Source of the DNA: an uncultured Polyangiaceae bacterium
GTDB lineage: Bacteria; Acidobacteriota; Thermoanaerobaculia; Multivoradales; JAHEKO01
DNA: 64,000 bases
NCBI GenBank assembly: GCA_964195975.1
Contig: CAXMQZ010000087.1
Span: 747 to 64,746 of the forward strand
Reading direction: 5' to 3'
How positions within the stretch are numbered: position 1 is the first letter of the stretch; each line of letters starts with the position of its first letter. The notes under the pieces are model-generated. The model saw only the letters and a list, made by a program, of their open reading frames with translations, made no database searches and was not told where the DNA came from. The position numbers and the translations under genes were made by a program. Positions 1 through 64,000 of this stretch are shown here, in pieces.

Positions 1-847
1 TCTCCACATCGGACGGGCGTAGTCGATCAGGATCGACCTCCAACTCGACTTCGGCTTGCGAGAGCGCCAGCAGTCTGTCCAACAGCTCACGGATCGTAAT
101 TGCCTTGCCGGAGGCGATGTTGTAGACCTCCCCAGGAGTACCCTTTTCTACTGCGATCCAGTAGGCCCTTACCGTGTCCCGTACGTCCGTAAAGTCGCGT
201 TGCGCGCTCAGATTGCCGACTCGAATTACCGGTTCCTGGAGACCAGCCTCGATCGAGGCTATTTGCTTTGCGAAGTTCGACGTCACGAACACCTCTCCCC
301 TCCTGGGTCCGGTATGGTTGAACCCCCGGGTTCGGATGGTCTTGAGCCCGTAGCTCTTGAAGTACTGATAGGCCAGAAGATCCTGACCCACTTTTGAAAC
401 CGCGTAGGGCGACAAAGGTCGAAGTGGGTTGTCTTCCGTGATCGGAACCTCATCGGGCAAGACGAGGCCGTACTCCTCGCTGGAGCCAGCGATCTGAATG
501 GTGCAATCGAGACCCAACGAACGGATCGCTTCGAAGATATGGGTCTGGGAATTGATGTTGGTGCTCAGTGTCTCCGCCGGTGCCTTCCAACTGGCCGGAA
601 CAAAGCTTTGCGCGGCCAAATGAAAGATCAGGTCCGGGCGAACCTCGGCCAACGTTGTCTGCACAGCACTTGCATCGTTCAAATCGCATTCGACAAGTTC
701 GACCCGGTCGCCAAGGTGCTCGATGTTCTCCGTTCGGCTGCGCCAACGGCGAGTACCAAAAACTTCCACATCGGGATGATCGGCCAACAGATAGTCGGCG
801 AGATGTGAACCAGCGAATCCGGTAATACCGGTGATGAGTGCACGCAT
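1..847 (-). CDS. NAD-dependent epimerase/dehydratase (GDP-6-deoxy-mannose reductase / GDP-mannose dehydratase-like), 3' end outside window
   Basis: Reverse-complement translation from ATG at 847 gives MRALITGITGFAGSHLADYLL..., a GxxGxxG Rossmann N-terminus. It continues with a YxxxK-type SDR body in frame to position 1. It is absent from the ORF track because it is truncated at the window edge. Confidence 0.7.
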   Translation of the reverse strand, partial: MRALITGITGFAGSHLADYLLADHPDVEVFGTRRWRSRTENIEHLGDRVELVECDLNDASAVQTTLAEVRPDLIFHLAAQSFVPASWKAPAETLSTNINSQTHIFEAIRSLGLDCTIQIAGSSEEYGLVLPDEVPITEDNPLRPLSPYAVSKVGQDLLAYQYFKSYGLKTIRTRGFNHTGPRRGEVFVTSNFAKQIASIEAGLQEPVIRVGNLSAQRDFTDVRDTVRAYWIAVEKGTPGEVYNIASGKAITIRELLDRLLALSQAEVELEVDPDRLRPSDVE

Positions 848-905
848 CGGAACTCTCCTGCTCTAGTCTGACCTCAATAGCTACGCCTACCGCCACCACC
901 TGGTA

Positions 906-3278
906 TCAGAAGCCCGGACTGAAACCATACTGCGACCCTCCGCTCAGATCCAGAAAGGTACCGATGTTCTTGAGTGTGATGGCAAACCGGAAGTCCCGCT
1001 CCTTCTCGGCGGCGAAGTTGCGTTGATACTCCCGCACCTCGAGTCTGATCCCAAAACACTGCGAAAAATAGGACATGACATAGCGTTGACTCTGAAGATA
1101 CGACCGCTCGAAGTCGTAGTTGATTTGAGCATCGACCCGAAACCGGTTCGGCCACACACCGATTCCGGTATAGAACCGAATCTGATTGCTATTGGTATCG
1201 CCGGTCACCTTGTCGAAGCGGGTGAACCAGGTCAGACCAACGCTGTGGTTGTTGCCGATTCCCAAACCGCCGGTGATCGATGTCGATGTCAGCTGGCTGA
1301 ACAGGGTGCTGTAGGTCGCCTTGGCTTCCAGGCTCGATCGTTGGGAGGGGTTGAAACGATATCGCCCCGCAAGAGGGCCGGTGGTCGATGACTTGAACTC
1401 TTCATCAACGCCCCCAGAATCCAGCGTTTTGTCGTCGTCGAGACTGAAAAACTGGGTGATCTCGAGCGACATGATCTCGCGGGCACCACCCCCACCCGCG
1501 GATTCCTCTGCGGGCTTTGCCAACAGACGGTTGACAAAGTTGTAAGAAAAAATGTTGAACCCCTGAACCAGATCGACTTGGTCAAACTGAAGAATATCCC
1601 CGGCATCGTCATAGTCGCTGACAAAGCCATAGTTCCAGCGCGGCTCGATAATGTGCTTGAATTTCGCGAAGGGCCCGATGTTGCCGTCGAAAACTCGCGA
1701 GAACGATGGGCCAATGATTGCGCCGCTCGCAGTCGTCACGGTCCGGGTCAAACTCTCACCGGTGGTCTGGCCAATTTCCCGATCGATGCTGTCACTCCAG
1801 TAGGTCACCCGGCCTCCGCCCGTAACCGTTGCGGACAACCATGGCAGTGTGCTCAACGAGGCTGTCAGATTGGGTCCGAAATCGAAGCGTCCCCAGTTCC
1901 GATCGAAGCTTCTGCTGTTTTCATCGTCAGGGGGCAATCCGTCGCTACGTTCAGAGGTAATGTAGTTGGCCGAGCTGAGCGCATCGACATACAGCGGCAA
2001 ACCCCAGAGCTGAGTAGCTCTCAGACGATACTCGGCCTCGGGCAGCTGGCGGTTGGTCTGGGTGTCATCGTCTCTAATAAACGTTTCGTTCTGCTCTACC
2101 AGCATGTTGAAGGACTGCTGACCCCAGCTTCCGGACAAGAAGCCGCTCGAGATCAGACGCCGGATCGAGACGTTGTTGAAATCGCGTTCGAAATCACGGA
2201 AAAAATCAAAATCTGAGAAATCCTGAAACCGAATCACACCGCGGAGACCGCCAGGAAGATCGTTGCTGGTGTGGGTGTAGAAAACCTTCCAGCGGAGGCT
2301 GTCACTGTCTGGATCGTCGATGATCTGCCCTTCGAAATTACCCGCTGTGTGCTCGCTCGGTCGATATCGAAACTCGTTTCCGACGGCAAGAAAGTTCTCG
2401 CTGTAGATGTCTACAAGAAAGGTCGTGTCGTAGCTGTCGCCGAGGGTCTGAAAGTAGGCCAGACCCAAAACCGCACCGCGTTGGTTCGAGTAACCGATAT
2501 TGGGAAACAGGAGCCCTGATTGCCGCTCGGTCTTGGCCGGGTAGGCAAAGTAGGGGAAATAGAAGATCGGTGCTTTCTTGATACGAAATCGCGAGTTCTT
2601 GAGCTTTGCATAACCCTCGAGCTGCACCTCACCCCGGCTCACGCGCATATTCCAATCGGGGTTCTTGTCGAGACAGGAGGTCACCATACCGTCAACCAGT
2701 CGATATCTGTCCTCGCCCAGTTTGGTGATTTCGGCGCCTTCAAAATAGATATCGGGGTCGACATAGGCTTTGGCGTTGGTTACCGTTCCCGTCTCGGTCT
2801 CGAGATCGAAGAACATCGTGTCACCGACCAGGCGTTTGGGCCCTTCATCGAAAATGACATCGCCTTCGGCAGTGATTTGCTCGGCCTTGAGGTCTACGGC
2901 CACCTTTTCGCCCTGAAACAGATACTGCCGGAATCGCAACTCCACGCCACCACTCAAGACCACATAGTCTTCCCGCACATACTCTAGATGGCCAGCGGTG
3001 CCCACTGCGGTGCCCCCACCCTTGTCCGCGGGAAAAGGCACCTGGAAGGTGATGCGATCTAACCGTGGCCCCGTCGGGACCTGCGCGGCCCCCTCCTCGA
3101 GCTCGGCGTCTTGGTTCTCGAGTACGTCTGATTCAGCGTCCTGCTCCTGAATCGGGTCATCTTTGAAGAGATCATCTTGCAGGCTGTAGTCCTGGGACCT
3201 GGCGGGCATCGAAAGGCACACCGCAATTGAGGCGACAAGCGTCGCTCGGATCCAGCCCGAAATCCGATTTTGGTTCAA
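906..3278 (-). CDS. lptD: LPS-assembly outer-membrane protein LptD (OstA family)
   Basis: The 790 aa product has a signal peptide, an OstA-like N-terminal domain (ITAEGDVIFDEG...) and a long C-terminal beta-barrel with aromatic-rich strands. Confidence 0.85.
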   Translation of the reverse strand: MNQNRISGWIRATLVASIAVCLSMPARSQDYSLQDDLFKDDPIQEQDAESDVLENQDAELEEGAAQVPTGPRLDRITFQVPFPADKGGGTAVGTAGHLEYVREDYVVLSGGVELRFRQYLFQGEKVAVDLKAEQITAEGDVIFDEGPKRLVGDTMFFDLETETGTVTNAKAYVDPDIYFEGAEITKLGEDRYRLVDGMVTSCLDKNPDWNMRVSRGEVQLEGYAKLKNSRFRIKKAPIFYFPYFAYPAKTERQSGLLFPNIGYSNQRGAVLGLAYFQTLGDSYDTTFLVDIYSENFLAVGNEFRYRPSEHTAGNFEGQIIDDPDSDSLRWKVFYTHTSNDLPGGLRGVIRFQDFSDFDFFRDFERDFNNVSIRRLISSGFLSGSWGQQSFNMLVEQNETFIRDDDTQTNRQLPEAEYRLRATQLWGLPLYVDALSSANYITSERSDGLPPDDENSRSFDRNWGRFDFGPNLTASLSTLPWLSATVTGGGRVTYWSDSIDREIGQTTGESLTRTVTTASGAIIGPSFSRVFDGNIGPFAKFKHIIEPRWNYGFVSDYDDAGDILQFDQVDLVQGFNIFSYNFVNRLLAKPAEESAGGGGAREIMSLEITQFFSLDDDKTLDSGGVDEEFKSSTTGPLAGRYRFNPSQRSSLEAKATYSTLFSQLTSTSITGGLGIGNNHSVGLTWFTRFDKVTGDTNSNQIRFYTGIGVWPNRFRVDAQINYDFERSYLQSQRYVMSYFSQCFGIRLEVREYQRNFAAEKERDFRFAITLKNIGTFLDLSGGSQYGFSPGF

Positions 3279-4462
3279 CTCGCGATCTCCCGATCGATGA
3301 TCACAGCCGTGGCCTCACCTCCGCCGATACAAATAGCGGCACAGCCTCGCCTGAGTCCACGTTGTTCGAGCGCATGTAGCAAAGTCACGATGATCCGAGC
3401 GCCGGATGCACCAATTGGATGACCCAAAGCAACCGCTCCACCGTTGACATTGACCTTGTCGGTGGAGATACCGATCTCCTGGACGAACGCCATCGCCACG
3501 ACCGCAAACGCCTCGTTGACTTCCCAAAGGTCGATGTCATCGCGTTGAAGACCGGCTCGATCGAGCACGAGATCGACGATGTTGGTGGGCGCGGTCGTAA
3601 ACCACTCCGGTTCCTGGGCAATCGATGCTTGCGCCACCAGCCTCGCCATCGGTCGCAGACCAGACTGTCGAGCGTAGGCGGAGGTCGTCAAAGCGAGGGC
3701 AGCAGCGCCATCGTTGATTTTGCTCGCATTGGCCGCCGTGACCGTACCATCCTTTTGAAAAGCCGGTCTAAGGCCCGACATTCGGCTCAGGTCGACGCGA
3801 AACGGCTCTTCGTCGCGATCAACCGTAATCGGGTCACCCTTGCGCTGAGGCACTTCCACCGGAACGATCTCCGCATCGAATCGTCCACTTTCCGTCGCCT
3901 CTGTTGCGCGACGATAGCTCTCTGCAGCAAAAGCGTCCTGAGCCTGCCGCGAAAACTCATACTTTGCAGCACACATCTCAGCGCAGCTGCCCATATGGGT
4001 GTCGTTGTAGGGATCCCACAAACCGTCGTGAACCATGGAGTCGATGAGCTTCCCGTTGCCCAGTCTCAAACCATCGCGCGCCCCTACCGCTAAGTAAGGG
4101 GCGTTGGACATACTCTCCATTCCACCAGCTGCTACAAGGTTGAAATCGCCGCATCGGAGATCGTTGGCTGCTGTCATCACCGCTCTCATCGATGAGCCAC
4201 AAACCTTGCCAACGGTCACCGCACCCGTGGATACCGGGCATCCAGCGCCCAGTGCCACCTGCCGAGCAGGCGCTTGACCGACACCAGCGGTCAAAACGCA
4301 CCCCATGTACACCTGATCAATTTGATCAGCCGTGACACCGGCTTTATCGATCGATCCCGCCAACGCGATTGCGCCCAACTCGGGCGCAGCCAGCGTCCTC
4401 AGAGATCCCTGAAAGCTGCCTACTGGCGTGCGTACAGCACTCAGGATGACGATGTCTTGCAT
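3275..4462 (-). CDS. acetyl-CoA C-acetyltransferase (thiolase II)
   Basis: The 395 aa product starts MQDIVILSAVRTPVGSFQGSL and carries thiolase signature regions including the C-terminal GGGEATAVII. It overlaps lptD by 4 bp. Confidence 0.85.
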   Translation of the reverse strand: MQDIVILSAVRTPVGSFQGSLRTLAAPELGAIALAGSIDKAGVTADQIDQVYMGCVLTAGVGQAPARQVALGAGCPVSTGAVTVGKVCGSSMRAVMTAANDLRCGDFNLVAAGGMESMSNAPYLAVGARDGLRLGNGKLIDSMVHDGLWDPYNDTHMGSCAEMCAAKYEFSRQAQDAFAAESYRRATEATESGRFDAEIVPVEVPQRKGDPITVDRDEEPFRVDLSRMSGLRPAFQKDGTVTAANASKINDGAAALALTTSAYARQSGLRPMARLVAQASIAQEPEWFTTAPTNIVDLVLDRAGLQRDDIDLWEVNEAFAVVAMAFVQEIGISTDKVNVNGGAVALGHPIGASGARIIVTLLHALEQRGLRRGCAAICIGGGEATAVIIDREIAS

Positions 4463-4702
4463 GGCCTCCTCTCGCTAACCTCGAGGGTCTTTCGTCGCTC
4501 TATGGCACCACTGCCAACCTGCTGAAGACGAGGTGTCCGAGAAGGTCTCTTGTACCCGTCCGAAGCGGCATCATCGTAGCACAGCTATCCGCGTCAAATT
4601 ACCGACAAATGCTGATTAATCGAGGCCCCATCGTCCCCGTTCTTAACCTTCCGATGGTATCGTCGGTCGGCCCACACTCATGCTTGGTGGATACCTCTTC
4701 AG

Positions 4703-5131
4703 ATGAGAATACTGGCCATCGATTTTGGCGAAAAACGGATCGGCCTGGCTCTATCGGACCCCGACGCCAATCTGGCTCTTCCACTTACCACTCTAAATCG
4801 ACGCAGCGACAAAGAGGCCATAGCGGCGATTGCCCAGATAGTTCAAGATCAACAAGTGGGTCTGCTTGTGGTCGGCGAGCCGTTGAATATGGATGGGAGT
4901 CGAGGTGACTCGGCACGGCGCACCGCCAGCTTTGCCCGAAAGCTGCAATCCGCAACCGGTCTGCGATGCGTGATGGTCGACGAGACTCTGACTTCCATAG
5001 CCGCCAGGGATCGACTGATCGAGGCCGGGGTTGATTTACGTCGCCACCCAGAACGGGTAGATGCCGTGGCTGCGCAGCTGTTGTTGGAAGAGTTCCTCGC
5101 CAACTCTGACCCGAGCAGTCAGAATGACTAA
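4703..5131 (+). CDS. ruvX: Holliday-junction resolvase-like YqgF/RuvX
   Basis: The 142 aa product starts MRILAIDFGEKRIGLALSD and has the LLVVGEPLNMDGS motif of the RNase H-fold YqgF family. Confidence 0.85.
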   Translation: MRILAIDFGEKRIGLALSDPDANLALPLTTLNRRSDKEAIAAIAQIVQDQQVGLLVVGEPLNMDGSRGDSARRTASFARKLQSATGLRCVMVDETLTSIAARDRLIEAGVDLRRHPERVDAVAAQLLLEEFLANSDPSSQND

Positions 5132-6191
5132 GAACCTCAAGAAGGTACTGCTTTTCCTGGCCGTCGCTGTTTTGGCGATCTTGGCAACAATCGCTACGAT
5201 CGGATATCACTCCTGGAACCTGATCCACAGCCCATTCAAAGGGTACGCGACCGACCACGTTCAGCTGGAGATCAGGCGTGGTACCGACGCGCGAACGATC
5301 TTGGACCGGCTCGACGATGAGGGTGTGGTGGCCAACTCCGATCTGGCCAGGTATTTCCTCGTTTACCAACTCGGAGACCCTCCACTCCAGGCCGGTGAAT
5401 ATCGTTTCGAAGGCCCTCTCACGACGCCAGAAGTGCTGGATCAGTTGATCCAGGGTAGGGTCGTAACGTATCCCGTCACGATCGTAGAGGGTCTGACCCT
5501 TACCGAGACCGCTTCCGAGCTCTCGGTAGCCGGGTTTGGTAGCCGGGAGATCTTTGAATCGGAGATGAAATCGCCCCGGCTCGTTGCCGATCTAGACCCA
5601 GAAGCCACCAATCTTGAAGGGTATCTCTTCCCTGACACCTACAGCTTCACAAAAGGTACGCCGGAAGCCGAGATCGTCAAAACCATGGTCGAGAATTTTC
5701 GGCACCGGTTCGAAGTCGCGGTCTCTCCTCTGAGAGATGCTATGGATGAACGGAGCGTCCGCGATGTGGTCATCCTTGCCTCGATCGTCGAGAAGGAAGC
5801 GCGACTGGATGATGAACGAAGCCTGATAGCCGGTGTCTATTTCAATCGACTGAATCGCGGGATCGCACTCTATGCCGACCCGACAATCATCTACGCGTTG
5901 AAGCTACTCGGTCGCTGGGATGGAAATCTCCGCCGAGATGATCTCAAGCTCGATTCTCCCTACAACACGTACGTTCACCCGGGCTTGACCCCAGGACCGA
6001 TTGCATCTCCGGGCCTCGCCAGCTTGCAAGCGGCTGCTCAGCCGGCTCGGGTGCCCTATCTCTACTTTGTCAGCCGAAACGACGGTTCACACGTGTTTGC
6101 GAAGACTCTCGCTGAGCACAACCGCAACGTCTATCAATGGCAGAAACTCTATTGGAGACAACGGTGGGCAAAGGAGAAGGAGGGGGGCTAG
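5124..6191 (+). CDS. mltG: endolytic murein transglycosylase MltG (YceG-like)
   Basis: Starts at the internal Met MTKNLKK, with an N-terminal TM segment followed by a YceG domain (..LASIVEKEA.., ..YNTY..PGLTPGPI..). It overlaps ruvX by 8 bp. Confidence 0.85.
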   Translation: MTKNLKKVLLFLAVAVLAILATIATIGYHSWNLIHSPFKGYATDHVQLEIRRGTDARTILDRLDDEGVVANSDLARYFLVYQLGDPPLQAGEYRFEGPLTTPEVLDQLIQGRVVTYPVTIVEGLTLTETASELSVAGFGSREIFESEMKSPRLVADLDPEATNLEGYLFPDTYSFTKGTPEAEIVKTMVENFRHRFEVAVSPLRDAMDERSVRDVVILASIVEKEARLDDERSLIAGVYFNRLNRGIALYADPTIIYALKLLGRWDGNLRRDDLKLDSPYNTYVHPGLTPGPIASPGLASLQAAAQPARVPYLYFVSRNDGSHVFAKTLAEHNRNVYQWQKLYWRQRWAKEKEGG

Positions 6192-6232
6192 GTTCCCTGT
6201 CCGGGTAGCCGGCACAGTTGCGTTACGGGCTC

Positions 6233-7156
6233 CTACGGTAGGTTGACTCGCATACCGCGCTCGACTCCAGCAGCATCACCTGAGGTGATCGAGCAAAGGG
6301 CGACCTTCTCCTTGACCTCCTCAGCACGAACCCGGGCCACTTCAGTCATGCTTTCGTCGAGAAGCTCACCGGTCTCGGGATCTCGGACTGTCTCGACGCT
6401 GCCGACGACGAAGTCTTGACCGACAACAACACCTTCACGCCTACCCCGATTGACATAGATTTTCCCGTCCTTTACCAGTGCGACGGATCCGGCCCACGGA
6501 ATCCCCGGTAATTGATCCACGATCCAACCGACGGATTCGTCCACAGCAGCTTCTACGGCTTTTCCACGATTATCGCTCTTGAAGAGGTCGATATCGCCGC
6601 CAAAGTCGACTCCCGAGTATCCGAATGTGCCCGATTTCCGATCCGACTTTCCAACGACGTTGGTGGTGGCAACGACTTGACCCGTAGTCGAATCCACGAC
6701 GTAAACGGTCACGTTCACAACCGCGGTATCCTTCTTGCCGCCGATTCTGAATCCCTTCACTCGCACTCTTCCGCCGCCACCCGTTGTGCTGTGCTGTGTG
6801 TGAGTGATTACGCCTTTGACCAGTAGTTGGGCTGGCGTCATCTGACCACTCACCGGTGTCCTGCTCCCCTGGACGGTCGAGCCCGACGTCGCGAGATCTT
6901 GCTCCGCCATGGCCTCCGCCCTCATATCGGGCTCTCCGAGAACTACGAACCGACCACTTTGATTGAGCATGTCGGTCATGACCGCGCCCCAGGCGTCACC
7001 CAGGTTCCACGGACCCCAGTACCATTGATGACCGGATCGATTCTCGAATTTCGACACTGTGATGGTGTAGCGCAGCTCTTCTAATTCAGCCGCAAGCGCA
7101 CTCGGCAACGCCATGACGATCGCGGCAATTGTGGTTGTGATCAAGAGCTTTCTCAT
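6233..7156 (-). CDS. CsgG/HfaB-family secreted protein
   Basis: It has a signal peptide and the CsgG-like pattern TVSKFENRSG...SGRFVVLGEPDMRAEAMAEQDLATSG...AQLLVKGVITH. There is no lipobox cysteine. Confidence 0.5.
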   Translation of the reverse strand: MRKLLITTTIAAIVMALPSALAAELEELRYTITVSKFENRSGHQWYWGPWNLGDAWGAVMTDMLNQSGRFVVLGEPDMRAEAMAEQDLATSGSTVQGSRTPVSGQMTPAQLLVKGVITHTQHSTTGGGGRVRVKGFRIGGKKDTAVVNVTVYVVDSTTGQVVATTNVVGKSDRKSGTFGYSGVDFGGDIDLFKSDNRGKAVEAAVDESVGWIVDQLPGIPWAGSVALVKDGKIYVNRGRREGVVVGQDFVVGSVETVRDPETGELLDESMTEVARVRAEEVKEKVALCSITSGDAAGVERGMRVNLP

Positions 7157-7299
7157 TGCTGCCCCTACTTCATGACCGCTTGCTTACGAACCCGGATCGG
7201 ATGCGCACCGGGTCCGCTGGCCAGCGGGTCTATACCCGATCATGCACGCAGCAATCGTGCCAAGGGTCCCAACCAGCGTGATCGAGTAGGCTAGGTCTC

Positions 7300-7998
7300 G
7301 TGATAATCGTGAATGAAGGTCAAAATCTTCGAGTAATCACTCAGCCTGATCATGCCCGCTTCTCGGGCGAGCTGCTCGAGCTTTGGCTTCTAGATGCACT
7401 GCCAGACCACTCGAGACGTTCGGATCTTCTCTTTGCCGTGCGCGAACACGACAACGGCTGGAGGGAGGCGGATGCGTCGCCCCTAGTCGATCCGATTACC
7501 GCAACCCCCCACGACTTTCTCAGCTTTCCGGAGATGGAGAGACTCGAGGTCTGGAAGCGAGGTGTCGATCGATACGCCGACACCAGACCCTATTCAGCAT
7601 TGTTGATTCTGGAGCATGCCCGAGTGCTACACACCGCCTCGGACGATCTTTGGAGAGCCTTCCTGGACGAGCTCGAAGCCAAGCGTTCGGAGCTAGTCGA
7701 CAAGCTGGGACTCGATGAGGATCAATTGAAGGCCGACTACACCTACTTGCGTCTGACAGACAAGCTGTCATTGACTGTCTGCAATAAATGGCTGGACAGA
7801 TTGCGCTATGCGGGTGTCGAGAGCCAGGCCAGCGAAGACTCGATCACCCTGGATCCATTTCCTTTGGCCGGTGCGACGACTTTCCGAATTCCCTGTCGGT
7901 ATATTCCCAATCGGCCCTATGCCAGCGACTCCGACTTGGGTGGAGAATTGGCCACAGCTCGGTGGAACGAGCTCGAAATTCGGGTAAGACCGTCCTAG
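7300..7998 (+). CDS. hypothetical protein (possibly DUF3891-like)
   Basis: Intact 232 aa ORF. Its TAG stop codon (7996-7998) lies in the CCTAG target-site repeat of the adjacent IS element. Confidence 0.45.
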   Translation: MIIVNEGQNLRVITQPDHARFSGELLELWLLDALPDHSRRSDLLFAVREHDNGWREADASPLVDPITATPHDFLSFPEMERLEVWKRGVDRYADTRPYSALLILEHARVLHTASDDLWRAFLDELEAKRSELVDKLGLDEDQLKADYTYLRLTDKLSLTVCNKWLDRLRYAGVESQASEDSITLDPFPLAGATTFRIPCRYIPNRPYASDSDLGGELATARWNELEIRVRPS

Positions 7999-8942
7999 TT
8001 GTGGATTCCCATGAGGTTGTTCAGTAGCGGGAGTCTACTGATGGGTGGTTTGTTTCCAAGACTCATGTGTTGTCGGTGAAAGTTGTAGAAGTGGAGATAG
8101 AGCGGGAGCCGTTGAGTTCGCTGTTTGGAATGGCTGTAGATCCATCGGTAGGCCCATTCTCTCAGGAGCGTCTGGATAAAGCGTTCAGCTTTGCCGTTGG
8201 TCTGCGGTCGGTAGGGTCGAGTTCGCTTGGCTCGCAGGCCCAGCTGGCGACAGGTGGCCACGAAGCGCTTGGCGATGTAGCAGCCGCCGTTGTCGGTGAG
8301 AATGGCGCGGGCCTGGATTCCTTTGCCGGCAAACCAGGCCACTGCCCGCTTGAGGAAGGCAATAGCCGAGTCCTGGCGCTCATCGGGGAGGATCTCAACA
8401 TAGGCGAGCCGAGAGTGATCATCGATGCAGACGTGGACAAACTCCCAGCCGCCGCCTCGAGCCCGTTGGCGGTAGTCGCCGGTGACGCGATGTCCAATGG
8501 TGCCGATGCGGCCCAGCTTCTTGATGTCCAGGTGCAGGAGCTCACCGGGAAACTGCTTTTCGTAGCGCCTCACAGGCTCGTGCGGCTCGAGGGAGCGAAG
8601 ACGACCAAGGCCACAGCGCTGAAGGATGCGAGCCACCGTCGAGCGAGGCAAGCCCAGGCGGGCTGCAATCTCACTTCCCGTCAGACGTCGGCGGCGCAGA
8701 GCGACGATCTGAGCCACTTTCCCCGCAGGGGTCTGGGTCGGCATCCGGTGAGGTCGCGACGAGCGCTCCACGAGCCCAGACGGGCCCTCGGCCCGGTACC
8801 GGGCCAGCCACCGGTAGGCCGATCGCTGGCTGAGGCCCAGGGCCTCAGCCGCCTGCTTCACCGTCCACCCCTCCTCGCACACCCGCCGTACAAGCAGGGC
8901 TCGACTTGCGACGCAGCTTCGGGCATTCTTGTGGATGTCCAT
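7995..8942 (-). CDS. IS481-family DDE transposase
   Basis: The 315 aa product starts MDIHKNARSCVASRALLVRRV with an HTH, followed by an rve integrase core (...HLDIKKLGRI...TDNGGCY...RPYRPQTNGKAERF). Its stop codon is the flanking CTAG. Confidence 0.9.
   Translation of the reverse strand: MDIHKNARSCVASRALLVRRVCEEGWTVKQAAEALGLSQRSAYRWLARYRAEGPSGLVERSSRPHRMPTQTPAGKVAQIVALRRRRLTGSEIAARLGLPRSTVARILQRCGLGRLRSLEPHEPVRRYEKQFPGELLHLDIKKLGRIGTIGHRVTGDYRQRARGGGWEFVHVCIDDHSRLAYVEILPDERQDSAIAFLKRAVAWFAGKGIQARAILTDNGGCYIAKRFVATCRQLGLRAKRTRPYRPQTNGKAERFIQTLLREWAYRWIYSHSKQRTQRLPLYLHFYNFHRQHMSLGNKPPISRLPLLNNLMGIHN
8000..8041. repeat. IS481-family left terminal inverted repeat
   Basis: TTGTGGATTCCCATGAGGTTGTTCAGTAGCGGGAG pairs with the reverse complement of the right end at about 29 of 40 positions. 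Confidence 0.6.
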
Positions 8943-9003
8943 CCGGGTCTCCTTTCGGGTACTGATCGGTTAGGTCCCAATCAGCTTCTCCGAAAAAGCT
9001 CGG

Positions 9004-9045
9004 ATGGACAACTCCTTTCACTGAACAACGTGCTGAGACTCCACA
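9004..9045. repeat. IS481-family right terminal inverted repeat
   Basis: The reverse complement reads GTGTGGAGTCTCAGCACGTTGTTCAGTGAAAGGAG. Confidence 0.6.
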
Positions 9046-9105
9046 CCTAGGAGCCCTTCCGAGTAACTCGCGCAGCTATGCGGATTACTCGGAAGGGCTC
9101 CTAGG
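9046..9105. repeat. perfect 21-bp inverted repeat (hairpin) with an 18-nt loop
   Basis: CCTAGGAGCCCTTCCGAGTAA ... TTACTCGGAAGGGCTCCTAGG. Its first 5 nt are the right direct repeat of the IS. Confidence 0.8.
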
Positions 9106-9131
9106 CTAGCGAGCGTGATAACATCTCTGGC

Positions 9132-9698
9132 ATGCCGGAACCTGATTCCGACGTGGGTCTTCTGACGCCTGAACCGCTTGTAGAACCGACCCGAATCCGC
9201 ATCCCCTCCGCGCTCGGCACCCTGGGCGTCGAGCTCACGGGCGACGTGGTGACCCATGTCGTCATCGTCCCAAGAGGAAAAGCACGAAGTCAGTTTCGGG
9301 ATTTCTCAGATCTCAAGAGATCCGAGAGGTCCGATTTCCTGGACGAGGTTCTTGGTAGGTTTTCGGAGTTTTTGGCAGGCGCTAGACGAAGTCTGGGTCT
9401 CGAATACGATCTCAGTGCCACCGGAGTGACCGGTTTTACTCGCCGTGTGTTGAAACAAACCGCCAAGATCCCGTATGGCAAGACCCGAAGCTATCAACAG
9501 ATAGCAGAGGCGGCGGGAAGACCCACTGGCTATCGCCAAGTTCAATCAACCCTGATGGCGAATCCTCTTCCTTTGATTGTTCCCTGTCACCGGGTGGTTC
9601 CTGGAAAAACTGGAATTGGCAGCTTCATAGGCGGCGCCAAGAAAAAGAAATGGCTTCTCAGGCTCGAAGAGCGCACCCTAGCTATCGACGACCTGTAA
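9132..9698 (+). CDS. ogt: methylated-DNA-protein-cysteine methyltransferase (O6-alkylguanine alkyltransferase)
   Basis: Contains the IPYGKTRSYQQIAEAAG region and the PCHRVV active-site motif. Confidence 0.85.
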   Translation: MPEPDSDVGLLTPEPLVEPTRIRIPSALGTLGVELTGDVVTHVVIVPRGKARSQFRDFSDLKRSERSDFLDEVLGRFSEFLAGARRSLGLEYDLSATGVTGFTRRVLKQTAKIPYGKTRSYQQIAEAAGRPTGYRQVQSTLMANPLPLIVPCHRVVPGKTGIGSFIGGAKKKKWLLRLEERTLAIDDL

Positions 9699-10676
9699 GG
9701 GGCCACTGGCGAGACGAGCTGCTAGAACCTCAGCTCCGAGATTGACGAGATCCTCGGAGATCGCCTGCCGACGCTCAGGCGGGCACAAAAGCAGCACACA
9801 TCCCCCACCTCCCGCTCCACAGGCCTTCCCTCCCCAAGCACCCGCGGTAAGAGCTCGATCCAATATCGTCTCGATCATCGGTGTCGATTTGTGCTCGGAG
9901 AGCTGCCGTCGCCACTCCCACTCCTGAGAGACAAGTCGTCCAACCCTCTCGAGCTCGCCCCGTTCCAACGCCTCGACAACCTTCTGCGCAATGTCTCGAA
10001 TAGCATCGAGACTTCTGATGACCGCCGCATCCTTGTCAAGCCTTTTACGAACTACTGTCCAATTGTTTCCGGCGGAGAAGTGGCTTTGTCCGGTATAGGC
10101 AATCACAACGGAATCGCCCAAGACATCCAGATCAGTTTCGATTCTTCGCACCCGTTCGCCACCCGGTTCGTACCGTATCTCCAACGCACCGCCAAGAAGC
10201 GCTGGATAGTGATCTTGCCGACCTGTCGGAAGCTGCATCAGTCGAGCCTCTATGTCGCGGGCGAGAGCTGAACGCGCCTCAGGAGAGGACTCCTCGCGGC
10301 CAACCATGGCTTCGCCGGCGGCGATCGCAGCGACAGCGAGCGCGGAGCTGGCTCCGAGGCCACCACCACGCGGGGAATCGCTTTTGATTCGAGCATCGAA
10401 CGGGGGCAGCGAGAGGGCTTGCGCTATTTGACCCAAAAGCGCACCATCCTTGGTCTTTGCCAGCTCCTCTAGAGAGTGGGTTTCAATCAGCGAGTCACCC
10501 TGGCGAACTCTGTAGCCGGACTCGATCGGAGAGATCTCGACCTCGACCGCCAGATCAAGCGCCACATTCACGGTGCAGGCGCCTGGGTGAAGTATGCCGA
10601 GCGGCCAGATATCCAGCGTCCCACCTGCCAGGTCCGCCCGACACCACCCACGGGCTCGAACAGATCGAACAGACAA
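9678..10676 (-). CDS. GHMP-family sugar kinase (HddA-like heptose-7-phosphate kinase or galactokinase-like)
   Basis: N-terminal R..DLAGGTLDI matches the HddA-type RISFAGGGTD motif. The GHMP ATP motif GGGLGASSALAVAAIAA is present, and the C-terminal GAGGGGC is GHMP_C-like. Confidence 0.6.
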   Translation of the reverse strand: MSVRSVRARGWCRADLAGGTLDIWPLGILHPGACTVNVALDLAVEVEISPIESGYRVRQGDSLIETHSLEELAKTKDGALLGQIAQALSLPPFDARIKSDSPRGGGLGASSALAVAAIAAGEAMVGREESSPEARSALARDIEARLMQLPTGRQDHYPALLGGALEIRYEPGGERVRRIETDLDVLGDSVVIAYTGQSHFSAGNNWTVVRKRLDKDAAVIRSLDAIRDIAQKVVEALERGELERVGRLVSQEWEWRRQLSEHKSTPMIETILDRALTAGAWGGKACGAGGGGCVLLLCPPERRQAISEDLVNLGAEVLAARLASGPLQVVDS

Positions 10677-10684
10677 GGTTTTTC

Positions 10685-12058
10685 CTATCGACCTCGTGGA
10701 CGCGCCACGGCTGCAGGCTCGTCGTCAACAACAGCTACTGTTGCCGTCTTGACAGAAGGAAGAGTCTCGAGCACCTCTGCCGAATCCACTGCCTGACGGA
10801 GTTGATCTCTCCAGGCCGCGAATGCAGGCATTTGATCTGGAGAGATGGGCTCGGCTGGCTTGTTATCGAGATTGAGCGGGTTGATCCACCTGCCATCCTG
10901 CTGAATACGGTAGTCGAGATGGGACGCCGTTGCGAGCCCAGTCGATCCGACATAACCAATAACGTCACCCTGTCGCACTCGTCGGCCAGGTCGAATGCCA
11001 CTGGCGAACCGCGAAAGATGAAGGTAGGCGGTCAAGTATCCATTCGGGTGTCGAACCTTGACGGTCTTTCCTCCGCCACGATCCCAACCCGCAAATCGAA
11101 CTGTTCCACTCCCAGTCACCCGAACCGGTGTGCCGGTAGGCGCTCCGTAGTCCACACCATAATGGGGTCTATAGCGCTTGAGTATCGGATGAAAACGCCG
11201 GCTAGTGAATCCCGAGGTGATTCTCGAGTACCGTAAGGGAGAGCGAAGAAAAAGTTTTCTCAGGGGATTTCCATCAGCGTCGTAGTGCCCACCATCGTCT
11301 CCAAAACGGTAGGCCTCCAAACTTCTATTTTCGTTGACGTAATGCAGTGCCAGAACCTCGCCCACCCTATGGAACTCGCCATCGAGGAAAACCCGCTCGT
11401 AGATGACTTCGAAGGTGTCTCCCAGCCGAAGATCTCGATTGAAGTCGAGGTCCCACTGGAGAACCTCTGCCATTTCGTAGGCCAGGACGATCTCTCCTCC
11501 GGCCTGCCGGATCGAGGTCTCTAGAGCGCCGTGCAAGGATCCTCTGACCATTCGGATCGCCGTCTCCACGAGGAATGGGTGCCAGGTACCTCGCCAACCT
11601 TGATTCTCCCGCGCAACCACAAGATGGCCTTTGCCATCTATGGTCAGGCGTAGTCCTCGCAGCTCAGAGTCGAGATCCACCAAGATCGCATAGCGATCCA
11701 CTGGACGAATCCGTCGAACATTCACATGACGCGCGACCTCAGAGACAAGAGCTTGGGCCTCCTCAGGCTCCAGACCTAACTCATCGACCACGTCGCTGAG
11801 TGTCTCGCCCCGGCGAAAGGAAAACTCGACAGGCAACTCGGAACTCGGGAGCTCATGGTCCGGTCTTGCAGCCCACACGGACGACGCGATGAGATTTTGG
11901 TCGAACTCCAGAGCCCGAACAAGCGGATAGGGCGACTGGGAATACGATTCCAAGTGGTGCGTCATCCAGAGGAGAGCTGAGGCCAGCACCCCAAGGAAGA
12001 TGGGAACGCCCAACCTGAGGATGCGGCGGGTCTGTCTCGTTGTTTTCTTAACAGGCAT
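10685..12058 (-). CDS. M23 family murein endopeptidase (LysM-less, N-terminal TM anchor)
   Basis: C-terminal M23 core: HYGVDYGAPTGTPVRVTGSGTV...GGGKTVKVRHPNGYLTAYLHL...GYVGSTGLATASHLDY. Confidence 0.8.
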   Translation of the reverse strand: MPVKKTTRQTRRILRLGVPIFLGVLASALLWMTHHLESYSQSPYPLVRALEFDQNLIASSVWAARPDHELPSSELPVEFSFRRGETLSDVVDELGLEPEEAQALVSEVARHVNVRRIRPVDRYAILVDLDSELRGLRLTIDGKGHLVVARENQGWRGTWHPFLVETAIRMVRGSLHGALETSIRQAGGEIVLAYEMAEVLQWDLDFNRDLRLGDTFEVIYERVFLDGEFHRVGEVLALHYVNENRSLEAYRFGDDGGHYDADGNPLRKLFLRSPLRYSRITSGFTSRRFHPILKRYRPHYGVDYGAPTGTPVRVTGSGTVRFAGWDRGGGKTVKVRHPNGYLTAYLHLSRFASGIRPGRRVRQGDVIGYVGSTGLATASHLDYRIQQDGRWINPLNLDNKPAEPISPDQMPAFAAWRDQLRQAVDSAEVLETLPSVKTATVAVVDDEPAAVARPRGR

Positions 12059-12160
12059 GCGGGTTTAGCGATCGCCAGCCCGAGATTGAAGGTCGTCTAT
12101 CGCGGGCACTTTACCACAGCCACGAGTCCTATTCTGGGACTGCTGGAACTCGACCCTTGG

Positions 12161-12625
12161 CTAACCCAGCGCCTGTGAGATGACCGCGTCGGAGTCTTTT
12201 GTCAGCCTGCCAGAGAACACGGCGCTTCCGTCTTTGAGAATCAGCAGCCCAGGCAGGTGGGTTACCGAATAGCGCTTGGAAAAGGAGCCGTCTTTGTCGA
12301 GGTAGACGGCCGCCTTGGAGCTCTTGCCTTGGAGAAAGGCCTCGACATCCGATCTGTCCTCTTGAAAGTCGACCATGATCACCTTCGCCTGTTTGCCCCA
12401 CCGGTCATAGATCTGATTGGTCTGATTCACCACGTCTTTGCCTCGCGGGGACCAGGAGGCAAATACAACCACGATAACGGCACCCTTGCTCAGATTCGAC
12501 GCGCCCAACGTGCCACCTCCCAGACCTTCTAGCTGGTACTGCCGAGCCTGGGCCGCAAGTGGCATGACTGAGACTGCTGGAAGTGCCAGCAACAACAAGA
12601 CTGCAAAGGTTTTTCTCATGAGCAC
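12161..12625 (-). CDS. secreted TlpA/redoxin-like thioredoxin-fold protein lacking the CXXC active site
   Basis: It has a signal peptide. The motif VVVFASWSPRGKD replaces the canonical ..WCxxC.. of redoxins. Confidence 0.6.
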   Translation of the reverse strand: MLMRKTFAVLLLLALPAVSVMPLAAQARQYQLEGLGGGTLGASNLSKGAVIVVVFASWSPRGKDVVNQTNQIYDRWGKQAKVIMVDFQEDRSDVEAFLQGKSSKAAVYLDKDGSFSKRYSVTHLPGLLILKDGSAVFSGRLTKDSDAVISQALG

Positions 12626-12630
12626 TGACC

Positions 12631-12867
12631 TCAGAATCCTTCGCGCCTATGCGGAAGGCTGGTGAGAATTCTTCTACGCAGGCTCTCAGGAGCCGGTGTT
12701 TTGGAGCACCCCTTGCGTAACACCATCAACATTCTTTGCGTGTACTTGATTTGGCGAGCACAGTGAGGACAGATCACGAGGTGTTCTCGGAACGAGATCA
12801 GGAGGTCCTCCTCCATTTCATTGTCCGTGAAGAGGAAGATTACTTCTTTGACCCTGGTGCAATTCAT
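12631..12867 (-). CDS. zinc-binding anti-sigma factor (ZAS/RsrA-like)
   Basis: The 78 aa product has an H-x3-C-x2-C motif (EHLVICPHCAR) plus an N-terminal Cys. It lies immediately downstream of the ECF sigma gene. Confidence 0.65.
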   Translation of the reverse strand: MNCTRVKEVIFLFTDNEMEEDLLISFREHLVICPHCARQIKYTQRMLMVLRKGCSKTPAPESLRRRILTSLPHRREGF

Positions 12868-12931
12868 TCGCGGTCCTCGATCGACCTTGGACTCTGGTCG
12901 CCTTGCGGATTCCTCCGAGGCTCCTCTCTAG

Positions 12932-13606
12932 CTAACTACTCGTCTTACGACTATATTCCGCGTCGTCTTTTTTGTTCGAGTTGTTTACCGCCTTGTTTTC
13001 GCCCTTGCTTCTCATCTTGCTGGGCTCGCCTGCCCTCAGGTAGCCATGCTCGCGGGCGTACTCGAGCATTCCGACCTCGAGAAGCTTGCGGCCTCGATAG
13101 AGTCGGCTCATCACAGTCCCAAGCGGTAGCTCCAGAATCTCAGCGATCTCCTTGTACGAGAATCCTTCGAGATCCGCCAGGATGACCGCCATCTTGTAGT
13201 CGGTCGGCAGCCTGTCGAGTGCCTTCTGGACATCCTCGTCAAGAACATTCTCCAGGAGTTCCTCCTCTGGACTCTTTATCTTGCCAGTGGCGTCCTTGCT
13301 GACTTGCGTCTCGAAGGCGTCTTCGATGTCGGCGAAATCGCTTTGTGGTGGGGTTTTCTGCTTCTTTCGGTAATTATTGATAAAGGTGTTTTTGAGAATC
13401 TTGAACAGCCAGGCCTTGAAGTTAGTGCCCTCTTGGAACTTGTCGTAGTAGCGATAGGCCTTGAAATAGGTCTCCTGAACCAGATCCTCGGCATCTTGGG
13501 CATTCCGCGTCATGCGGTAGGCCGTGTTGTAGAGCGAGTCGACAAACGGCATGGCTGCCGCCTCGAAGTCCCATCCTCGTTGCTCACTAGTGGTGCTTTT
13601 GCTCAT
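12932..13606 (-). CDS. ECF-type RNA polymerase sigma-70 factor with Lys-rich C-terminal tail
   Basis: Region 2 (DAEDLVQETYFKAYR..) and region 4 (GFSYKEIAEILELPLGTVMSRLYRGR) are present. There is an unusual roughly 40 aa K/N/S-rich C-terminal extension. Confidence 0.85.
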   Translation of the reverse strand: MSKSTTSEQRGWDFEAAAMPFVDSLYNTAYRMTRNAQDAEDLVQETYFKAYRYYDKFQEGTNFKAWLFKILKNTFINNYRKKQKTPPQSDFADIEDAFETQVSKDATGKIKSPEEELLENVLDEDVQKALDRLPTDYKMAVILADLEGFSYKEIAEILELPLGTVMSRLYRGRKLLEVGMLEYAREHGYLRAGEPSKMRSKGENKAVNNSNKKDDAEYSRKTSS

Positions 13607-13737
13607 CGGTTTTCGCTGTGAGACACCCGACTCTGCCTCGAGAATTTGTAGACCCTGATTACTGGCAACGACCTATGCAGGGATCACACCAATAGTCTAA
13701 CCCGACCCTGAAGTGCGTGCTTGTTGCTATCTCGGCG

Positions 13738-15207
13738 TCAGAACAGGTTCCAACCAACCGAAATGACGCTACTGCGGGCCAGTTCGACTAGAGAACCTGG
13801 CAGAAGCCCCAACAACACCGTAACAAAAGCGCAGAGCCCCAACGTCGCAACCAGGACGGGTGCTCGCAGCGGCATCGGTGTGGTGTCGTCGGCATCCTTG
13901 AAGTACATCTGCACAACGACACCCATGTAGTAGTAAAGCGAAACTGCACTCGTCAGGACACCGATTACTGCCACCCAGGTCCAACCTGCCTCGACGGCAG
14001 CTGCAAACAGATACACCTTGCCGAAGAACCCACCCGTCGGAGGTATTCCAGTCAGTGCCAGCATGAAGACGAGCATCATGGCCGCTAGGTGTGGTGCTCG
14101 CCGAGCCAACCCCGCATAATCGCTGTAGGTCTCCCCAGCGTATTCCTTGCGCTCGAGCAAGAGTACGATGCCAAAAGCTCCAAGGGTAAAGAAGCTATAC
14201 GCGAACATGTAGAACATGGCGGCCCACAGCCCCATCTCGCTTGCCGCCAGGACACCCAGAAGGACGTAGCCCGCATGCGCGATCGAGCTATAGGCCAGCA
14301 TACGTTTCACGTTGGTCTGAGTCAGTGCTGCGACGTTGCCCCAGATCATCGACAGTCCCGCAACTGCAGCGACGACGACTTGCCACTCCACGACGAGCGG
14401 GCCGAGACCCTGGTAGAGGATTCTGATCAAGATAGCGAAAGAAGCCGCTTTCGAGGCAGTAGCCAGATATGCAGTTACAGGTGTCGGTGCACCGACATAG
14501 ACATCGGGTGTCCACACATGAAATGGAACGGCGGCAATCTTGAAGAAAAGTCCAATCACCAACAAGATCCAGCCTACGGTTGCCAGGAGGTTGCCATTCA
14601 ATGTCGCATTGATCAGACCTCCTGCAAGCTGTTCGAGGTTGAGGGTCCCCGTAGAACCGTAAAGCAACGAAATGCCATACAGCAAGAACCCGCTCGAAAG
14701 GGCTCCCAGAACAAAGTATTTGATTGCCGCTTCGTTCGACCGTGTCTCGCGCTTGAAGTACCCAGCCAGCACATAACTCGACAGCGCCATCAACTCGAGC
14801 GAGATCCAGATCGACAGCAGATTGAAGCCGCTAGCCATGAAAAGCATGCCCGTCGTAGCGAGCAGGATCAACGAGTAGTACTCACCAGCTCGGTACCGAC
14901 CCTCTTCGATGAATCGAACCGATAAGAGGATGGTCAAAGCCGTTGCGATCAGGAACACGAGCTTCCAGAAGAACGCGAAATTGTCGAGGATGAACATCTT
15001 GGCCAGTATCGGAAGACCGTTCGACTGGCCATGCGCCCAAAAAAGCAGACCCGTCGTGACCGCAATGCCAACAAGCGACAAAAAGGCGGTCTTGCGGCTA
15101 TCCAGGCCGCGACCGATAGAGCCTACGACCAACAGCACGAGGGCACAAACCGTGAGAAAGATCTCCGGTGCCAGCAGCAGGAACTCTTGTGGGTCGAAAG
15201 GCAACAT
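13738..15207 (-). CDS. nuoN: NADH-quinone oxidoreductase subunit N
   Basis: The 489 aa polytopic antiporter-like subunit is last in the nuo operon. Confidence 0.85.
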   Translation of the reverse strand: MLPFDPQEFLLLAPEIFLTVCALVLLVVGSIGRGLDSRKTAFLSLVGIAVTTGLLFWAHGQSNGLPILAKMFILDNFAFFWKLVFLIATALTILLSVRFIEEGRYRAGEYYSLILLATTGMLFMASGFNLLSIWISLELMALSSYVLAGYFKRETRSNEAAIKYFVLGALSSGFLLYGISLLYGSTGTLNLEQLAGGLINATLNGNLLATVGWILLVIGLFFKIAAVPFHVWTPDVYVGAPTPVTAYLATASKAASFAILIRILYQGLGPLVVEWQVVVAAVAGLSMIWGNVAALTQTNVKRMLAYSSIAHAGYVLLGVLAASEMGLWAAMFYMFAYSFFTLGAFGIVLLLERKEYAGETYSDYAGLARRAPHLAAMMLVFMLALTGIPPTGGFFGKVYLFAAAVEAGWTWVAVIGVLTSAVSLYYYMGVVVQMYFKDADDTTPMPLRAPVLVATLGLCAFVTVLLGLLPGSLVELARSSVISVGWNLF

Positions 15208-15211
15208 CGCG

Positions 15212-16807
15212 CTAGTTCTCTAGCTCCGCAAGCTTTTCCTCTACAACTCTGCCGTCGATTACTGCCAGCCCACCATTCTCGGCCAGGTCTATCTTGGTGA
15301 CCACATAGTCGACCGGCTTTTCCAGAATCTCGAAGAACGGCTTCGGGTAGAGACCGATCCAAAAGCAGAGCACGACAATCGGCACGAGATAGAGCATCTC
15401 CCTTCCGCTCAGGTCCGCGAGCCCCTCGTTCTCCGGGTTGGTGATGTTTCCAAAGAACACTCTTTGATACATCCAGAGCATGTACGCAGCACCGAGAACG
15501 ATCCCGATGACGCCCACCAGCGCCCACCACCAGACTCTATTGAAAGCCCCGACAAGAATGGTGAACTCACCGATAAAGCCATTGAGCACCGGAAGTCCGA
15601 TCGAAGACATCGTGATGATCATGAAAATCGTGGCGAACTTCGGCATGACGCTCGAGATGCCGCCATAGTCGGCGATCATTCTTGTATGTCTGCGTTCGTA
15701 GATCACACCGACCAAAAGGAAGAGAGCGCCGGTGGAAAGACCGTGATTGATCATCTGCAAGATACCGCCGTTCAACCCGGCCGTGTTGAGCGCAAAGACT
15801 CCCAACATCACGAACCCGAGATGGCTGACCGAAGAGTAGGCGACCAACTTCTTCATGTCTTTTTGCGCCATCGCTACCAAGGCTCCATAGATGATTCCGA
15901 TAATGGCGAGTCCAGCCATCCACGGCAGCAGCTGCAGGGTCGCTTCAGGCAGAATCGGTAGCGAGAAGCGCACAAAGCCATAGGTACCCATTTTCAACAA
16001 GACACCAGCCAGAATGACCGACCCTGCTGTCGGTGCCTCGACGTGTGCGTCGGGAAGCCACGTGTGGAATGGAAACATAGGCACCTTGATCGCAAAAGCA
16101 ACAAAGAAAACGAGAAATATCCAGATCTGAAGGTCGAGCGGTATCTCCGCTGAAATCTCATGAAATTGAGGTATGAAGAAGGTGCGTTCGTTTCCGAGCC
16201 CGCCCCAACCCAGAAGACCAGTGCTGTTGTAGAAGTAGAGTGCCAGAATTCCGAGAATCATCAGCACCGAGCCAACCAAGGTGTAGAGAAAAAACTTGAT
16301 AGCTGCATAGAGCCGTCTCGGACCACCCCAAATCCCGATGAGAAAGTACATCGGTACCAGCATCACTTCCCAAAACACATAGAACAGGAAGAAATCCATC
16401 GCCATGAACACGCCAAGCATCCCCGTCTGCAGCAGAAGCATGAAGACGTAGTACTCCTTCTCACGGTTGTCGATCGCGCTCCACGATGAGAGAAAAGCCA
16501 GGACACCCAGCAACGTCGTCAACAGAATCAGCAAAAGCGCAATGCCATCGATGCCGAACTCGTAGCGGGCTCCGAGCGATTCGATCCAACTAGCGCTCTC
16601 TCGAAACTGAAACAGATCTCCATCGCGATCGAAGGCGAACCAGAGTGGCACAGAGATCACGAAATCGAGCGCAGCCACCGCAGTCGCAAAGCGGCGGATC
16701 GACGCCCCATTCCCGCTACGCATGAAAAAGATGACAAATAGCGCCCCCAGCAGTGGCACATAACAGATGATGCTGAGGATCGGTATTCCTTGCAGCCAGT
16801 CAAACAT
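15212..16807 (-). CDS. nuoM: NADH-quinone oxidoreductase subunit M
   Basis: 531 aa antiporter-like subunit of the NuoM/ND4 family. Confidence 0.85.
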   Translation of the reverse strand: MFDWLQGIPILSIICYVPLLGALFVIFFMRSGNGASIRRFATAVAALDFVISVPLWFAFDRDGDLFQFRESASWIESLGARYEFGIDGIALLLILLTTLLGVLAFLSSWSAIDNREKEYYVFMLLLQTGMLGVFMAMDFFLFYVFWEVMLVPMYFLIGIWGGPRRLYAAIKFFLYTLVGSVLMILGILALYFYNSTGLLGWGGLGNERTFFIPQFHEISAEIPLDLQIWIFLVFFVAFAIKVPMFPFHTWLPDAHVEAPTAGSVILAGVLLKMGTYGFVRFSLPILPEATLQLLPWMAGLAIIGIIYGALVAMAQKDMKKLVAYSSVSHLGFVMLGVFALNTAGLNGGILQMINHGLSTGALFLLVGVIYERRHTRMIADYGGISSVMPKFATIFMIITMSSIGLPVLNGFIGEFTILVGAFNRVWWWALVGVIGIVLGAAYMLWMYQRVFFGNITNPENEGLADLSGREMLYLVPIVVLCFWIGLYPKPFFEILEKPVDYVVTKIDLAENGGLAVIDGRVVEEKLAELEN

Positions 16808-16860
16808 GAAGCCCCCTTACAATGCGACGCGCCGATTCTTCTCGGTCAAAAACATGATCC

Positions 16861-18933
16861 TCAACCCCTTATTGCGACGACGACGTAGAAAAGCACTAGT
16901 ACGAACATTCCCACGGCCATGACCAGGGCGTACTGAGATACAAGCCCTGTCTGTAGCCTGCGGAAGAACTTCGATCCGGTCTCGAAAATCCACCCCACCA
17001 AATTGACCAGACCGTCCACAACATACTTGTCGAAGAAACCCGAAATATACGCCGACAGCACCGTGAGATTACGGGTGCCCATGACGAGAAACCCATCAAT
17101 AAACCCAGTATCAAATCGGAACAACGCTCTGGCAGAGGCCCACGTACCGCGGACAATGGTCGCGTCGTAAAACTCATCGACCCAATATTTGTTGACCAGG
17201 ACACGATAGACCAGGGGAAATCGCTCCGCCCAGCGTTGGCCTCCAGCAAGCCCCTGGTTTCCACCATAGGTCTTCCAAGCGACGAAAATACCGAAGCCGG
17301 CTACCGCCACCGACAGGGTCATCAGGATCAACTCGACACCCACGCTCAAATGGTGCTCCCCGCCGTGGCCGCCGATCGTCTCGGTGACAGGAGCAAGAAA
17401 GTGTCCAAACCAGTTCCAATCCCAGTGTCCCACGCGCGGGATCCCGATCCATCCCGAGAAAACGGCCCCGATGGCTAAGACGATCAACGGAGTCGTCATC
17501 ACCGAAGGTGACTCGTGTACATGCTCCCACTGCTGCTCGGTGCCACGAAAATCGCCCCAGAAGGTCAAGAAAAGGAGTCGAAACATGTAGCACGCCGTCA
17601 GACCAGCAGTGGTCAAACCAACCAGCCAGAGCCAACGATGACCATCGAAAGCAGCTGTCAAGATCTGGTCTTTGCTGAAGAATCCGGCAAAGCCTGGCAC
17701 ACCGGAAATGGCCAACGTGCCGACAAGAAAGGTCTTGTAGGTGGTGGGCATGACCTTCCGTAACCCACCCATCTTGCGCATGTCCTGCTCGCCGCTCATT
17801 CCATGGATTACCGAGCCGGAACCGAGAAACATCAGACCTTTGAAGAAAGCATGAGTGAACAGATGGAAAATAGCCACGCTGTACGCACCCACGCCCGCAG
17901 CCAAAAACATGTATCCCAGTTGCGACACTGTCGAGTAGGCCAGTACTTTCTTGATGTCTGTCTGCGCCAAACCGATCGTGGCCGCAAAAATCGCCGTTAT
18001 CGCGCCGATCACTGCAACCACCTCTGAGACACTCGGTGCCAATTGATAGATCACATTGGCGCGAACTACCATGTAAACACCGGCGGTCACCATGGTCGCA
18101 GCGTGGATCAAGGCCGATACCGGTGTCGGGCCCGCCATCGCATCGGGCAACCACACATAGAGGGGAATCTGAGCGCTTTTGCCCATTGCGCCGATAAACA
18201 AACTGATTGCCACAAAGGCAGCCACACTCAGACCGAGAACCAGCGTGGTTTCTACCACGGCCGGATCGACGGCTATCCTGTCGAAGATCTTGCGATAGTT
18301 GAGGGTGCCAAAGGTCGTGGCCAGCGCAAACAGTCCCATGAGAAAACCAGCGTCGCCTATCCTGTTGACAATAAACGCTTTGCGGCCAGCATACGGTGGA
18401 AACTCTTCGGTAAACCAGAATCCGATCAAGAGATACGAACAGAGCCCCACACCCTCCCAACCGACAAACAACACCAGGAAGTTGTTGCCGAGAATGAGCA
18501 GCAACATCGCACCCATGAAGAGATTCATATAGACAAAGAACCGCTGAAAACTCGCATCTTGACTCATGTATCCGATCGAGTAGACATGAATCCAGAAGCC
18601 GACGAAGGTCACCATGAATAGCATCACCGCTGACAGCGGATCCAACAGAAACCCGACCTCGACTTCGAAATTGGATACCGATCCGTCACTCAGAGCGAGC
18701 GGCCCTGCAGGAACCCATAGATACAAAATCTGCTCGAAGGGCTCGTGTGCCGCATACTCAGGGCTCGCCATATAGCCGGCGATGGCTCCGATTCCAATCA
18801 AACAGGAGAGCCCGACGGTGCCACAAGCGATAATCGCCACCGCCTTCTTCGGAATCCTCTTCCACAACACAACGCCGTTGAGTAAAGAACCCAGAAGGGG
18901 AAGCAGCGGCACGATCCAGAGCAACTGTTTCAT
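16861..18933 (-). CDS. nuoL: NADH-quinone oxidoreductase subunit L
   Basis: The 690 aa product is of NuoL/ND5 length with a long C-terminal amphipathic helix region. Confidence 0.85.
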   Translation of the reverse strand: MKQLLWIVPLLPLLGSLLNGVVLWKRIPKKAVAIIACGTVGLSCLIGIGAIAGYMASPEYAAHEPFEQILYLWVPAGPLALSDGSVSNFEVEVGFLLDPLSAVMLFMVTFVGFWIHVYSIGYMSQDASFQRFFVYMNLFMGAMLLLILGNNFLVLFVGWEGVGLCSYLLIGFWFTEEFPPYAGRKAFIVNRIGDAGFLMGLFALATTFGTLNYRKIFDRIAVDPAVVETTLVLGLSVAAFVAISLFIGAMGKSAQIPLYVWLPDAMAGPTPVSALIHAATMVTAGVYMVVRANVIYQLAPSVSEVVAVIGAITAIFAATIGLAQTDIKKVLAYSTVSQLGYMFLAAGVGAYSVAIFHLFTHAFFKGLMFLGSGSVIHGMSGEQDMRKMGGLRKVMPTTYKTFLVGTLAISGVPGFAGFFSKDQILTAAFDGHRWLWLVGLTTAGLTACYMFRLLFLTFWGDFRGTEQQWEHVHESPSVMTTPLIVLAIGAVFSGWIGIPRVGHWDWNWFGHFLAPVTETIGGHGGEHHLSVGVELILMTLSVAVAGFGIFVAWKTYGGNQGLAGGQRWAERFPLVYRVLVNKYWVDEFYDATIVRGTWASARALFRFDTGFIDGFLVMGTRNLTVLSAYISGFFDKYVVDGLVNLVGWIFETGSKFFRRLQTGLVSQYALVMAVGMFVLVLFYVVVAIRG

Positions 18934-18936
18934 CCG

Positions 18937-19242
18937 CTAACCCCTAAGCTCCGTAGCCTGCTCCAAATCGATGCTCGAATGAAGTCGATAAAAGGCAACC
19001 AGGATCCCCAAACCGACTGCGGCCTCGCCAGCGGCCACCGCGATCGTAAACACGGCCATGACTTGGCCTGTCAAATCAGACATCTGATACGAGAACGCCA
19101 CCAGATTCAAATTCACAGAATTCAAGACCAGCTCGATACTCATGAGAACGATGATCATGTTTCTCCGTGTGACGATCCCGACAAGACCGATCACAAAGAG
19201 GATGCCGCTCAGCACCAGATAGTGAGTAGTCGCAATCTCCAC
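18937..19242 (-). CDS. nuoK: NADH-quinone oxidoreductase subunit K
   Basis: The 101 aa product has 3 TM helices and the motif ...LMSIELVLNSVNLNLVAFS.... Confidence 0.9.
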   Translation of the reverse strand: MEIATTHYLVLSGILFVIGLVGIVTRRNMIIVLMSIELVLNSVNLNLVAFSYQMSDLTGQVMAVFTIAVAAGEAAVGLGILVAFYRLHSSIDLEQATELRG

Positions 19243-19246
19243 TTCC

Positions 19247-19780
19247 TCACTCCTTCCTCGCCAGAACTACAGCACCGATCATCGCCACGAGCAGAAAAAT
19301 GGAAGCGATCTCGAACGGCAGCAGATATTCCCGGTAAAGATGCCAGCCGACGGCCTCGGAATTTCCCAACGCCTCACCATCGACATCTACGAGCTGCTCA
19401 GGGTATGGATTGGGTGGCCCAAACGAGACGCTCATGACGACAACCACGATCAGACCGATTAGAAGAATCGCCAAAATCACCGCCATCGGCCACTGGACAC
19501 CGAAAAGTCGCATCTCCTTCAACTTGTGAAGATTGACCAACATGATCACGAACAAAAACAGCACCATGATTCCGCCGCCATAGACAAAAACCTGAACCAC
19601 AGCAATAAATTCGGCATGTCGTAGCAAGAACAGAGCAGCCATGCTCAAGAAACAGACCAGAAGCGAAATCGCCGAGTACATCGGGTTGCGCATCGTGATC
19701 ACCGCAATAGCGGAACCGACCGTGATTACCGCGAACAGGTAAAAAAGCACTGCTGTGCCGTTGGCGACTAGAAAATCCAT
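19247..19780 (-). CDS. nuoJ: NADH-quinone oxidoreductase subunit J
   Basis: The 177 aa product resembles ND6 or NuoJ (..MYSAISLLVCFLSMAALFLL..). Confidence 0.85.
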   Translation of the reverse strand: MDFLVANGTAVLFYLFAVITVGSAIAVITMRNPMYSAISLLVCFLSMAALFLLRHAEFIAVVQVFVYGGGIMVLFLFVIMLVNLHKLKEMRLFGVQWPMAVILAILLIGLIVVVVMSVSFGPPNPYPEQLVDVDGEALGNSEAVGWHLYREYLLPFEIASIFLLVAMIGAVVLARKE

Positions 19781-19843
19781 AGACTCTCGATATTCGATAT
19801 CAGCGAGGAGGCGAGCGGCTCACCCTCGTCGATCCTGATTCCT

Positions 19844-20326
19844 CTACTTCTCAATCTCACGATCGGTGTACTCTGGTCTGACTTTCCATTCTTGCAATTC
19901 AGCCATATCGATGTAGAGGTTCTCCCACCGCTCGTAGCTGGCCAGTTCATATGTCTTGGTAGTCAACCAGATCGATTTTGGGTTGGTCGGACAGGCCTCT
20001 TCGCAAAGACCGCAGAACATACAACGTTGGAGGTCAATGTCGAATCGATCCAGCAGCTTTTCCTTCTTCTCCGTCTCGGGATTCACTTCTTGGTGCCAAT
20101 CAATGTAGATGATGTCGATCGGGCAGTCCCTGGCGCAAAGAGTGCACTTGATGCAGCGATCCTCGTCGAGGCGGAACATCCCGCGGAACCGGTGCGACGG
20201 CTCCATCCTTTCCTCCGGATACTGCACGGTGACTTTCTTCTTGAATATGTACTTGAAAGTTATTCCGAGACCGGCGAACAGGTCGAGCAACATGATTCGA
20301 TCGAGAAATCTCTTAGTCGAAGTCAT
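19844..20326 (-). CDS. nuoI: NADH-quinone oxidoreductase subunit I (2x[4Fe-4S] ferredoxin)
   Basis: Two CxxCxxCxxxCP motifs are present: CIKCTLCARDCP and CMFCGLCEEACP. Confidence 0.9.
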   Translation of the reverse strand: MTSTKRFLDRIMLLDLFAGLGITFKYIFKKKVTVQYPEERMEPSHRFRGMFRLDEDRCIKCTLCARDCPIDIIYIDWHQEVNPETEKKEKLLDRFDIDLQRCMFCGLCEEACPTNPKSIWLTTKTYELASYERWENLYIDMAELQEWKVRPEYTDREIEK

Positions 20327-20332
20327 GACACA

Positions 20333-21427
20333 TCACCCAAAAAGAATCTTCGCCAATCCGGTGCCTACTACCGCGATCAGCGATGTCGGAATCAGCCATT
20401 TCCAGCCGAGATCCATTAGTTGATCAAATCGATAGCGAGGAAAGGTTCCCCGAAACCAGATAAATGTGAATAAGAACACAACCAGCTTCAGCGTAAACCA
20501 GACAAGACCCGCAAGACCCACTGGAAGAAAACCAAGATCGAGAAAAGAAAGTACCTCGACGTTCGGAAACGGCCTCGACCACCCACCCAGAAAGAGAGTT
20601 ACCCCGATCGCTGAGACCACGATCATGTTGGCGTACTCGCCCAGAAAAAAGAGCGCAAACCGCATACCGCTGTACTCGGTATGAAAACCAGCGACCAGCT
20701 CTGACTCTGCCTCGGGAAGATCAAACGGGTTCCGATTCGACTCTGCAACACCCGCTACGAAATAGACAAAGAAGGCCAGGAACCCAAACGGAAAGAACCC
20801 GAATGCGAACCAACGTCCCTGCTCCAGCTGAGACATGACGATTCCATTCAGCGACATCGTTCCGGCCATCAATAGGGGTACGACCAGAGAGAATCCCTGA
20901 GGCACCTCGTACGAGATCATCTGTGCCGCCGACCTCAACCCACCAAGCAACGAAAATTTGCTGTTGGATGACCACCCACCGAGAATGATTCCGTAAACGC
21001 TTATGGTCGCCATGGCGATAACGAACAGCAAACCCACATTCACATCGGTGATAAACCAATTGGCGCCACCTGTGGTCGCCGACGAAGGACCGAAGGGAAC
21101 TACCGCAAAAATCACCAGGGCCGGACCCACCACCAGACAGGGCGCCAACACAAAAGCCCATCGCACCGCTCGATCCGGAATGGAGTCCTCTTTGACCAGT
21201 AACTTCGCCACATCGGCGATGGGTTGCAGAACCCCCCATGGGCCGACCCGGTTTGGACCGGTGCGGACTTGGAGAAAACCCAGAATCTTGCGTTCGGCAA
21301 GGGTCAGATAGGCGATCAATCCGAGAACGACCGCCATCACAAGTGCGATCTTGAGGGCGGGTTGGATCGTGTAGTCGAACAGGAAAGGACCAGCCGCCTC
21401 TCTCAACCCACTGAGAAGCTCTGCCAT
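20333..21427 (-). CDS. nuoH: NADH-quinone oxidoreductase subunit H
   Basis: The 364 aa product resembles ND1 or NuoH (..RTGPNRVGPWGVLQPIADV.., ..NRNPFDLPEAESELVAG..). Confidence 0.9.
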   Translation of the reverse strand: MAELLSGLREAAGPFLFDYTIQPALKIALVMAVVLGLIAYLTLAERKILGFLQVRTGPNRVGPWGVLQPIADVAKLLVKEDSIPDRAVRWAFVLAPCLVVGPALVIFAVVPFGPSSATTGGANWFITDVNVGLLFVIAMATISVYGIILGGWSSNSKFSLLGGLRSAAQMISYEVPQGFSLVVPLLMAGTMSLNGIVMSQLEQGRWFAFGFFPFGFLAFFVYFVAGVAESNRNPFDLPEAESELVAGFHTEYSGMRFALFFLGEYANMIVVSAIGVTLFLGGWSRPFPNVEVLSFLDLGFLPVGLAGLVWFTLKLVVFLFTFIWFRGTFPRYRFDQLMDLGWKWLIPTSLIAVVGTGLAKILFG

Positions 21428-22569
21428 CAGCGATCTACCTCACCCAAGACGATGTCGGTCGTACCGATCACCGCTATGAGATCCGCCAACAGGTCACCCC
21501 GAATCATCTCTGGAAGGACCTGCAGGTTGAGAAATGATGGAGGGCGGACCCGGCAGCGATAGGGATTGGGCGATCCATCCCCAATGATGTAGAAACCGAT
21601 CTCGCCCTTGGGTCCTTCGACTCCGTAATAGACCTCACCCTCTTTGGGAGCCTTCAGGACTCGAGGTTTCTTGGCCATGATCGGCCCATCCGGTAGCTGG
21701 TCGAGACACTGACGAAGAATCCTTACCGACTGCCTCATCTCTTCCATCCTGACCAGATACCGATCGTAGGTGTCGCAGTTGAAAAAGACCGGAACATCGA
21801 ACTCGACTTCCGAGTAGGCTTCATAGGGTCGAGCCTTGCGCAAGTCCCAGTCGATTCCGCTGCCACGGAGCATCGGTCCCGTGACGCCATAGTCCAGTGC
21901 CACATCGGGGTCGAGAACTCCGACTCCGACCGTTCGTTTCTTCCAAATCCGATTGTTGGTCAGGAGGCCCTCGTACTCGGCGATATTCTCCGGAAAGCTC
22001 TCGATGAATTCGGCGCACTTCTCGGTCCACCCCACCGGCAGATCGAAGGGTTGCCCGCCGGGGCGCATGCAATTGAGGGTCAGTCGCGCGCCGCAGTAGT
22101 CCTCGAACAGATCGAGCACGTGTTCGCGTTCCCGAAAGGTGTAGAAAAAAGGAGTCATGGCGCCAATGTCGATGGCGTGCGTTGCCAACCAGAGCAAGTG
22201 ACTCGAGATCCTCTGCAGCTCGGCCAGAATAGTGCGTATGTAGCGAGCCCGAGGCGGCACAATAATTCCAATAAGCTTCTCCACGGCTCCGACGTAGGCC
22301 AGATTGTTCGTGGCAGCAGCAACGTAGTCCATCCGGTCGGTATGGGGCACATTCTGAAAGAAGGGATGGAGCTCGAATAGCTTCTCCGTGCCTCGATGCA
22401 AATACCCGATAATCGGATAGCAATCGACGATTCGTTCACCGTCGAGCTTCACTTTTAGCCTCAAAACACCGTGAGTAGCAGGGTGTTGCGGCCCGAAATT
22501 GAGCTCCATTTCCTCGACCCCAAGCAGGGTCTCGGACGGCTGTGGAGCGGTGGTTTCGATGTCGGTCAT
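21427..22569 (-). CDS. nuoD: NADH-quinone oxidoreductase subunit D
   Basis: The 380 aa product is 49 kDa-subunit-like (..FGPQHPATHGVLRL.., C-terminal ..GEVDR). Confidence 0.9.
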   Translation of the reverse strand: MTDIETTAPQPSETLLGVEEMELNFGPQHPATHGVLRLKVKLDGERIVDCYPIIGYLHRGTEKLFELHPFFQNVPHTDRMDYVAAATNNLAYVGAVEKLIGIIVPPRARYIRTILAELQRISSHLLWLATHAIDIGAMTPFFYTFREREHVLDLFEDYCGARLTLNCMRPGGQPFDLPVGWTEKCAEFIESFPENIAEYEGLLTNNRIWKKRTVGVGVLDPDVALDYGVTGPMLRGSGIDWDLRKARPYEAYSEVEFDVPVFFNCDTYDRYLVRMEEMRQSVRILRQCLDQLPDGPIMAKKPRVLKAPKEGEVYYGVEGPKGEIGFYIIGDGSPNPYRCRVRPPSFLNLQVLPEMIRGDLLADLIAVIGTTDIVLGEVDR

Positions 22570-22615
22570 GGACGGATCAAACGTTCTTGGTCGTCACCTG
22601 GTTGCAATGGGTCTC

Positions 22616-23395
22616 TCAACTCTCCTCACCAGAGGATTCCGGGGCGGATTGCGATGTTTTCTCTTCGGGCGGCGCAGGTGGCCTCCAGCCAGTCCCTGTC
22701 CCCGCAACTGGGCCAGCATTGTCGGTGTAGGTCTCTGGATAGATGGCAGCCCCGGTATCGATACCCTCGACCGGAAAATCCTTCAGCAACGGATGGCCGT
22801 TGAATCCCTCCCAGAGAAGAATTCGCGTCATGTCTGGATGATCGGTAAAGCGGATCCCATACATGTCGTAGGTCTCCCGCTCGGCCCAGTTGGCACCCGC
22901 GTAAACCTTAGCTACCGACGGAACCTCGACTCCTACGTCGACTCTTACCTTCAATCGAACCTGATCGTTGGTCTCCAGGTTGTGAAGAATGTAAACGACT
23001 TCCAACTCTTTTTCTTCTCGGTTGTCGAAATGTGCACCGCAACTATCGACAAAGAGCTTGTAACCGTGCTCCTCTTTCAAGCTCCTGCAAACTTCGCGGA
23101 TCGACTGGCTATCGATCTCGAGGACCAGATCTCCAGCGAAACTTCGGGCCGAAAGAACTGCGTCGGCATGCGCTGCCCTCAATGAATCGACCAGGAGGCT
23201 ATCTTCGACCTCTTCCCAGCTTGGTGTCGACGGGTCTCTCTCCCACGGCTCCTTTGCCGCCTCGGCTTCTGCCAGAGCCTTCGCTTTAGCAGCCTTGGCC
23301 TTCGCTGCCGCTTCTTCCTTGGCCTTGGCCTCGGCTTCTGCGGAATCCGTTGGCGGGGTTTCGTCTAGGGGCTTGCCGTTATCGGAATCGGTCAT
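22616..23395 (-). CDS. nuoC: NADH-quinone oxidoreductase subunit C with Ala/Lys/Glu-rich N-terminal extension and Pro/Ser/Glu C-terminal tail
   Basis: The core 30 kDa-subunit motif is ..ETYDMYGIRFTDHPDMTRILL... A roughly 55 aa low-complexity N-terminal extension reads AEAEAKAKEEAAAKAKAAKAKA. Confidence 0.85.
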   Translation of the reverse strand: MTDSDNGKPLDETPPTDSAEAEAKAKEEAAAKAKAAKAKALAEAEAAKEPWERDPSTPSWEEVEDSLLVDSLRAAHADAVLSARSFAGDLVLEIDSQSIREVCRSLKEEHGYKLFVDSCGAHFDNREEKELEVVYILHNLETNDQVRLKVRVDVGVEVPSVAKVYAGANWAERETYDMYGIRFTDHPDMTRILLWEGFNGHPLLKDFPVEGIDTGAAIYPETYTDNAGPVAGTGTGWRPPAPPEEKTSQSAPESSGEES

Positions 23396-23398
23396 GGT

Positions 23399-23902
23399 TC
23401 AGCTCGGGCTCATCGGGCCCTGGTCGTCGAGATTGGATACCGACATGCGATCGATCCTGCGCTGGAGATGCATCAAACCCCACAACAGAGCCTCGGGTCT
23501 TGGAGGACACCCGGGGACATAGACCGATACCGGAATGACTCTGTCGACACCCTGGGTCACCGCATAGGTCCGATAGGGTCCTCCACAAGTGGCACACGCA
23601 CCCATCGCCAGAGCCCACTTGGGCTCCGGCATTTGATCCCACAACCGCTTCACAATCGGTGCCATCTTTTCAGTGACCGTTCCAGCAACAATCATCAGAT
23701 CGCACTGTCGGGGAGTCCCGCGCATGACCTCGGCACCAAACCTCGACATGTCGTGGCGAGGATCGAGCACAGCCATCATCTCGATGGCACAACAGGCCAA
23801 CCCGAACTGCATCGGCCAGATTGCGGATCGTCGAGCCCAATTGAAAATCTTGTCGTAGGTGGTGGTGAGGACGTTAGCCTCGACGTTATCCATCAGGCCC
23901 AA
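23399..23902 (-). CDS. nuoB: NADH-quinone oxidoreductase subunit B
   Basis: Contains [13 protein letters not shown]...[10 protein letters not shown]...[11 protein letters not shown], the conserved N2-cluster cysteines. Confidence 0.9.
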
Positions 23903-24249
23903 TTCAACGCCCCCCTATTCCACACGTAGATGTATCCAACAACCAGAATTGCCAGAAAAATCATCATCTCGATAAAGCCAAAAAGCGCCAACTTGTCGAG
24001 CAACACTGCCCATGGAAACAAGAAAATCGTCTCCACATCGAAAACAACAAACAGAACCGCGATCAGGTAGTAGCGAATAGCGAAAGGCTGATCGTGCGCA
24101 AACGTTTCGGGCTCATTGCCACATTCGTAGGGCTCGCTATTGGTCAATCCCCTGCCGCCGTGACGAAACAGCTTCGCCGCCATGAGAGTGACGAAGAGAA
24201 ACAAAATAACAATGACAATAAAGACGAGAATCGGAATATAGCCAGCCAC
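23893..24249 (-). CDS. nuoA: NADH-quinone oxidoreductase subunit A
   Basis: The 118 aa product has 3 TM helices (..YECGNEP....[18 protein letters not shown]..). Confidence 0.9.
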
Positions 24250-24500
24250 AGAAATCTCCGGTCGGGACTTCGGCCCGTAGCTCTCGGATTATCTTACCTG
24301 GAATGAAACGTAGAAAACGGTTGCATGGCCGTAGGGGACATCGCTACGTGCAAGAGTCGGAATGATCTCGACAACCTGACCCTGCGTCAGTTCAGTTGAC
24401 TCCGCAGCCCTACTCCGTCCTCCCGGGGGTAACCATATCCCACTTGATTTCAATCGCTCCTTCAACGATCGATTTTGCGTGTCTTCCAAGCTAAGCGAGG

Positions 24501-25571
24501 CTATTGTATAGGAGGGTGGGGGCCTGTCAAGGCGACCTCGAATAAGGAATCAGGAGCCACTCCTTTGCTCTGAACGAGCACTCGAATCTCGTCCCCCATG
24601 CCGCCCGGATCCAGCAGGGTCATGGCGTCGACCCTGTCCTGTTGGGAGACCTGGTCCAGCCCTTCGAAGATCCCACATGAAACCAACCATGACGCTTGAC
24701 GGGTCAGGGCAATGGTTTCGAGCCCAACCCGTTCTCCCTCCTCCCGAAGAGTCGTGAAGTCGATATGGGCCGAAAGATCCTGACCTCCCACATCGACCAG
24801 AGCGTTTCGATGCACCTGCTGACTCCGGTAGCAGGCCAGTGTACCCTCCATCCTGATCCGAGGATCCAGAAGTCTCTGTCGCTCGAAACCATAGTCGCAA
24901 GTAACCAGAATTCCACGATCCAGGCTCGATGCGAGACGACCATAAAGAGGACGCCAGTCAACCGAGAGATCGGCCACCTGCCCCGGACTCAGCTCAGTCT
25001 CCATTTCGCACCACATGGCCATGAGATCGGGACTCGACAGCTCTTTCTGGCAATACGAGAAAGTGCCTTCGTCTACGTCGACCCATAGCTCTCCAACTTC
25101 CCCGCCTTCGAGGCCGACAAGGCGGTGGACTGGCAGAGCATCGAAAAGCTCGTAGGAGAAAATCATCCCGCTCACGCCCTCCAAAAGCAGGCTGCCCAAA
25201 TCATCGAGCTGTTCGACCCCCACCGGGACACGCCTCGCTATCCTGTCCCATCCCATCAGCCGGCGCTCTGAAACGTGGTCGAGCGCGCCGACCAGGTGAC
25301 CCAGGTGGATCGCCGCCCCATAACCCGCTTCGAGATAGTCGGCCCTCACACCAAGGGCCCCATCCAACCGCTCCAGCAGTCGTGCTGTCGTACGTCCAAA
25401 AAGAGGCGACAGAGATGAGCCGGTGACAAAATCGCCCTCTTTTCCGATAGGAAGATCCTCGTGAGCGTAGTACCCACCATCTCCATACAGAGCCTCCTCC
25501 ATGAACTCCGAAAATGGAATCGGACCATTCTCAACGATCCGTGCTCGGAGTCGATCGGCGGGAAACGACAT
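24501..25571 (-). CDS. MidA/NDUFAF7-family SAM-dependent methyltransferase (COG1565, DUF185)
   Basis: Contains GPIPFSEFMEEALYGDGGYY...GDFVTGSSLSPLFG. The start was chosen at the internal Met MSFPADRL. The longer ORF reaching 25667 would overlap the divergent kinase gene by 19 bp. Confidence 0.7.
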   Translation of the reverse strand: MSFPADRLRARIVENGPIPFSEFMEEALYGDGGYYAHEDLPIGKEGDFVTGSSLSPLFGRTTARLLERLDGALGVRADYLEAGYGAAIHLGHLVGALDHVSERRLMGWDRIARRVPVGVEQLDDLGSLLLEGVSGMIFSYELFDALPVHRLVGLEGGEVGELWVDVDEGTFSYCQKELSSPDLMAMWCEMETELSPGQVADLSVDWRPLYGRLASSLDRGILVTCDYGFERQRLLDPRIRMEGTLACYRSQQVHRNALVDVGGQDLSAHIDFTTLREEGERVGLETIALTRQASWLVSCGIFEGLDQVSQQDRVDAMTLLDPGGMGDEIRVLVQSKGVAPDSLFEVALTGPHPPIQ

Positions 25572-25648
25572 AACAAGTCGGAGTTTACCGACCCTCTCAA
25601 GCCCGAGGCCCACAAGCGGCCTTTCCCGCGTGCTAAGATCCGCCGCAA

Positions 25649-26698
25649 ATGACTGACCCACCGTCACTTCCGACGACCGACAGGTTGCTCGAGATCATCG
25701 ATCTGATGGCCGGACAGCCGATCCTGATGCTGGTGGATCTGGTCCTCGATCGCTTTATCACCGGTAGACCGAAACGGATCAGCCGCGAGGCCCCGGTACT
25801 GATCTTGACCCACGAGAGCGAAGACATGACTCCCGGAGGGGGTGCCAACGCGGTCGCAAACATCGTGGCGTTGGACGGCGTACCGCTGCCCCTGGGTGTG
25901 GTGGGTGACGACGAGAGCGGCGGGCAGCTACTCGAGATCCTGCGCCGCTCCCGAGTCGACACCGCCGGCATCATCGAGCGGCGGGGTTTTCGCACCCCTA
26001 CCAAAACCAGAATTCTCGGTGGCGGCCATCACTCGATCAAACAGCAGATCGTGCGCTACGACATCGAGGACAAAATCGAGCTCACTCAGACCGAGATACA
26101 GCAGCTCGAAAAACAGATCGAGTGCTGGGACACCGAGGCTACAGTTGCGGTCTTGAGCGATTATGGGTACGGTGCGGTCTCTCCTTCCTTCTTGACCAGG
26201 ATGCGACAAGCCCTTGGAACCGACGGCACGGTGTTGTGTGACAGTCGCTACCGGCTCGGCGATTTCGCCGGTCTCGACGGGGCAACACCCAACGAGGAGG
26301 AAGCTCAAAGCCTCCTTGGTTCGCCGATCTCCGAAACCGAGGACCAGTTGCTGTCGGCGGGATCGAGTCTTGTCGATACTCTGTCTGCTCGCTTCTTGCT
26401 GATCACCCGAGGTAGCTATGGGATGAGCCTGTTCGACGACGGTTATTGCTGCCAGATTCCGGTTCATGGTACCGATGAAGTAGCGGATGTCACCGGCGCG
26501 GGCGACACCGTCATCGGTACGTTCGGATTGGCGCTGGCGTCAGGCGCGAGCGCCCTAGAGGCAGCTTTGCTCGCCAACTACGCTGGTGGAGTGGTGGTCA
26601 TGAAGCGGGGAACCGCAACTCTCGATCGCCAAGAATTGAGCGAAGCCGTGAGCTCCGACCGACGTCCACTCGAGGAGTCGAAATGGGCGAAGCTTTAG
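25649..26698 (+). CDS. D-glycero-beta-D-manno-heptose-7-phosphate kinase (HldE domain I / RfaE1-type, PfkB family)
   Basis: PfkB-kinase motifs are present: ..GGGANAVANI.. and C-terminal DVTGAGDTVIGTF. Confidence 0.8.
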   Translation: MTDPPSLPTTDRLLEIIDLMAGQPILMLVDLVLDRFITGRPKRISREAPVLILTHESEDMTPGGGANAVANIVALDGVPLPLGVVGDDESGGQLLEILRRSRVDTAGIIERRGFRTPTKTRILGGGHHSIKQQIVRYDIEDKIELTQTEIQQLEKQIECWDTEATVAVLSDYGYGAVSPSFLTRMRQALGTDGTVLCDSRYRLGDFAGLDGATPNEEEAQSLLGSPISETEDQLLSAGSSLVDTLSARFLLITRGSYGMSLFDDGYCCQIPVHGTDEVADVTGAGDTVIGTFGLALASGASALEAALLANYAGGVVVMKRGTATLDRQELSEAVSSDRRPLEESKWAKL

Positions 26699-27162
26699 GT
26701 CTCGAAGACCTGAAAACCAGGCTGGATGGTTTCAGACCAAGCGGCGGAAAAGTCGTCCTTGCCAACGGTCACTTCGACGTTCTTCATGTCGGTCATTTGC
26801 GCTATCTCGAGGCTGCCAAGGAGCAAGGAGACCTGCTCGTCGTCGCTATCAACGACGACAACTCGGTCGCTCGACTCAAGGGCAAGGGTCGACCTGTAGT
26901 CCCGGCCTCCGAAAGAGCCGAGCTGCTGGCCGCGCTGATTCCGGTCGATTTCGTCGTGGTCTTCAGTGGCGATTCGCCCGGCGATCTGCTGCAGGAGTTG
27001 CAGCCTGACGTGCACTGCAAGGGAACAGACTACGGTTCCCCCGATCGGGTGCCAGAGTATGAGGTAGTCCGGGCCTATGGCGGTGCTACGGCGCTAGTCG
27101 GAGACCCGAAAGATCATTCCACCACCGATCTGATCTCGAAAATCAAGAACCTGCCTGACTGA
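26683..27162 (+). CDS. D-glycero-beta-D-manno-heptose-1-phosphate adenylyltransferase (HldE domain II / RfaE2-type)
   Basis: This is a cytidylyltransferase-like nucleotidyltransferase (VVLANGHFDVLHVGHLRYLEAAK, (T/H)xGH motif). It overlaps the kinase gene by 16 bp. Confidence 0.8.
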   Translation: MGEALGLEDLKTRLDGFRPSGGKVVLANGHFDVLHVGHLRYLEAAKEQGDLLVVAINDDNSVARLKGKGRPVVPASERAELLAALIPVDFVVVFSGDSPGDLLQELQPDVHCKGTDYGSPDRVPEYEVVRAYGGATALVGDPKDHSTTDLISKIKNLPD

Positions 27163-27186
27163 TTGTTAGACATTCGAAGCTATCGG

Positions 27187-28218
27187 ATGGCCTCTACGAG
27201 AATCCTTCTCATACGCACCAGCGCCCTCGGGGATGTGATCCATGCCCTACCCGTGCTCACTGCACTAAGGCGGAACCTGCCCGAGGCTCGAATCGCTTGG
27301 CTGGTGGAAGAGGCCTACGTACCCTTACTCCAGTCGCATCCGGACCTCGACGAAGTAATACCGGTACGACTCCGTGACTGGCGAAAAAGGCCAATCTCCC
27401 GTTCAACATGGTCTGGGATTCGCGCCTTTCTCAAGCAACTAGAAAACTACCGTGCAGAAATCGTGCTCGACCTGATGGGAAATCACAAGGCTGGCATTCT
27501 GGCCGCGCTGACCATGTCGGATCGAAGGATTGGGCTCGCCCGGAGGTTTCGCCGCGAACCCTCGAGCGCAATCTGGATCAGCGAATCGATCCGGCCAAGT
27601 GGTGAGCATACGGTCGATCGAATGTTGAGCCTGTTGGAGGCTTTGGGGTTGCCGGAGCAGCCAGTCGACTTCGGACCTGAAAAGCTCCGCACAGCGCTGG
27701 GGGTAGCGACGGACCTCTCCAACCTGGATCCACCTAGAATCGTAGTCCACCCCGGAGCTGGCTGGCCCAACAAGCGCTACCCTCCAGATCGCTGGGGTGT
27801 AGTCGCAAAAATTCTCCACGAGCGGACGGGGCTTCGTACTCGAGTCATCTCGACCGAATCGGAAGTGGAGCTCGCTCGAGCCATCGAGCGGACAAGCTCG
27901 GGCGCTGCGAAGGTAGTCTCGGCGCCCGATTTGTCTAGCTTGGCCGCAGAGCTCCTCAGCGCGACTTTGGTGATGGGCGGTGACACCGGACCGATTCACC
28001 TCGCTCATGCTCTCGGCCGAACAGTTCTGTGTCTCATGGGTCCCACCGACCCGGCGCGAAATGGACCGTATGGGGCCATTGAGAACGCCCTTTGGCATCC
28101 GTTGCCCTGTAGCTTTTGCTACAAGCGATACCAAGATGCCCAGACCTGTATGTTGGAACTGACACCCGAGGTGGTTGCTGATCGAGCCTTGGATCTTCTG
28201 GAACCAAGGCTCTCCTAG
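27187..28218 (+). CDS. ADP-heptose:LPS heptosyltransferase (glycosyltransferase family 9)
   Basis: N-terminus RILLIRTSALGDVIHALP plus ..VVHPGAGWPNKRYP.. and ..MGGDTGPIHLAHALG.., typical of WaaC/WaaF/RfaQ. Confidence 0.75.
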   Translation: MASTRILLIRTSALGDVIHALPVLTALRRNLPEARIAWLVEEAYVPLLQSHPDLDEVIPVRLRDWRKRPISRSTWSGIRAFLKQLENYRAEIVLDLMGNHKAGILAALTMSDRRIGLARRFRREPSSAIWISESIRPSGEHTVDRMLSLLEALGLPEQPVDFGPEKLRTALGVATDLSNLDPPRIVVHPGAGWPNKRYPPDRWGVVAKILHERTGLRTRVISTESEVELARAIERTSSGAAKVVSAPDLSSLAAELLSATLVMGGDTGPIHLAHALGRTVLCLMGPTDPARNGPYGAIENALWHPLPCSFCYKRYQDAQTCMLELTPEVVADRALDLLEPRLS

Positions 28219-28406
28219 GGGCCAAATCAGGGTGCGGCTAGCGCCTTTATGGACTAGTCCATTGACCTGATTTCCGTGCGATTGCTAGACTCTCTCACCG
28301 TGCTACTCGTAGTGACCGGCTGCTTCTTGGTAATTTCTGACCATATGTCGAGTGGGCCAACCCACGGCCGGATGAGCTCCAAGGTACCGGAAGAGGAAAT
28401 CGAATC

Positions 28407-30119
28407 GTGACTCGACTCGGCGAGCTACTAGTCAAAGCGGGCAAGATCACTGACGATCAGCTCGAGAACGCTCTTTCGGCGCAGCAGACCGACGGTGGTC
28501 GGGTCGGAACTCATCTCGTCAAGTTGGGTTTTATCGACGACGACGACTTGGTCGAGTTCTTGTCGCAGAGATATGGGGTCCCGGCAATCAATCTTGGTGA
28601 GATCGAGGTCGACGAGTCGATCATAGGAATCATTCCAGCCGAAGTCGCGCGCAAGTACACAATCCTGCCGGTATCGAAAGCAGGAGCCAAGCTGACCATT
28701 GCAATGGTCGATCCGACCAATGTCTTCGCGATGGATGACGTGAAGTTCATGACGGGCTACAACGTCGAGCCGGTCGTAGCCTCGGACTCCTCGCTGCGCG
28801 GCGCAATCGACCAGTACTACGGCAGCACTCACTCCATCGAGCTCAAAAAGGTCATGGAGGATCTGGCCGACACCGATGAAACCGATCTGGAAGTTCTCGA
28901 AGAAGAGGAAGATCTCGATCTCGAGGCTCTGGAAGCAGAATCGGAGGAGGCGCCTGTTGTACGACTGGTCAACATCATCTTGACCGATGCCATCAAGCGT
29001 GGGGCTTCGGATATTCATGTCGAGCCTTATGAGAAGGACTTCCGGGTTCGCTACAGACTGGATGGTCTTCTCTACGAAATGATGCGTCCGCCCTTGAGGC
29101 TCAAGGAGGCCATCACCAGCCGTCTCAAGATCATGGCCAAGCTCGACATCGCCGAGAAGCGACTGCCGCAGGATGGCCGCATCAAGATCAAGACGCGGGT
29201 CGGTGGCAAGGTCAAGGATCTCGACTTTCGAGTCTCCGTCCTACCGACGATTTTTGGCGAGAAGATCGTTCTTCGCTTACTCGACAAAGACAACCTGGAG
29301 CTCGACATGACCAAGCTGGGATTCGAGTCGGAATCCTTGCGTCGATTCGAACAGGCTGTTCTCAGGCCCTTTGGCATGGTGCTTGTTACCGGTCCAACGG
29401 GATCTGGGAAGACAAATACTCTGTACTCCGCTCTATCTCGAATCAACACACCCGAGACCAACATCATGACGGCCGAGGATCCGGTCGAATTCAACCTGGT
29501 TGGTGTCAACCAGGTCCAGATGAAAGAGCAGATCGGTCTCAATTTCGCTTCAGCTCTACGCTCCTTCCTGCGTCAGGATCCAAACATCATTCTTGTGGGT
29601 GAGATTCGAGATTTCGAAACCGCAGAAGTCGCTATCAAGGCAGCGCTAACCGGCCACTTGGTGTTGTCCACTCTTCATACCAATGATGCCCCTTCTTCGA
29701 TCAACCGCATGATGAACATGGGCATCGAGCCTTTTCTGGTGGCGAGCTCGGTGAATCTCATTGCGGCGCAGCGTCTCATTCGAAGGATATGCACGACCTG
29801 TAAAGAGCCGCTCGAAGTGCCGGAGCAGGCCCTTCTGGACATCGGTTTCTCGAAGTCAGATACCGAGGCCCTCAAGCTCTTCCGAGGAAAGGGCTGCGAG
29901 CGATGCGGTGGTACGGGCTTCAAAGGGAGAATCGCCCTGTTTGAAGTCATGGACGTCGACGAAGGGATCCGCGAGTTGATTCTCTCCGGCGGCAGTGCAA
30001 ACGAGCTGCGGATGCAATCCCTCGAGAACGGAATGATCAGTCTTCGCGCCAGTGGCCTGCAGAAGATTCGTCAAGGTCTGACAACTCTCGAAGAGGTACT
30101 TCGAGAAACGGTCGCCTAA
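28407..30119 (+). CDS. GspE/PilB-family secretion ATPase (type II secretion / type IV pilus assembly)
   Basis: It has a T2SSE_N domain and Walker A GPTGSGKTN. It also carries the tetracysteine motif CTTC...CERCGG. Confidence 0.85.
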   Translation: MTRLGELLVKAGKITDDQLENALSAQQTDGGRVGTHLVKLGFIDDDDLVEFLSQRYGVPAINLGEIEVDESIIGIIPAEVARKYTILPVSKAGAKLTIAMVDPTNVFAMDDVKFMTGYNVEPVVASDSSLRGAIDQYYGSTHSIELKKVMEDLADTDETDLEVLEEEEDLDLEALEAESEEAPVVRLVNIILTDAIKRGASDIHVEPYEKDFRVRYRLDGLLYEMMRPPLRLKEAITSRLKIMAKLDIAEKRLPQDGRIKIKTRVGGKVKDLDFRVSVLPTIFGEKIVLRLLDKDNLELDMTKLGFESESLRRFEQAVLRPFGMVLVTGPTGSGKTNTLYSALSRINTPETNIMTAEDPVEFNLVGVNQVQMKEQIGLNFASALRSFLRQDPNIILVGEIRDFETAEVAIKAALTGHLVLSTLHTNDAPSSINRMMNMGIEPFLVASSVNLIAAQRLIRRICTTCKEPLEVPEQALLDIGFSKSDTEALKLFRGKGCERCGGTGFKGRIALFEVMDVDEGIRELILSGGSANELRMQSLENGMISLRASGLQKIRQGLTTLEEVLRETVA

Positions 30120-30137
30120 AAGTCCGTCCAAGTTCTG

Positions 30138-30701
30138 TCAGGCCCGACTATCCCAGAGCACTTCCGGAACACCCTTCTTCAGATTCTCGTAACGCGCCAT
30201 TACAAACAGGGCGTCAGAAAGACGGTTGAGGTATTCGATCGCTACCGGATTGACTGCCTCTTGCGCGGACAAACCTACGAGGTCTCGCTCGGCCCTGCGG
30301 CACACAGTTCGAGCCATGTGGAGTTGTGCGGCGCCACCGCTTCCGCCTGGCAGAATGAAGTTTTCGAGCGGTGGCAACTCTTCTGAAAATGAATCCATGA
30401 TCGACTCGAGAGAATCGACATGCCGTTGCTCGATGACCGGAACAGGCATGGCTTGCTTGTCCTCTTCGAGGATGCATAGATCCGATCCGAGGTTGAAGAG
30501 CTCATTCTGAATTCGACCCAGTTTGTCTCTGATCGAACCCTCCAGACCGGTTGTCATGGCGACTCCGATCGCGGAGTTGAGCTCATCCACCGTTCCATAG
30601 GCGTTGATCCGCAGTGAGTTTTTCCTGACTCGCTGGCCACCACCGAGCGCGGTTGTACCGTCGTCTCCAGTTCGCGTGTAAACTTTTGTAATCCTCGGCA
30701 T
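30138..30701 (-). CDS. PduO-type ATP:cob(I)alamin adenosyltransferase
   Basis: The N-terminus [17 protein letters not shown] is characteristic of the PduO/MMAB family. Confidence 0.8.
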
Positions 30702-30758
30702 TCGTCACCGCTCTTTTGGAGCAGCACCGAGTCTAACTCAAGCGTCGCCTGCACATAA

Positions 30759-32600
30759 GTGGCCCCCTCGATGGTTCAACCGCGCTCGACACCAACCCCC
30801 TCTCCACGGGTGGTGCTCCAGGTGCCCCGGGGAGACGACATCAGGTGGATGGAGTTTCTCGCCCCGACTGAGATTCTTCAGACCCGGGATCTCTCTCAGG
30901 TTCACTTCATTCTGGACAGAGTCGACCGTGCAGCCGCCGCAGGTCAATTCGCCGCCGGCTTCGTGAGTTACGAAGCGGCTCCGGCCTTCGACTCCGCCTT
31001 GACCACAGCCCAGCCAGCCGGCCCACCATTGGTTTGGTTTGGACTTTTTGACCAGAATCGAATCTTGGAGCCTGCGCCGACCGAACGAGCCAAGGTCATC
31101 CAACAGCTCGACTGGCAACCGATCATCTCAAAACAAACCTATTACTCCTGCGTTGAAACCATTCACCGACATATCGCGAACGGCGACACCTACCAGGTCA
31201 ATCTGACCTTTCCTCTCGAGGCCAACTCGAGCGGTGTCGAGCCCTGGGAGCTCTTCGTGCAGCTCTGCCGCCAGCAGAGATCGAGTTGCTGCGCCTTTGT
31301 CGACACGGGCGACTGGGTATTATGCTCTGCCTCGCCGGAGCTCTTCTTCGCACTCGATCAAAATCGAATCGTTTGTCGACCGATGAAAGGAACAGTGGGG
31401 CGAGGGCGGACCCTCCGCGAAGACGAGTGCAATTCCGCATGGCTTCGCAACTCTGAGAAAAACCGAGCCGAAAACGTGATGATCGTCGACATGGTTCGAA
31501 ACGATCTCGGCCGTATTGCCCATCCCGAGACTGTCGAAGTCACACGACTCTGGGAACTGGAGAGGTATCCGTCGCTGTTTCAGCTCACCTCGACAGTCGA
31601 GGCGGATACCGATGCCCAATTGCCCGAGATTTTCTCGGCATTGTTTCCCTGTGCGTCGATCACCGGAGCACCCAAGATCCGAGCCAGCGAGATCATTATG
31701 GATCTCGAGCGTCAGCCCAGAGGCGTCTATACGGGCGCCATCGGGTTTGTCGGTCCTCAAAGGCAGGCTAGATTCAATGTCGCCATTCGGACCATCCAGA
31801 TCGATCGCAAACTGGATCTCGCTCGGTATGGAACCGGTGGCGGTATTGTCTGGGAATCCTCAGCCGAGGATGAGTGGCTGGAGTGTCGAACCAAGGGACT
31901 GGTTCTGAAATCGGCCCAGCCGGACTTCGATCTCCTCGAAACCCTTCTCTGGACTCCTTCCGAGGGATACCTGCTTCTCGACAGGCATCTCGAGCGCCTC
32001 CGAGATTCGGCAAACTTCTTCGACTACCCCCTCGATCTGGACACAGTACGCGCCGAGTTGGACCGGCAGACGAAAAGTAACGGAGCCTCCGACAAGCGAA
32101 TTAGACTGTTGGTGAGCGAGTCAGGTGCTGTCAGAGTCGAGGCCGCGGCAGTCGATTCTGATTCGAGACCGTGGAGAGTCGCTTTGGCCTCCGACCCAAT
32201 CGATTCGAGTGATCATTTCTTGTTCCACAAGACGACGAACCGGACTGTTTACGACCGGCGGCGTCAGGAGTTTCCCGACTTCGAAGATGTCATCTTGTGG
32301 AACGAGAGACACGAACTGACGGAGTCCAGCCTGGCCAATATTGTCCTTCGTTTCGGAGATAAGCTCTACACTCCACCGATCGATTCTGGGCTACTTGCAG
32401 GCACCATGCGTGCCGAGTTGCTCGAACAGGGTCGAATCATGGAACGAAGGCTAGACATCCAAGACTTGTTTCGAGCTGACGAGCTTGTTCTGATCAATTC
32501 CGTCCGAGGCTGGATAGAGGCTCGGCTTATGAACTCCAGCGACCCCGAGGCGGGCGTTCAGATCGAGCTTTCCGAACCGGTCGCAGCCAAGCCCGATTGA
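30759..32600 (+). CDS. bifunctional aminodeoxychorismate synthase component I / aminodeoxychorismate lyase (PabB-PabC fusion)
   Basis: A chorismate-binding domain (..GDTYQVNLTFP.., ..PMKGT.., ..SITGAPKIRA..) is followed by a class-IV aminotransferase (PabC-like) C-terminal domain. Confidence 0.75.
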   Translation: MAPSMVQPRSTPTPSPRVVLQVPRGDDIRWMEFLAPTEILQTRDLSQVHFILDRVDRAAAAGQFAAGFVSYEAAPAFDSALTTAQPAGPPLVWFGLFDQNRILEPAPTERAKVIQQLDWQPIISKQTYYSCVETIHRHIANGDTYQVNLTFPLEANSSGVEPWELFVQLCRQQRSSCCAFVDTGDWVLCSASPELFFALDQNRIVCRPMKGTVGRGRTLREDECNSAWLRNSEKNRAENVMIVDMVRNDLGRIAHPETVEVTRLWELERYPSLFQLTSTVEADTDAQLPEIFSALFPCASITGAPKIRASEIIMDLERQPRGVYTGAIGFVGPQRQARFNVAIRTIQIDRKLDLARYGTGGGIVWESSAEDEWLECRTKGLVLKSAQPDFDLLETLLWTPSEGYLLLDRHLERLRDSANFFDYPLDLDTVRAELDRQTKSNGASDKRIRLLVSESGAVRVEAAAVDSDSRPWRVALASDPIDSSDHFLFHKTTNRTVYDRRRQEFPDFEDVILWNERHELTESSLANIVLRFGDKLYTPPIDSGLLAGTMRAELLEQGRIMERRLDIQDLFRADELVLINSVRGWIEARLMNSSDPEAGVQIELSEPVAAKPD

Positions 32601-32664
32601 GTTCCAGCAGGGGTTGAAACAACCATCCCCTGCTCGCCGTAAAGATGATAGGAGGAGCTATCCC

Positions 32665-32943
32665 ATGCTTGAATTCATCCTTATCTCTGGCCTGATGATC
32701 GCGGTTGCGATCTTCGGCGTTATCCTCTTCGTGCTCGGGTTTTTTCTCAAGCTGGTGTTTCGAGTCCTGCTGCTCCCATTTGCGCTTCTCGGTGGTGTCT
32801 TGAAAGTTGTGCTACTTCTTCCGCTGCTGATAGTTGGGTTGGTGGTGGCACCGGTCATATTTGCCGTGTTGCTCCTGATGGCGCTACCGATCCTGCTCTT
32901 GATGGGTCTATTCGGCTTCGGTTGGGCTGTCGTAGCTGCCTGA
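32665..32943 (+). CDS. small hydrophobic membrane protein (hypothetical)
   Basis: About 92 aa with 3 predicted TM helices. An AGGAGG ribosome-binding site lies 8 nt upstream of ATG 32665. Confidence 0.3.
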   Translation: MLEFILISGLMIAVAIFGVILFVLGFFLKLVFRVLLLPFALLGGVLKVVLLLPLLIVGLVVAPVIFAVLLLMALPILLLMGLFGFGWAVVAA

Positions 32944-33093
32944 CACCACTCCTGGCCACCGCTGCGAGACACGCCGTCCCCACGACTCTGGCAGGTCCGA
33001 CCCTCTAGCAGGTTGAGGCGACGATATACTGGTCGAAGATCTGTCGTTGTTCAACGTTTGCCCAAATTATTCATGGGGGCTAGGAGGGACGAG

Positions 33094-33684
33094 ATGTTCA
33101 AAAGACCCTTATCATGGTTGCTTGCGCCTGTCGGCATCGTCGCACTGACCTTGCTGACAGGATGTGGTCCGTACAACAACTTGGTAGCGCTGGAGGAGGG
33201 CGTAGATACTGCTTGGAGCCAAGTCGAGAATGTCTATCAACGACGTGCCGATTTGATTCCCAACCTTGTAAACACGGTCAAAGGAGCTGCCGATTTCGAA
33301 CAGGACACGCTGACACAGGTTGTCGAGGCCCGCGCCAAGGTTGGACAAGTCAACTTCCAGGGGGCCCCGGACGCCGGGCAACTCCAGCAGTTTCAGGCCG
33401 CTCAAGACCAGCTGTCATCGGCCCTATCCCGCTTGCTAGTAGTCGTAGAGCAGTATCCCGACATCAAAGCGACCCAGTCGTTTCGTGACCTGCAGGCCCA
33501 ATTGGAGGGCACCGAGAATCGGATCGCTGTGGAACGGCGTCGGTTCAACGAGGCGACCCAGGTATACAACACCACGCGTCGGCAGTTCCCATCGGTTCTC
33601 TACGCCAAGGCTTTCGACTTCGAGCAAAAGCCGTACTTCGAGTCCAGTCCGGGTGCCGAAGAGGTTCCAGTAGTCGAGTTCTAG
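33094..33684 (+). CDS. lemA: LemA family protein
   Basis: N-terminal TM segment followed by a LemA core (..VENVYQRRADLIPNLVNTVKG.., ..QYPDIKATQSFRDLQAQLEGTENRIAVERRRFNE..). Confidence 0.8.
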   Translation: MFKRPLSWLLAPVGIVALTLLTGCGPYNNLVALEEGVDTAWSQVENVYQRRADLIPNLVNTVKGAADFEQDTLTQVVEARAKVGQVNFQGAPDAGQLQQFQAAQDQLSSALSRLLVVVEQYPDIKATQSFRDLQAQLEGTENRIAVERRRFNEATQVYNTTRRQFPSVLYAKAFDFEQKPYFESSPGAEEVPVVEF

Positions 33685-33695
33685 GGTCTCTCGAA

Positions 33696-34352
33696 TTGGC
33701 TGTGACCGATTTCTTCTCCGAGCAGGAACTGGAAGCCGTTCGAGCCGCAACCCTCGCGGCTGAGTCCCAGACCGGTGGTGAGTTGGTCTGCGTGATCGTC
33801 GAACGCTGCGACAGCTATGAAGCTTCCTGGTGGAAGGTTGCCACGCTCGGCGCCCTGGCCGGATCCATATTGGCCTCCCTTTGGTACTCATCGAGAGGTG
33901 GCTGGGGTGGACCGACGGCGTCGTGGATACTGCTTCCTCCGGTGACAGGCGCTGCGGTTGGCCTCTTGCTGGTCCTGATCGTGCCGTGGCTTCAGCGGCT
34001 TCTGATTCCAGCAGGAGTCATCGAGCGCCGAGTCGACCGTCGAGCTGCGGTGGCGTTTCTCGAAGAGGAGGTCTTTGCCACTCGCGATCGGACCGGAGTG
34101 CTGATCTTCTTGGCCCTATTCGAACATCAGATTCGAATTCTTCGCGACCAAGGTGTCGAAGACAAAGTCCCTCCAACCGCATGGTCTGAGATCGCAGACG
34201 ATTTGACTCGGGGTCTTCGATCCGGACATCCAGGATCGGCCCTCGTTCGTGCAATCGAAGCCTCCGGCAACCTGCTCACCAAAAGCGGCGTAGCGCGACG
34301 GACCGATGACCGTGACGAGTTGAGCAATGAGCCCAGACTCCACGATGAGTAG
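33696..34352 (+). CDS. TPM-domain-like membrane protein of LemA operon
   Basis: The N-terminus FSEQELEAVRAATLAAESQTGGELVCVIV resembles the TPM or DUF477 pattern. Two TM helices follow. Confidence 0.5.
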   Translation: MAVTDFFSEQELEAVRAATLAAESQTGGELVCVIVERCDSYEASWWKVATLGALAGSILASLWYSSRGGWGGPTASWILLPPVTGAAVGLLLVLIVPWLQRLLIPAGVIERRVDRRAAVAFLEEEVFATRDRTGVLIFLALFEHQIRILRDQGVEDKVPPTAWSEIADDLTRGLRSGHPGSALVRAIEASGNLLTKSGVARRTDDRDELSNEPRLHDE

Positions 34353-35280
34353 CCGTCGAGTGTGGCGACTGACCGCGCTGGTTGCTTGTGCTGTCGGATG
34401 GGGCTGGATCTCGCCCGCCGCAGGCAAGGAAGTTCCTTTTCTCTCCGGGCGAGTCAACGACCTGGCAGATCTCCTGTCTAGCCAAGCAGAGAACGATATC
34501 GAAATGCGGCTCGAAGCGCTCGAGACCGAGAGCGGAGCGCAGATTGCCGTGCTGACAATCCACAGTCTGGAAGGCGAGGTTCTAGAAGATTACAGTCTTC
34601 AAGTGGCCGAGACCTGGAAATTGGGTCGTGGACAATTCGACGACGGTGCATTGTTACTGATTGTCCGAGACGAGCGTAAGATGAGACTCGAGGTGGGTTA
34701 TGGCCTCGAGCCCATTTTGCCGGATGCCATCGCCAAACGTATCCTCGATACCGTACTTCAACCCCGCTTCCGTGAAGGTGATTTTGACGGCGGAGTGATC
34801 GCCTCGATCGATACTATCGCGGGTCTTGTCAAGGGTGATGGAACGTTGCCTCCACCCGCAATCGATCCAGCTGCCGGCAGCCGACGACATGGTCCCTCAA
34901 ACGCGATCGGCTTCCTCGTGTTCCTGGCAATTGTGGGGCTGTTCTCACTGCAGGCCCTATCCTCTCGAGGGTGTGCGGGTTGGGGATTGTATCTGTTCTT
35001 GCTGCCGTTCTGGATCTTCTTCCCGATCGCAATCTTCGGTAGACCGGGAGGCTATATCCCGGGAGTCCTTTGGATTGTCGGGTTCCCCTTGCTTTGGCTT
35101 GTGCTCCACCGCACCTCTGGCGGCAAGAAGTGGTTCGATCGCCACGATGGGGGTGGTGGTGGACCCCTCATCTTTGGCGGTGGTGGTGGTGGCTGGTCGT
35201 CTTCGGGAGGCGGTTTTGGTGGCGGATTCAGCGGTGGAGGTGGAAGCTTTGGCGGTGGCGGGGCCTCGGGCAGTTGGTAG
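34327..35280 (+). CDS. TPM-domain protein (YgcG-like) with Gly-rich C-terminal tail
   Basis: It has a signal peptide and a TPM core (..LEALETESGAQIAVLTIHSLEG...LLLIVRDERKMRLEVGYGLEPILPDAIAKRI..). These are followed by TM segments and a GGGGGxxGGGG tail. Confidence 0.75.
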   Translation: MSPDSTMSSRRVWRLTALVACAVGWGWISPAAGKEVPFLSGRVNDLADLLSSQAENDIEMRLEALETESGAQIAVLTIHSLEGEVLEDYSLQVAETWKLGRGQFDDGALLLIVRDERKMRLEVGYGLEPILPDAIAKRILDTVLQPRFREGDFDGGVIASIDTIAGLVKGDGTLPPPAIDPAAGSRRHGPSNAIGFLVFLAIVGLFSLQALSSRGCAGWGLYLFLLPFWIFFPIAIFGRPGGYIPGVLWIVGFPLLWLVLHRTSGGKKWFDRHDGGGGGPLIFGGGGGGWSSSGGGFGGGFSGGGGSFGGGGASGSW

Positions 35281-35411
35281 ACAGCCTTGGCACGATCCTC
35301 TTGTTTTGTCGGCTTCGACAGCCCTGTGTAGCCTCGCACAGACCCAAAACCAGAATAAACGATAGGATTCGGGGGCGAATCGGCCTCAAAAGCCGATCAG
35401 GGAAGTCACTA

Positions 35412-36632
35412 ATGAGCTCGAAACGTTGCCACTGGTTTGTCCTAGGACTTCTGATCGCCCTGATCAGTTCGGCCGGTTTTGCGGCCGGGTTTGTCGAGGA
35501 GATAGTTTCGTTCTCGACTCACGATGGACTGACACTCGAAGGCGTATTGACCTACCCGGCAGGTGAAGTCGGGCCATTTCCTGGCATGCTTCTGATTGCG
35601 GGGAGCGGCCTTCAAGACGCAGACGTGTCGATTCACGAGCCAACTCTGAGCATCACCTATGGGATGCAGAAGCACTTTCAGGTACTGAGTCGGCACTTCA
35701 GTCGAAACGGATGGGCCGTCCTGCGCTATAACAAGCGCGGTGCGAGCTTCGATCACATCGACGATCGTCCCGATATCCTGAAAGCATCGAGTCTTGATGA
35801 TCTTGTCGAGGACGCACGAAGTGCTCTCCGCGAGCTTCTGAGACACCCAAAGGTCGCCGCAAAACCCCTGGTCATCTATGGGCATTCCGAGGGCACCATG
35901 GTTGCGACTCGGCTGGCCGCCGACCAGGGGCAACTCGACCTTCTGGTGCTGGCTGGTAGCGTCGCCGGAGACTATTCAGAGCTGCTCGAATACCAGTTGG
36001 TAGACCGCAACCTCATGTTTTTCCGCCAGGCTGCAGACACCGACGGAGACGGAGCACTGACCCGAAAAGAGCTGAACGCCCTCGACAACCAGAATGGTAT
36101 GGGGTCGATATACGTTCGTAATTCAGCAGAGCTATTGTTCGAGCTCGTCAAGTCCCCTAGCGGTACGTCCCTGGTTCGAGGGTTCAATCCAGCTACGGAT
36201 AGAAATGCTGACGGTCAGCTGCAGATTGCAGATGAGATCGATCCTGCGTTGCGAGCTGCAGCAAGCCGACTTGTCGCTCTGGGTCGGACCGGCGTTCTTG
36301 GTGAGTACCTTCAAAGCCTGTTGATGGCAAGGCCGAACAAGTCGATCATTCATCGTGTCAATGCACGCGTGCTCTTTGTGCATGGCGAGTTGGACGTGCA
36401 AACGCCCTTGGATGAGGCGTTGATTCTGATGGCCAAGATGGAATCAAACGACCGCAGCGATTACGACGCCCTGTTCCTTCCGAATCTCGGTCACACATTC
36501 TCTCCACCCAACGACTACTTTGCCGGCGATGGCAAGCTGTCGATCCTGGACAACCTGACGCTCAACGTGCCCAAGTTCGAAGTCCGCCGACGGCTGTTGG
36601 GGCGCATCGAAGACATACTCCAGATTCAGTAG
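35412..36632 (+). CDS. secreted alpha/beta-hydrolase with inserted EF-hand-like Ca-binding loops
   Basis: It has a signal peptide and a GHSEG nucleophile elbow. DxDxDG loops are present (DTDGDGALTRKELNALD and DRNADGQLQIADEID). Confidence 0.65.
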   Translation: MSSKRCHWFVLGLLIALISSAGFAAGFVEEIVSFSTHDGLTLEGVLTYPAGEVGPFPGMLLIAGSGLQDADVSIHEPTLSITYGMQKHFQVLSRHFSRNGWAVLRYNKRGASFDHIDDRPDILKASSLDDLVEDARSALRELLRHPKVAAKPLVIYGHSEGTMVATRLAADQGQLDLLVLAGSVAGDYSELLEYQLVDRNLMFFRQAADTDGDGALTRKELNALDNQNGMGSIYVRNSAELLFELVKSPSGTSLVRGFNPATDRNADGQLQIADEIDPALRAAASRLVALGRTGVLGEYLQSLLMARPNKSIIHRVNARVLFVHGELDVQTPLDEALILMAKMESNDRSDYDALFLPNLGHTFSPPNDYFAGDGKLSILDNLTLNVPKFEVRRRLLGRIEDILQIQ

Positions 36633-36725
36633 TTCTCAGTCCGGCGTGTTCATAACCGCGCTGGAATCCCCTTGCAGCGGAAGACATCACAGCCGATCTG
36701 TTGAGTCACTGGCAAACTCGACAGG

Positions 36726-39170
36726 TTGAACAGCGCCCATCCATTCAGTTCCCGCCGAGCGGAGTTGGTCCACCTCGTCAATATCGTGGTGGTGGCGCTG
36801 TTTGCGACAACCCCGGTTGTGGCCCATATGCCACCAACGGAGGCCGCCAATCAGGCAAGCCAGGGCGCGATGATCCCCGGGCCCAATTCGACGCCACCCT
36901 TTCTTCGTCGCTATATCGATGTCGACTACGGTGGGAACGGAAAGCCGGGATGGGTCCATGCGGCGGACATGGACAGGGATGGCGACCTCGACATCGTCGC
37001 CGGTGGAGGCTTCGCCCTGTTCATCTATGAGAACGACGGCGAAGAAGGTGGCTGGAAGCGGTTTGGAAATCTCGACGTCTCCAACGCTATCGGTGCCAAC
37101 GGTGGAGAGCTCTATGATGTCGACAACGACGGGCATATCGATGTCGTTTCAGCCAAGTACCAGGACGATGTCGGCTGGTGGAAAAACCCCGGGCCCCCTC
37201 TCAGCAGCACTCCCTGGGATTTTTTCATCATTAGCACCGAGACTCGATACATGCACGACCTGATTCGTGTCGATATCGATGGTGATCAGGTCGCAGAGGA
37301 GTTCATTGCCGACCTGAATCAAGGCTACTGGAACGCCAGGATCACAATCAAATGGTTTCGCCCCGGCACTGATCCCCAACAGGCCTGGGAGCAACACACT
37401 ATCGAGGTCGATCGGCCCGAGGGTTCGCCCCATGGGCACTCGGGTCTCGATCTTGCGGACATCGACGACGACGGCCAATTGGATCTTGCCTATTCCAACG
37501 GCTGGTATAAGGGGCCGGCCGATCCGGCAGGGGTATGGACCTGGTACGAAGTCACAGACGAGTACGGCATCTCGAACACTCTTGCCCGGGATATGGATGA
37601 GGACACCGATCTCGATTTATTGATGGGCGCCGGTCACCATGGTCAGGGAGTCTATTGGTACGAGCAACCTGAGGATCCAATCGCAGGAGTCTGGACCAAG
37701 CACGATATCGACGCCTCGATCCATCACCCGGAGTGTCTACAGACGACCGACGACGGCAACGACGGTGACATCGACGTCGTAACCTGCAACCTCTTTTTTG
37801 GTGAGGATCCCGGAGAGCCCGATTGGTCGGAGGAAGTTCACGACATATTCATGTTTGAGAATCTCCCCGGAAAAAACAACTGGGACATGACCCTGATCAG
37901 CCCCAACTCCTTTCCCAGTCATCAACTACAGCTGAGCGATGTCAATCGGGATGGTCGACTGGATATCTTGAGCGAGTCGGCAGCACACTCGGTCATCAGC
38001 TACTACGAGAACGCCTTTGATCGCCTTCGACTCGACCTCGAAGTCGTCGACGAAACCTACCCGGGGAATGGCCGACCCGGCTGGTCGAGCACCGGGTACA
38101 TCGATGGCGACAACCTTCTCGATGTGATCGCTGGAGGCGGTGGAGCTATTCACTGGTATCGAGCACCCGATTGGACGCGATTCCCTATCGAGGTCATTTC
38201 CACCGCAGGCGGCAACGGGGGTCTCATCATGCAGGTCGACGACGATCCCTATCCCGACGTCGTCGCGGCACTGTTTGACGGCGATCTTGTCTGGTGGCGC
38301 AACCCCGGACCCGGTTCGGTAACCGGAGTTTGGACCCGTCACATCATTGACGGTGCTATCTCCGACTTCAACCACGATCTCGTCATGGGAAACCTAGACG
38401 AGGATCCCGACGAAGAGATCGTTGCCCTTTTTGTCGATGGGGGAGTCTTCTGGTACGACATCCCCGCCGATCCGTTGACCTCGCCGTGGCCCAGGACCAC
38501 CATCCTCAATACGATCAGCGACCCTTTTGTTGGACTGGCAATGTGCAATTTAGACGGTGATTCCGATCTCGACGTCGTGATCTCGAACCGCTGGTATGAA
38601 ACGCCGGCGAACCCCTCGACGCCGAACTGGGTTTCGCACCAACTCTTCAGCCAGAATGTTCAAAACGTCACTTGTGCTCAGGTCAACAGTGACGCCAGGA
38701 TGGATGTCGTCGCAGCCGAAGGATTTGTTCATCCGAATGGTCGTATTCTCTGGTCGGAGTCACCACCCGACCCGCGCAATGATTCCTGGGCTGAACATGT
38801 CATTTTGGATGGGCTTGATGGACCCGAGAACATCTGGGCCGGCGATCTCGATGGCGACGGCGACACCGATATCGTAAGTGGCGAAATGGGAACCTCGACC
38901 GGATGGGACGACTCTGACAGCAACCTTTTTATTCTTTTCGGACGCACCACACCAACTCTCGGTTGGGAGCGTCGAGATCAAGCCTGGAGCGTAGGCGTCA
39001 GCGCGCGGGTCAACCCATCCGATTTCGACACCGATGGCGATATCGACTTCGTCGCCGACGGCAACGCCGAGGGTCACATCTATCTCTGGCGCCATGTCGG
39101 GACCAACGCCTTTTTCAGCGACGGCTTCGAGACCGCCGACATGTCGGCTTGGACAGCCTTCCAACCGTAG
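36726..39170 (+). CDS. FG-GAP/VCBS-repeat beta-propeller protein
   Basis: At least 9 DxDxDGxxD(I/L/V)V repeats, for example DMDRDGDLDIV, DVDNDGHIDVV and DLDGDGDTDIV. Confidence 0.7.
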   Translation: MNSAHPFSSRRAELVHLVNIVVVALFATTPVVAHMPPTEAANQASQGAMIPGPNSTPPFLRRYIDVDYGGNGKPGWVHAADMDRDGDLDIVAGGGFALFIYENDGEEGGWKRFGNLDVSNAIGANGGELYDVDNDGHIDVVSAKYQDDVGWWKNPGPPLSSTPWDFFIISTETRYMHDLIRVDIDGDQVAEEFIADLNQGYWNARITIKWFRPGTDPQQAWEQHTIEVDRPEGSPHGHSGLDLADIDDDGQLDLAYSNGWYKGPADPAGVWTWYEVTDEYGISNTLARDMDEDTDLDLLMGAGHHGQGVYWYEQPEDPIAGVWTKHDIDASIHHPECLQTTDDGNDGDIDVVTCNLFFGEDPGEPDWSEEVHDIFMFENLPGKNNWDMTLISPNSFPSHQLQLSDVNRDGRLDILSESAAHSVISYYENAFDRLRLDLEVVDETYPGNGRPGWSSTGYIDGDNLLDVIAGGGGAIHWYRAPDWTRFPIEVISTAGGNGGLIMQVDDDPYPDVVAALFDGDLVWWRNPGPGSVTGVWTRHIIDGAISDFNHDLVMGNLDEDPDEEIVALFVDGGVFWYDIPADPLTSPWPRTTILNTISDPFVGLAMCNLDGDSDLDVVISNRWYETPANPSTPNWVSHQLFSQNVQNVTCAQVNSDARMDVVAAEGFVHPNGRILWSESPPDPRNDSWAEHVILDGLDGPENIWAGDLDGDGDTDIVSGEMGTSTGWDDSDSNLFILFGRTTPTLGWERRDQAWSVGVSARVNPSDFDTDGDIDFVADGNAEGHIYLWRHVGTNAFFSDGFETADMSAWTAFQP

Positions 39171-39178
39171 ATTGGAAC

Positions 39179-40186
39179 TCAGCGCATACTGTTGAGTCCG
39201 ACAAAGGTGCCACCGTTGCGGCGGCAAAGAATGCGCATGAGGGTGGCAAACCGGACGCCTGTAGTATCGGAGACGCCGGCGACCGTAAAGATAACCGGAA
39301 ATCCGATTGCGTGAATCCTCACCAAACGACTGCCTGATTTGTCGCTCTTGTTGATTCGATCGACGGTTCGCACCACCTCGTCGATGGATCGGCCAGTGAA
39401 CTCGTCACCAAACACGTAGATGCTCACCTTCTTGTCCGGAGCCGCAAAGGTCCTGATGGCTCGCGTAATCCCTTCGACCGGGCTACTGTTGCTAAAAACA
39501 CTCCAGCTGCGCAGGCGATCAAGAATCACTTTCCGGCGTGCCGGTGTATCGGGTATCCACTTTCCGGAGTAGCGCGAGAACATGTACTGGCCCATGTCGT
39601 TCATGACCTGCAAACCCTTGACCGTTGGATAGGCGTCCAGTACCTGCGTCATCTTTTGCTGAACCAGCGGCCAGGCATAGGTAAACATGCTGCCCGAAGT
39701 GTCGATCACGAAGATGATGTACTCGCTATCGACAGGAATTCCTCCGACTAGCTCCTGTTCGATCTTCCGCCTGCCGGTCTGCTGTTGAAGACGGAGCATC
39801 TCGGCTGTGAGATCCTGCTGAGCCGCCTCGAGCCGCCCTGCGATGATCTCACTCACAGCCGAGTCCTGGCTCGATGCGGCAAACTCGCCTTGGATCTCCA
39901 GTAGATCGCCTTTGAGACGTGCGAGCTTCTCCTGCTCTTTCGAGAGTTGTTCGATCCGGCCAGGAAGCTCTCGGTTCAAGATCGTGGTCTCTCCTCGAAT
40001 CTCGAAGAGCTCTTCTTGAAGTTTGGCTATCAACCCATCCAGATCGACTCGTGCCATTTCGATCGCACGGGGCTCGCCGATCTTAGTAAGGACAAGAAGC
40101 AACACAATGGCTCCAAATCCACAACAGATGACGTCCAGGAAGGAGAGACTGAAACCGTCCAGACCAGCCCTGTTTCTTTTTCTCAT
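39179..40186 (-). CDS. ExbD/TolR-like TM anchor + coiled coil + vWA domain protein (paralog 2)
   Basis: The N-terminus SLSFLDVICCGFGAIVLLLVL has an Asp in the ExbD/TolR position. It is followed by a long coiled coil and a vWA motif IIFVIDTSGSM. Confidence 0.6.
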   Translation of the reverse strand: MRKRNRAGLDGFSLSFLDVICCGFGAIVLLLVLTKIGEPRAIEMARVDLDGLIAKLQEELFEIRGETTILNRELPGRIEQLSKEQEKLARLKGDLLEIQGEFAASSQDSAVSEIIAGRLEAAQQDLTAEMLRLQQQTGRRKIEQELVGGIPVDSEYIIFVIDTSGSMFTYAWPLVQQKMTQVLDAYPTVKGLQVMNDMGQYMFSRYSGKWIPDTPARRKVILDRLRSWSVFSNSSPVEGITRAIRTFAAPDKKVSIYVFGDEFTGRSIDEVVRTVDRINKSDKSGSRLVRIHAIGFPVIFTVAGVSDTTGVRFATLMRILCRRNGGTFVGLNSMR

Positions 40187-41307
40187 GGCCAGTCGTCCGA
40201 TGGGCTCAAGAACGACCCTCGCGTGGCCATAGCAAGCCGCCAGAAGGCACTCGATGCTTCGGGGTCTCCCTCCATCGGGAAGAGGATTACGTTGACGGGA
40301 ATGCTCTTGGGTAGCTGATCAAAAGCTCGATTGAACAGCTTGAGTCGCTGTTTGGCGCTGACCTTGTTGGATTTCGGGGGGGTGCGTCCCATCGTAGGTA
40401 GGCCATCGACCAGCAGCACGATATTGTCCGGTTTGGGCTGGAGCGTTGCCACTGATTCGAATGCCCTGTACAGATTGGTACCCTTGTCCGGTGGGGTGAT
40501 CCGGAGGCGCTCGACCGCCTCGTCCAAAAAACCGGGATCGTTGGCTCGCAACCAGGTCCCTTTGGTGTCGGGGATCAAGGATTCAACCCTCTCATTGAAC
40601 GTATAAATCTGAAACTGACTGTCCTCGGGCATTTGGGCCGTTAACCAGTCGACGGTAGCAACAGCCTGACGCCACTTGCCAGACAGAATTTTCTGACGGT
40701 CAGGGAGGTTCCGTCGCCGAATCACATTGACCACAGTAGAGCCCAACATGCTTGCGGAGCTATCCACCAAGATTAGGATCCTGTTTCCACCTACTTTCAA
40801 TCCGGTCAAATACTGACGAGTCCCGTCGCCAATGACCGTGCGGATCTGATCACCTCCTGAGTCTCCTTCGGTCACCGCTAGGGCGGCAAATCGCCGAGTA
40901 CTCTCCTCGAGCGATTTCAAATCGGCCATCAACTTGTTGAGATGCTCCTGCTGCGCAAGACTGAGGTTCTCGTGTGTAGCGAGCTCGACTTGAAGGGCCT
41001 CGATCTCTTCGATGAGCCGTCTAGACAGCCCTTGCGCGATAACTTTTTTCTTGACGATGTCTCGAAGCGAGTTGCGAAGCTCGACGAGTCGCTCATGACC
41101 TTCCAGCACTTCGTAGTCCAGCCGGTCCACTTCGGCCTGCAGGTCTTCGGTCATCCTGTCGGATCTCAGACCCACCGAGGCATTGATCACCATGAACAAG
41201 AGCACCACGGAGCCAAAGCCGCACGTCATCGCATCTAGAAACGACAGGCTGAAGACGCTCGCTTGACCTCTTGACGCTCGTCTAGCCATCGTTCTCCAAC
41301 ACGACAA
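40183..41307 (-). CDS. ExbD/TolR-like TM anchor + coiled coil + vWA domain protein (paralog 1)
   Basis: The N-terminus FSLSFLDAMTCGFGSVVLLF is followed by a coiled coil and the vWA motif ILILVDSSASM. Confidence 0.6.
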   Translation of the reverse strand: MSCWRTMARRASRGQASVFSLSFLDAMTCGFGSVVLLFMVINASVGLRSDRMTEDLQAEVDRLDYEVLEGHERLVELRNSLRDIVKKKVIAQGLSRRLIEEIEALQVELATHENLSLAQQEHLNKLMADLKSLEESTRRFAALAVTEGDSGGDQIRTVIGDGTRQYLTGLKVGGNRILILVDSSASMLGSTVVNVIRRRNLPDRQKILSGKWRQAVATVDWLTAQMPEDSQFQIYTFNERVESLIPDTKGTWLRANDPGFLDEAVERLRITPPDKGTNLYRAFESVATLQPKPDNIVLLVDGLPTMGRTPPKSNKVSAKQRLKLFNRAFDQLPKSIPVNVILFPMEGDPEASSAFWRLAMATRGSFLSPSDDWP

Positions 41308-42691
41308 TCAACGGAATTTCGATACCAGGGCTTCCCAAACCGAGACGATCTCCTGCTTCGGCTTCACAAGTTCCGTCGATCGGTCGGTCGTTGAGGTAGG
41401 TCCCATAGGTACTGTGGTCCTCGATCAGAACCCGATCACCATCTCGGCGGATATGGCAGTGAGATCTCGAGACACCAGTGGTGTCTCCCGTCAGGTTTAC
41501 ACCCCGTTGATCACCAGCCAGGGCCACACCCAACCAGAACGGTTCCTCCCCAATTGGATAGGCGGTGCCACCGTAGACCAGGTGAGTCGGTGGACGCCTC
41601 GCCAGAGTCGGGGCTGTTGTGACGATCGGCTGTTCTCCAGGCTGTGTCGCCACGATATCGACCGTCGGTTTACCCAGTCGAACCACAAAAGGAAGCTCAT
41701 CACCTTCGGCCTCGATTTGGAGGCGATTGACCAGAGCACCAACCGCCGCTGCTCCTTCGGGCAGGACGACGACGTCGGTTCCACTCAGTTCGGCCAACCT
41801 GGATTGCAGCCCTGGAATCGCCGCAGCGCGCGAAGTCAACAGGATCTGCGGCGCGTCTCCTGACGCCGTAAGCGCTCCTGCCAGATTCGAGACTGTTCTG
41901 AGTTGATCTTGCACAGCTGCGATGAACTGACTCCTCGCAACGTCGATCGTATAGATCCGACCTCCATACTCGAGACTCACCTCTGCGACGTCTTCGTCTC
42001 TCAACATGTCCAGCCAAGCCGGCAAGCTGTCGTAGAGAGCCTGCTCGCTGGCTGCGTTGTGCAAAGGGTCGAAACGGGTACTGCGCACAAACTGCCCTGC
42101 GATGAGCTTCGCCCACAGGTCCTGCATCGTGGCAAGACCAACAGCCCCGCTCTCTTGGACCCGCTGGCGGACAAGGCCCGAAGTCTGATCCATCTCGGTC
42201 CAGACAAACCGATGTAGAAGAATCTCCAGATGAAGTATCCGATCGGCGTTCGAGTGACCAGCAACAGATGCGAGCGCGCTATCTACCAGCCCGGAGACAG
42301 GCATCCCGGCGGATCGGGCGATGCCGAGCAGCAGGCCTAGCTGCCAGGTCAGAAACGACCCCGGTACGGCCAGCAACATGCCCTCGACCCCGTCGCCGTC
42401 ACGAGTTGCACTGACAGCCTCCTTCGACAAAGCTTCGAGGTGTCGGTGAACCAGATCCGCCTGAGTGAGCTGTTCGGGGAATGGCCGAGGCAGGGAGTCG
42501 GTACCCAGACTATCCCAGAAGTCATTCAGCGAGCGACGCGGGTTGAGCCGCGCCTGGGCTCTTGCTTCTTGGCCAACAACCACCGATGTGCCGTCCAAGA
42601 GAGCATAACCAGGACTTGGGCCCACGATCAGCCCCTGGCCGTCCGAGATCAAAATGCCCGGGTCGGTAAGCTCGATCGCCAGAATAGACAC
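41282..42691 (-). CDS. Hsp70/actin-fold (possibly catalytically degenerate) protein with C-terminal FHA domain
   Basis: The N-terminus AIELTDPGILIS...VVVGQEARAQARLNPRRSL resembles DnaK GIDLGTTNS...VGQPAKRQAVTNP. The C-terminal FHA signature is GVSRSHCHIRRDGDRVLIEDHSTYGTYLNDRPI. Confidence 0.55.
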   Translation of the reverse strand: MSILAIELTDPGILISDGQGLIVGPSPGYALLDGTSVVVGQEARAQARLNPRRSLNDFWDSLGTDSLPRPFPEQLTQADLVHRHLEALSKEAVSATRDGDGVEGMLLAVPGSFLTWQLGLLLGIARSAGMPVSGLVDSALASVAGHSNADRILHLEILLHRFVWTEMDQTSGLVRQRVQESGAVGLATMQDLWAKLIAGQFVRSTRFDPLHNAASEQALYDSLPAWLDMLRDEDVAEVSLEYGGRIYTIDVARSQFIAAVQDQLRTVSNLAGALTASGDAPQILLTSRAAAIPGLQSRLAELSGTDVVVLPEGAAAVGALVNRLQIEAEGDELPFVVRLGKPTVDIVATQPGEQPIVTTAPTLARRPPTHLVYGGTAYPIGEEPFWLGVALAGDQRGVNLTGDTTGVSRSHCHIRRDGDRVLIEDHSTYGTYLNDRPIDGTCEAEAGDRLGLGSPGIEIPLIVVLENDG

Positions 42692-42741
42692 GACGCTCCC
42701 TTGTCAGACCCGTTGATTCAAAGAGTCCTTCGGTTCCATCT

Positions 42742-43554
42742 TCAGCTTCTTGTCTCCCCGGCTATTTGAAGATGTCGAATGAGGTTTCGGTCGAGATAGT
42801 TCTCCGTTTCCAGCACCAACCTCTCCTGTTGAAGCTGCAGCTGATGCAGCAAGAACATCAACACGATGCTTATGAGTAGAGCGACAAAAGTCGAGTTGAA
42901 CGCTACCCCCAGGCTCTGGGTAACACCTGCAATATCTCCTTCGACCGCCTTGTGGGCCTGACCCAGGGCCTCACCGATTCCCCGCACTGTTCCTAGAAAG
43001 CCTATCGAAGGGATGGCCCAAGCAATATAGCGAACCATCGACAACTCGGAATCCAGTCGCTCTGACTCGGCATTGACGATTGCATGGGCGGTTGTGGAGA
43101 CATCTTGAATGTTGCGCGTGGCACCAAAGCGATCCAATGAAGCCAGCAATGCCCTGGGAAGAAGATAGTACTGTTCTGACTCCGGTAGCGACTGAATCTG
43201 CCGCGCGTACTCTCGCGCATCTTCCGGAAGGATCTTGGTTCCGTCAGCGAGAAGCACCAACTCCTCTTGCAACTGTTTGTGCTCCTTGGCGGTCTCGATT
43301 CCTTTGTACACCATGATCGCAATCGCCCAAAACATCAGGACAAAACAAGCCTCTTGCTCGAAATCTCGAATAACCACCCAGACGGATCGTTCTTGCACAT
43401 AGGATGGGTCGACCTGCATCAGCGCTGTCTGCTCCGCCAGAATCACAGCAGCGCGAGGTCGAACCACAATCACATAGAAAGCGTGGACGACGATCAGCGA
43501 CACCGCTAGCGATAGGGCTTGGTAAACGAACTCGACCGGGTAGTTCTTTTTCAT
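42742..43554 (-). CDS. MotA/TolQ/ExbB-family proton-channel protein
   Basis: Three TM helices with the conserved YIAWAIPSIGFLGTVRGIGEALG and ...STFVALLISI... signature. Confidence 0.75.
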   Translation of the reverse strand: MKKNYPVEFVYQALSLAVSLIVVHAFYVIVVRPRAAVILAEQTALMQVDPSYVQERSVWVVIRDFEQEACFVLMFWAIAIMVYKGIETAKEHKQLQEELVLLADGTKILPEDAREYARQIQSLPESEQYYLLPRALLASLDRFGATRNIQDVSTTAHAIVNAESERLDSELSMVRYIAWAIPSIGFLGTVRGIGEALGQAHKAVEGDIAGVTQSLGVAFNSTFVALLISIVLMFLLHQLQLQQERLVLETENYLDRNLIRHLQIAGETRS

Positions 43555-43567
43555 GAGAGAAGTGGCC

Positions 43568-43843
43568 TCAGATATCCACAGGAAAGGAAACCGAGCTGCC
43601 AGCCGGCAACTTCTCGGTCGGAACAAAAACCTTCAAAGACTCGGTGGGCCGATCTTGCTGTGACTCCTCGTCCCCACTCTCCTCTTCCGGCGCGCCGCTG
43701 GCCTCAGAGTCCGGTTCCTGCTCGGGGGTGGCTTCGACTTGCTCCGATTCTGACCCGGTTTGGGCCACGGACGGAGAGTCCAGCGTCCACAGCCAACCTG
43801 CCATGACTACCGCGGTGAATAGGACAACGACGATCAATTTCAT
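43568..43843 (-). CDS. small TM-anchored acidic, disordered protein (hypothetical)
   Basis: The 91 aa ORF sits between operon genes with 13-14 bp spacers. It has an N-terminal hydrophobic helix followed by an E/S/D-rich region. Confidence 0.35.
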   Translation of the reverse strand: MKLIVVVLFTAVVMAGWLWTLDSPSVAQTGSESEQVEATPEQEPDSEASGAPEEESGDEESQQDRPTESLKVFVPTEKLPAGSSVSFPVDI

Positions 43844-43857
43844 TTATCTCTCCTAGG

Positions 43858-46311
43858 CTATTCAGCAAATCGGGCCACGCGAAAGCCGACATCGGGTCGA
43901 GCTTTGTTGCCATAGTCCCGATAGCTCAGCCTGAGCTCGGTTATTGTCGAATCCATCCAACTCGAACCTCGAATGACACGATAGTCCCCCTCCGCCGGCC
44001 CCAAGGGGTCGACATCAGGTCCTTGCGTCGTCGGTGGCGGTATCGAGTAGTAGTCCTGCACCCACTCGGCGACATTACCGCCCATGTTCTTGACCCCGAC
44101 ATCGTTGGCGTCGAAGCTGTCAACTGGTGCTGTCGCTGGATATCGGTCGTTGTAACCCGAAAGTGTCTTTTGGAGCATCTCAGCTGCCGATTGATCGCCA
44201 TAGTTACCCGATCCTGATGGTACCGGCAACGAATCTCCCCAGGGGAACTTGAGCGCCTGCTGTCGACCAGCAAACCGAGCGGCCCAGGCCCACTCGGCTT
44301 CCGTTGGCAAACGATACCCGGTATTGAACGGTTGCACGAGGACGAATGTGCCACCCTCTCCAGTATAGGCCTTGGGAAGCGAGTCCTGTTCACTCAACCA
44401 GTTGCAAAACCTCACGGCGTCCTCCCAGGTTACTCCAACCACGGGGTGGTCATCTTTTTCCAGACTTGCGCTCTCCGCCCTTCCAGATCGATGACTCGGC
44501 TGAAACTTCTTGAACTGCCGATTGGAGATCTCGCGAGCACCGATGTAGAAAGCTCGTGTAAGCTGAACATCGCGCAGCGTCTCATTGGCCCTGCGGCCCG
44601 GCTCGCGTCGCGACGCGCCCATTCGAAACGAGCCCGGCTCGATCAGCACCAGCTCCTGACCCAGCGAATTACGAAGTGTCGCTGGTGTGGACGCCCTGCG
44701 AACCTCCTCGGGTGTTCTAAGTGTCACCCGAATCTGTTGCGGGAAGCCCGGACGAGGTGTAATGGTCTGCCGAAAGGTCTCGAAACCCTCCTTTTCAACT
44801 ACGATCTCGTGCGGTATGGCTTGCAAACGCAGCGTCTGGTTTGCCCCACCTCTCGATTCGCCATCGACAATGAGCTCTGCATCGGCTGGCCTGCCATCGA
44901 TCTCGATCTCGCCAAATAGGGGTACCAGCTCGACAGTCACCTCGTGTCGTTTTCCGGACACTATTTCGACCGACTCGTTCGAGGCTTCGAAACCCAGCTT
45001 GGATAGACCGATCTCATATGACTTACCTGGCTTGAGCTCCAGCTTCAACGGAGTCTGTCCGGCATATTCGCCATCGATCGACACCGTTGCCTCTCGAGGC
45101 TGACTCGCCAGAACCAAGATTCCATCGCTAGGTTGTAAGACGATTGATGGCAGTGACTGCGGTACATTCGCCTGGACCAGCAGCTGACTCCGATACGATT
45201 TGTACCCTCTCAGACTCACTTCCACCTTTCGACTTCCAGCAGCCACATCGGCTACCACCGGTGTCTTGCCGACCGACATGCCATCAATTTGAATCGTGGC
45301 TCCGGTCGGTTGTGATTTGAATTCGACCGCGGCCCAATTCGGAGTCAAATCAACCGACAAATCGAAGATCGCCCCCGCGCCCTCCACCGGCACCGTAGTC
45401 GAGAACGGGACGTAACTCGGATGAATGATTTCAACAAGGTGGTTGCCCTCCGCCAGCGGCACTGGATCGATTGGTGTTCGGCCGACCGACTTGCCATCGA
45501 CCAGCACCTCTGCGTCACCGCTGGGACGGGCCGTTATGACAAGCAGACCTGGCATCTTCTCTAGCGTGTACTGATAGCTCTGACTAGCCTCACGCGTTAC
45601 TTCGAGTGGTGCTGCCAAAGGAAGATAGCCCTCCTTTTCGAGCCGCACTTGGTATTCGCCCGGGCGAAGAAGATAGCGACCACCCAGCTCGATCTTCAAC
45701 CGAGTTCCGTCGACCGAGACTCGATCCGCCGGCGGATCGCTCGAGATCTCTACAGCCCGGGCGGTAAACAGGAACCAGGCCGCAGAACCCAAAAGCACCA
45801 AACTTGCAAGAACCACTATTCTTGCAAGACTCGGCTTCTTCCTTCTGGCTCGCGTTCGGTCAATCGAAGCCGGCGTAAACTCCACTGGGCTTACTCGCGT
45901 GTCTATCTCATGATCGGCACCCTTTTCCGGCCGAGATCTCGCCTGAACGAGGGGTGGGTCGGTCTTTATCTCAGGGGGTCGATGCGCTATCTCGAAATGA
46001 AAGCCGTTCTCACGTTGGGACACCGAGATCTCACTTTGCCCCAGTCGAAGAATGTCTCCGCTACGCAGCCACTGCGACGCCGATAACGGTGCACCATTAC
46101 AGATCACGACCACATCGCCATCCATGGGTTGGACAAAGAGGTCGCCTCCCTCAAACCCCAGAATGGCCAGCGGTTTGTCGCCGGAATAGCCTGGGATGCG
46201 GATGTCGCTCTCGGGGCCACCTAGATGTAAGGGGAGCTCGTCGGACCGAAACCTGTCCTCTCCATCTGCGTGAACAACCACGATGGCTGTACTCAAATCT
46301 TCTCCTCGCAC
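43858..46311 (-). CDS. FHA - TM - multi-PEGA - FGE-sulfatase (formylglycine-generating-enzyme-like) domain protein
   Basis: An N-terminal FHA domain (..GDILRLGQSEISV..) and one TM helix are followed by at least 5 PEGA-like repeats (..VDGKSVGRTP.., ..IDGMSVGKTP.., ..IDGEYAGQTP..). The C-terminal FGE-sulfatase domain reads RMGAS...HPVVGVTWEDAVRFCNWLS...YRLPTEAEWAWAA...GNVAEWVQD...GFRVARF. Confidence 0.75.
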   Translation of the reverse strand: MRGEDLSTAIVVVHADGEDRFRSDELPLHLGGPESDIRIPGYSGDKPLAILGFEGGDLFVQPMDGDVVVICNGAPLSASQWLRSGDILRLGQSEISVSQRENGFHFEIAHRPPEIKTDPPLVQARSRPEKGADHEIDTRVSPVEFTPASIDRTRARRKKPSLARIVVLASLVLLGSAAWFLFTARAVEISSDPPADRVSVDGTRLKIELGGRYLLRPGEYQVRLEKEGYLPLAAPLEVTREASQSYQYTLEKMPGLLVITARPSGDAEVLVDGKSVGRTPIDPVPLAEGNHLVEIIHPSYVPFSTTVPVEGAGAIFDLSVDLTPNWAAVEFKSQPTGATIQIDGMSVGKTPVVADVAAGSRKVEVSLRGYKSYRSQLLVQANVPQSLPSIVLQPSDGILVLASQPREATVSIDGEYAGQTPLKLELKPGKSYEIGLSKLGFEASNESVEIVSGKRHEVTVELVPLFGEIEIDGRPADAELIVDGESRGGANQTLRLQAIPHEIVVEKEGFETFRQTITPRPGFPQQIRVTLRTPEEVRRASTPATLRNSLGQELVLIEPGSFRMGASRREPGRRANETLRDVQLTRAFYIGAREISNRQFKKFQPSHRSGRAESASLEKDDHPVVGVTWEDAVRFCNWLSEQDSLPKAYTGEGGTFVLVQPFNTGYRLPTEAEWAWAARFAGRQQALKFPWGDSLPVPSGSGNYGDQSAAEMLQKTLSGYNDRYPATAPVDSFDANDVGVKNMGGNVAEWVQDYYSIPPPTTQGPDVDPLGPAEGDYRVIRGSSWMDSTITELRLSYRDYGNKARPDVGFRVARFAE

Positions 46312-48350
46312 CGCACGACCACCGGATCCATTCTTCCCTCTGGGGAGACCTTGAATACACGTCGCACATCGCGGTACCCCTCACGGCTCCCTATCGCGGT
46401 GTAGGAGCCCGGTCGCAACTCGAGCTGACGTTGTTCGAACCGACCGAGCGACCCGACCCGGTAGACCACCACATAAGTGTAGTTGTCAGACACCAGTCGA
46501 ATCTGGACCGGAGTAGAAGCCACCTCGATCACCTGCTCGAGCTGAGTGATCTGGCGTCGGATTCTGGGGCCCTCCGGGAGAGCATCTCTGGCTTGGCCCA
46601 ATAGATCGATGGCCTCATTCAGCACCGGCTGAGTGGAGAATCGATCCGGATGCATGATGTGAAAATCGAGCCGATCGCTCAACTCGGCTCGCTCGGATGC
46701 GAGGCGCTGCCCTTCGATGGCAAAGCGGATCGCTGGGTCGAGCTTCAGGACCGCCGCGTACTCGGTCTCCGCTTCTCGCCAATGCTCGGTACTCGCAAGC
46801 TCCCGCGCCCTTTCGCGATGACTTTCAATCGCTGCTAGACGCATCTGTTGTTCGGCCCTGGCCAGACCATCGGCTGCCTCTCTGGAGTCGGGTCGGACCG
46901 CCAGCGCTCTCTGAAACGCTGCCTGTGCCTCCGAGAAGCTGTCTCGTTCGAGCGCACGCAGGCCAGCCGACATTGCCTCTGAAAAGGCCTTTACACCCTC
47001 GGAACTGGGTCGGCGATTCTGAGGAACCGACAGACGAGGCGGCTCCGGCAACGGCGTTGGCCTGGCAGACGACAGATCTTGATCGGGTGCGGGTGGCTCA
47101 GCTGCAGAAGCAACGACAGGAGAGGGTCGGGCCTCGATCGTCTCAATCGCGTCGCCATCCCCTGAGCTCGGCCCTGTTGACGGTCCTGGGGGCGGCTTGG
47201 CCAGCCCAGCGGGCCCGGACCTACCTTCCTCGGAATCAATTCGTATCGGTTCTCCAGCCTCGATCTCCTCTCCTACATCTTCAGCCGCCTCCGACCCGGG
47301 AACGGCGACCTGAGGATTCTCGCGCACCCAGTTGGGCAGAAGTACAAACACGGCCACCGCCAAGAGCCCAAGAAATCCAAATGCCAAGACGGTCATGATC
47401 CGGCCAGAGCTCCAGCGACTACCGACCCGCCCTTTCGTACGCTGAGCCGAAATAGATGCGGTAGCTATTCGCGATTCCAACGCACGAGGTGGAGCGCTGA
47501 TTCGAATGGGTGCTACCGGACGACCCTCGGGCTTCGCATCCGTGGTCGAGATCACGGCGAGTACTTCCTTCAAGGCTTGTCGAACAGATGCCATGTCCGA
47601 AGGCCTGTCTGAGGATCTTCGAGACAGCATGCTAGCGACCAGGTCATCAGCTTCGACAGGTAGCGAGCAGATCGAAGAGAGTCTGGTCGCCGTGCGACCA
47701 TAGCGGTCCTCGATCGAAGCGAGATCCGAAAAGACGGACTTTCCGGCGATGAGCTCGAACAACAGAGTGCCCAGCCCGTAGATGTCATCCGAGATGGCTG
47801 CAGGCTCCCCGCTCGATTGCTGTGGACTCTGATTGGTCTTCGAACCGCCACCAACCAGCTGCAAGTCTGTGGCGCTCGGTTCGAGCAGACCTGCTATTCC
47901 AAAATCACCGACGCGTAGCCGCCCTTGCTTGTCGAGCAGAATATTGCTGCACTTCAGATCGCGATGAATGACTCCGGCGGCATGCGCGTATTCCAGTGCG
48001 TCAACGACTCCACCTACTTTTTTCAGAATAGCAGGCAGAGAACCACCGAGTAGCTGCCCCATATCCCCGCCATCGAGATACTCAGCCGTGTAGAAGATCT
48101 CCTGATCGACTTCATGGAGCTCATAGACTCGGACGATGTTTTCGTGAACGAGTTTTTTCGCTATCCGAAACTCTTGCCGCAACAGATCAGCCGAGGTCCC
48201 CGAGGCATTGCCCCGCGCCAACTTGATCACCAGGTCGATATCGAACTCGGTGTCATGGGCGAGCCAAACCTCGCTCATACCCCCCGAGCCGATGCTTCGA
48301 ATCGCCTTGAAACGGGTACCGAGATGGCGTGAGCTACTCAAGTCAGGCAT
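46293..48350 (-). CDS. Hanks-type Ser/Thr protein kinase with TM segment and C-terminal TPR-like/unknown extracytoplasmic domain
   Basis: Kinase motifs GSGGMSEV, HRDLKCSNILL and DFG are present. A TM helix (IMTVLAFGFLGLLAVAVFVLL) is followed by a Pro-rich linker and helical repeats. It overlaps the downstream gene by 19 bp. Confidence 0.85.
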   Translation of the reverse strand: MPDLSSSRHLGTRFKAIRSIGSGGMSEVWLAHDTEFDIDLVIKLARGNASGTSADLLRQEFRIAKKLVHENIVRVYELHEVDQEIFYTAEYLDGGDMGQLLGGSLPAILKKVGGVVDALEYAHAAGVIHRDLKCSNILLDKQGRLRVGDFGIAGLLEPSATDLQLVGGGSKTNQSPQQSSGEPAAISDDIYGLGTLLFELIAGKSVFSDLASIEDRYGRTATRLSSICSLPVEADDLVASMLSRRSSDRPSDMASVRQALKEVLAVISTTDAKPEGRPVAPIRISAPPRALESRIATASISAQRTKGRVGSRWSSGRIMTVLAFGFLGLLAVAVFVLLPNWVRENPQVAVPGSEAAEDVGEEIEAGEPIRIDSEEGRSGPAGLAKPPPGPSTGPSSGDGDAIETIEARPSPVVASAAEPPAPDQDLSSARPTPLPEPPRLSVPQNRRPSSEGVKAFSEAMSAGLRALERDSFSEAQAAFQRALAVRPDSREAADGLARAEQQMRLAAIESHRERARELASTEHWREAETEYAAVLKLDPAIRFAIEGQRLASERAELSDRLDFHIMHPDRFSTQPVLNEAIDLLGQARDALPEGPRIRRQITQLEQVIEVASTPVQIRLVSDNYTYVVVYRVGSLGRFEQRQLELRPGSYTAIGSREGYRDVRRVFKVSPEGRMDPVVVRCEEKI

Positions 48351-48371
48351 GGCCTCGGGGACACGCCGGAC

Positions 48372-49610
48372 TCACTGCAAAGACGAGGTCTCGATGGCCA
48401 GCTCCGTGTCGGCGTTGGGGTCACCAGCAAGTCCGGTCTCCGTGGCATAGATTTGTTGAAGCAGACCTCGCCACTTGGCGTACTGGTTTTCGAGGTTACC
48501 GGTAAGGCGAACGGTCTCGCCCTCCACCTCCACCACCAACGGGGCGACCTCGGCATCGAACGAAACCCCGAGCTCCCTGATGGCTTCGCGATGCATCTTG
48601 GCTTCTTTTCCGGTTGCTATTCCGCTTCGCAGCACCATGATGCCACCGATCAGGGCAGCATCCCTGGCCACCGCCTCCAGACCGCTTCCTGGACTGGCTA
48701 CGACAGCTCCAAAGATCGCCAGTGCACCAATGATTTTGCGATTTCGAGCCTTTTTCTTGATCTCGTCCAATGCTATCTGCTCTTCGTAGGTGTAAGAGCG
48801 CCAGTCGTCGTAGGGAACCTCCATCGAAGCAGAGAAGTTGGCGTAGTTCTCATTGAGCGTGTCGATGAACATGTAGTCGCGCTCTCGTATCTGGACGATT
48901 CGGCCCATCATGGGATCGTCTTGCGCAGGCAGCTTCGCTACCGTATAGCGACCCTTCCTGTTGATCTCCAGATAGTCGTCGTAGAGCGTGGGTGCCAAGC
49001 CTCTTGCAAAACGCAGCTCGGAGATCCGTCTAAGCACCAGAAGATCTTCATTCTTCAGTTTTCTCCGAGTCTCGAGAAGCTCATTGGCTATGGCTCCATA
49101 GAGCGCCTCGAACGGCTCACGTGTCTCCAGTTCCTCGCTCTTCGGACCATAGGCGCGAGTGTCAGCCTCCTGTTTGAATCGCTTCTCCAGCCACTCGCGT
49201 CCGGATGAATCGGTGGCGCTTACCTCGACGACAAGCACTTTTCCATTCGACTTGATGATTCGACCGGTCACCGTCAGATCAACCGATGCGGTGTCTTGAG
49301 GCACGACCCGAACGGCACCCCATTGCCCCGTAGACTCGAGAGTCTCTTTCAAGCGCATGGGAATGTAGCGAGCCTCAGACTTTCGAACCTCAGGAAAGAC
49401 CTCGACCTGGTACTTCTTGTCTGTCGTCGGTTCCTCGGAGAGACCCGGATCAAAGAGCTCGATCCCCACATCGAGAAGGCTGTCCTCGGGTATGTCCTCG
49501 CGGGCCTGGATGGCCTTTGTGCTGGTCGTAGCGCTGGTTGCCGGACCGGATAGACCGGTAAGGAAAAGAGCTGCTGCCAGAAAAGTGCATCGAAGCTGAA
49601 GTCGTTTCAT
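48372..49610 (-). CDS. secreted hypothetical protein (signal peptide, C-terminal hydrophobic segment)
   Basis: The 412 aa ORF is in the operon. It has a signal peptide (MKRLQLRCTFLAAALFLTGLSGPATSA). Confidence 0.5.
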   Translation of the reverse strand: MKRLQLRCTFLAAALFLTGLSGPATSATTSTKAIQAREDIPEDSLLDVGIELFDPGLSEEPTTDKKYQVEVFPEVRKSEARYIPMRLKETLESTGQWGAVRVVPQDTASVDLTVTGRIIKSNGKVLVVEVSATDSSGREWLEKRFKQEADTRAYGPKSEELETREPFEALYGAIANELLETRRKLKNEDLLVLRRISELRFARGLAPTLYDDYLEINRKGRYTVAKLPAQDDPMMGRIVQIRERDYMFIDTLNENYANFSASMEVPYDDWRSYTYEEQIALDEIKKKARNRKIIGALAIFGAVVASPGSGLEAVARDAALIGGIMVLRSGIATGKEAKMHREAIRELGVSFDAEVAPLVVEVEGETVRLTGNLENQYAKWRGLLQQIYATETGLAGDPNADTELAIETSSLQ

Positions 49611-49636
49611 CTCGTGTCCCCTACAGTTCGTCCTGA

Positions 49637-50596
49637 TCAGCTCTTGCTGCTACCGGACTTGTAGTCCCGATACTCTTCCCACAGTTTCTCACGAAGCTCC
49701 GGATCGTCCTCGGTCATGGCTGCCTCTCGAAGCTGTCGCGCGATGATGTCGTCGTCGCTTCCATCACCGACATCCGATGGCACCCGGCCACCACCACCGC
49801 CTCCGGCAGATCCGCCACTCGCTTCACCTTCCTGCTCGGCCACTTCTTGTTGCTCGGCTTGTTCCGCGGCACCACCCGACTCCTCTCCTTCAGCCCCGGC
49901 CTCAACATCGGCGATCGCAGTGTCAGCATACTCTCCAGCACCCGAGTATCCTCCGCTTTCGGCTCCTGAGGCGGCCTCCTCCGCAGCGGCCGCGCTCGCC
50001 TCTTCCCGGCGCTCCTTTTCGAGAAGCTCCTGTTCTCGGAGCAACTCGCCATCGAACTCGGCAAGCGATCGCGCCAACTCTTCATCGAGAGCCGCGGTCC
50101 GCTCGCCGGCGGTCTGCGATCCTTGACGGATCGCGCCTCCAGAGGCTGCAGCCCTGGCATCATCGGGTACGGCGGGGCCACTTGGCTCGCTCGGCTCCCC
50201 AGAGGGATTTTCAGAACCCGGATCGCTCATAGAGGCTTTCTCAGGTTGACCACCCTCGGGCCCAGCAGCACCGTCCTCTCCAGAGGACATTTCATCGCTG
50301 CCGCCTTCAGCCGACTCGGCGCCCTCTCCAGGGGGCAGTACCTGCTCGACCTGAGAGGTTTCGGCTCCCCCTCCCGATTCCGAATCCGAAGGTGGCTGGC
50401 TGGGGTCAGAGGGGCTGGATGTCGGAGATGGAGGTGGAGGCGTCGAAGGTGTTTGCGGGGCCGACGGCGAGGGTGGAGTCGGCGGCGGCATCGATGGCGA
50501 AGGAGGCTGCGTCGAGGTACTCGAACAGCCCACGAAGGCCATCGCATGACCGATCAACGCTGCTACCAACAGTAGTTTTCTTGGCTTGACTCTCAT
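49637..50596 (-). CDS. lipoprotein with Pro/Ser-rich and acidic low-complexity regions
   Basis: Starts at MRVKPRKLLLVAALIGHAMAFVGC (lipobox-like). It has PPTPPSPSAPQTPSTPPPPSP and E/A/G-rich tracts. Confidence 0.5.
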   Translation of the reverse strand: MRVKPRKLLLVAALIGHAMAFVGCSSTSTQPPSPSMPPPTPPSPSAPQTPSTPPPPSPTSSPSDPSQPPSDSESGGGAETSQVEQVLPPGEGAESAEGGSDEMSSGEDGAAGPEGGQPEKASMSDPGSENPSGEPSEPSGPAVPDDARAAASGGAIRQGSQTAGERTAALDEELARSLAEFDGELLREQELLEKERREEASAAAAEEAASGAESGGYSGAGEYADTAIADVEAGAEGEESGGAAEQAEQQEVAEQEGEASGGSAGGGGGGRVPSDVGDGSDDDIIARQLREAAMTEDDPELREKLWEEYRDYKSGSSKS

Positions 50597-50774
50597 GACA
50601 TCAGCTCTCGTTAGCAGCGGCAACTCGAACAGGGCGCGATTCTCAGGTCCGGGCGATTCCCAACCGAACATTCCCGATGTGTCCGAGCAGGAACTGATTA
50701 CAGTCTAGCTCAAGCTCGTTCGACCTTGAGAACCGCTGCGTCTACCTCTAAATTCCTAGCAAATACCAGGCCAA

Positions 50775-51731
50775 TTACTTCGGTAGGGGAACTGCGAAGT
50801 GCTGTCGACAGAACTCCAAACGAGCCACAATCGAAGCTGGTTCACTCGAGATCGACTGCACCAATTCGAGACGACTCTGTAGCCCTGCTTCGTTGGCGAT
50901 CTGGATACTGAGACCCGGTCGGGCATTGAACTCGAGAATCAAAGGGCCAAGATCGCGGTCGATGACGATATCGATTCCAAGATATCCCAGTCCCGTGATC
51001 TCGTATCCTTCCGCCGCCATTTCTAGAATCTGGTTCCAAGCGGGCAGAACCATCCCTGCCAGCTTCTGACCAGTGTCAGGGTGCTCGCTGACGCAACGAT
51101 TGTCCAGAACACCCCCCAGGCTAGATCCGGTAGCGATGTCGACACCAACGCCTACCGCCCCCTGATGCAAGTTTGCTCGGCCATCGGAGAGCCGGGTCGG
51201 GAGCCGAGTCATCGCCATGACGGGATAACCCTGAAATACGATGAGTCGAATGTCGGGCACGCCGCGATAGCTCATCGGCGCCAGCGCCTCCGCGGTCTGG
51301 ACGCAGTACTCGACCATCACCCTGTCGCGTTGACCACCGAGGCTGTAGAGACCACTGAGCATGTTGGAAATGTGATGGGCCATCTCATCCCGATCGACCG
51401 GGGCACCGCTCGATTTGAAAAAGACATCTCGCCGACGACCCTTGATCACCAACACACCGTTGCCACCGCTACCGTGGGCTGGCTTTACGACAAACTGATC
51501 TCGAGCTCCCAATAAGTCTGTGAGATCTCGAATGTCATGCTGAGTCGATAAGACAGCAAACAGTTCCGGGACGGGCATTCCAGCCTCGACTGCCAGCTGT
51601 TTTGTGCGTAGCTTGTCGTCGACGAGGGGGTAGAGTCGCCGCGGGTTGAACCGGCGGATGTAGTCGACGTTGCGGCTATTAATGCCCAGCACACCAAGCC
51701 GTCGAAGATGTTGTACCCCGTTATTCATCAC
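50775..51731 (-). CDS. RimK-like ATP-grasp amidoligase (alpha-L-glutamate ligase-related)
   Basis: ATP-grasp motifs are present (..FVVKPAHGSGGNGV.., ..LGYLGIDIVID...ILEFNARPG). The N-terminal RLAN-like region is MMNNGV..LGINSRN. Confidence 0.75.
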   Translation of the reverse strand: MMNNGVQHLRRLGVLGINSRNVDYIRRFNPRRLYPLVDDKLRTKQLAVEAGMPVPELFAVLSTQHDIRDLTDLLGARDQFVVKPAHGSGGNGVLVIKGRRRDVFFKSSGAPVDRDEMAHHISNMLSGLYSLGGQRDRVMVEYCVQTAEALAPMSYRGVPDIRLIVFQGYPVMAMTRLPTRLSDGRANLHQGAVGVGVDIATGSSLGGVLDNRCVSEHPDTGQKLAGMVLPAWNQILEMAAEGYEITGLGYLGIDIVIDRDLGPLILEFNARPGLSIQIANEAGLQSRLELVQSISSEPASIVARLEFCRQHFAVPLPK

Positions 51732-53244
51732 GGCGGATCAGATCGCGGTAACGAAACAGCTCAAGCAGGCGATATCCCGTGTATCGACCCAGCAAGAGAA
51801 TCATCGCTAGAAGAATCAGAAGTACTTCAGGAAAAACCACCACCAAGTACTCGATCGAATCGAGACTCATGACCTGGTAGCAGATTGCGGCGACGAGCAA
51901 GGTGCCAACGCCCTGCTGGATCGCCTCGGTCGGCCCCACCTCCTCCCAGACAATCGACATGCGCTCGATCGCGATCGTCAGGATGACGAGTGGAAAGAGC
52001 GCCACCGATAACCCGATCTCCAAGCCAAGACGATGACTCAAGATGCTGATCGTCAGAAGCGCCAGGACGACCAGAATCAAGACCGCTGCCAGTCGGGGCA
52101 CCAGCAATAGCCTGAGACGGTCCAACAGAAAGCGCAGACCGACTCCTACACCTACGACCAGGACGAAAAGCACAATCCCAGCGAAAAGCCGAGTCTCGCG
52201 AAACGATAGCGCCACAAGGACAGGCAAGAACGTTCCAAAGGTCTTGACTCCAATAACGCTTCTAAGCAATACGATCAGAAAGGCGCCGATCGGAACCAGT
52301 AGCAAGACCTTGTACACCGCCTGTACTTGGATTGGAAGCCGAAGCAGCGAGTAATCGGCTACGGGTGAATCCAGGAGATCGGCTCGCCGTTCAGCAACCT
52401 CGAGCGCTTGAAGCACGTTGCGCCAGGTCGAGATCTCGACCTCGGGGTTACTCGCTCCGACGAAATCGATCAAAGGTCGACCGCCACGCCACCAGATAAA
52501 GAGATTTTCCGGCCGCACTCGCTCCCTTGATCCGGGGCTGTACCAGTGCCATGAAGAACCATCCCAGACTTCAAGGTAGGGCAGGAACATCGCCCTTCGC
52601 TCACCATCCCGCAAATCGAGGCCGTAGGCCACACGAGAAGCAACTTCACCCTTTGCGAGAAGCTGGGTCGCGATTTCAGCCTTGCGCCCAGGAGATCGGC
52701 CGCGAGATAAGAGAAGCTCCATGTTTTCGTCCGGGTCTGGATCGTTGATTCGACGAAGAACCTCGGTGGTGAAGCTGGTGATATCTGCAGACTGAGCCTG
52801 CGCCTGCTCGACGATGGTTTCGATAGCGGTCTCAAATGGCTCACCAAGACTTTCGATCACGACGGGCCCCGGCGTATCCGCATCCTGAACAGAAGGGTCG
52901 GGCGTAACGACGGCCCGGTAGTAAAAGGTTTGGCGACCAGCTGCTTCCCGGATCGCCCACTGAGCTTCGCGCCAGATCTCCTCTTCGACTACCGCCAAGC
53001 CAAAGCCCCGCGAAACGAAGTTCTCGTCGAGAATGACGAAGCCTGGGGGGTTCGAAGGCAGCTGCAACACTGCCTTTACCGGACGGGTATAGCTGTCAAC
53101 GGTAAATCGAGCCTGAACTGTCCACACACGCGATTCCACATCCGGCAGCAGGGGGTATCCGAGTGCCACAACCTTGTAGACGATCAGAGCCAAACCGGCC
53201 GCCGCCAGCAGACCGGCCGAGATCCACAGTGGGACACGGCTCAC
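51721..53244 (-). CDS. inactive transglutaminase-like domain fused to 7 transmembrane helices
   Basis: An N-terminal TM helix and a roughly 280 aa extracytoplasmic domain are followed by a 7-TM C-terminal block. Overlaps with its neighbours are 4 bp and 11 bp. Confidence 0.7.
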   Translation of the reverse strand: MSRVPLWISAGLLAAAGLALIVYKVVALGYPLLPDVESRVWTVQARFTVDSYTRPVKAVLQLPSNPPGFVILDENFVSRGFGLAVVEEEIWREAQWAIREAAGRQTFYYRAVVTPDPSVQDADTPGPVVIESLGEPFETAIETIVEQAQAQSADITSFTTEVLRRINDPDPDENMELLLSRGRSPGRKAEIATQLLAKGEVASRVAYGLDLRDGERRAMFLPYLEVWDGSSWHWYSPGSRERVRPENLFIWWRGGRPLIDFVGASNPEVEISTWRNVLQALEVAERRADLLDSPVADYSLLRLPIQVQAVYKVLLLVPIGAFLIVLLRSVIGVKTFGTFLPVLVALSFRETRLFAGIVLFVLVVGVGVGLRFLLDRLRLLLVPRLAAVLILVVLALLTISILSHRLGLEIGLSVALFPLVILTIAIERMSIVWEEVGPTEAIQQGVGTLLVAAICYQVMSLDSIEYLVVVFPEVLLILLAMILLLGRYTGYRLLELFRYRDLIRRDE

Positions 53245-53750
53245 TTGCCATCCTCCAACGGACAGGTGGGTTCGGTGGTGAACGACTCGCCGGCATCAAC
53301 CAGCGCGACATTCTCGAGAGCATTGCGCCCCAGGAGGACCGGATACTGGAATCCACTCCGGTCGACGAGACTGACCTCGACCTCATCGAGATGATCACCG
53401 AGGCAGATCTCTACTTGTACAACCGGACGGCGCTGGCTTGGCCCCTCGTGTTCTTTGATGTAGGCGTAACGAATCAATCTTTTCTTGTACCGAATTCGGC
53501 GGCCCGAGTTTCTGTCGATAACCAAGAACTCGACCCATCGATCACCGTCTCTCTCCCTATAGCGCCGAATCTTGGAGGCGTCGAGCGACGAGGTGTCAGC
53601 TCCAGTGTCCAGCTTGGCCTCCATCCTCAGGCGACTCTTGCCTATCTCTACCCGCTCGACCCAACCAAAGATGTCTTTCTTTCGAGAGACTGCCCACGAG
53701 GGTTCAACTAAAAGAACCACAAAGAGAAAAGCCGGAAGCGCAACTGACAC
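53241..53750 (-). CDS. retropepsin-like aspartyl protease (Pfam 'putative ATP-dependent zinc protease' family)
   Basis: It has a signal peptide and the LDTGADTSSL aspartyl-protease motif. The conserved partner genes lie downstream. Confidence 0.65.
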   Translation of the reverse strand: MSVALPAFLFVVLLVEPSWAVSRKKDIFGWVERVEIGKSRLRMEAKLDTGADTSSLDASKIRRYRERDGDRWVEFLVIDRNSGRRIRYKKRLIRYAYIKEHEGPSQRRPVVQVEICLGDHLDEVEVSLVDRSGFQYPVLLGRNALENVALVDAGESFTTEPTCPLEDGK

Positions 53751-54097
53751 GATTTTGAATCTCAGGTCGACCTCCGATGGAGTTGCTTTCCCAAATTTCT
53801 GCCTCGACCCTCTTAGGCGTTGGTTCAGAGAATTCTACAGCGTAGACCTCCAACCTTCAGGGCCTAGGTCAGGTGAGCCGCAGAAAAGGTCTTCAGCGCG
53901 GTTGCCGATCCCACTTCTCGGGAGATTTTCGAGACCCTTCGAAACCAAGGACCGCCTCGATCTGAAAGAGTTGCGGTTTGTTCGCAAAGAAGGCTGTGAG
54001 ATGAACTCGGAAGGCGAATCCGGCTCCTTCCACGGAGCCTCCTCGTCAATAGCCGCGTAGGCGAAACAAATCGGCCCTGAGCAGTGTAGTAAAACAT

Positions 54098-55936
54098 ATG
54101 AATGGACGCGAAGTTGCTCGGAGGAGCCCCATGGATAAATCTCGAAACATACCCAAGGTACTTTCTTGCCTCTGCTTGACAGGGACACTATTGAATCCCG
54201 GCCAAGCATCTGCGAACCACACAGACTGGGTAGTCGAAAGTAACGAATATTCTGAGCTCGTAACCCAGCTCTTTGGCAAGTACGTTCCAGAACTTCTCAC
54301 TAAACTGGGTGACGAGCGCTTCGATGAGTCGATTCGTCAGTATCCATTGGATTCCAATGAATTGGCGCGCAAAGACGAAACGCTGCTGATTGCCACGCTT
54401 GAGAAGGGCAGACGGGAAGAAACAGATCCCGCTGTGCTTCAGGACATCGACATCCTGATTCACCTCCTCGACCTCGACATCGAATTGACCGACGTCGAGG
54501 AGAGTCTGATGTTGCCCTACTTCGATCTGGCAAAACAGGTATATACGGGCCTCCGTCCTCTGCTCGACGCTCAGGTCTCAGCGGAGAGGCGAGAATTCGC
54601 CCTGGTGCGATTGCGGAAGTACACAGGACTCGATAACGACCTTGAACCGCTCGGCTCCCAGATCGAGACTTATGTGCGTGCTCGGCTCGACGACCCGGGT
54701 CTCCTGGGTCCGTTCAAAGGAGAGATTGAGACAGACTTGGCGCTAGCACCCCGCATCGCAGACGGACTTGGAAAGATGTTCGCGCAATTCGAGATTCCAG
54801 ACTACGAGGAGCCTCTCGAGATCCTTAGACAGCAGATCGAAAAACACGCGGAGTTTATTCAGGCCGAAGTGCTCCCTCGTGCTCGAGAGGATTTTCGACT
54901 TCCACCGGAGTTGTACGCCCTCAGGCTTCAAGAGATCGGGATCGATATGCCGATTCCCGAGCTGACCAGCCGGGCCCGAACCAGCTTCCGAGAGATCCAG
55001 AACGAGATGCAGGCCTTGGCGGTCCAGATCGCCAAGCAGAGAGACTTTGCTTCCACTGATTACCGGGATGTCATTCGCGAGCTCAAGGAGGAACAGCTTG
55101 CGGCCGACGAGATCGTCGACTTCTACCAGGAGACGATCAAGAGCGTCGAAGCAATCATTCGAGAGCAGGAGGTGGTCACGCTTCCGAGTCGAGTACTGCA
55201 AGTGCGTATCGCAAACGAAGCCGAGGAAGCCGTGATCAGAGCAGCCACCATCCGCTGGCCGAACCTGCTTGGCGACGCGGCCGAGGTGGGCGAGATCATC
55301 CTTCCTGTGCGTCGACCCAAGAGCGATCCTGCAGATGACCTGAAGTTCGATGACTTTACTCACAGGTCAGCAGCTTGGAGTCTAGTGATCCACGAAGGAA
55401 GACCCGGACATGAGCTCCAGATGGCATCCATCATGGAGAAAGGGGTCTCAACGGCACGAGCCTTTTATGCCTTCAACAGCACGAACGTCGAGGGATGGGC
55501 CCTATACGTCGAAGCGGTCATGAAACCCTATCTCCCTCTGGACGCTCAGCTCATCTCACTTCAGCATCGGCTACTCCGAGCGGCGCGCGCCTTTCTCGAT
55601 CCAGGGCTTCAAAGTGGGGAAATCACCACGGAGCAGGCCGCCCGGATTCTTTTCCACGATGTAGTTCTCTCCGCAGCTGTAGTCGACCAGGAGCTCGAAC
55701 GCTATACAAGCGACTCACCTGGACAAGCCACCTCCTACTTTTGCGGCTATCAGCGGTTGACCGAGCTACGAGCCCGAGTGGAATTGCTGCAGGGAGACAC
55801 CTTTAATCAGAAGGCCTTTCACAACTTCATTCTCGGCCAGGGTCTACTGCCCCCCTCCGCGCTCAGCCAAGCTGTGATGAAGGACTTTGTTGGATCCGGA
55901 GATCGCTCGGATGCGGAAGGTGTCAACACGCCCTGA
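54098..55936 (+). CDS. DUF885-family secreted/lipoprotein, putative metallopeptidase-like
   Basis: Contains a HEGRPGHELQ motif (HExxxGH..Q) typical of DUF885. A signal peptide is present if the start is at Met 54131. Confidence 0.6.
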   Translation: MNGREVARRSPMDKSRNIPKVLSCLCLTGTLLNPGQASANHTDWVVESNEYSELVTQLFGKYVPELLTKLGDERFDESIRQYPLDSNELARKDETLLIATLEKGRREETDPAVLQDIDILIHLLDLDIELTDVEESLMLPYFDLAKQVYTGLRPLLDAQVSAERREFALVRLRKYTGLDNDLEPLGSQIETYVRARLDDPGLLGPFKGEIETDLALAPRIADGLGKMFAQFEIPDYEEPLEILRQQIEKHAEFIQAEVLPRAREDFRLPPELYALRLQEIGIDMPIPELTSRARTSFREIQNEMQALAVQIAKQRDFASTDYRDVIRELKEEQLAADEIVDFYQETIKSVEAIIREQEVVTLPSRVLQVRIANEAEEAVIRAATIRWPNLLGDAAEVGEIILPVRRPKSDPADDLKFDDFTHRSAAWSLVIHEGRPGHELQMASIMEKGVSTARAFYAFNSTNVEGWALYVEAVMKPYLPLDAQLISLQHRLLRAARAFLDPGLQSGEITTEQAARILFHDVVLSAAVVDQELERYTSDSPGQATSYFCGYQRLTELRARVELLQGDTFNQKAFHNFILGQGLLPPSALSQAVMKDFVGSGDRSDAEGVNTP

Positions 55937-56087
55937 GGACGGGTAGCATCCAACACCAGGAGCCAGCCTCTCGCAATCGAGGGATCTCGGAGATGTAGGT
56001 GGATGACCGAGGCAACGAAAACCCCGGGGCGGCGAACTCTGCTCGAATTCAGATATCCTCAGCGCTCGACAAAACCGGAGGTTTTCA

Positions 56088-58223
56088 ATGCGTCGCATGT
56101 TCCCAGTCGTAAGCCTAGTTGTTTGTACGGCCCTGACTCTTCACGCCCAAGAACTCGATGATCTGTTCAGCGCTGCCCGTAGTGGCGACGTAGATGGAGT
56201 GAGGTCTGCGATAGGCGACGGTGTATCGGTGGATTCGGTAGATCAATACGGCATCACGGCTCTATCGATGGCGGCAGGTAACGGACACCTCGAACTAGTC
56301 GAGTTCCTCCTCGACAAAGGTGCCGATCCCAATATCGCAGAGAGCTTCTACTACTCCTTAGCTCTAGAGTCCGCGCTCTTTTCCAACCACCTGGATGTGG
56401 TGGAACTCTTGCTCGAGAGGCGATCCGATGGGCGTGAAGCGGCCCTCGTGTTCGCCTTCGATCAGGACCTGCCTCTGCTGGCTCGCGCCGCGGTCGATAG
56501 TGGACCGATCTACCAATCCGACCTGGCCGATCTTCAAAAGAGAAAAGACCTCGATCCAAAGCTGGCCGAGATTCTCGCCGATGCAACCTCTCGACCTGAT
56601 CCCAAACCGCCCATCTACAGCGTCGACGAGCTTCATGCCCACACCGGTATCTTCGAGGGTTGGGATTCAGGCATTCGTGCGGAAGTAGCTTTACGCGAAC
56701 GATCGCTCCTGATCGGTATTGATGGTGAATCGATGCGGGAGCTCGTTCTCACAAGGGAGCGGCATTTTGAGACTGCCGATCGAGAGGTCGAAATCGTCTT
56801 CTTCGGACGGGCGGGTTTGATCGAAGGATTCCAGCTCTACCAGAGCGAGGCGGAGCCCGTAGGGCTGCGAAGAAGCGTGGCCGAGCCGGTGTCGGCCGCA
56901 AGCCTCGGTCTCGAATCGATATCGACTGAGCCGGTCGGTTCCCCGGTAGTGAACTGGCCGAGCTTTCGGGGCGACAACGGCTCCGGGATCGGGGACGGAG
57001 TCGACACTCCATCGAGCTGGAATCTCGACAGCGGTGAATCTATCCGATGGCGAATCGGGCTTCCGGGTCTAGGCAACTCCAGCCCAGTAATCTGGCAAGA
57101 AAAACTGTTTGTCACTACCGCTGTCGCCAAGGATGTCGAGCAGACCATTCGAACCGGTTTGACCGGTTCTGGTGAAGGGGTCGATGAGGCCGTTACCCAC
57201 CGTTGGATGGTGATGGCCTACGACAAAAACACGGGAGCCGCCCTTTGGGAGACCGAGGTGGGAACCGGGATCCCCCTGACTCAACGCCACTTCAAGGCAA
57301 CACAGGCCAACTCAACCCCTGCCACCGATGGCAAGCACCTCGTGGTGGTGTTCCCCACCGCGGGTCTGGCCTGTCTCGATCTCGCTGGGAATCTGCTTTG
57401 GAAACACGACCTGGGGGGGCTGAACGCGGGCGCATTCACCGACCCGAACATTCAGTGGGGCTACGCCAGCTCACCCATTATTCTCGATGACATGGCCATC
57501 CTCCAGGTCGACATCCAAGAGGATCCTTATTTAGCCGCGTGGGATCTCGAGACCGGCGAACAGCTCTGGAGAACCGACCGAGATGTCGCACCCTCGTGGG
57601 CTACGCCAAGTTTGTTGCAAGCGTCGACCGGAGATGAGTTGATCGTGAATGGCTCGACGATCCACGGCTACGATCCAAGAACAGGCAAGGAGCTGTGGAG
57701 CCTGGGTCCAAACTCCGAGCTCGTGATCGCAACACCGGTGGTGGGCGATGGTGTGGTCTATGTATCGGCCGGATATCCGCCGGTCAAACCGATCTATGCC
57801 GTCCGGGCAGGCACGAGGGGGGCTTACGAAGTCGAACCCGGAACCGATCACGACCAGCTGCTCTGGAGTCAACAGAGAGGTGGCGCCTATATGCCGTCTC
57901 CTCTTCTCTATCGCGGATTTCTATTTATCGTCCATCACAACGGACGTCTGGTTGTTTACGACGCCAAGACCGGAACACCGGTTTACAAGGGTCGGTTTTC
58001 CCAGGGTGGGGTTTTTACGGCATCTCCAATCGCTGTCAACGGAAAACTGTACGCTCCAACCGAGGAAGGTCTTCTCTATGTCTTGGACACAAGTCCCGAG
58101 TTCGGTGAGCTCGCGGTCAACGACATGGGTGAGCCTTTGATGGCTACTCCGGCGGTCTCGGAAGGGATTCTGGTAATCCGGACGCCGTCCCATCTGACCG
58201 CAATAGCCAACAAGTCGAAATGA
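56088..58223 (+). CDS. ankyrin-repeat + PQQ-like beta-propeller (BamB-like) secreted protein
   Basis: It has a signal peptide and 3-4 ankyrin repeats (..GITALSMAAGNGHLELVEFLLDKGADPN..). Multiple PQQ-like blades follow (..LWKHDLGG.., ..GEQLWRTD.., ..GKELWSLG..). Confidence 0.7.
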   Translation: MRRMFPVVSLVVCTALTLHAQELDDLFSAARSGDVDGVRSAIGDGVSVDSVDQYGITALSMAAGNGHLELVEFLLDKGADPNIAESFYYSLALESALFSNHLDVVELLLERRSDGREAALVFAFDQDLPLLARAAVDSGPIYQSDLADLQKRKDLDPKLAEILADATSRPDPKPPIYSVDELHAHTGIFEGWDSGIRAEVALRERSLLIGIDGESMRELVLTRERHFETADREVEIVFFGRAGLIEGFQLYQSEAEPVGLRRSVAEPVSAASLGLESISTEPVGSPVVNWPSFRGDNGSGIGDGVDTPSSWNLDSGESIRWRIGLPGLGNSSPVIWQEKLFVTTAVAKDVEQTIRTGLTGSGEGVDEAVTHRWMVMAYDKNTGAALWETEVGTGIPLTQRHFKATQANSTPATDGKHLVVVFPTAGLACLDLAGNLLWKHDLGGLNAGAFTDPNIQWGYASSPIILDDMAILQVDIQEDPYLAAWDLETGEQLWRTDRDVAPSWATPSLLQASTGDELIVNGSTIHGYDPRTGKELWSLGPNSELVIATPVVGDGVVYVSAGYPPVKPIYAVRAGTRGAYEVEPGTDHDQLLWSQQRGGAYMPSPLLYRGFLFIVHHNGRLVVYDAKTGTPVYKGRFSQGGVFTASPIAVNGKLYAPTEEGLLYVLDTSPEFGELAVNDMGEPLMATPAVSEGILVIRTPSHLTAIANKSK

Positions 58224-58238
58224 GATCAGGGGCTACAG

Positions 58239-59972
58239 CTAGGCTGGGACAAGGGTCGGGTAGACGGGGTCCCAAATCCATGACTCGACTCGTGATGCGA
58301 TCTCATCACCCGTAGCCGCGGGGGCAGATCCCGACTCGCAGGCCTGATTGGCAACGGCTTCGGCAATGACTGCCGACACTTCTCTGAGTCGACTCAAATT
58401 TGGATAGAGCTGTCCGGCCGCCAACTCCTCGGTTGTCACTTGGCTCGCGAGTGTCTTGGCCGCGACTGTGAACATCGCGTCAGTAACCTCGGTAGCTGCT
58501 ACCGAGAGGGCTCCTAGACCAACCCCGGGGAAAATAAACACATTATTGCCCTGTCCGATTCTGTGGGTTCTGCCTTCGTATTCAACCGGATCGAAAGGGC
58601 TTCCGGTGGCAACAACGGCGCGACCCAGGGTCCACTCGATCAGATCCGCAGGCCTGGCCTCGGAGTTGGCAGTGGGATTGGAGAAGGGGAAAATCATCGG
58701 TCGGTCGACGGCCGTCGCCATGGTTCGGATGATCTCCTCGCCAAACGCCCCCGGCTGGCCGGACGTCCCGATAAGCACTGTGGGGCGAAGGACGCGAACC
58801 GTATCGGCAAGGTCGTATCCTTCGCGACCCTCGAGACCCAGACGCTGGCCGGCTTCGAGAGGAAACGAGAAGTCCTCTTTGTACTCGTCACCTTCACGGT
58901 ACTCTCGACCCTCGATAAGAAGTCCCCGGCTATCCAGAAGGGCCAACCTCGTCGCAATTTCGGCCCGAGTCAACCCCTCCTGAGCCAGGAAAGTTCGAAT
59001 CTGCTTGGCTATTCCCACTCCGGCAGCACCTGCCCCGAGAATGACAAACCGATGGTCAGCAAGAGGCACTTCGGTCGCGCGGACGCCTGCTAGAACCCCA
59101 GCAACGGCGACAGCCGCTGTTCCCTGAATATCGTCGTTGAATGACAACAGCTGGTGACGGTACCTCTCGAGAATACGCATCGCGTTGACCTTCTTGAAGT
59201 CCTCCCACTGAAGAAGGGCACGCGGATAGAGCGTCTTGACTGCCGATACGAATTCATCAACCAGAGAGTCGTACTCCTCGCCTCGGCACCTTGGATGTCG
59301 CCAACCGATATAGAGGTCGTCTTGCAGCAACGACTCGTTGTCGGTGCCAACATCCAGACACACGGGCAAAGTCCGACTCGGATGGATTCCCGCACCTACG
59401 GTATACAACGCAAGTTTGCCAATAGGTATGCCCATGCCGCCCGCGCCCTGGTCACCAAGGCCCAGGATCCGCTCGCCGTCGGTCACAACGATGAGTCGCA
59501 CGTCGCTGCACTCGGCATTGCCGAGGATGTCCTTGATCCGCCCCTTGTGTTCGGGCGTGATCCAAATGCCCCGCGCCCGTCTGAAAATATGGCTGTACCG
59601 TTGTGTGGCGAGACCGACGATCGGCGTGTAGACGATCGGTAGGAACTCTTCGAGGTTTTCGCTCAACAGGCGATAAAAGAGAGTCTCATTGCGATCCTGA
59701 AGGGCGACGAGGCCGATGTATTTCTCGAGAGGATCGGTCTTTCGGTCGATACTGCTGAAGTTGCGCTCGACTTGCTGAGCCATCGAGCTGACCATGTTCG
59801 GCAACAGCCCTTCCAGATCGAAGACTCGTCGTTCCTCGAGAGTGAAACCAGTGCCCTTGTTCAAGAGAGGATTGTGAAGGAGAGCTGCCCCTCTCTCGCG
59901 TACCTCGATCGGTTCGGACTCTCTCGCTTTCTTGCTCATGTCGCTGGCCATGGTCGTCTCCTCAAGGCGCAA
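58239..59972 (-). CDS. NAD(P)-dependent malic enzyme
   Basis: The 577 aa product contains ..NKGTGFTLEER.., Rossmann motifs ..VILGAGAAGVGIA.. and ..FNDDIQGTAAV... Confidence 0.85.
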   Translation of the reverse strand: MRLEETTMASDMSKKARESEPIEVRERGAALLHNPLLNKGTGFTLEERRVFDLEGLLPNMVSSMAQQVERNFSSIDRKTDPLEKYIGLVALQDRNETLFYRLLSENLEEFLPIVYTPIVGLATQRYSHIFRRARGIWITPEHKGRIKDILGNAECSDVRLIVVTDGERILGLGDQGAGGMGIPIGKLALYTVGAGIHPSRTLPVCLDVGTDNESLLQDDLYIGWRHPRCRGEEYDSLVDEFVSAVKTLYPRALLQWEDFKKVNAMRILERYRHQLLSFNDDIQGTAAVAVAGVLAGVRATEVPLADHRFVILGAGAAGVGIAKQIRTFLAQEGLTRAEIATRLALLDSRGLLIEGREYREGDEYKEDFSFPLEAGQRLGLEGREGYDLADTVRVLRPTVLIGTSGQPGAFGEEIIRTMATAVDRPMIFPFSNPTANSEARPADLIEWTLGRAVVATGSPFDPVEYEGRTHRIGQGNNVFIFPGVGLGALSVAATEVTDAMFTVAAKTLASQVTTEELAAGQLYPNLSRLREVSAVIAEAVANQACESGSAPAATGDEIASRVESWIWDPVYPTLVPA

Positions 59973-60031
59973 TCATACGGCGAAACACCGGATCTCGAAG
60001 CTAGGAGTAAACTCGTCGCTGAACCCGACCA

Positions 60032-61507
60032 TTGAAACAAAAGGAGAACCCTATGGATTATCCACGCAGACAGCTCTTGAAGGGCGCCGGCTTGGCACTC
60101 ATGGGCACTGGTTTTCTGGGTCGATACGACCAGGTCGCAGCGGCTCAGGCAGGGCCGATGTCCTTGACCGACAGTCTAAAGGCGCAAGCTGGAGGAGACA
60201 GCAACAAGCTGCTTCTAGGTCCTCAACCGGGCGAGGAGGGTCCACCCGAACCAGCCGACTACGACCGGCTACCGCTCGAATGGAACAAACGAGTGGTCTC
60301 CAACCTGAAAATGAAACTCGCGGCACGCGACATCGACGCGTTTCTGGTCAGAGACAAGCTCAACATCATCTATCTCACCGGCTACTGGCACACTACAACC
60401 GAGCGTCCGCAAGCAACGTTCATGAACAAAGACGATATGGACCCCTGGTTTCTCTATCCTGGATTGGACCGTGACATCGTCAAATCCTGGTGGTTTGGCG
60501 ACGGTCGAATGTACTTCGACTTCCAGCATGCCGACGGGGGTTTTCCCAACGAAGGAAAAGTCCTGCAGGGTGCCACAGTAGATCTGTTCAGATTCATGCT
60601 CGAAGGCATCAAAGAACATGGTATCCAGGGCTCTAGAATCGGTGTTGACGGCGAGCTCTATCCGTCTCAGATTGCGAAGTGGGACGAAATCCTTCCTGGG
60701 GTCGAATGGGTCGACATCTCGGATGTTCTGATGAAGATGCGTCAAGTCAAGACACCCGAGGAGCTCGCTCTGTGGAGAAGAGCCTACGTCTACTTCGACC
60801 AGGCCCACGCATTCGCCCGCGACTACATCTTGACTCACGGCACAGACATAACCGACTACGAGGTCGGTGTCGCAACCGAGCTCTACATCAACGATCGTCT
60901 GTATTCAGATCTGGATCTGGCTGGTGGTGCGCCCCATCATGGAGTCCAAAGCGGTGTCGGAATCGGGGTTCGAGCTGGCGAGGTGACAGGCTATCCCCAC
61001 CCCAACCAGCCCTATTTCAACAAGATTGGCAAAGGGATGGCCTTGCAAGTGGCGGGAGGGGCACGCATCGGCGGCTATGGGCACGAGAACTACAGGCCCT
61101 ACATCATTGCCGACAACGCCGGTCAATTCGACTCGCATATGCAGAAGCTCTGGGAAGTCAGCAAACACACTTGCGATATGCAGATGGAGCTGTCAGTCGA
61201 AGGAGTTACCTGCTCGCATGTCGCCTACCAGATTCACAAGTATCAGGTTGAACAGGGTGTTCAGCAGTATATTTACCACCGACCGGCCCATGGTGCGGGG
61301 ACCGAGGGTCATCAGTCGCCCTACATCGCACTGGGCGATTTCACCATGCTCGAGCGGAACATGACTTTTTCCGAGGAGCCCGGCCTCTATGACCCTGAGA
61401 ACGGTTGTGGCTTCAACTGGAGTGACACCGTGGTCGTCGGTCGCAAATCGGGATACCGGATGAGCCGCGTACCCTACTCCAAAGAGTGGTGCTGGATAAA
61501 ACTTTAG
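60032..61507 (+). CDS. Tat-exported M24-family metallopeptidase (Xaa-Pro aminopeptidase/creatinase-like)
   Basis: A twin-arginine motif (RRQLLKGAG) is present. The pita-bread fold reads ..HGVG.E.H....FSEEPGLY. Confidence 0.7.
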   Translation: MKQKENPMDYPRRQLLKGAGLALMGTGFLGRYDQVAAAQAGPMSLTDSLKAQAGGDSNKLLLGPQPGEEGPPEPADYDRLPLEWNKRVVSNLKMKLAARDIDAFLVRDKLNIIYLTGYWHTTTERPQATFMNKDDMDPWFLYPGLDRDIVKSWWFGDGRMYFDFQHADGGFPNEGKVLQGATVDLFRFMLEGIKEHGIQGSRIGVDGELYPSQIAKWDEILPGVEWVDISDVLMKMRQVKTPEELALWRRAYVYFDQAHAFARDYILTHGTDITDYEVGVATELYINDRLYSDLDLAGGAPHHGVQSGVGIGVRAGEVTGYPHPNQPYFNKIGKGMALQVAGGARIGGYGHENYRPYIIADNAGQFDSHMQKLWEVSKHTCDMQMELSVEGVTCSHVAYQIHKYQVEQGVQQYIYHRPAHGAGTEGHQSPYIALGDFTMLERNMTFSEEPGLYDPENGCGFNWSDTVVVGRKSGYRMSRVPYSKEWCWIKL

Positions 61508-61542
61508 CCTGAGCTCGGCCCTCTACAAAAAACCGACCCTGG

Positions 61543-62445
61543 ATGACTCGACACCCTAGACCTGCAAACCCTCTTACTCCTTTTTGGTACGCAAGGAGCT
61601 TCCTCGCGGTAGCGTGCGTGTCGCTCCTTACGTTGGCCGAGTTGATCGGTGCCCCAGCACTCCAGGCGCAGGAGGCGTCCGAAATCTCCACTCCGCCTGA
61701 TGTAGAGGCGATCATCGAGCAGATCCTCGAGCTCCGCGACCAACTCGACGCCCTGCTGGCGACGTTGCCACCTGAGCTTAGAGAAGAGGTCGAGCGCCAA
61801 TGGAAAACCAGGCTCGAGGCGAAAGAGCGAAGCGAGACGCCTCAGGTCTCACCGTCAGTTCCCGACGAATTCGAGGCCGAATCAGCTGAGCTCCCCTCCG
61901 CCCCCGAAGAGCCTGATCTGTTGGGCCGAGAAGCTCGTGAGACCACCGAGCTTGTAGACCAGATCGACCCCGAAAGCCCTGCTTCTCCCCCAGAGCCGGA
62001 GCCGGCCGCCGTGCAGACCTGCGTCCATCTGGCCGCCTTTGACACCAACGATGACGGAGTGGTGTCGGCGGGCGACAGATATTGGCGTTATTTGCGATTG
62101 TGGACCGATAACGGTAACGGTACTGTCGACGAAGAGCTCGAGATCAAGTCGCTCTTTGCGCTGGAGATTCAGGAGATTCGGATCGAGCTCGACTACTACG
62201 GACTACCGAATAATGTGTCTGGAGACATCAGGGTGGGCGATGACCTACAGCTTGTTATTGTCGATCCAAAACGAAACTCGACCTCTTACGCCACCTTGGT
62301 CGTGCAAGCAGGGCGGATGGCCAGGGGTGGGAATATCTGGCTAGCGGATCACTCCGGCCAGGTGCTCAGTGGCTATCAAACGGTGGGACCCGCGATTATC
62401 GCGGAGACGCAAGACGGCAAGCGCCTGCCGCTGGTGTGTCCATAA
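61543..62445 (+). CDS. secreted hypothetical protein with acidic, Pro-rich linker
   Basis: The 300 aa ORF has an N-terminal hydrophobic segment. No recognisable domain was found. Confidence 0.4.
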   Translation: MTRHPRPANPLTPFWYARSFLAVACVSLLTLAELIGAPALQAQEASEISTPPDVEAIIEQILELRDQLDALLATLPPELREEVERQWKTRLEAKERSETPQVSPSVPDEFEAESAELPSAPEEPDLLGREARETTELVDQIDPESPASPPEPEPAAVQTCVHLAAFDTNDDGVVSAGDRYWRYLRLWTDNGNGTVDEELEIKSLFALEIQEIRIELDYYGLPNNVSGDIRVGDDLQLVIVDPKRNSTSYATLVVQAGRMARGGNIWLADHSGQVLSGYQTVGPAIIAETQDGKRLPLVCP

Positions 62446-62564
62446 CAGCCCACAAAGCCTGTCGAAGGGCTTGAAATGGTCGAGCGTCTGCTATCGTTAC
62501 CTGGCTGTCAGTAGTGAGCTGTCAGCTCCTTGATAGCATTTCCCACTCGACAAGGTTTGCTCTC

Positions 62565-63011
62565 ATGAAGTATCTACTCTCCCTATCATTGCTGGCGCTT
62601 GTTGCCTGCACCAGCGATGGGCCAAGATTTACCCCCGAAAAGCTCGACATGCTGACCCTGCAGGGAGGCATGCCGGACGAGGGCGTGACCTTCGATCGGC
62701 AAGCCTTTACGGTGACCGAAAGCGGAACAGTCCAGTTCGAGATGACGACCCTCGAAGCAAGGAACGCTGTTACCGGTGTCCTTTTCGAAGACGCCGCTCT
62801 GATCGTGAACTTTGGCTCTCCCGGAATCGACATAGCGGGCGATCCGACCTGCCTGATCACCGTCACCAATTTCATGGGACAAGGCGACACCTTCTCCCTG
62901 GGCTTGAGACCAAGCCTCTATTGTCTGGTGCTGATTCGACCCAGCGAAATCGTCATCCCCACTTCGGCGATCATCGAGTACACGATGACGTTGACCGGCG
63001 CCTTCTCCTGA
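62565..63011 (+). CDS. lipoprotein (hypothetical)
   Basis: Starts MKYLLSLSLLALVAC, a lipobox (LVAC). Confidence 0.45.
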   Translation: MKYLLSLSLLALVACTSDGPRFTPEKLDMLTLQGGMPDEGVTFDRQAFTVTESGTVQFEMTTLEARNAVTGVLFEDAALIVNFGSPGIDIAGDPTCLITVTNFMGQGDTFSLGLRPSLYCLVLIRPSEIVIPTSAIIEYTMTLTGAFS

Positions 63012-63132
63012 GCCCAAGAAAATTGACGCCCCCCTCACCGCCGGGTTGTGACATAGGCGACATACCCTGGTAGGATCCAACTACGTTTGTACTTTGAATA
63101 GGAGTAGGGTCGTTCGAGAACCGATTGATAAT

Positions 63133-63185
63133 TCGCGTTTTTTCGATGGTTGCGTTTCTTTGATGGTAGCGTTTCTTTGATGAAG
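63133..63185. repeat. three imperfect tandem copies of a ~17-bp motif (CGCGTTTTTTCGATGG / TGCGTTTCTTTGATGG / AGCGTTTCTTTGATGA)
   Basis: Seen directly in the sequence. It ends about 10 bp upstream of the sortase ORF start. Confidence 0.6.
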
Positions 63186-63196
63186 GTGTAGCTCAA

Positions 63197-63952
63197 TTGA
63201 AGTGGCTAAAGGTAACCGAATACGTCGCTTGGGCGGTGGGCTTCGCCCTGCTGGGCTTCTATGTCGCCGCACGAAGCCAAAGCGCGTCCACCCGAGCAGG
63301 TGACATCGAGAAATTCAACCAGGCCAAAGCTGCCATCTCCTCAGGGTCGCCGTCAGCTCCTGAGTCGATCGCGGCCGGCCCTGTCGCCGCACCTCTATCC
63401 ACCTCGACGTCGATTGCGCCGGCTAGAAGTCTGCCCGACACTGCACCGTTTGATTTCACCCTGTGGGCGGAGGGCCGGATCAAAAAGTACGAGGAAAGTC
63501 TCGAGGCCGAGCTCGGTCTACCGATGGCAATCCTCCGGGTTCCAGAGCTAGATCTGGAAGTGCCGGTCCTCGAAGGGACTGACCATGTGGTTCTCGACCG
63601 AGCGGTGGGAAGAATCGCGGGAACCGTGCGACCTGGTGAAGTCGGAAACTCGGGAATCGCCGGCCATCGCGACGGTATTTTCCGAGGACTCAAAGACATC
63701 GATTTAGGCGACGTTATCGAAGTGGAGACCCTGACTGGCATTTCTTCCTTTGAAATCGATAAAATCTCCATCGTCAGTCCAACGCAGGTGGAAGTCTTGG
63801 AACCAACACCGGAGCCTGTAATTACACTTGTGACTTGTTATCCGTTCTACTTTGTTGGCAAAGCGCCCCAACGGTACATCGTGAGGGCTTCGCTTAAGCA
63901 ACCTGTAAGTGTTCAAGCTGCTCTAACCGATGCGAGGGTATCGGTTGACTAG
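63197..63952 (+). CDS. sortase-family transpeptidase (diderm-type, class 6-like)
   Basis: An N-terminal TM helix is followed by a conserved His (..IAGHRDG..). The catalytic motif TLxTC is present as ITLVTCYPF, and an Arg lies downstream (..YIVRA..). Confidence 0.7.
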   Translation: MKWLKVTEYVAWAVGFALLGFYVAARSQSASTRAGDIEKFNQAKAAISSGSPSAPESIAAGPVAAPLSTSTSIAPARSLPDTAPFDFTLWAEGRIKKYEESLEAELGLPMAILRVPELDLEVPVLEGTDHVVLDRAVGRIAGTVRPGEVGNSGIAGHRDGIFRGLKDIDLGDVIEVETLTGISSFEIDKISIVSPTQVEVLEPTPEPVITLVTCYPFYFVGKAPQRYIVRASLKQPVSVQAALTDARVSVD

Positions 63953-64000
63953 GCTCGAGGCTGGCTGAATCGAGCTGTTCGGCCGGCGATCGCTTTCAGG

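What the first reader, a model, noticed from the sequence alone, without database searches (positions are those of the whole stretch)
50775..53750. RimK-like ATP-grasp / inactive-transglutaminase-7TM / retropepsin-like protease triad directly upstream of the kinase-ExbB operon
Three overlapping genes (4 bp and 11 bp overlaps) reproduce the gene triad predicted by comparative genomics to form a peptide-tagging or signalling system. The triad comprises an amidoligase, a 7TM receptor-like inactive transglutaminase and a secreted aspartyl protease with an LDTGADT motif. As far as I know it lacks experimental characterisation. Here it lies on the same strand immediately upstream of the lipoprotein, kinase and MotA/ExbB-like cluster, so all 12 genes form one co-directional block. 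This suggests the triad could generate or sense a signal feeding the downstream machine.
Basis: partly seen in the sequence, partly recalled or inferred. Interest (0 to 1): 0.6.

Follow-up and report, generated by a model that had tools for sequence, protein, structure and literature searches.

The report
rloABC operon beside a separate module
The three genes are a clear copy of the rloABC envelope-stress operon, which was studied experimentally in Pseudomonas aeruginosa in 2025, here in an Acidobacteriota genome, and they sit next to the kinase/ExbB gene cluster only in close relatives, while that cluster carries its own conserved promoter.

Summary
On the minus strand, three overlapping genes encode:
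- a secreted retropepsin-like protease (53750-53241, PF05618, LDTGADT);
- a Transglut_i_TM/7TM_transglut membrane protein (53244-51721);
- an ATPgrasp_ST / TIGR02291 ligase (51731-50775).

The triad is no longer uncharacterised. It is the rloA-rloB-rloC operon of P. aeruginosa (Lormand et al. 2025, mBio). RloA cleaves polyglutamate, and deleting rloB or rloC suppresses the lethality of protease loss in low-salt medium.

The proposed coupling to the downstream kinase/ExbB cluster is weakly supported.
- The triad-then-cluster arrangement occurs only in near relatives (RloB 81-100% identical).
- In 29 of 29 more distant cluster loci with enough upstream sequence, no triad lies upstream.
- Most other triad loci have no cluster within about 10 kb.
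- One relative has the reverse order with opposite-strand genes between. Another has the two 24 kb apart.
- A sigma-54-type -24/-12 element begins 2 nt after the rloC stop. The same type of element precedes the cluster's first gene in 42 of 51 loci, against about 3 expected.

The cluster is therefore most likely its own transcription unit. No terminator was found, so read-through is not excluded. Verdict: a new member of a known kind, of modest interest.

The parts
53241..53750 (-). rloA-like gene: secreted retropepsin-like aspartic protease (169 aa)
   Evidence: PF05618, E = 1.4e-33. Best NCBIfam hits are RloA3/RloA/RloA2, ahead of RimB, all below their equivalog cutoffs. It aligns to crystal structures 9g58 and 9g59 (presumably the RloA/RloA2 structures of Lormand et al.) and to 2pma, and keeps K46, D48-T-G-A, R108 (the RPV motif) and R131 (the DRS motif). 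It also keeps Cys116 and Cys163, which align with Cys residues in 9g58/9g59. A conserved disulfide pair is described for periplasmic Rlo proteases and is absent from RimB. A hydrophobic N-terminus spans residues 3-21.
51721..53244 (-). rloB-like gene: inner-membrane protein with an N-terminal TM helix, a periplasmic inactive transglutaminase-like domain and a C-terminal multi-TM (7TM) domain (507 aa)
   Evidence: PF14400 covers residues 23-180 and PF14402 covers 257-502. The NCBIfam RloB model aligns end to end (12-507 of 508) at 406.7 bits, against an 'exception' cutoff of 900. Hydrophobic segments lie at 4-22 and from 313 to 485. The only Cys is C455, inside the membrane region, so the periplasmic domain has no transglutaminase nucleophile.
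50775..51731 (-). rloC-like gene: cytoplasmic ATP-grasp amidoligase (alpha-L-glutamate ligase-like, 318 aa)
   Evidence: PF14397 ATPgrasp_ST, E = 5.9e-90. TIGR02291 scores 427.7 bits, above its cutoff of 314.2. The RimK-proper model TIGR00768 scores only 50.4 against 143.4. No hydrophobic segment was found.
53751..54097 (.). Divergent intergenic region between rloA and a plus-strand DUF885 gene; presumed site of the rlo promoter, which was not identified
   Evidence: ORF map and DUF885 hit. The sigma-70 consensus scan found nothing here. Sequences upstream of rloA in relatives showed no obvious shared motif by eye.
50758..50773 (-). Sigma-54-type -24/-12 element TGGCCTGGTATTTGCT, starting 2 nt after the rloC stop codon and about 160-175 nt upstream of the lipoprotein ATG. 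It marks the start of the separate downstream module.
   Evidence: Conserved in L011 and L012. An equivalent GG-N10-GC element (at least 9 of 11 matches to TGGCAC-N5-TTGCW) lies upstream of the lipoprotein gene in 42 of 51 module loci. Background is 0.057 per 800 nt. In the window alone the motif is not significant: 27 hits against 23 expected.
39179..50596 (-). Neighbouring nine-gene module, not part of the triad. Genes: acidic lipoprotein (50596-49637), 412-aa protein (49610-48372), Ser/Thr kinase with TPR (48350-46293), FHA-like/PEGA/FGE-sulfatase (46311-43858), 91-aa ORF (43843-43568), MotA/ExbB (43626-42742), FHA protein (42691-41282), VWA (41307-40183) and a VWA-like protein (40186-39179).
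   Evidence: Pfam hits. The module is conserved as a block in all 17 loci with at least 9.5 kb of downstream sequence. The 412-aa protein has 1631 homologues.

Best explanation
The three genes are an orthologue of the rloABC operon in a Thermoanaerobaculia (Acidobacteriota) genome.

**Inferred mechanism, by homology with P. aeruginosa**
- RloC, a cytoplasmic RimK-related ATP-grasp ligase, makes a glutamate-rich, polyanionic peptide or peptide tail.
- RloB, a membrane protein with a 7TM domain and a catalytically dead periplasmic transglutaminase-like domain, is needed for that product to act at or beyond the inner membrane.
- RloA, a secreted dimeric retropepsin with a basic substrate channel, cleaves the product in the periplasm.
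- The system bears on envelope integrity and osmotic tolerance, and unprocessed RloB/RloC product is harmful.

**Relation to the downstream genes**
- The adjacent lipoprotein/kinase/PEGA-FGE/ExbB/FHA/VWA block is a separate module with its own conserved sigma-54-type promoter.
- Its position directly after rloC arose by local rearrangement in a shallow clade. It is not a conserved functional fusion.

**Shown here:** domain identities, catalytic and substrate-channel residues, membrane topology features, gene order, comparative gene contexts and the promoter-motif enrichment.

**Inferred:** the biochemical roles of RloB and RloC, the in vivo substrate, and the actual transcription units.
For: **Identity of the triad**
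- Family matches.
- Key RloA residues, the Cys pair and the signal-like N-terminus.
- No Cys in the RloB periplasmic domain.

**Published function** (PMC12239564)
- RloA cleaves runs of at least 8 Glu.
- R114A and R137A abolish function.
- Deleting rloB or rloC suppresses the phenotypes of the triple rloA1-3 deletion.

**The triad is a unit of its own**
- The order rloA-rloB-rloC is kept in every triad locus fetched where all three genes are visible, from Acidobacteriota, Gammaproteobacteria and Desulfobacterales.

**The downstream module is independent**
- 29 of 29 module loci with p412 at 47-61% identity and at least 4.4 kb of upstream sequence lack a triad upstream.
- Triad loci L001, L003, L005, L094, L096, L097, L103, L106 and L107 lack the module within about 10 kb.
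- One 2.47-Mb contig carries both, 24 kb apart.
- L101 has module, BacA, then AHSA1 and ArsR on the opposite strand, then rloABC.

**Own promoter**
- 42 of 51 loci, against about 3 expected.

**Synteny by descent**
- The T2SSE / Cob adenosyltransferase / PabB-like / LemA / TPM / TPM / hydrolase flank is shared between the window (28407-36632) and L101.
Against: - No terminator or strong hairpin separates rloC from the lipoprotein gene (z = -1.7). Read-through from the rlo promoter into the module is possible in this organism.
- The triad and the module lie within 25 kb of each other in three different arrangements in Thermoanaerobaculia. This could reflect selection for proximity rather than inherited synteny.
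- The sigma-54 element is a consensus match, not a mapped promoter. No sigma-54 activator gene was identified in the module.
- The window proteins fall below the NCBIfam equivalog/exception cutoffs for RloA1-3 and RloB, so strict orthology to the Pseudomonas proteins is not established.
- The Rlo mechanism itself is unresolved in the literature, including the RloC product and the role of RloB.
Confidence: 0.75

Rival explanations
1. The triad and the nine downstream genes form one functional 12-gene system, in which the Rlo triad makes or senses a peptide signal that acts on the kinase/ExbB machine.
For: - All 12 genes are co-directional, and the gap carries no detectable terminator.
- The identical arrangement is present in L011, L012 and L100.
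- The two modules are also near each other in L101 (1.8 kb apart, reverse order) and on one 2.47-Mb contig (24 kb apart).
Against: - Adjacency is restricted to RloB relatives of at least 81% identity.
- 29 of 29 more distant module loci have no triad upstream.
- Most triad loci have no module nearby.
- In L101, opposite-strand genes separate the two.
- A conserved sigma-54-type promoter precedes the module whether or not the triad is present.
- Unrelated housekeeping genes share the same conserved neighbourhood, which fits plain synteny.
- No kinase/ExbB-type module showed up in the non-Acidobacteriota rlo loci sampled, and none is mentioned in the P. aeruginosa study.
Confidence: 0.12
2. The neighbouring acidic, Glu-rich lipoprotein (50596-49637) is the physiological substrate of the RloA-like protease, which would give the juxtaposition a direct biochemical meaning.
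For: - The lipoprotein is predicted to be exported: it has a lipobox (AFVGC).
- It is 13.8% Glu with long acidic low-complexity stretches.
- RloA prefers polyanionic substrates.
Against: - The longest uninterrupted acidic run is 3 residues. RloA needs at least 8 consecutive Glu and did not cleave a DDDDEEEDDD reporter.
- The lipoprotein is conserved as the first gene of the module in 65 of 68 loci, almost all without an adjacent triad.
Confidence: 0.05
3. The ATP-grasp/protease pair is a RimK/RimB-type system that adds glutamate tails to ribosomal protein S6 and trims them in the cytoplasm.
For: - The weak RimK Pfam hit and RimB NCBIfam hit show common ancestry.
Against: - The protease has a signal-peptide-like N-terminus and the periplasm-specific Cys pair that RimB lacks.
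- An rloB gene lies between the two.
- TIGR00768 (RimK family) scores 50.4 bits against a cutoff of 143.4, whereas TIGR02291 passes its cutoff.
Confidence: 0.03

Closest known systems
rloABC operon of Pseudomonas aeruginosa PA14 (PA14_41690/41710/41730; Lormand et al. 2025, mBio 16:e00872-25, PMC12239564)
   Same: - Same three families in the same order, with overlapping ORFs.
- The protease is secreted, carries DTGA and keeps the basic channel residues and the Cys pair.
- The transglutaminase-like/7TM protein has an N-terminal TM helix and a Cys-free periplasmic domain.
- The ligase is a cytoplasmic ATP-grasp enzyme of the TIGR02291 type.
   Different: - The host is Acidobacteriota (Thermoanaerobaculia). 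The paper reports 96% of RloB hits in Proteobacteria.
- Scores fall below the NCBIfam RloA1-3 and RloB cutoffs.
- RloB is only 42-47% identical to the Gammaproteobacteria and Desulfobacterales homologues fetched here.
- No function was tested here.
- A sigma-54-driven kinase/ExbB module lies immediately downstream.
RimK/RimB (RimABK) ribosomal protein S6 glutamylation system of Pseudomonas and E. coli
   Same: An ATP-grasp glutamate ligase is paired with a PF05618 retropepsin-like protease that cleaves polyglutamate.
   Different: - RimB is cytoplasmic and lacks the signal peptide and the disulfide pair.
- The Rim system has no RloB-type membrane protein.
- The RimK-proper model is not met by the window ligase.
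The ATP-grasp + inactive transglutaminase/7TM + aspartyl protease gene neighbourhood predicted by Iyer, Abhiman, Burroughs and Aravind 2009 (Mol Biosyst 5:1636). It is cited as reference 26 in PMC12096838; the paper itself is not held and is recalled from my own knowledge.
   Same: It is the same triad of Pfam families (PF14397, PF14400/PF14402, PF05618).
   Different: That work was purely computational. The experimental follow-up now exists under the name Rlo.
hm2192 of Shewanella vesiculosa HM13 (inactive transglutaminase fused to 7TM; PMC12096838)
   Same: It belongs to the same RloB-type protein family. Disrupting it changes outer-membrane vesicle production and size, again an envelope phenotype.
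   Different: It is a single-gene transposon phenotype in a gammaproteobacterium. Its operon partners were not analysed there.

Membership tests
Rlo system (rloABC) | RloA: PF05618 retropepsin-like fold with a catalytic DTG followed by Ala | tested here: met
   PF05618, E = 1.4e-33. The sequence reads K46-L-D48-T-G-A51. It aligns with the equivalent motifs in 9g58 and 9g59.
Rlo system (rloABC) | RloA is exported: N-terminal signal peptide plus the disulfide Cys pair conserved in periplasmic orthologues and absent from RimB | tested here: met
   A hydrophobic segment spans residues 3-21, followed by SWA/VS. Cys116 and Cys163 align with Cys residues in 9g58/9g59 (criterion). This is sequence-level evidence only; no dedicated signal-peptide predictor was available.
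Rlo system (rloABC) | Basic substrate-channel residues needed for polyglutamate cleavage (RloA-Pa K46, R114, R137) | tested here: met
   K46, R108 (in RPV) and R131 (in DRS) are conserved in the alignments to 9g58, 9g59 and 2pma. Their equivalence to Pa R114/R137 is inferred from motif position, because the Pa RloA sequence was not in hand.
Rlo system (rloABC) | RloB: full-length Transglut_i_TM + 7TM_transglut architecture without a transglutaminase catalytic Cys | tested here: met
   PF14400 and PF14402 both hit. The RloB model aligns over 12-507 of 508. The only Cys is C455, in the TM region.
Rlo system (rloABC) | NCBIfam curated cutoffs for RloA1/2/3 and RloB | tested here: not met
   RloA3 scores 131.4 against 210, RloA 109.2 against 280, RloA2 101.7 against 250 and RloB 406.7 against 900. 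These are narrow equivalog/exception models. The result argues against assigning a specific Pseudomonas paralogue, not against family membership.
Rlo system (rloABC) | RloC: ATP-grasp of the alpha-L-glutamate ligase-like (TIGR02291 / ATPgrasp_ST) type, cytoplasmic | tested here: met
   TIGR02291 scores 427.7, above its cutoff of 314.2. PF14397, E = 5.9e-90. No hydrophobic segment was found.
Rlo system (rloABC) | Operon order rloA-rloB-rloC, tightly packed | tested here: met
   Overlaps of 4 and 11 bp. The same order is seen in every fetched triad locus that shows all three genes.
Rlo system (rloABC) | Function: polyglutamate cleavage, low-salt (hypo-osmotic) tolerance, and suppression of protease loss by deleting rloB or rloC | not testable with these tools
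   Known only for P. aeruginosa.
RimK/RimB system | RimK-family ligase (TIGR00768 / PRK10446) and a cytoplasmic RimB protease | tested here: not met
   TIGR00768 scores 50.4 against 143.4, PRK10446 26.8 against 331 and RimB 72.1 against 200. The protease also has export features.
Single operon or functional unit with the kinase/ExbB module | Adjacency conserved beyond close relatives | tested here: not met
   The arrangement is found only where RloB is at least 81% identical. None of 29 more distant module loci has a triad upstream. Other arrangements or complete absence are seen.
Single operon or functional unit with the kinase/ExbB module | No independent promoter between rloC and the next gene | tested here: not met
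   A sigma-54-type element lies at 50773-50758. It is conserved in relatives and enriched in 42 of 51 module loci. It is a consensus match, not an experimental start site.
Single operon or functional unit with the kinase/ExbB module | Co-transcription across the 50596-50775 junction | not testable with these tools
   No terminator-like site or significant hairpin was found, so read-through is neither shown nor excluded.
Known anti-phage defence systems (PADLOC) | Match of the triad or the module proteins to defence-system models | tested here: not met
   The only hits are generic kinase-domain matches and a marginal MotA/ZorA match (E = 2e-4).

The most novel reading that the evidence does not exclude
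In Thermoanaerobaculia the Rlo envelope system and the sigma-54-driven lipoprotein/kinase/PEGA-FGE/ExbB/FHA/VWA module are functionally coupled. They are found close together in three different arrangements (adjacent, reversed 1.8 kb apart, and 24 kb apart on the same strand). In the window's clade, read-through from rloC with no terminator would tie expression of the module to Rlo-sensed envelope stress. That would give the still-unknown RloB/RloC product a downstream effector.
Probability: 0.1. Interest if true: 0.55.

Novelty: new member of a known kind. Interest (0 to 1): 0.25.

Why it matters
- The Rlo system matters for antibiotic tolerance, biofilm formation and cell shape in P. aeruginosa, yet its biochemistry is unresolved. 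The RloC product, the role of RloB and the in vivo RloA substrate are all unknown.
- This locus shows that a complete rloABC operon, with every catalytic and substrate-channel feature kept, is widespread in a non-proteobacterial phylum. That gives divergent sequences for conservation and co-variation analysis.
- The claim that would have been interesting is that the triad is part of a 12-gene signalling machine. It does not hold up, so the locus itself is a routine orthologue.
- The neighbouring sigma-54-driven module has no characterised counterpart that I could find, and it is the more novel object. It is a separate finding.

Tried and rejected
- **Exact-sequence look-up of the 412-aa protein to find the source contig:** not on record.
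- **Matching contig lengths as a hint of linkage** (7808 and 19920 bp appear in both the RloB and the p412 hit lists): checked and found to be coincidence. L094 and L096 carry the triad but no module.
- **Sigma-70 promoter and intrinsic-terminator scans of 49400-54400:** nothing at the rloC/lipoprotein junction or upstream of rloA. Counts were near the shuffled expectation.
- **RNA fold of the junction:** not significant, z = -1.7.
- **Strict sigma-54 regular expression requiring TGGCAC:** missed the motif. A relaxed GG-N10-GC consensus score was needed. The motif is not significant in the window on its own.
- **Shared promoter motif upstream of rloA in relatives:** none obvious by eye.
- **Iyer et al. 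2009 (PMC3268129):** not held in the library.
- **PADLOC scan for defence systems:** negative.
- **Literature search for the downstream module's domain combination:** only a general paper on conflict systems turned up.
- **Not attempted:** structure prediction and fold search, because the sequence-family evidence was already decisive.
- **Limit of the p412-centred loci:** they reach only about 0.8 kb past the end of the module. A triad downstream of the module, as in L101, could not be scored in them. This was addressed only indirectly, through RloB-centred loci and the contig lengths listed.
Full report
**1. What is in the sequence**

The three genes lie on the minus strand at 53750..53241 (169 aa), 53244..51721 (507 aa) and 51731..50775 (318 aa). 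They overlap by 4 bp and 11 bp.

- Protein 1 matches PF05618 (E = 1.4e-33).
- Protein 2 matches PF14400 Transglut_i_TM (3.7e-47, residues 23-180) and PF14402 7TM_transglut (6.2e-93, residues 257-502).
- Protein 3 matches PF14397 ATPgrasp_ST (5.9e-90), with weaker RimK, YheCD and GSH-S hits.
- In NCBIfam, protein 3 passes the curated cutoff of TIGR02291, 'alpha-L-glutamate ligase-like protein' (427.7 against 314.2). Proteins 1 and 2 hit the RloA3/RloA/RloA2/RimB and RloB models best, below their narrow cutoffs.

The LDTGADT motif is present (D48-T-G-A51).

**2. The triad has been characterised**

A full-text search led to Lormand et al. 2025 (mBio; PMC12239564). The operon is rloA-rloB-rloC of P. 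aeruginosa.

- RloA proteins are secreted, dimeric retropepsin-like proteases with a positively charged substrate channel.
- They cleave runs of at least 8 glutamates. K46, R114 and R137 are important for this.
- The triple protease mutant dies in low-salt medium and has biofilm, beta-lactam and cell-shape defects.
- Deleting rloB or rloC suppresses those defects.
- The RloC product, the role of RloB and the in vivo substrate remain unknown.
- An RloB-family gene in Shewanella affects membrane-vesicle production.

**3. Feature-by-feature comparison with Rlo**

- The window protease aligns to 9g58 and 9g59 (the best PDB hits, deposited as putative ATP-dependent zinc protease domain proteins and presumably the Lormand RloA/RloA2 structures) and to 2pma. 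It keeps K46, D48, the Arg of the RPV motif (R108) and the Arg of the DRS motif (R131).
- It also keeps Cys116 and Cys163, which align with Cys residues in the two top structures. The paper describes a disulfide pair conserved in periplasmic orthologues and absent from cytoplasmic RimB.
- Its N-terminus is a hydrophobic, signal-like segment.
- The RloB-like protein has one N-terminal TM segment, a periplasmic domain with no cysteine at all (so no transglutaminase nucleophile) and a C-terminal multi-TM block.
- The ligase has no hydrophobic segment.
- RimK-proper and RimB models are not met.

The locus works like Rlo and belongs to that family. It cannot be assigned to a specific Pseudomonas paralogue.

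**4. Whose genome**

- The closest RloB relatives in species-representative genomes (67-69% identity) are Acidobacteriota/Thermoanaerobaculia MAGs. Gammaproteobacteria and Desulfobacterales homologues are 42-47% identical.
- Named homologues of the 412-aa neighbour are also from Thermoanaerobaculia.
- RloB has more than 4000 homologues at E < 1e-10. One is 100% identical, on a 7-kb JGI metagenome contig.

The paper reports 96% of RloB hits in Proteobacteria, so this copy belongs to the minority outside that phylum.

**5. Is the triad linked to the kinase/ExbB cluster?**

*The downstream genes form a conserved module.* It comprises:
- an acidic lipoprotein;
- the 412-aa protein;
- a Ser/Thr kinase with TPR repeats;
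- an FHA-like/PEGA/FGE-sulfatase protein;
- a small secreted acidic ORF;
- MotA/ExbB;
- an FHA protein;
- two VWA-type proteins.

All 17 loci with at least 9.5 kb of downstream sequence keep the kinase, PEGA-FGE, ExbB and both VWA genes. The lipoprotein precedes the 412-aa gene in 65 of 68 loci.

*Where the triad sits relative to the module:*
- **Type A, triad then module (as in the window).** Found in L011 and L012 (p412 83% and 78%) and L100 (RloB 88%). The truncated L099 is consistent with this.
- **Module without an upstream triad.** All 29 module loci with at least 4.4 kb upstream and p412 at 47-61% identity lack a triad upstream.
- **Triad without a nearby module.** L001, L003, L005, L106 and L107 (RloB 67-69%), L094-L096 (59%), L103-L105 (62%) and the non-Acidobacteriota loci L006-L010 have no module within the up to 10 kb fetched.
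- **Type B, reverse order.** L101 (RloB 69%) has module, BacA, then AHSA1 and ArsR on the opposite strand, then rloABC.
- **Type C, same contig but apart.** One 2.47-Mb contig carries the triad and the module on the same strand about 24 kb apart, with unrelated genes between.

*Shared neighbourhood.* The flank T2SSE / Cob adenosyltransferase / PabB-like / LemA / TPM / TPM / hydrolase is common to L101 and the window (28407-36632). The two modules therefore belong to a region conserved by descent and shuffled locally.

*A limitation.* The p412-centred loci end about 0.8 kb after the module, so a triad downstream of the module (type B) could not be scored in them. For L013 and L017, no RloB cluster with a matching contig length appears among the top 120 hits. 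This suggests, but does not prove, that those contigs lack the triad.

**6. A promoter at the junction**

- Two nucleotides after the rloC stop lies TGGCCTGGTATTTGCT (50773-50758, minus strand). It is a GG-N10-GC match to the sigma-54 -24/-12 consensus and is conserved in L011 and L012.
- In the window alone such matches are at chance level.
- Across module loci, 42 of 51 have an element of this quality just upstream of the lipoprotein gene. Background density is 0.057 per 800 nt, which gives about 3 expected.
- Where the lipoprotein start could be located, the element lies 74-177 nt upstream of it.

The module thus brings its own sigma-54-type promoter wherever it sits, including directly behind rloC here. 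No terminator or significant hairpin lies in the 178-bp gap, so read-through from rlo cannot be excluded.

**7. Mechanism and verdict**

The most likely reading (confidence about 0.75) is an rloABC orthologue with this division of labour:
- a cytoplasmic ATP-grasp ligase makes a polyanionic, glutamate-type peptide or tail;
- the membrane protein with the dead transglutaminase-like domain mediates its action at the envelope;
- a periplasmic retropepsin trims it.

Next to it lies an independently promoted, separately inherited envelope-signalling module.

Three alternatives are less likely:
- The 12-gene single-system model keeps about 0.12.
- The idea that the adjacent Glu-rich lipoprotein is the protease substrate is unlikely. 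Its longest acidic run is 3 residues, whereas at least 8 Glu are required.
- A RimK/RimB reading is excluded by the export features and the model scores.

PADLOC gave no defence-system assignment.

Novelty: a new member of a known kind. Interest is modest.

Noticed in passing
window 39179-50773 (minus strand); L013, L017, L020, L028, L098 and about 70 further loci: The nine-gene module has a conserved sigma-54-type promoter (42 of 51 loci). Its genes are an acidic lipoprotein, a 412-aa protein with no Pfam match, a Ser/Thr kinase with TPR, an FHA-like/PEGA x5/FGE-sulfatase protein, a small secreted acidic ORF, MotA/ExbB, an FHA protein and two TM/VWA-type proteins. The 412-aa protein has 1631 homologues. 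I found no characterised counterpart (PADLOC negative, literature search empty). It looks like an uncharacterised envelope machine and deserves its own analysis.
   Followed up: partly
L103 12471-15766; also L104 and L105: In a Thermoanaerobaculia-related clade (RloB 62% identical), rloC is followed 12 nt later, on the same strand, by a Peptidase_M23 gene (467 aa) and an ABC exporter (627 aa). M23 peptidases cut peptidoglycan, so this fits the cell-wall link that Lormand et al. proposed for Rlo. It may be a more informative conserved neighbour than the kinase module.
   Followed up: no
L011 5140-5939; L012 5048-5766; L099 8653-9066; L101 8691-9421; L102 261-991: An ArsR-family HTH gene plus an AHSA1/polyketide-cyclase-like gene lie divergently just upstream of rloA in several Acidobacteriota loci. 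The same pair, with BacA, also flanks the kinase module in L013, L017, L028 and L098. In the window the pair is replaced by a DUF885 gene (54098-55936). It could be a local regulator of rlo or simply a rearrangement junction.
   Followed up: partly
L094 11807-12268; L095 3777-4238; L096 4476-4937: A 153-aa gene follows rloC on the same strand in the clade with RloB 59% identical. It carries the PF26512 'SOI' domain in L094 and L095.
   Followed up: no
L011 6002-7916 and 11279-13313: In the closest long contig (ENA ERZ21269322), the rloA, rloB and kinase genes are called as several short fragments. This suggests frameshift errors in that assembly, or pseudogenes.
   Followed up: no
window 13738-23395 (minus strand): A stretch has strong positive AT skew (up to 0.27) and lower GC in the composition profile. 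It encodes NADH:quinone oxidoreductase (complex I) subunits, mostly membrane proteins: Proton_antipo_M x3, NADHdh, and the 49-kDa and 30-kDa subunits. This is an ordinary explanation.
   Followed up: yes
window 10685-12058 (minus strand): A Csd3-like Peptidase_M23 gene (457 aa) lies elsewhere in the window. It is not adjacent to the rlo genes.
   Followed up: no
window 61543-62445 (+); L001 12682-13770; L097 12824-13705; L106 7717-8598: A gene for an approximately 300-aa protein lies 8 kb upstream of rloA in the window. In several relatives its homologues (PF26745 'SPM' in the relatives; no Pfam hit for the window copy) lie just downstream of rloC on the opposite strand, next to an ECF-sigma/HEAT-repeat cluster. 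This is further evidence of local reshuffling of one ancestral neighbourhood.
   Followed up: partly
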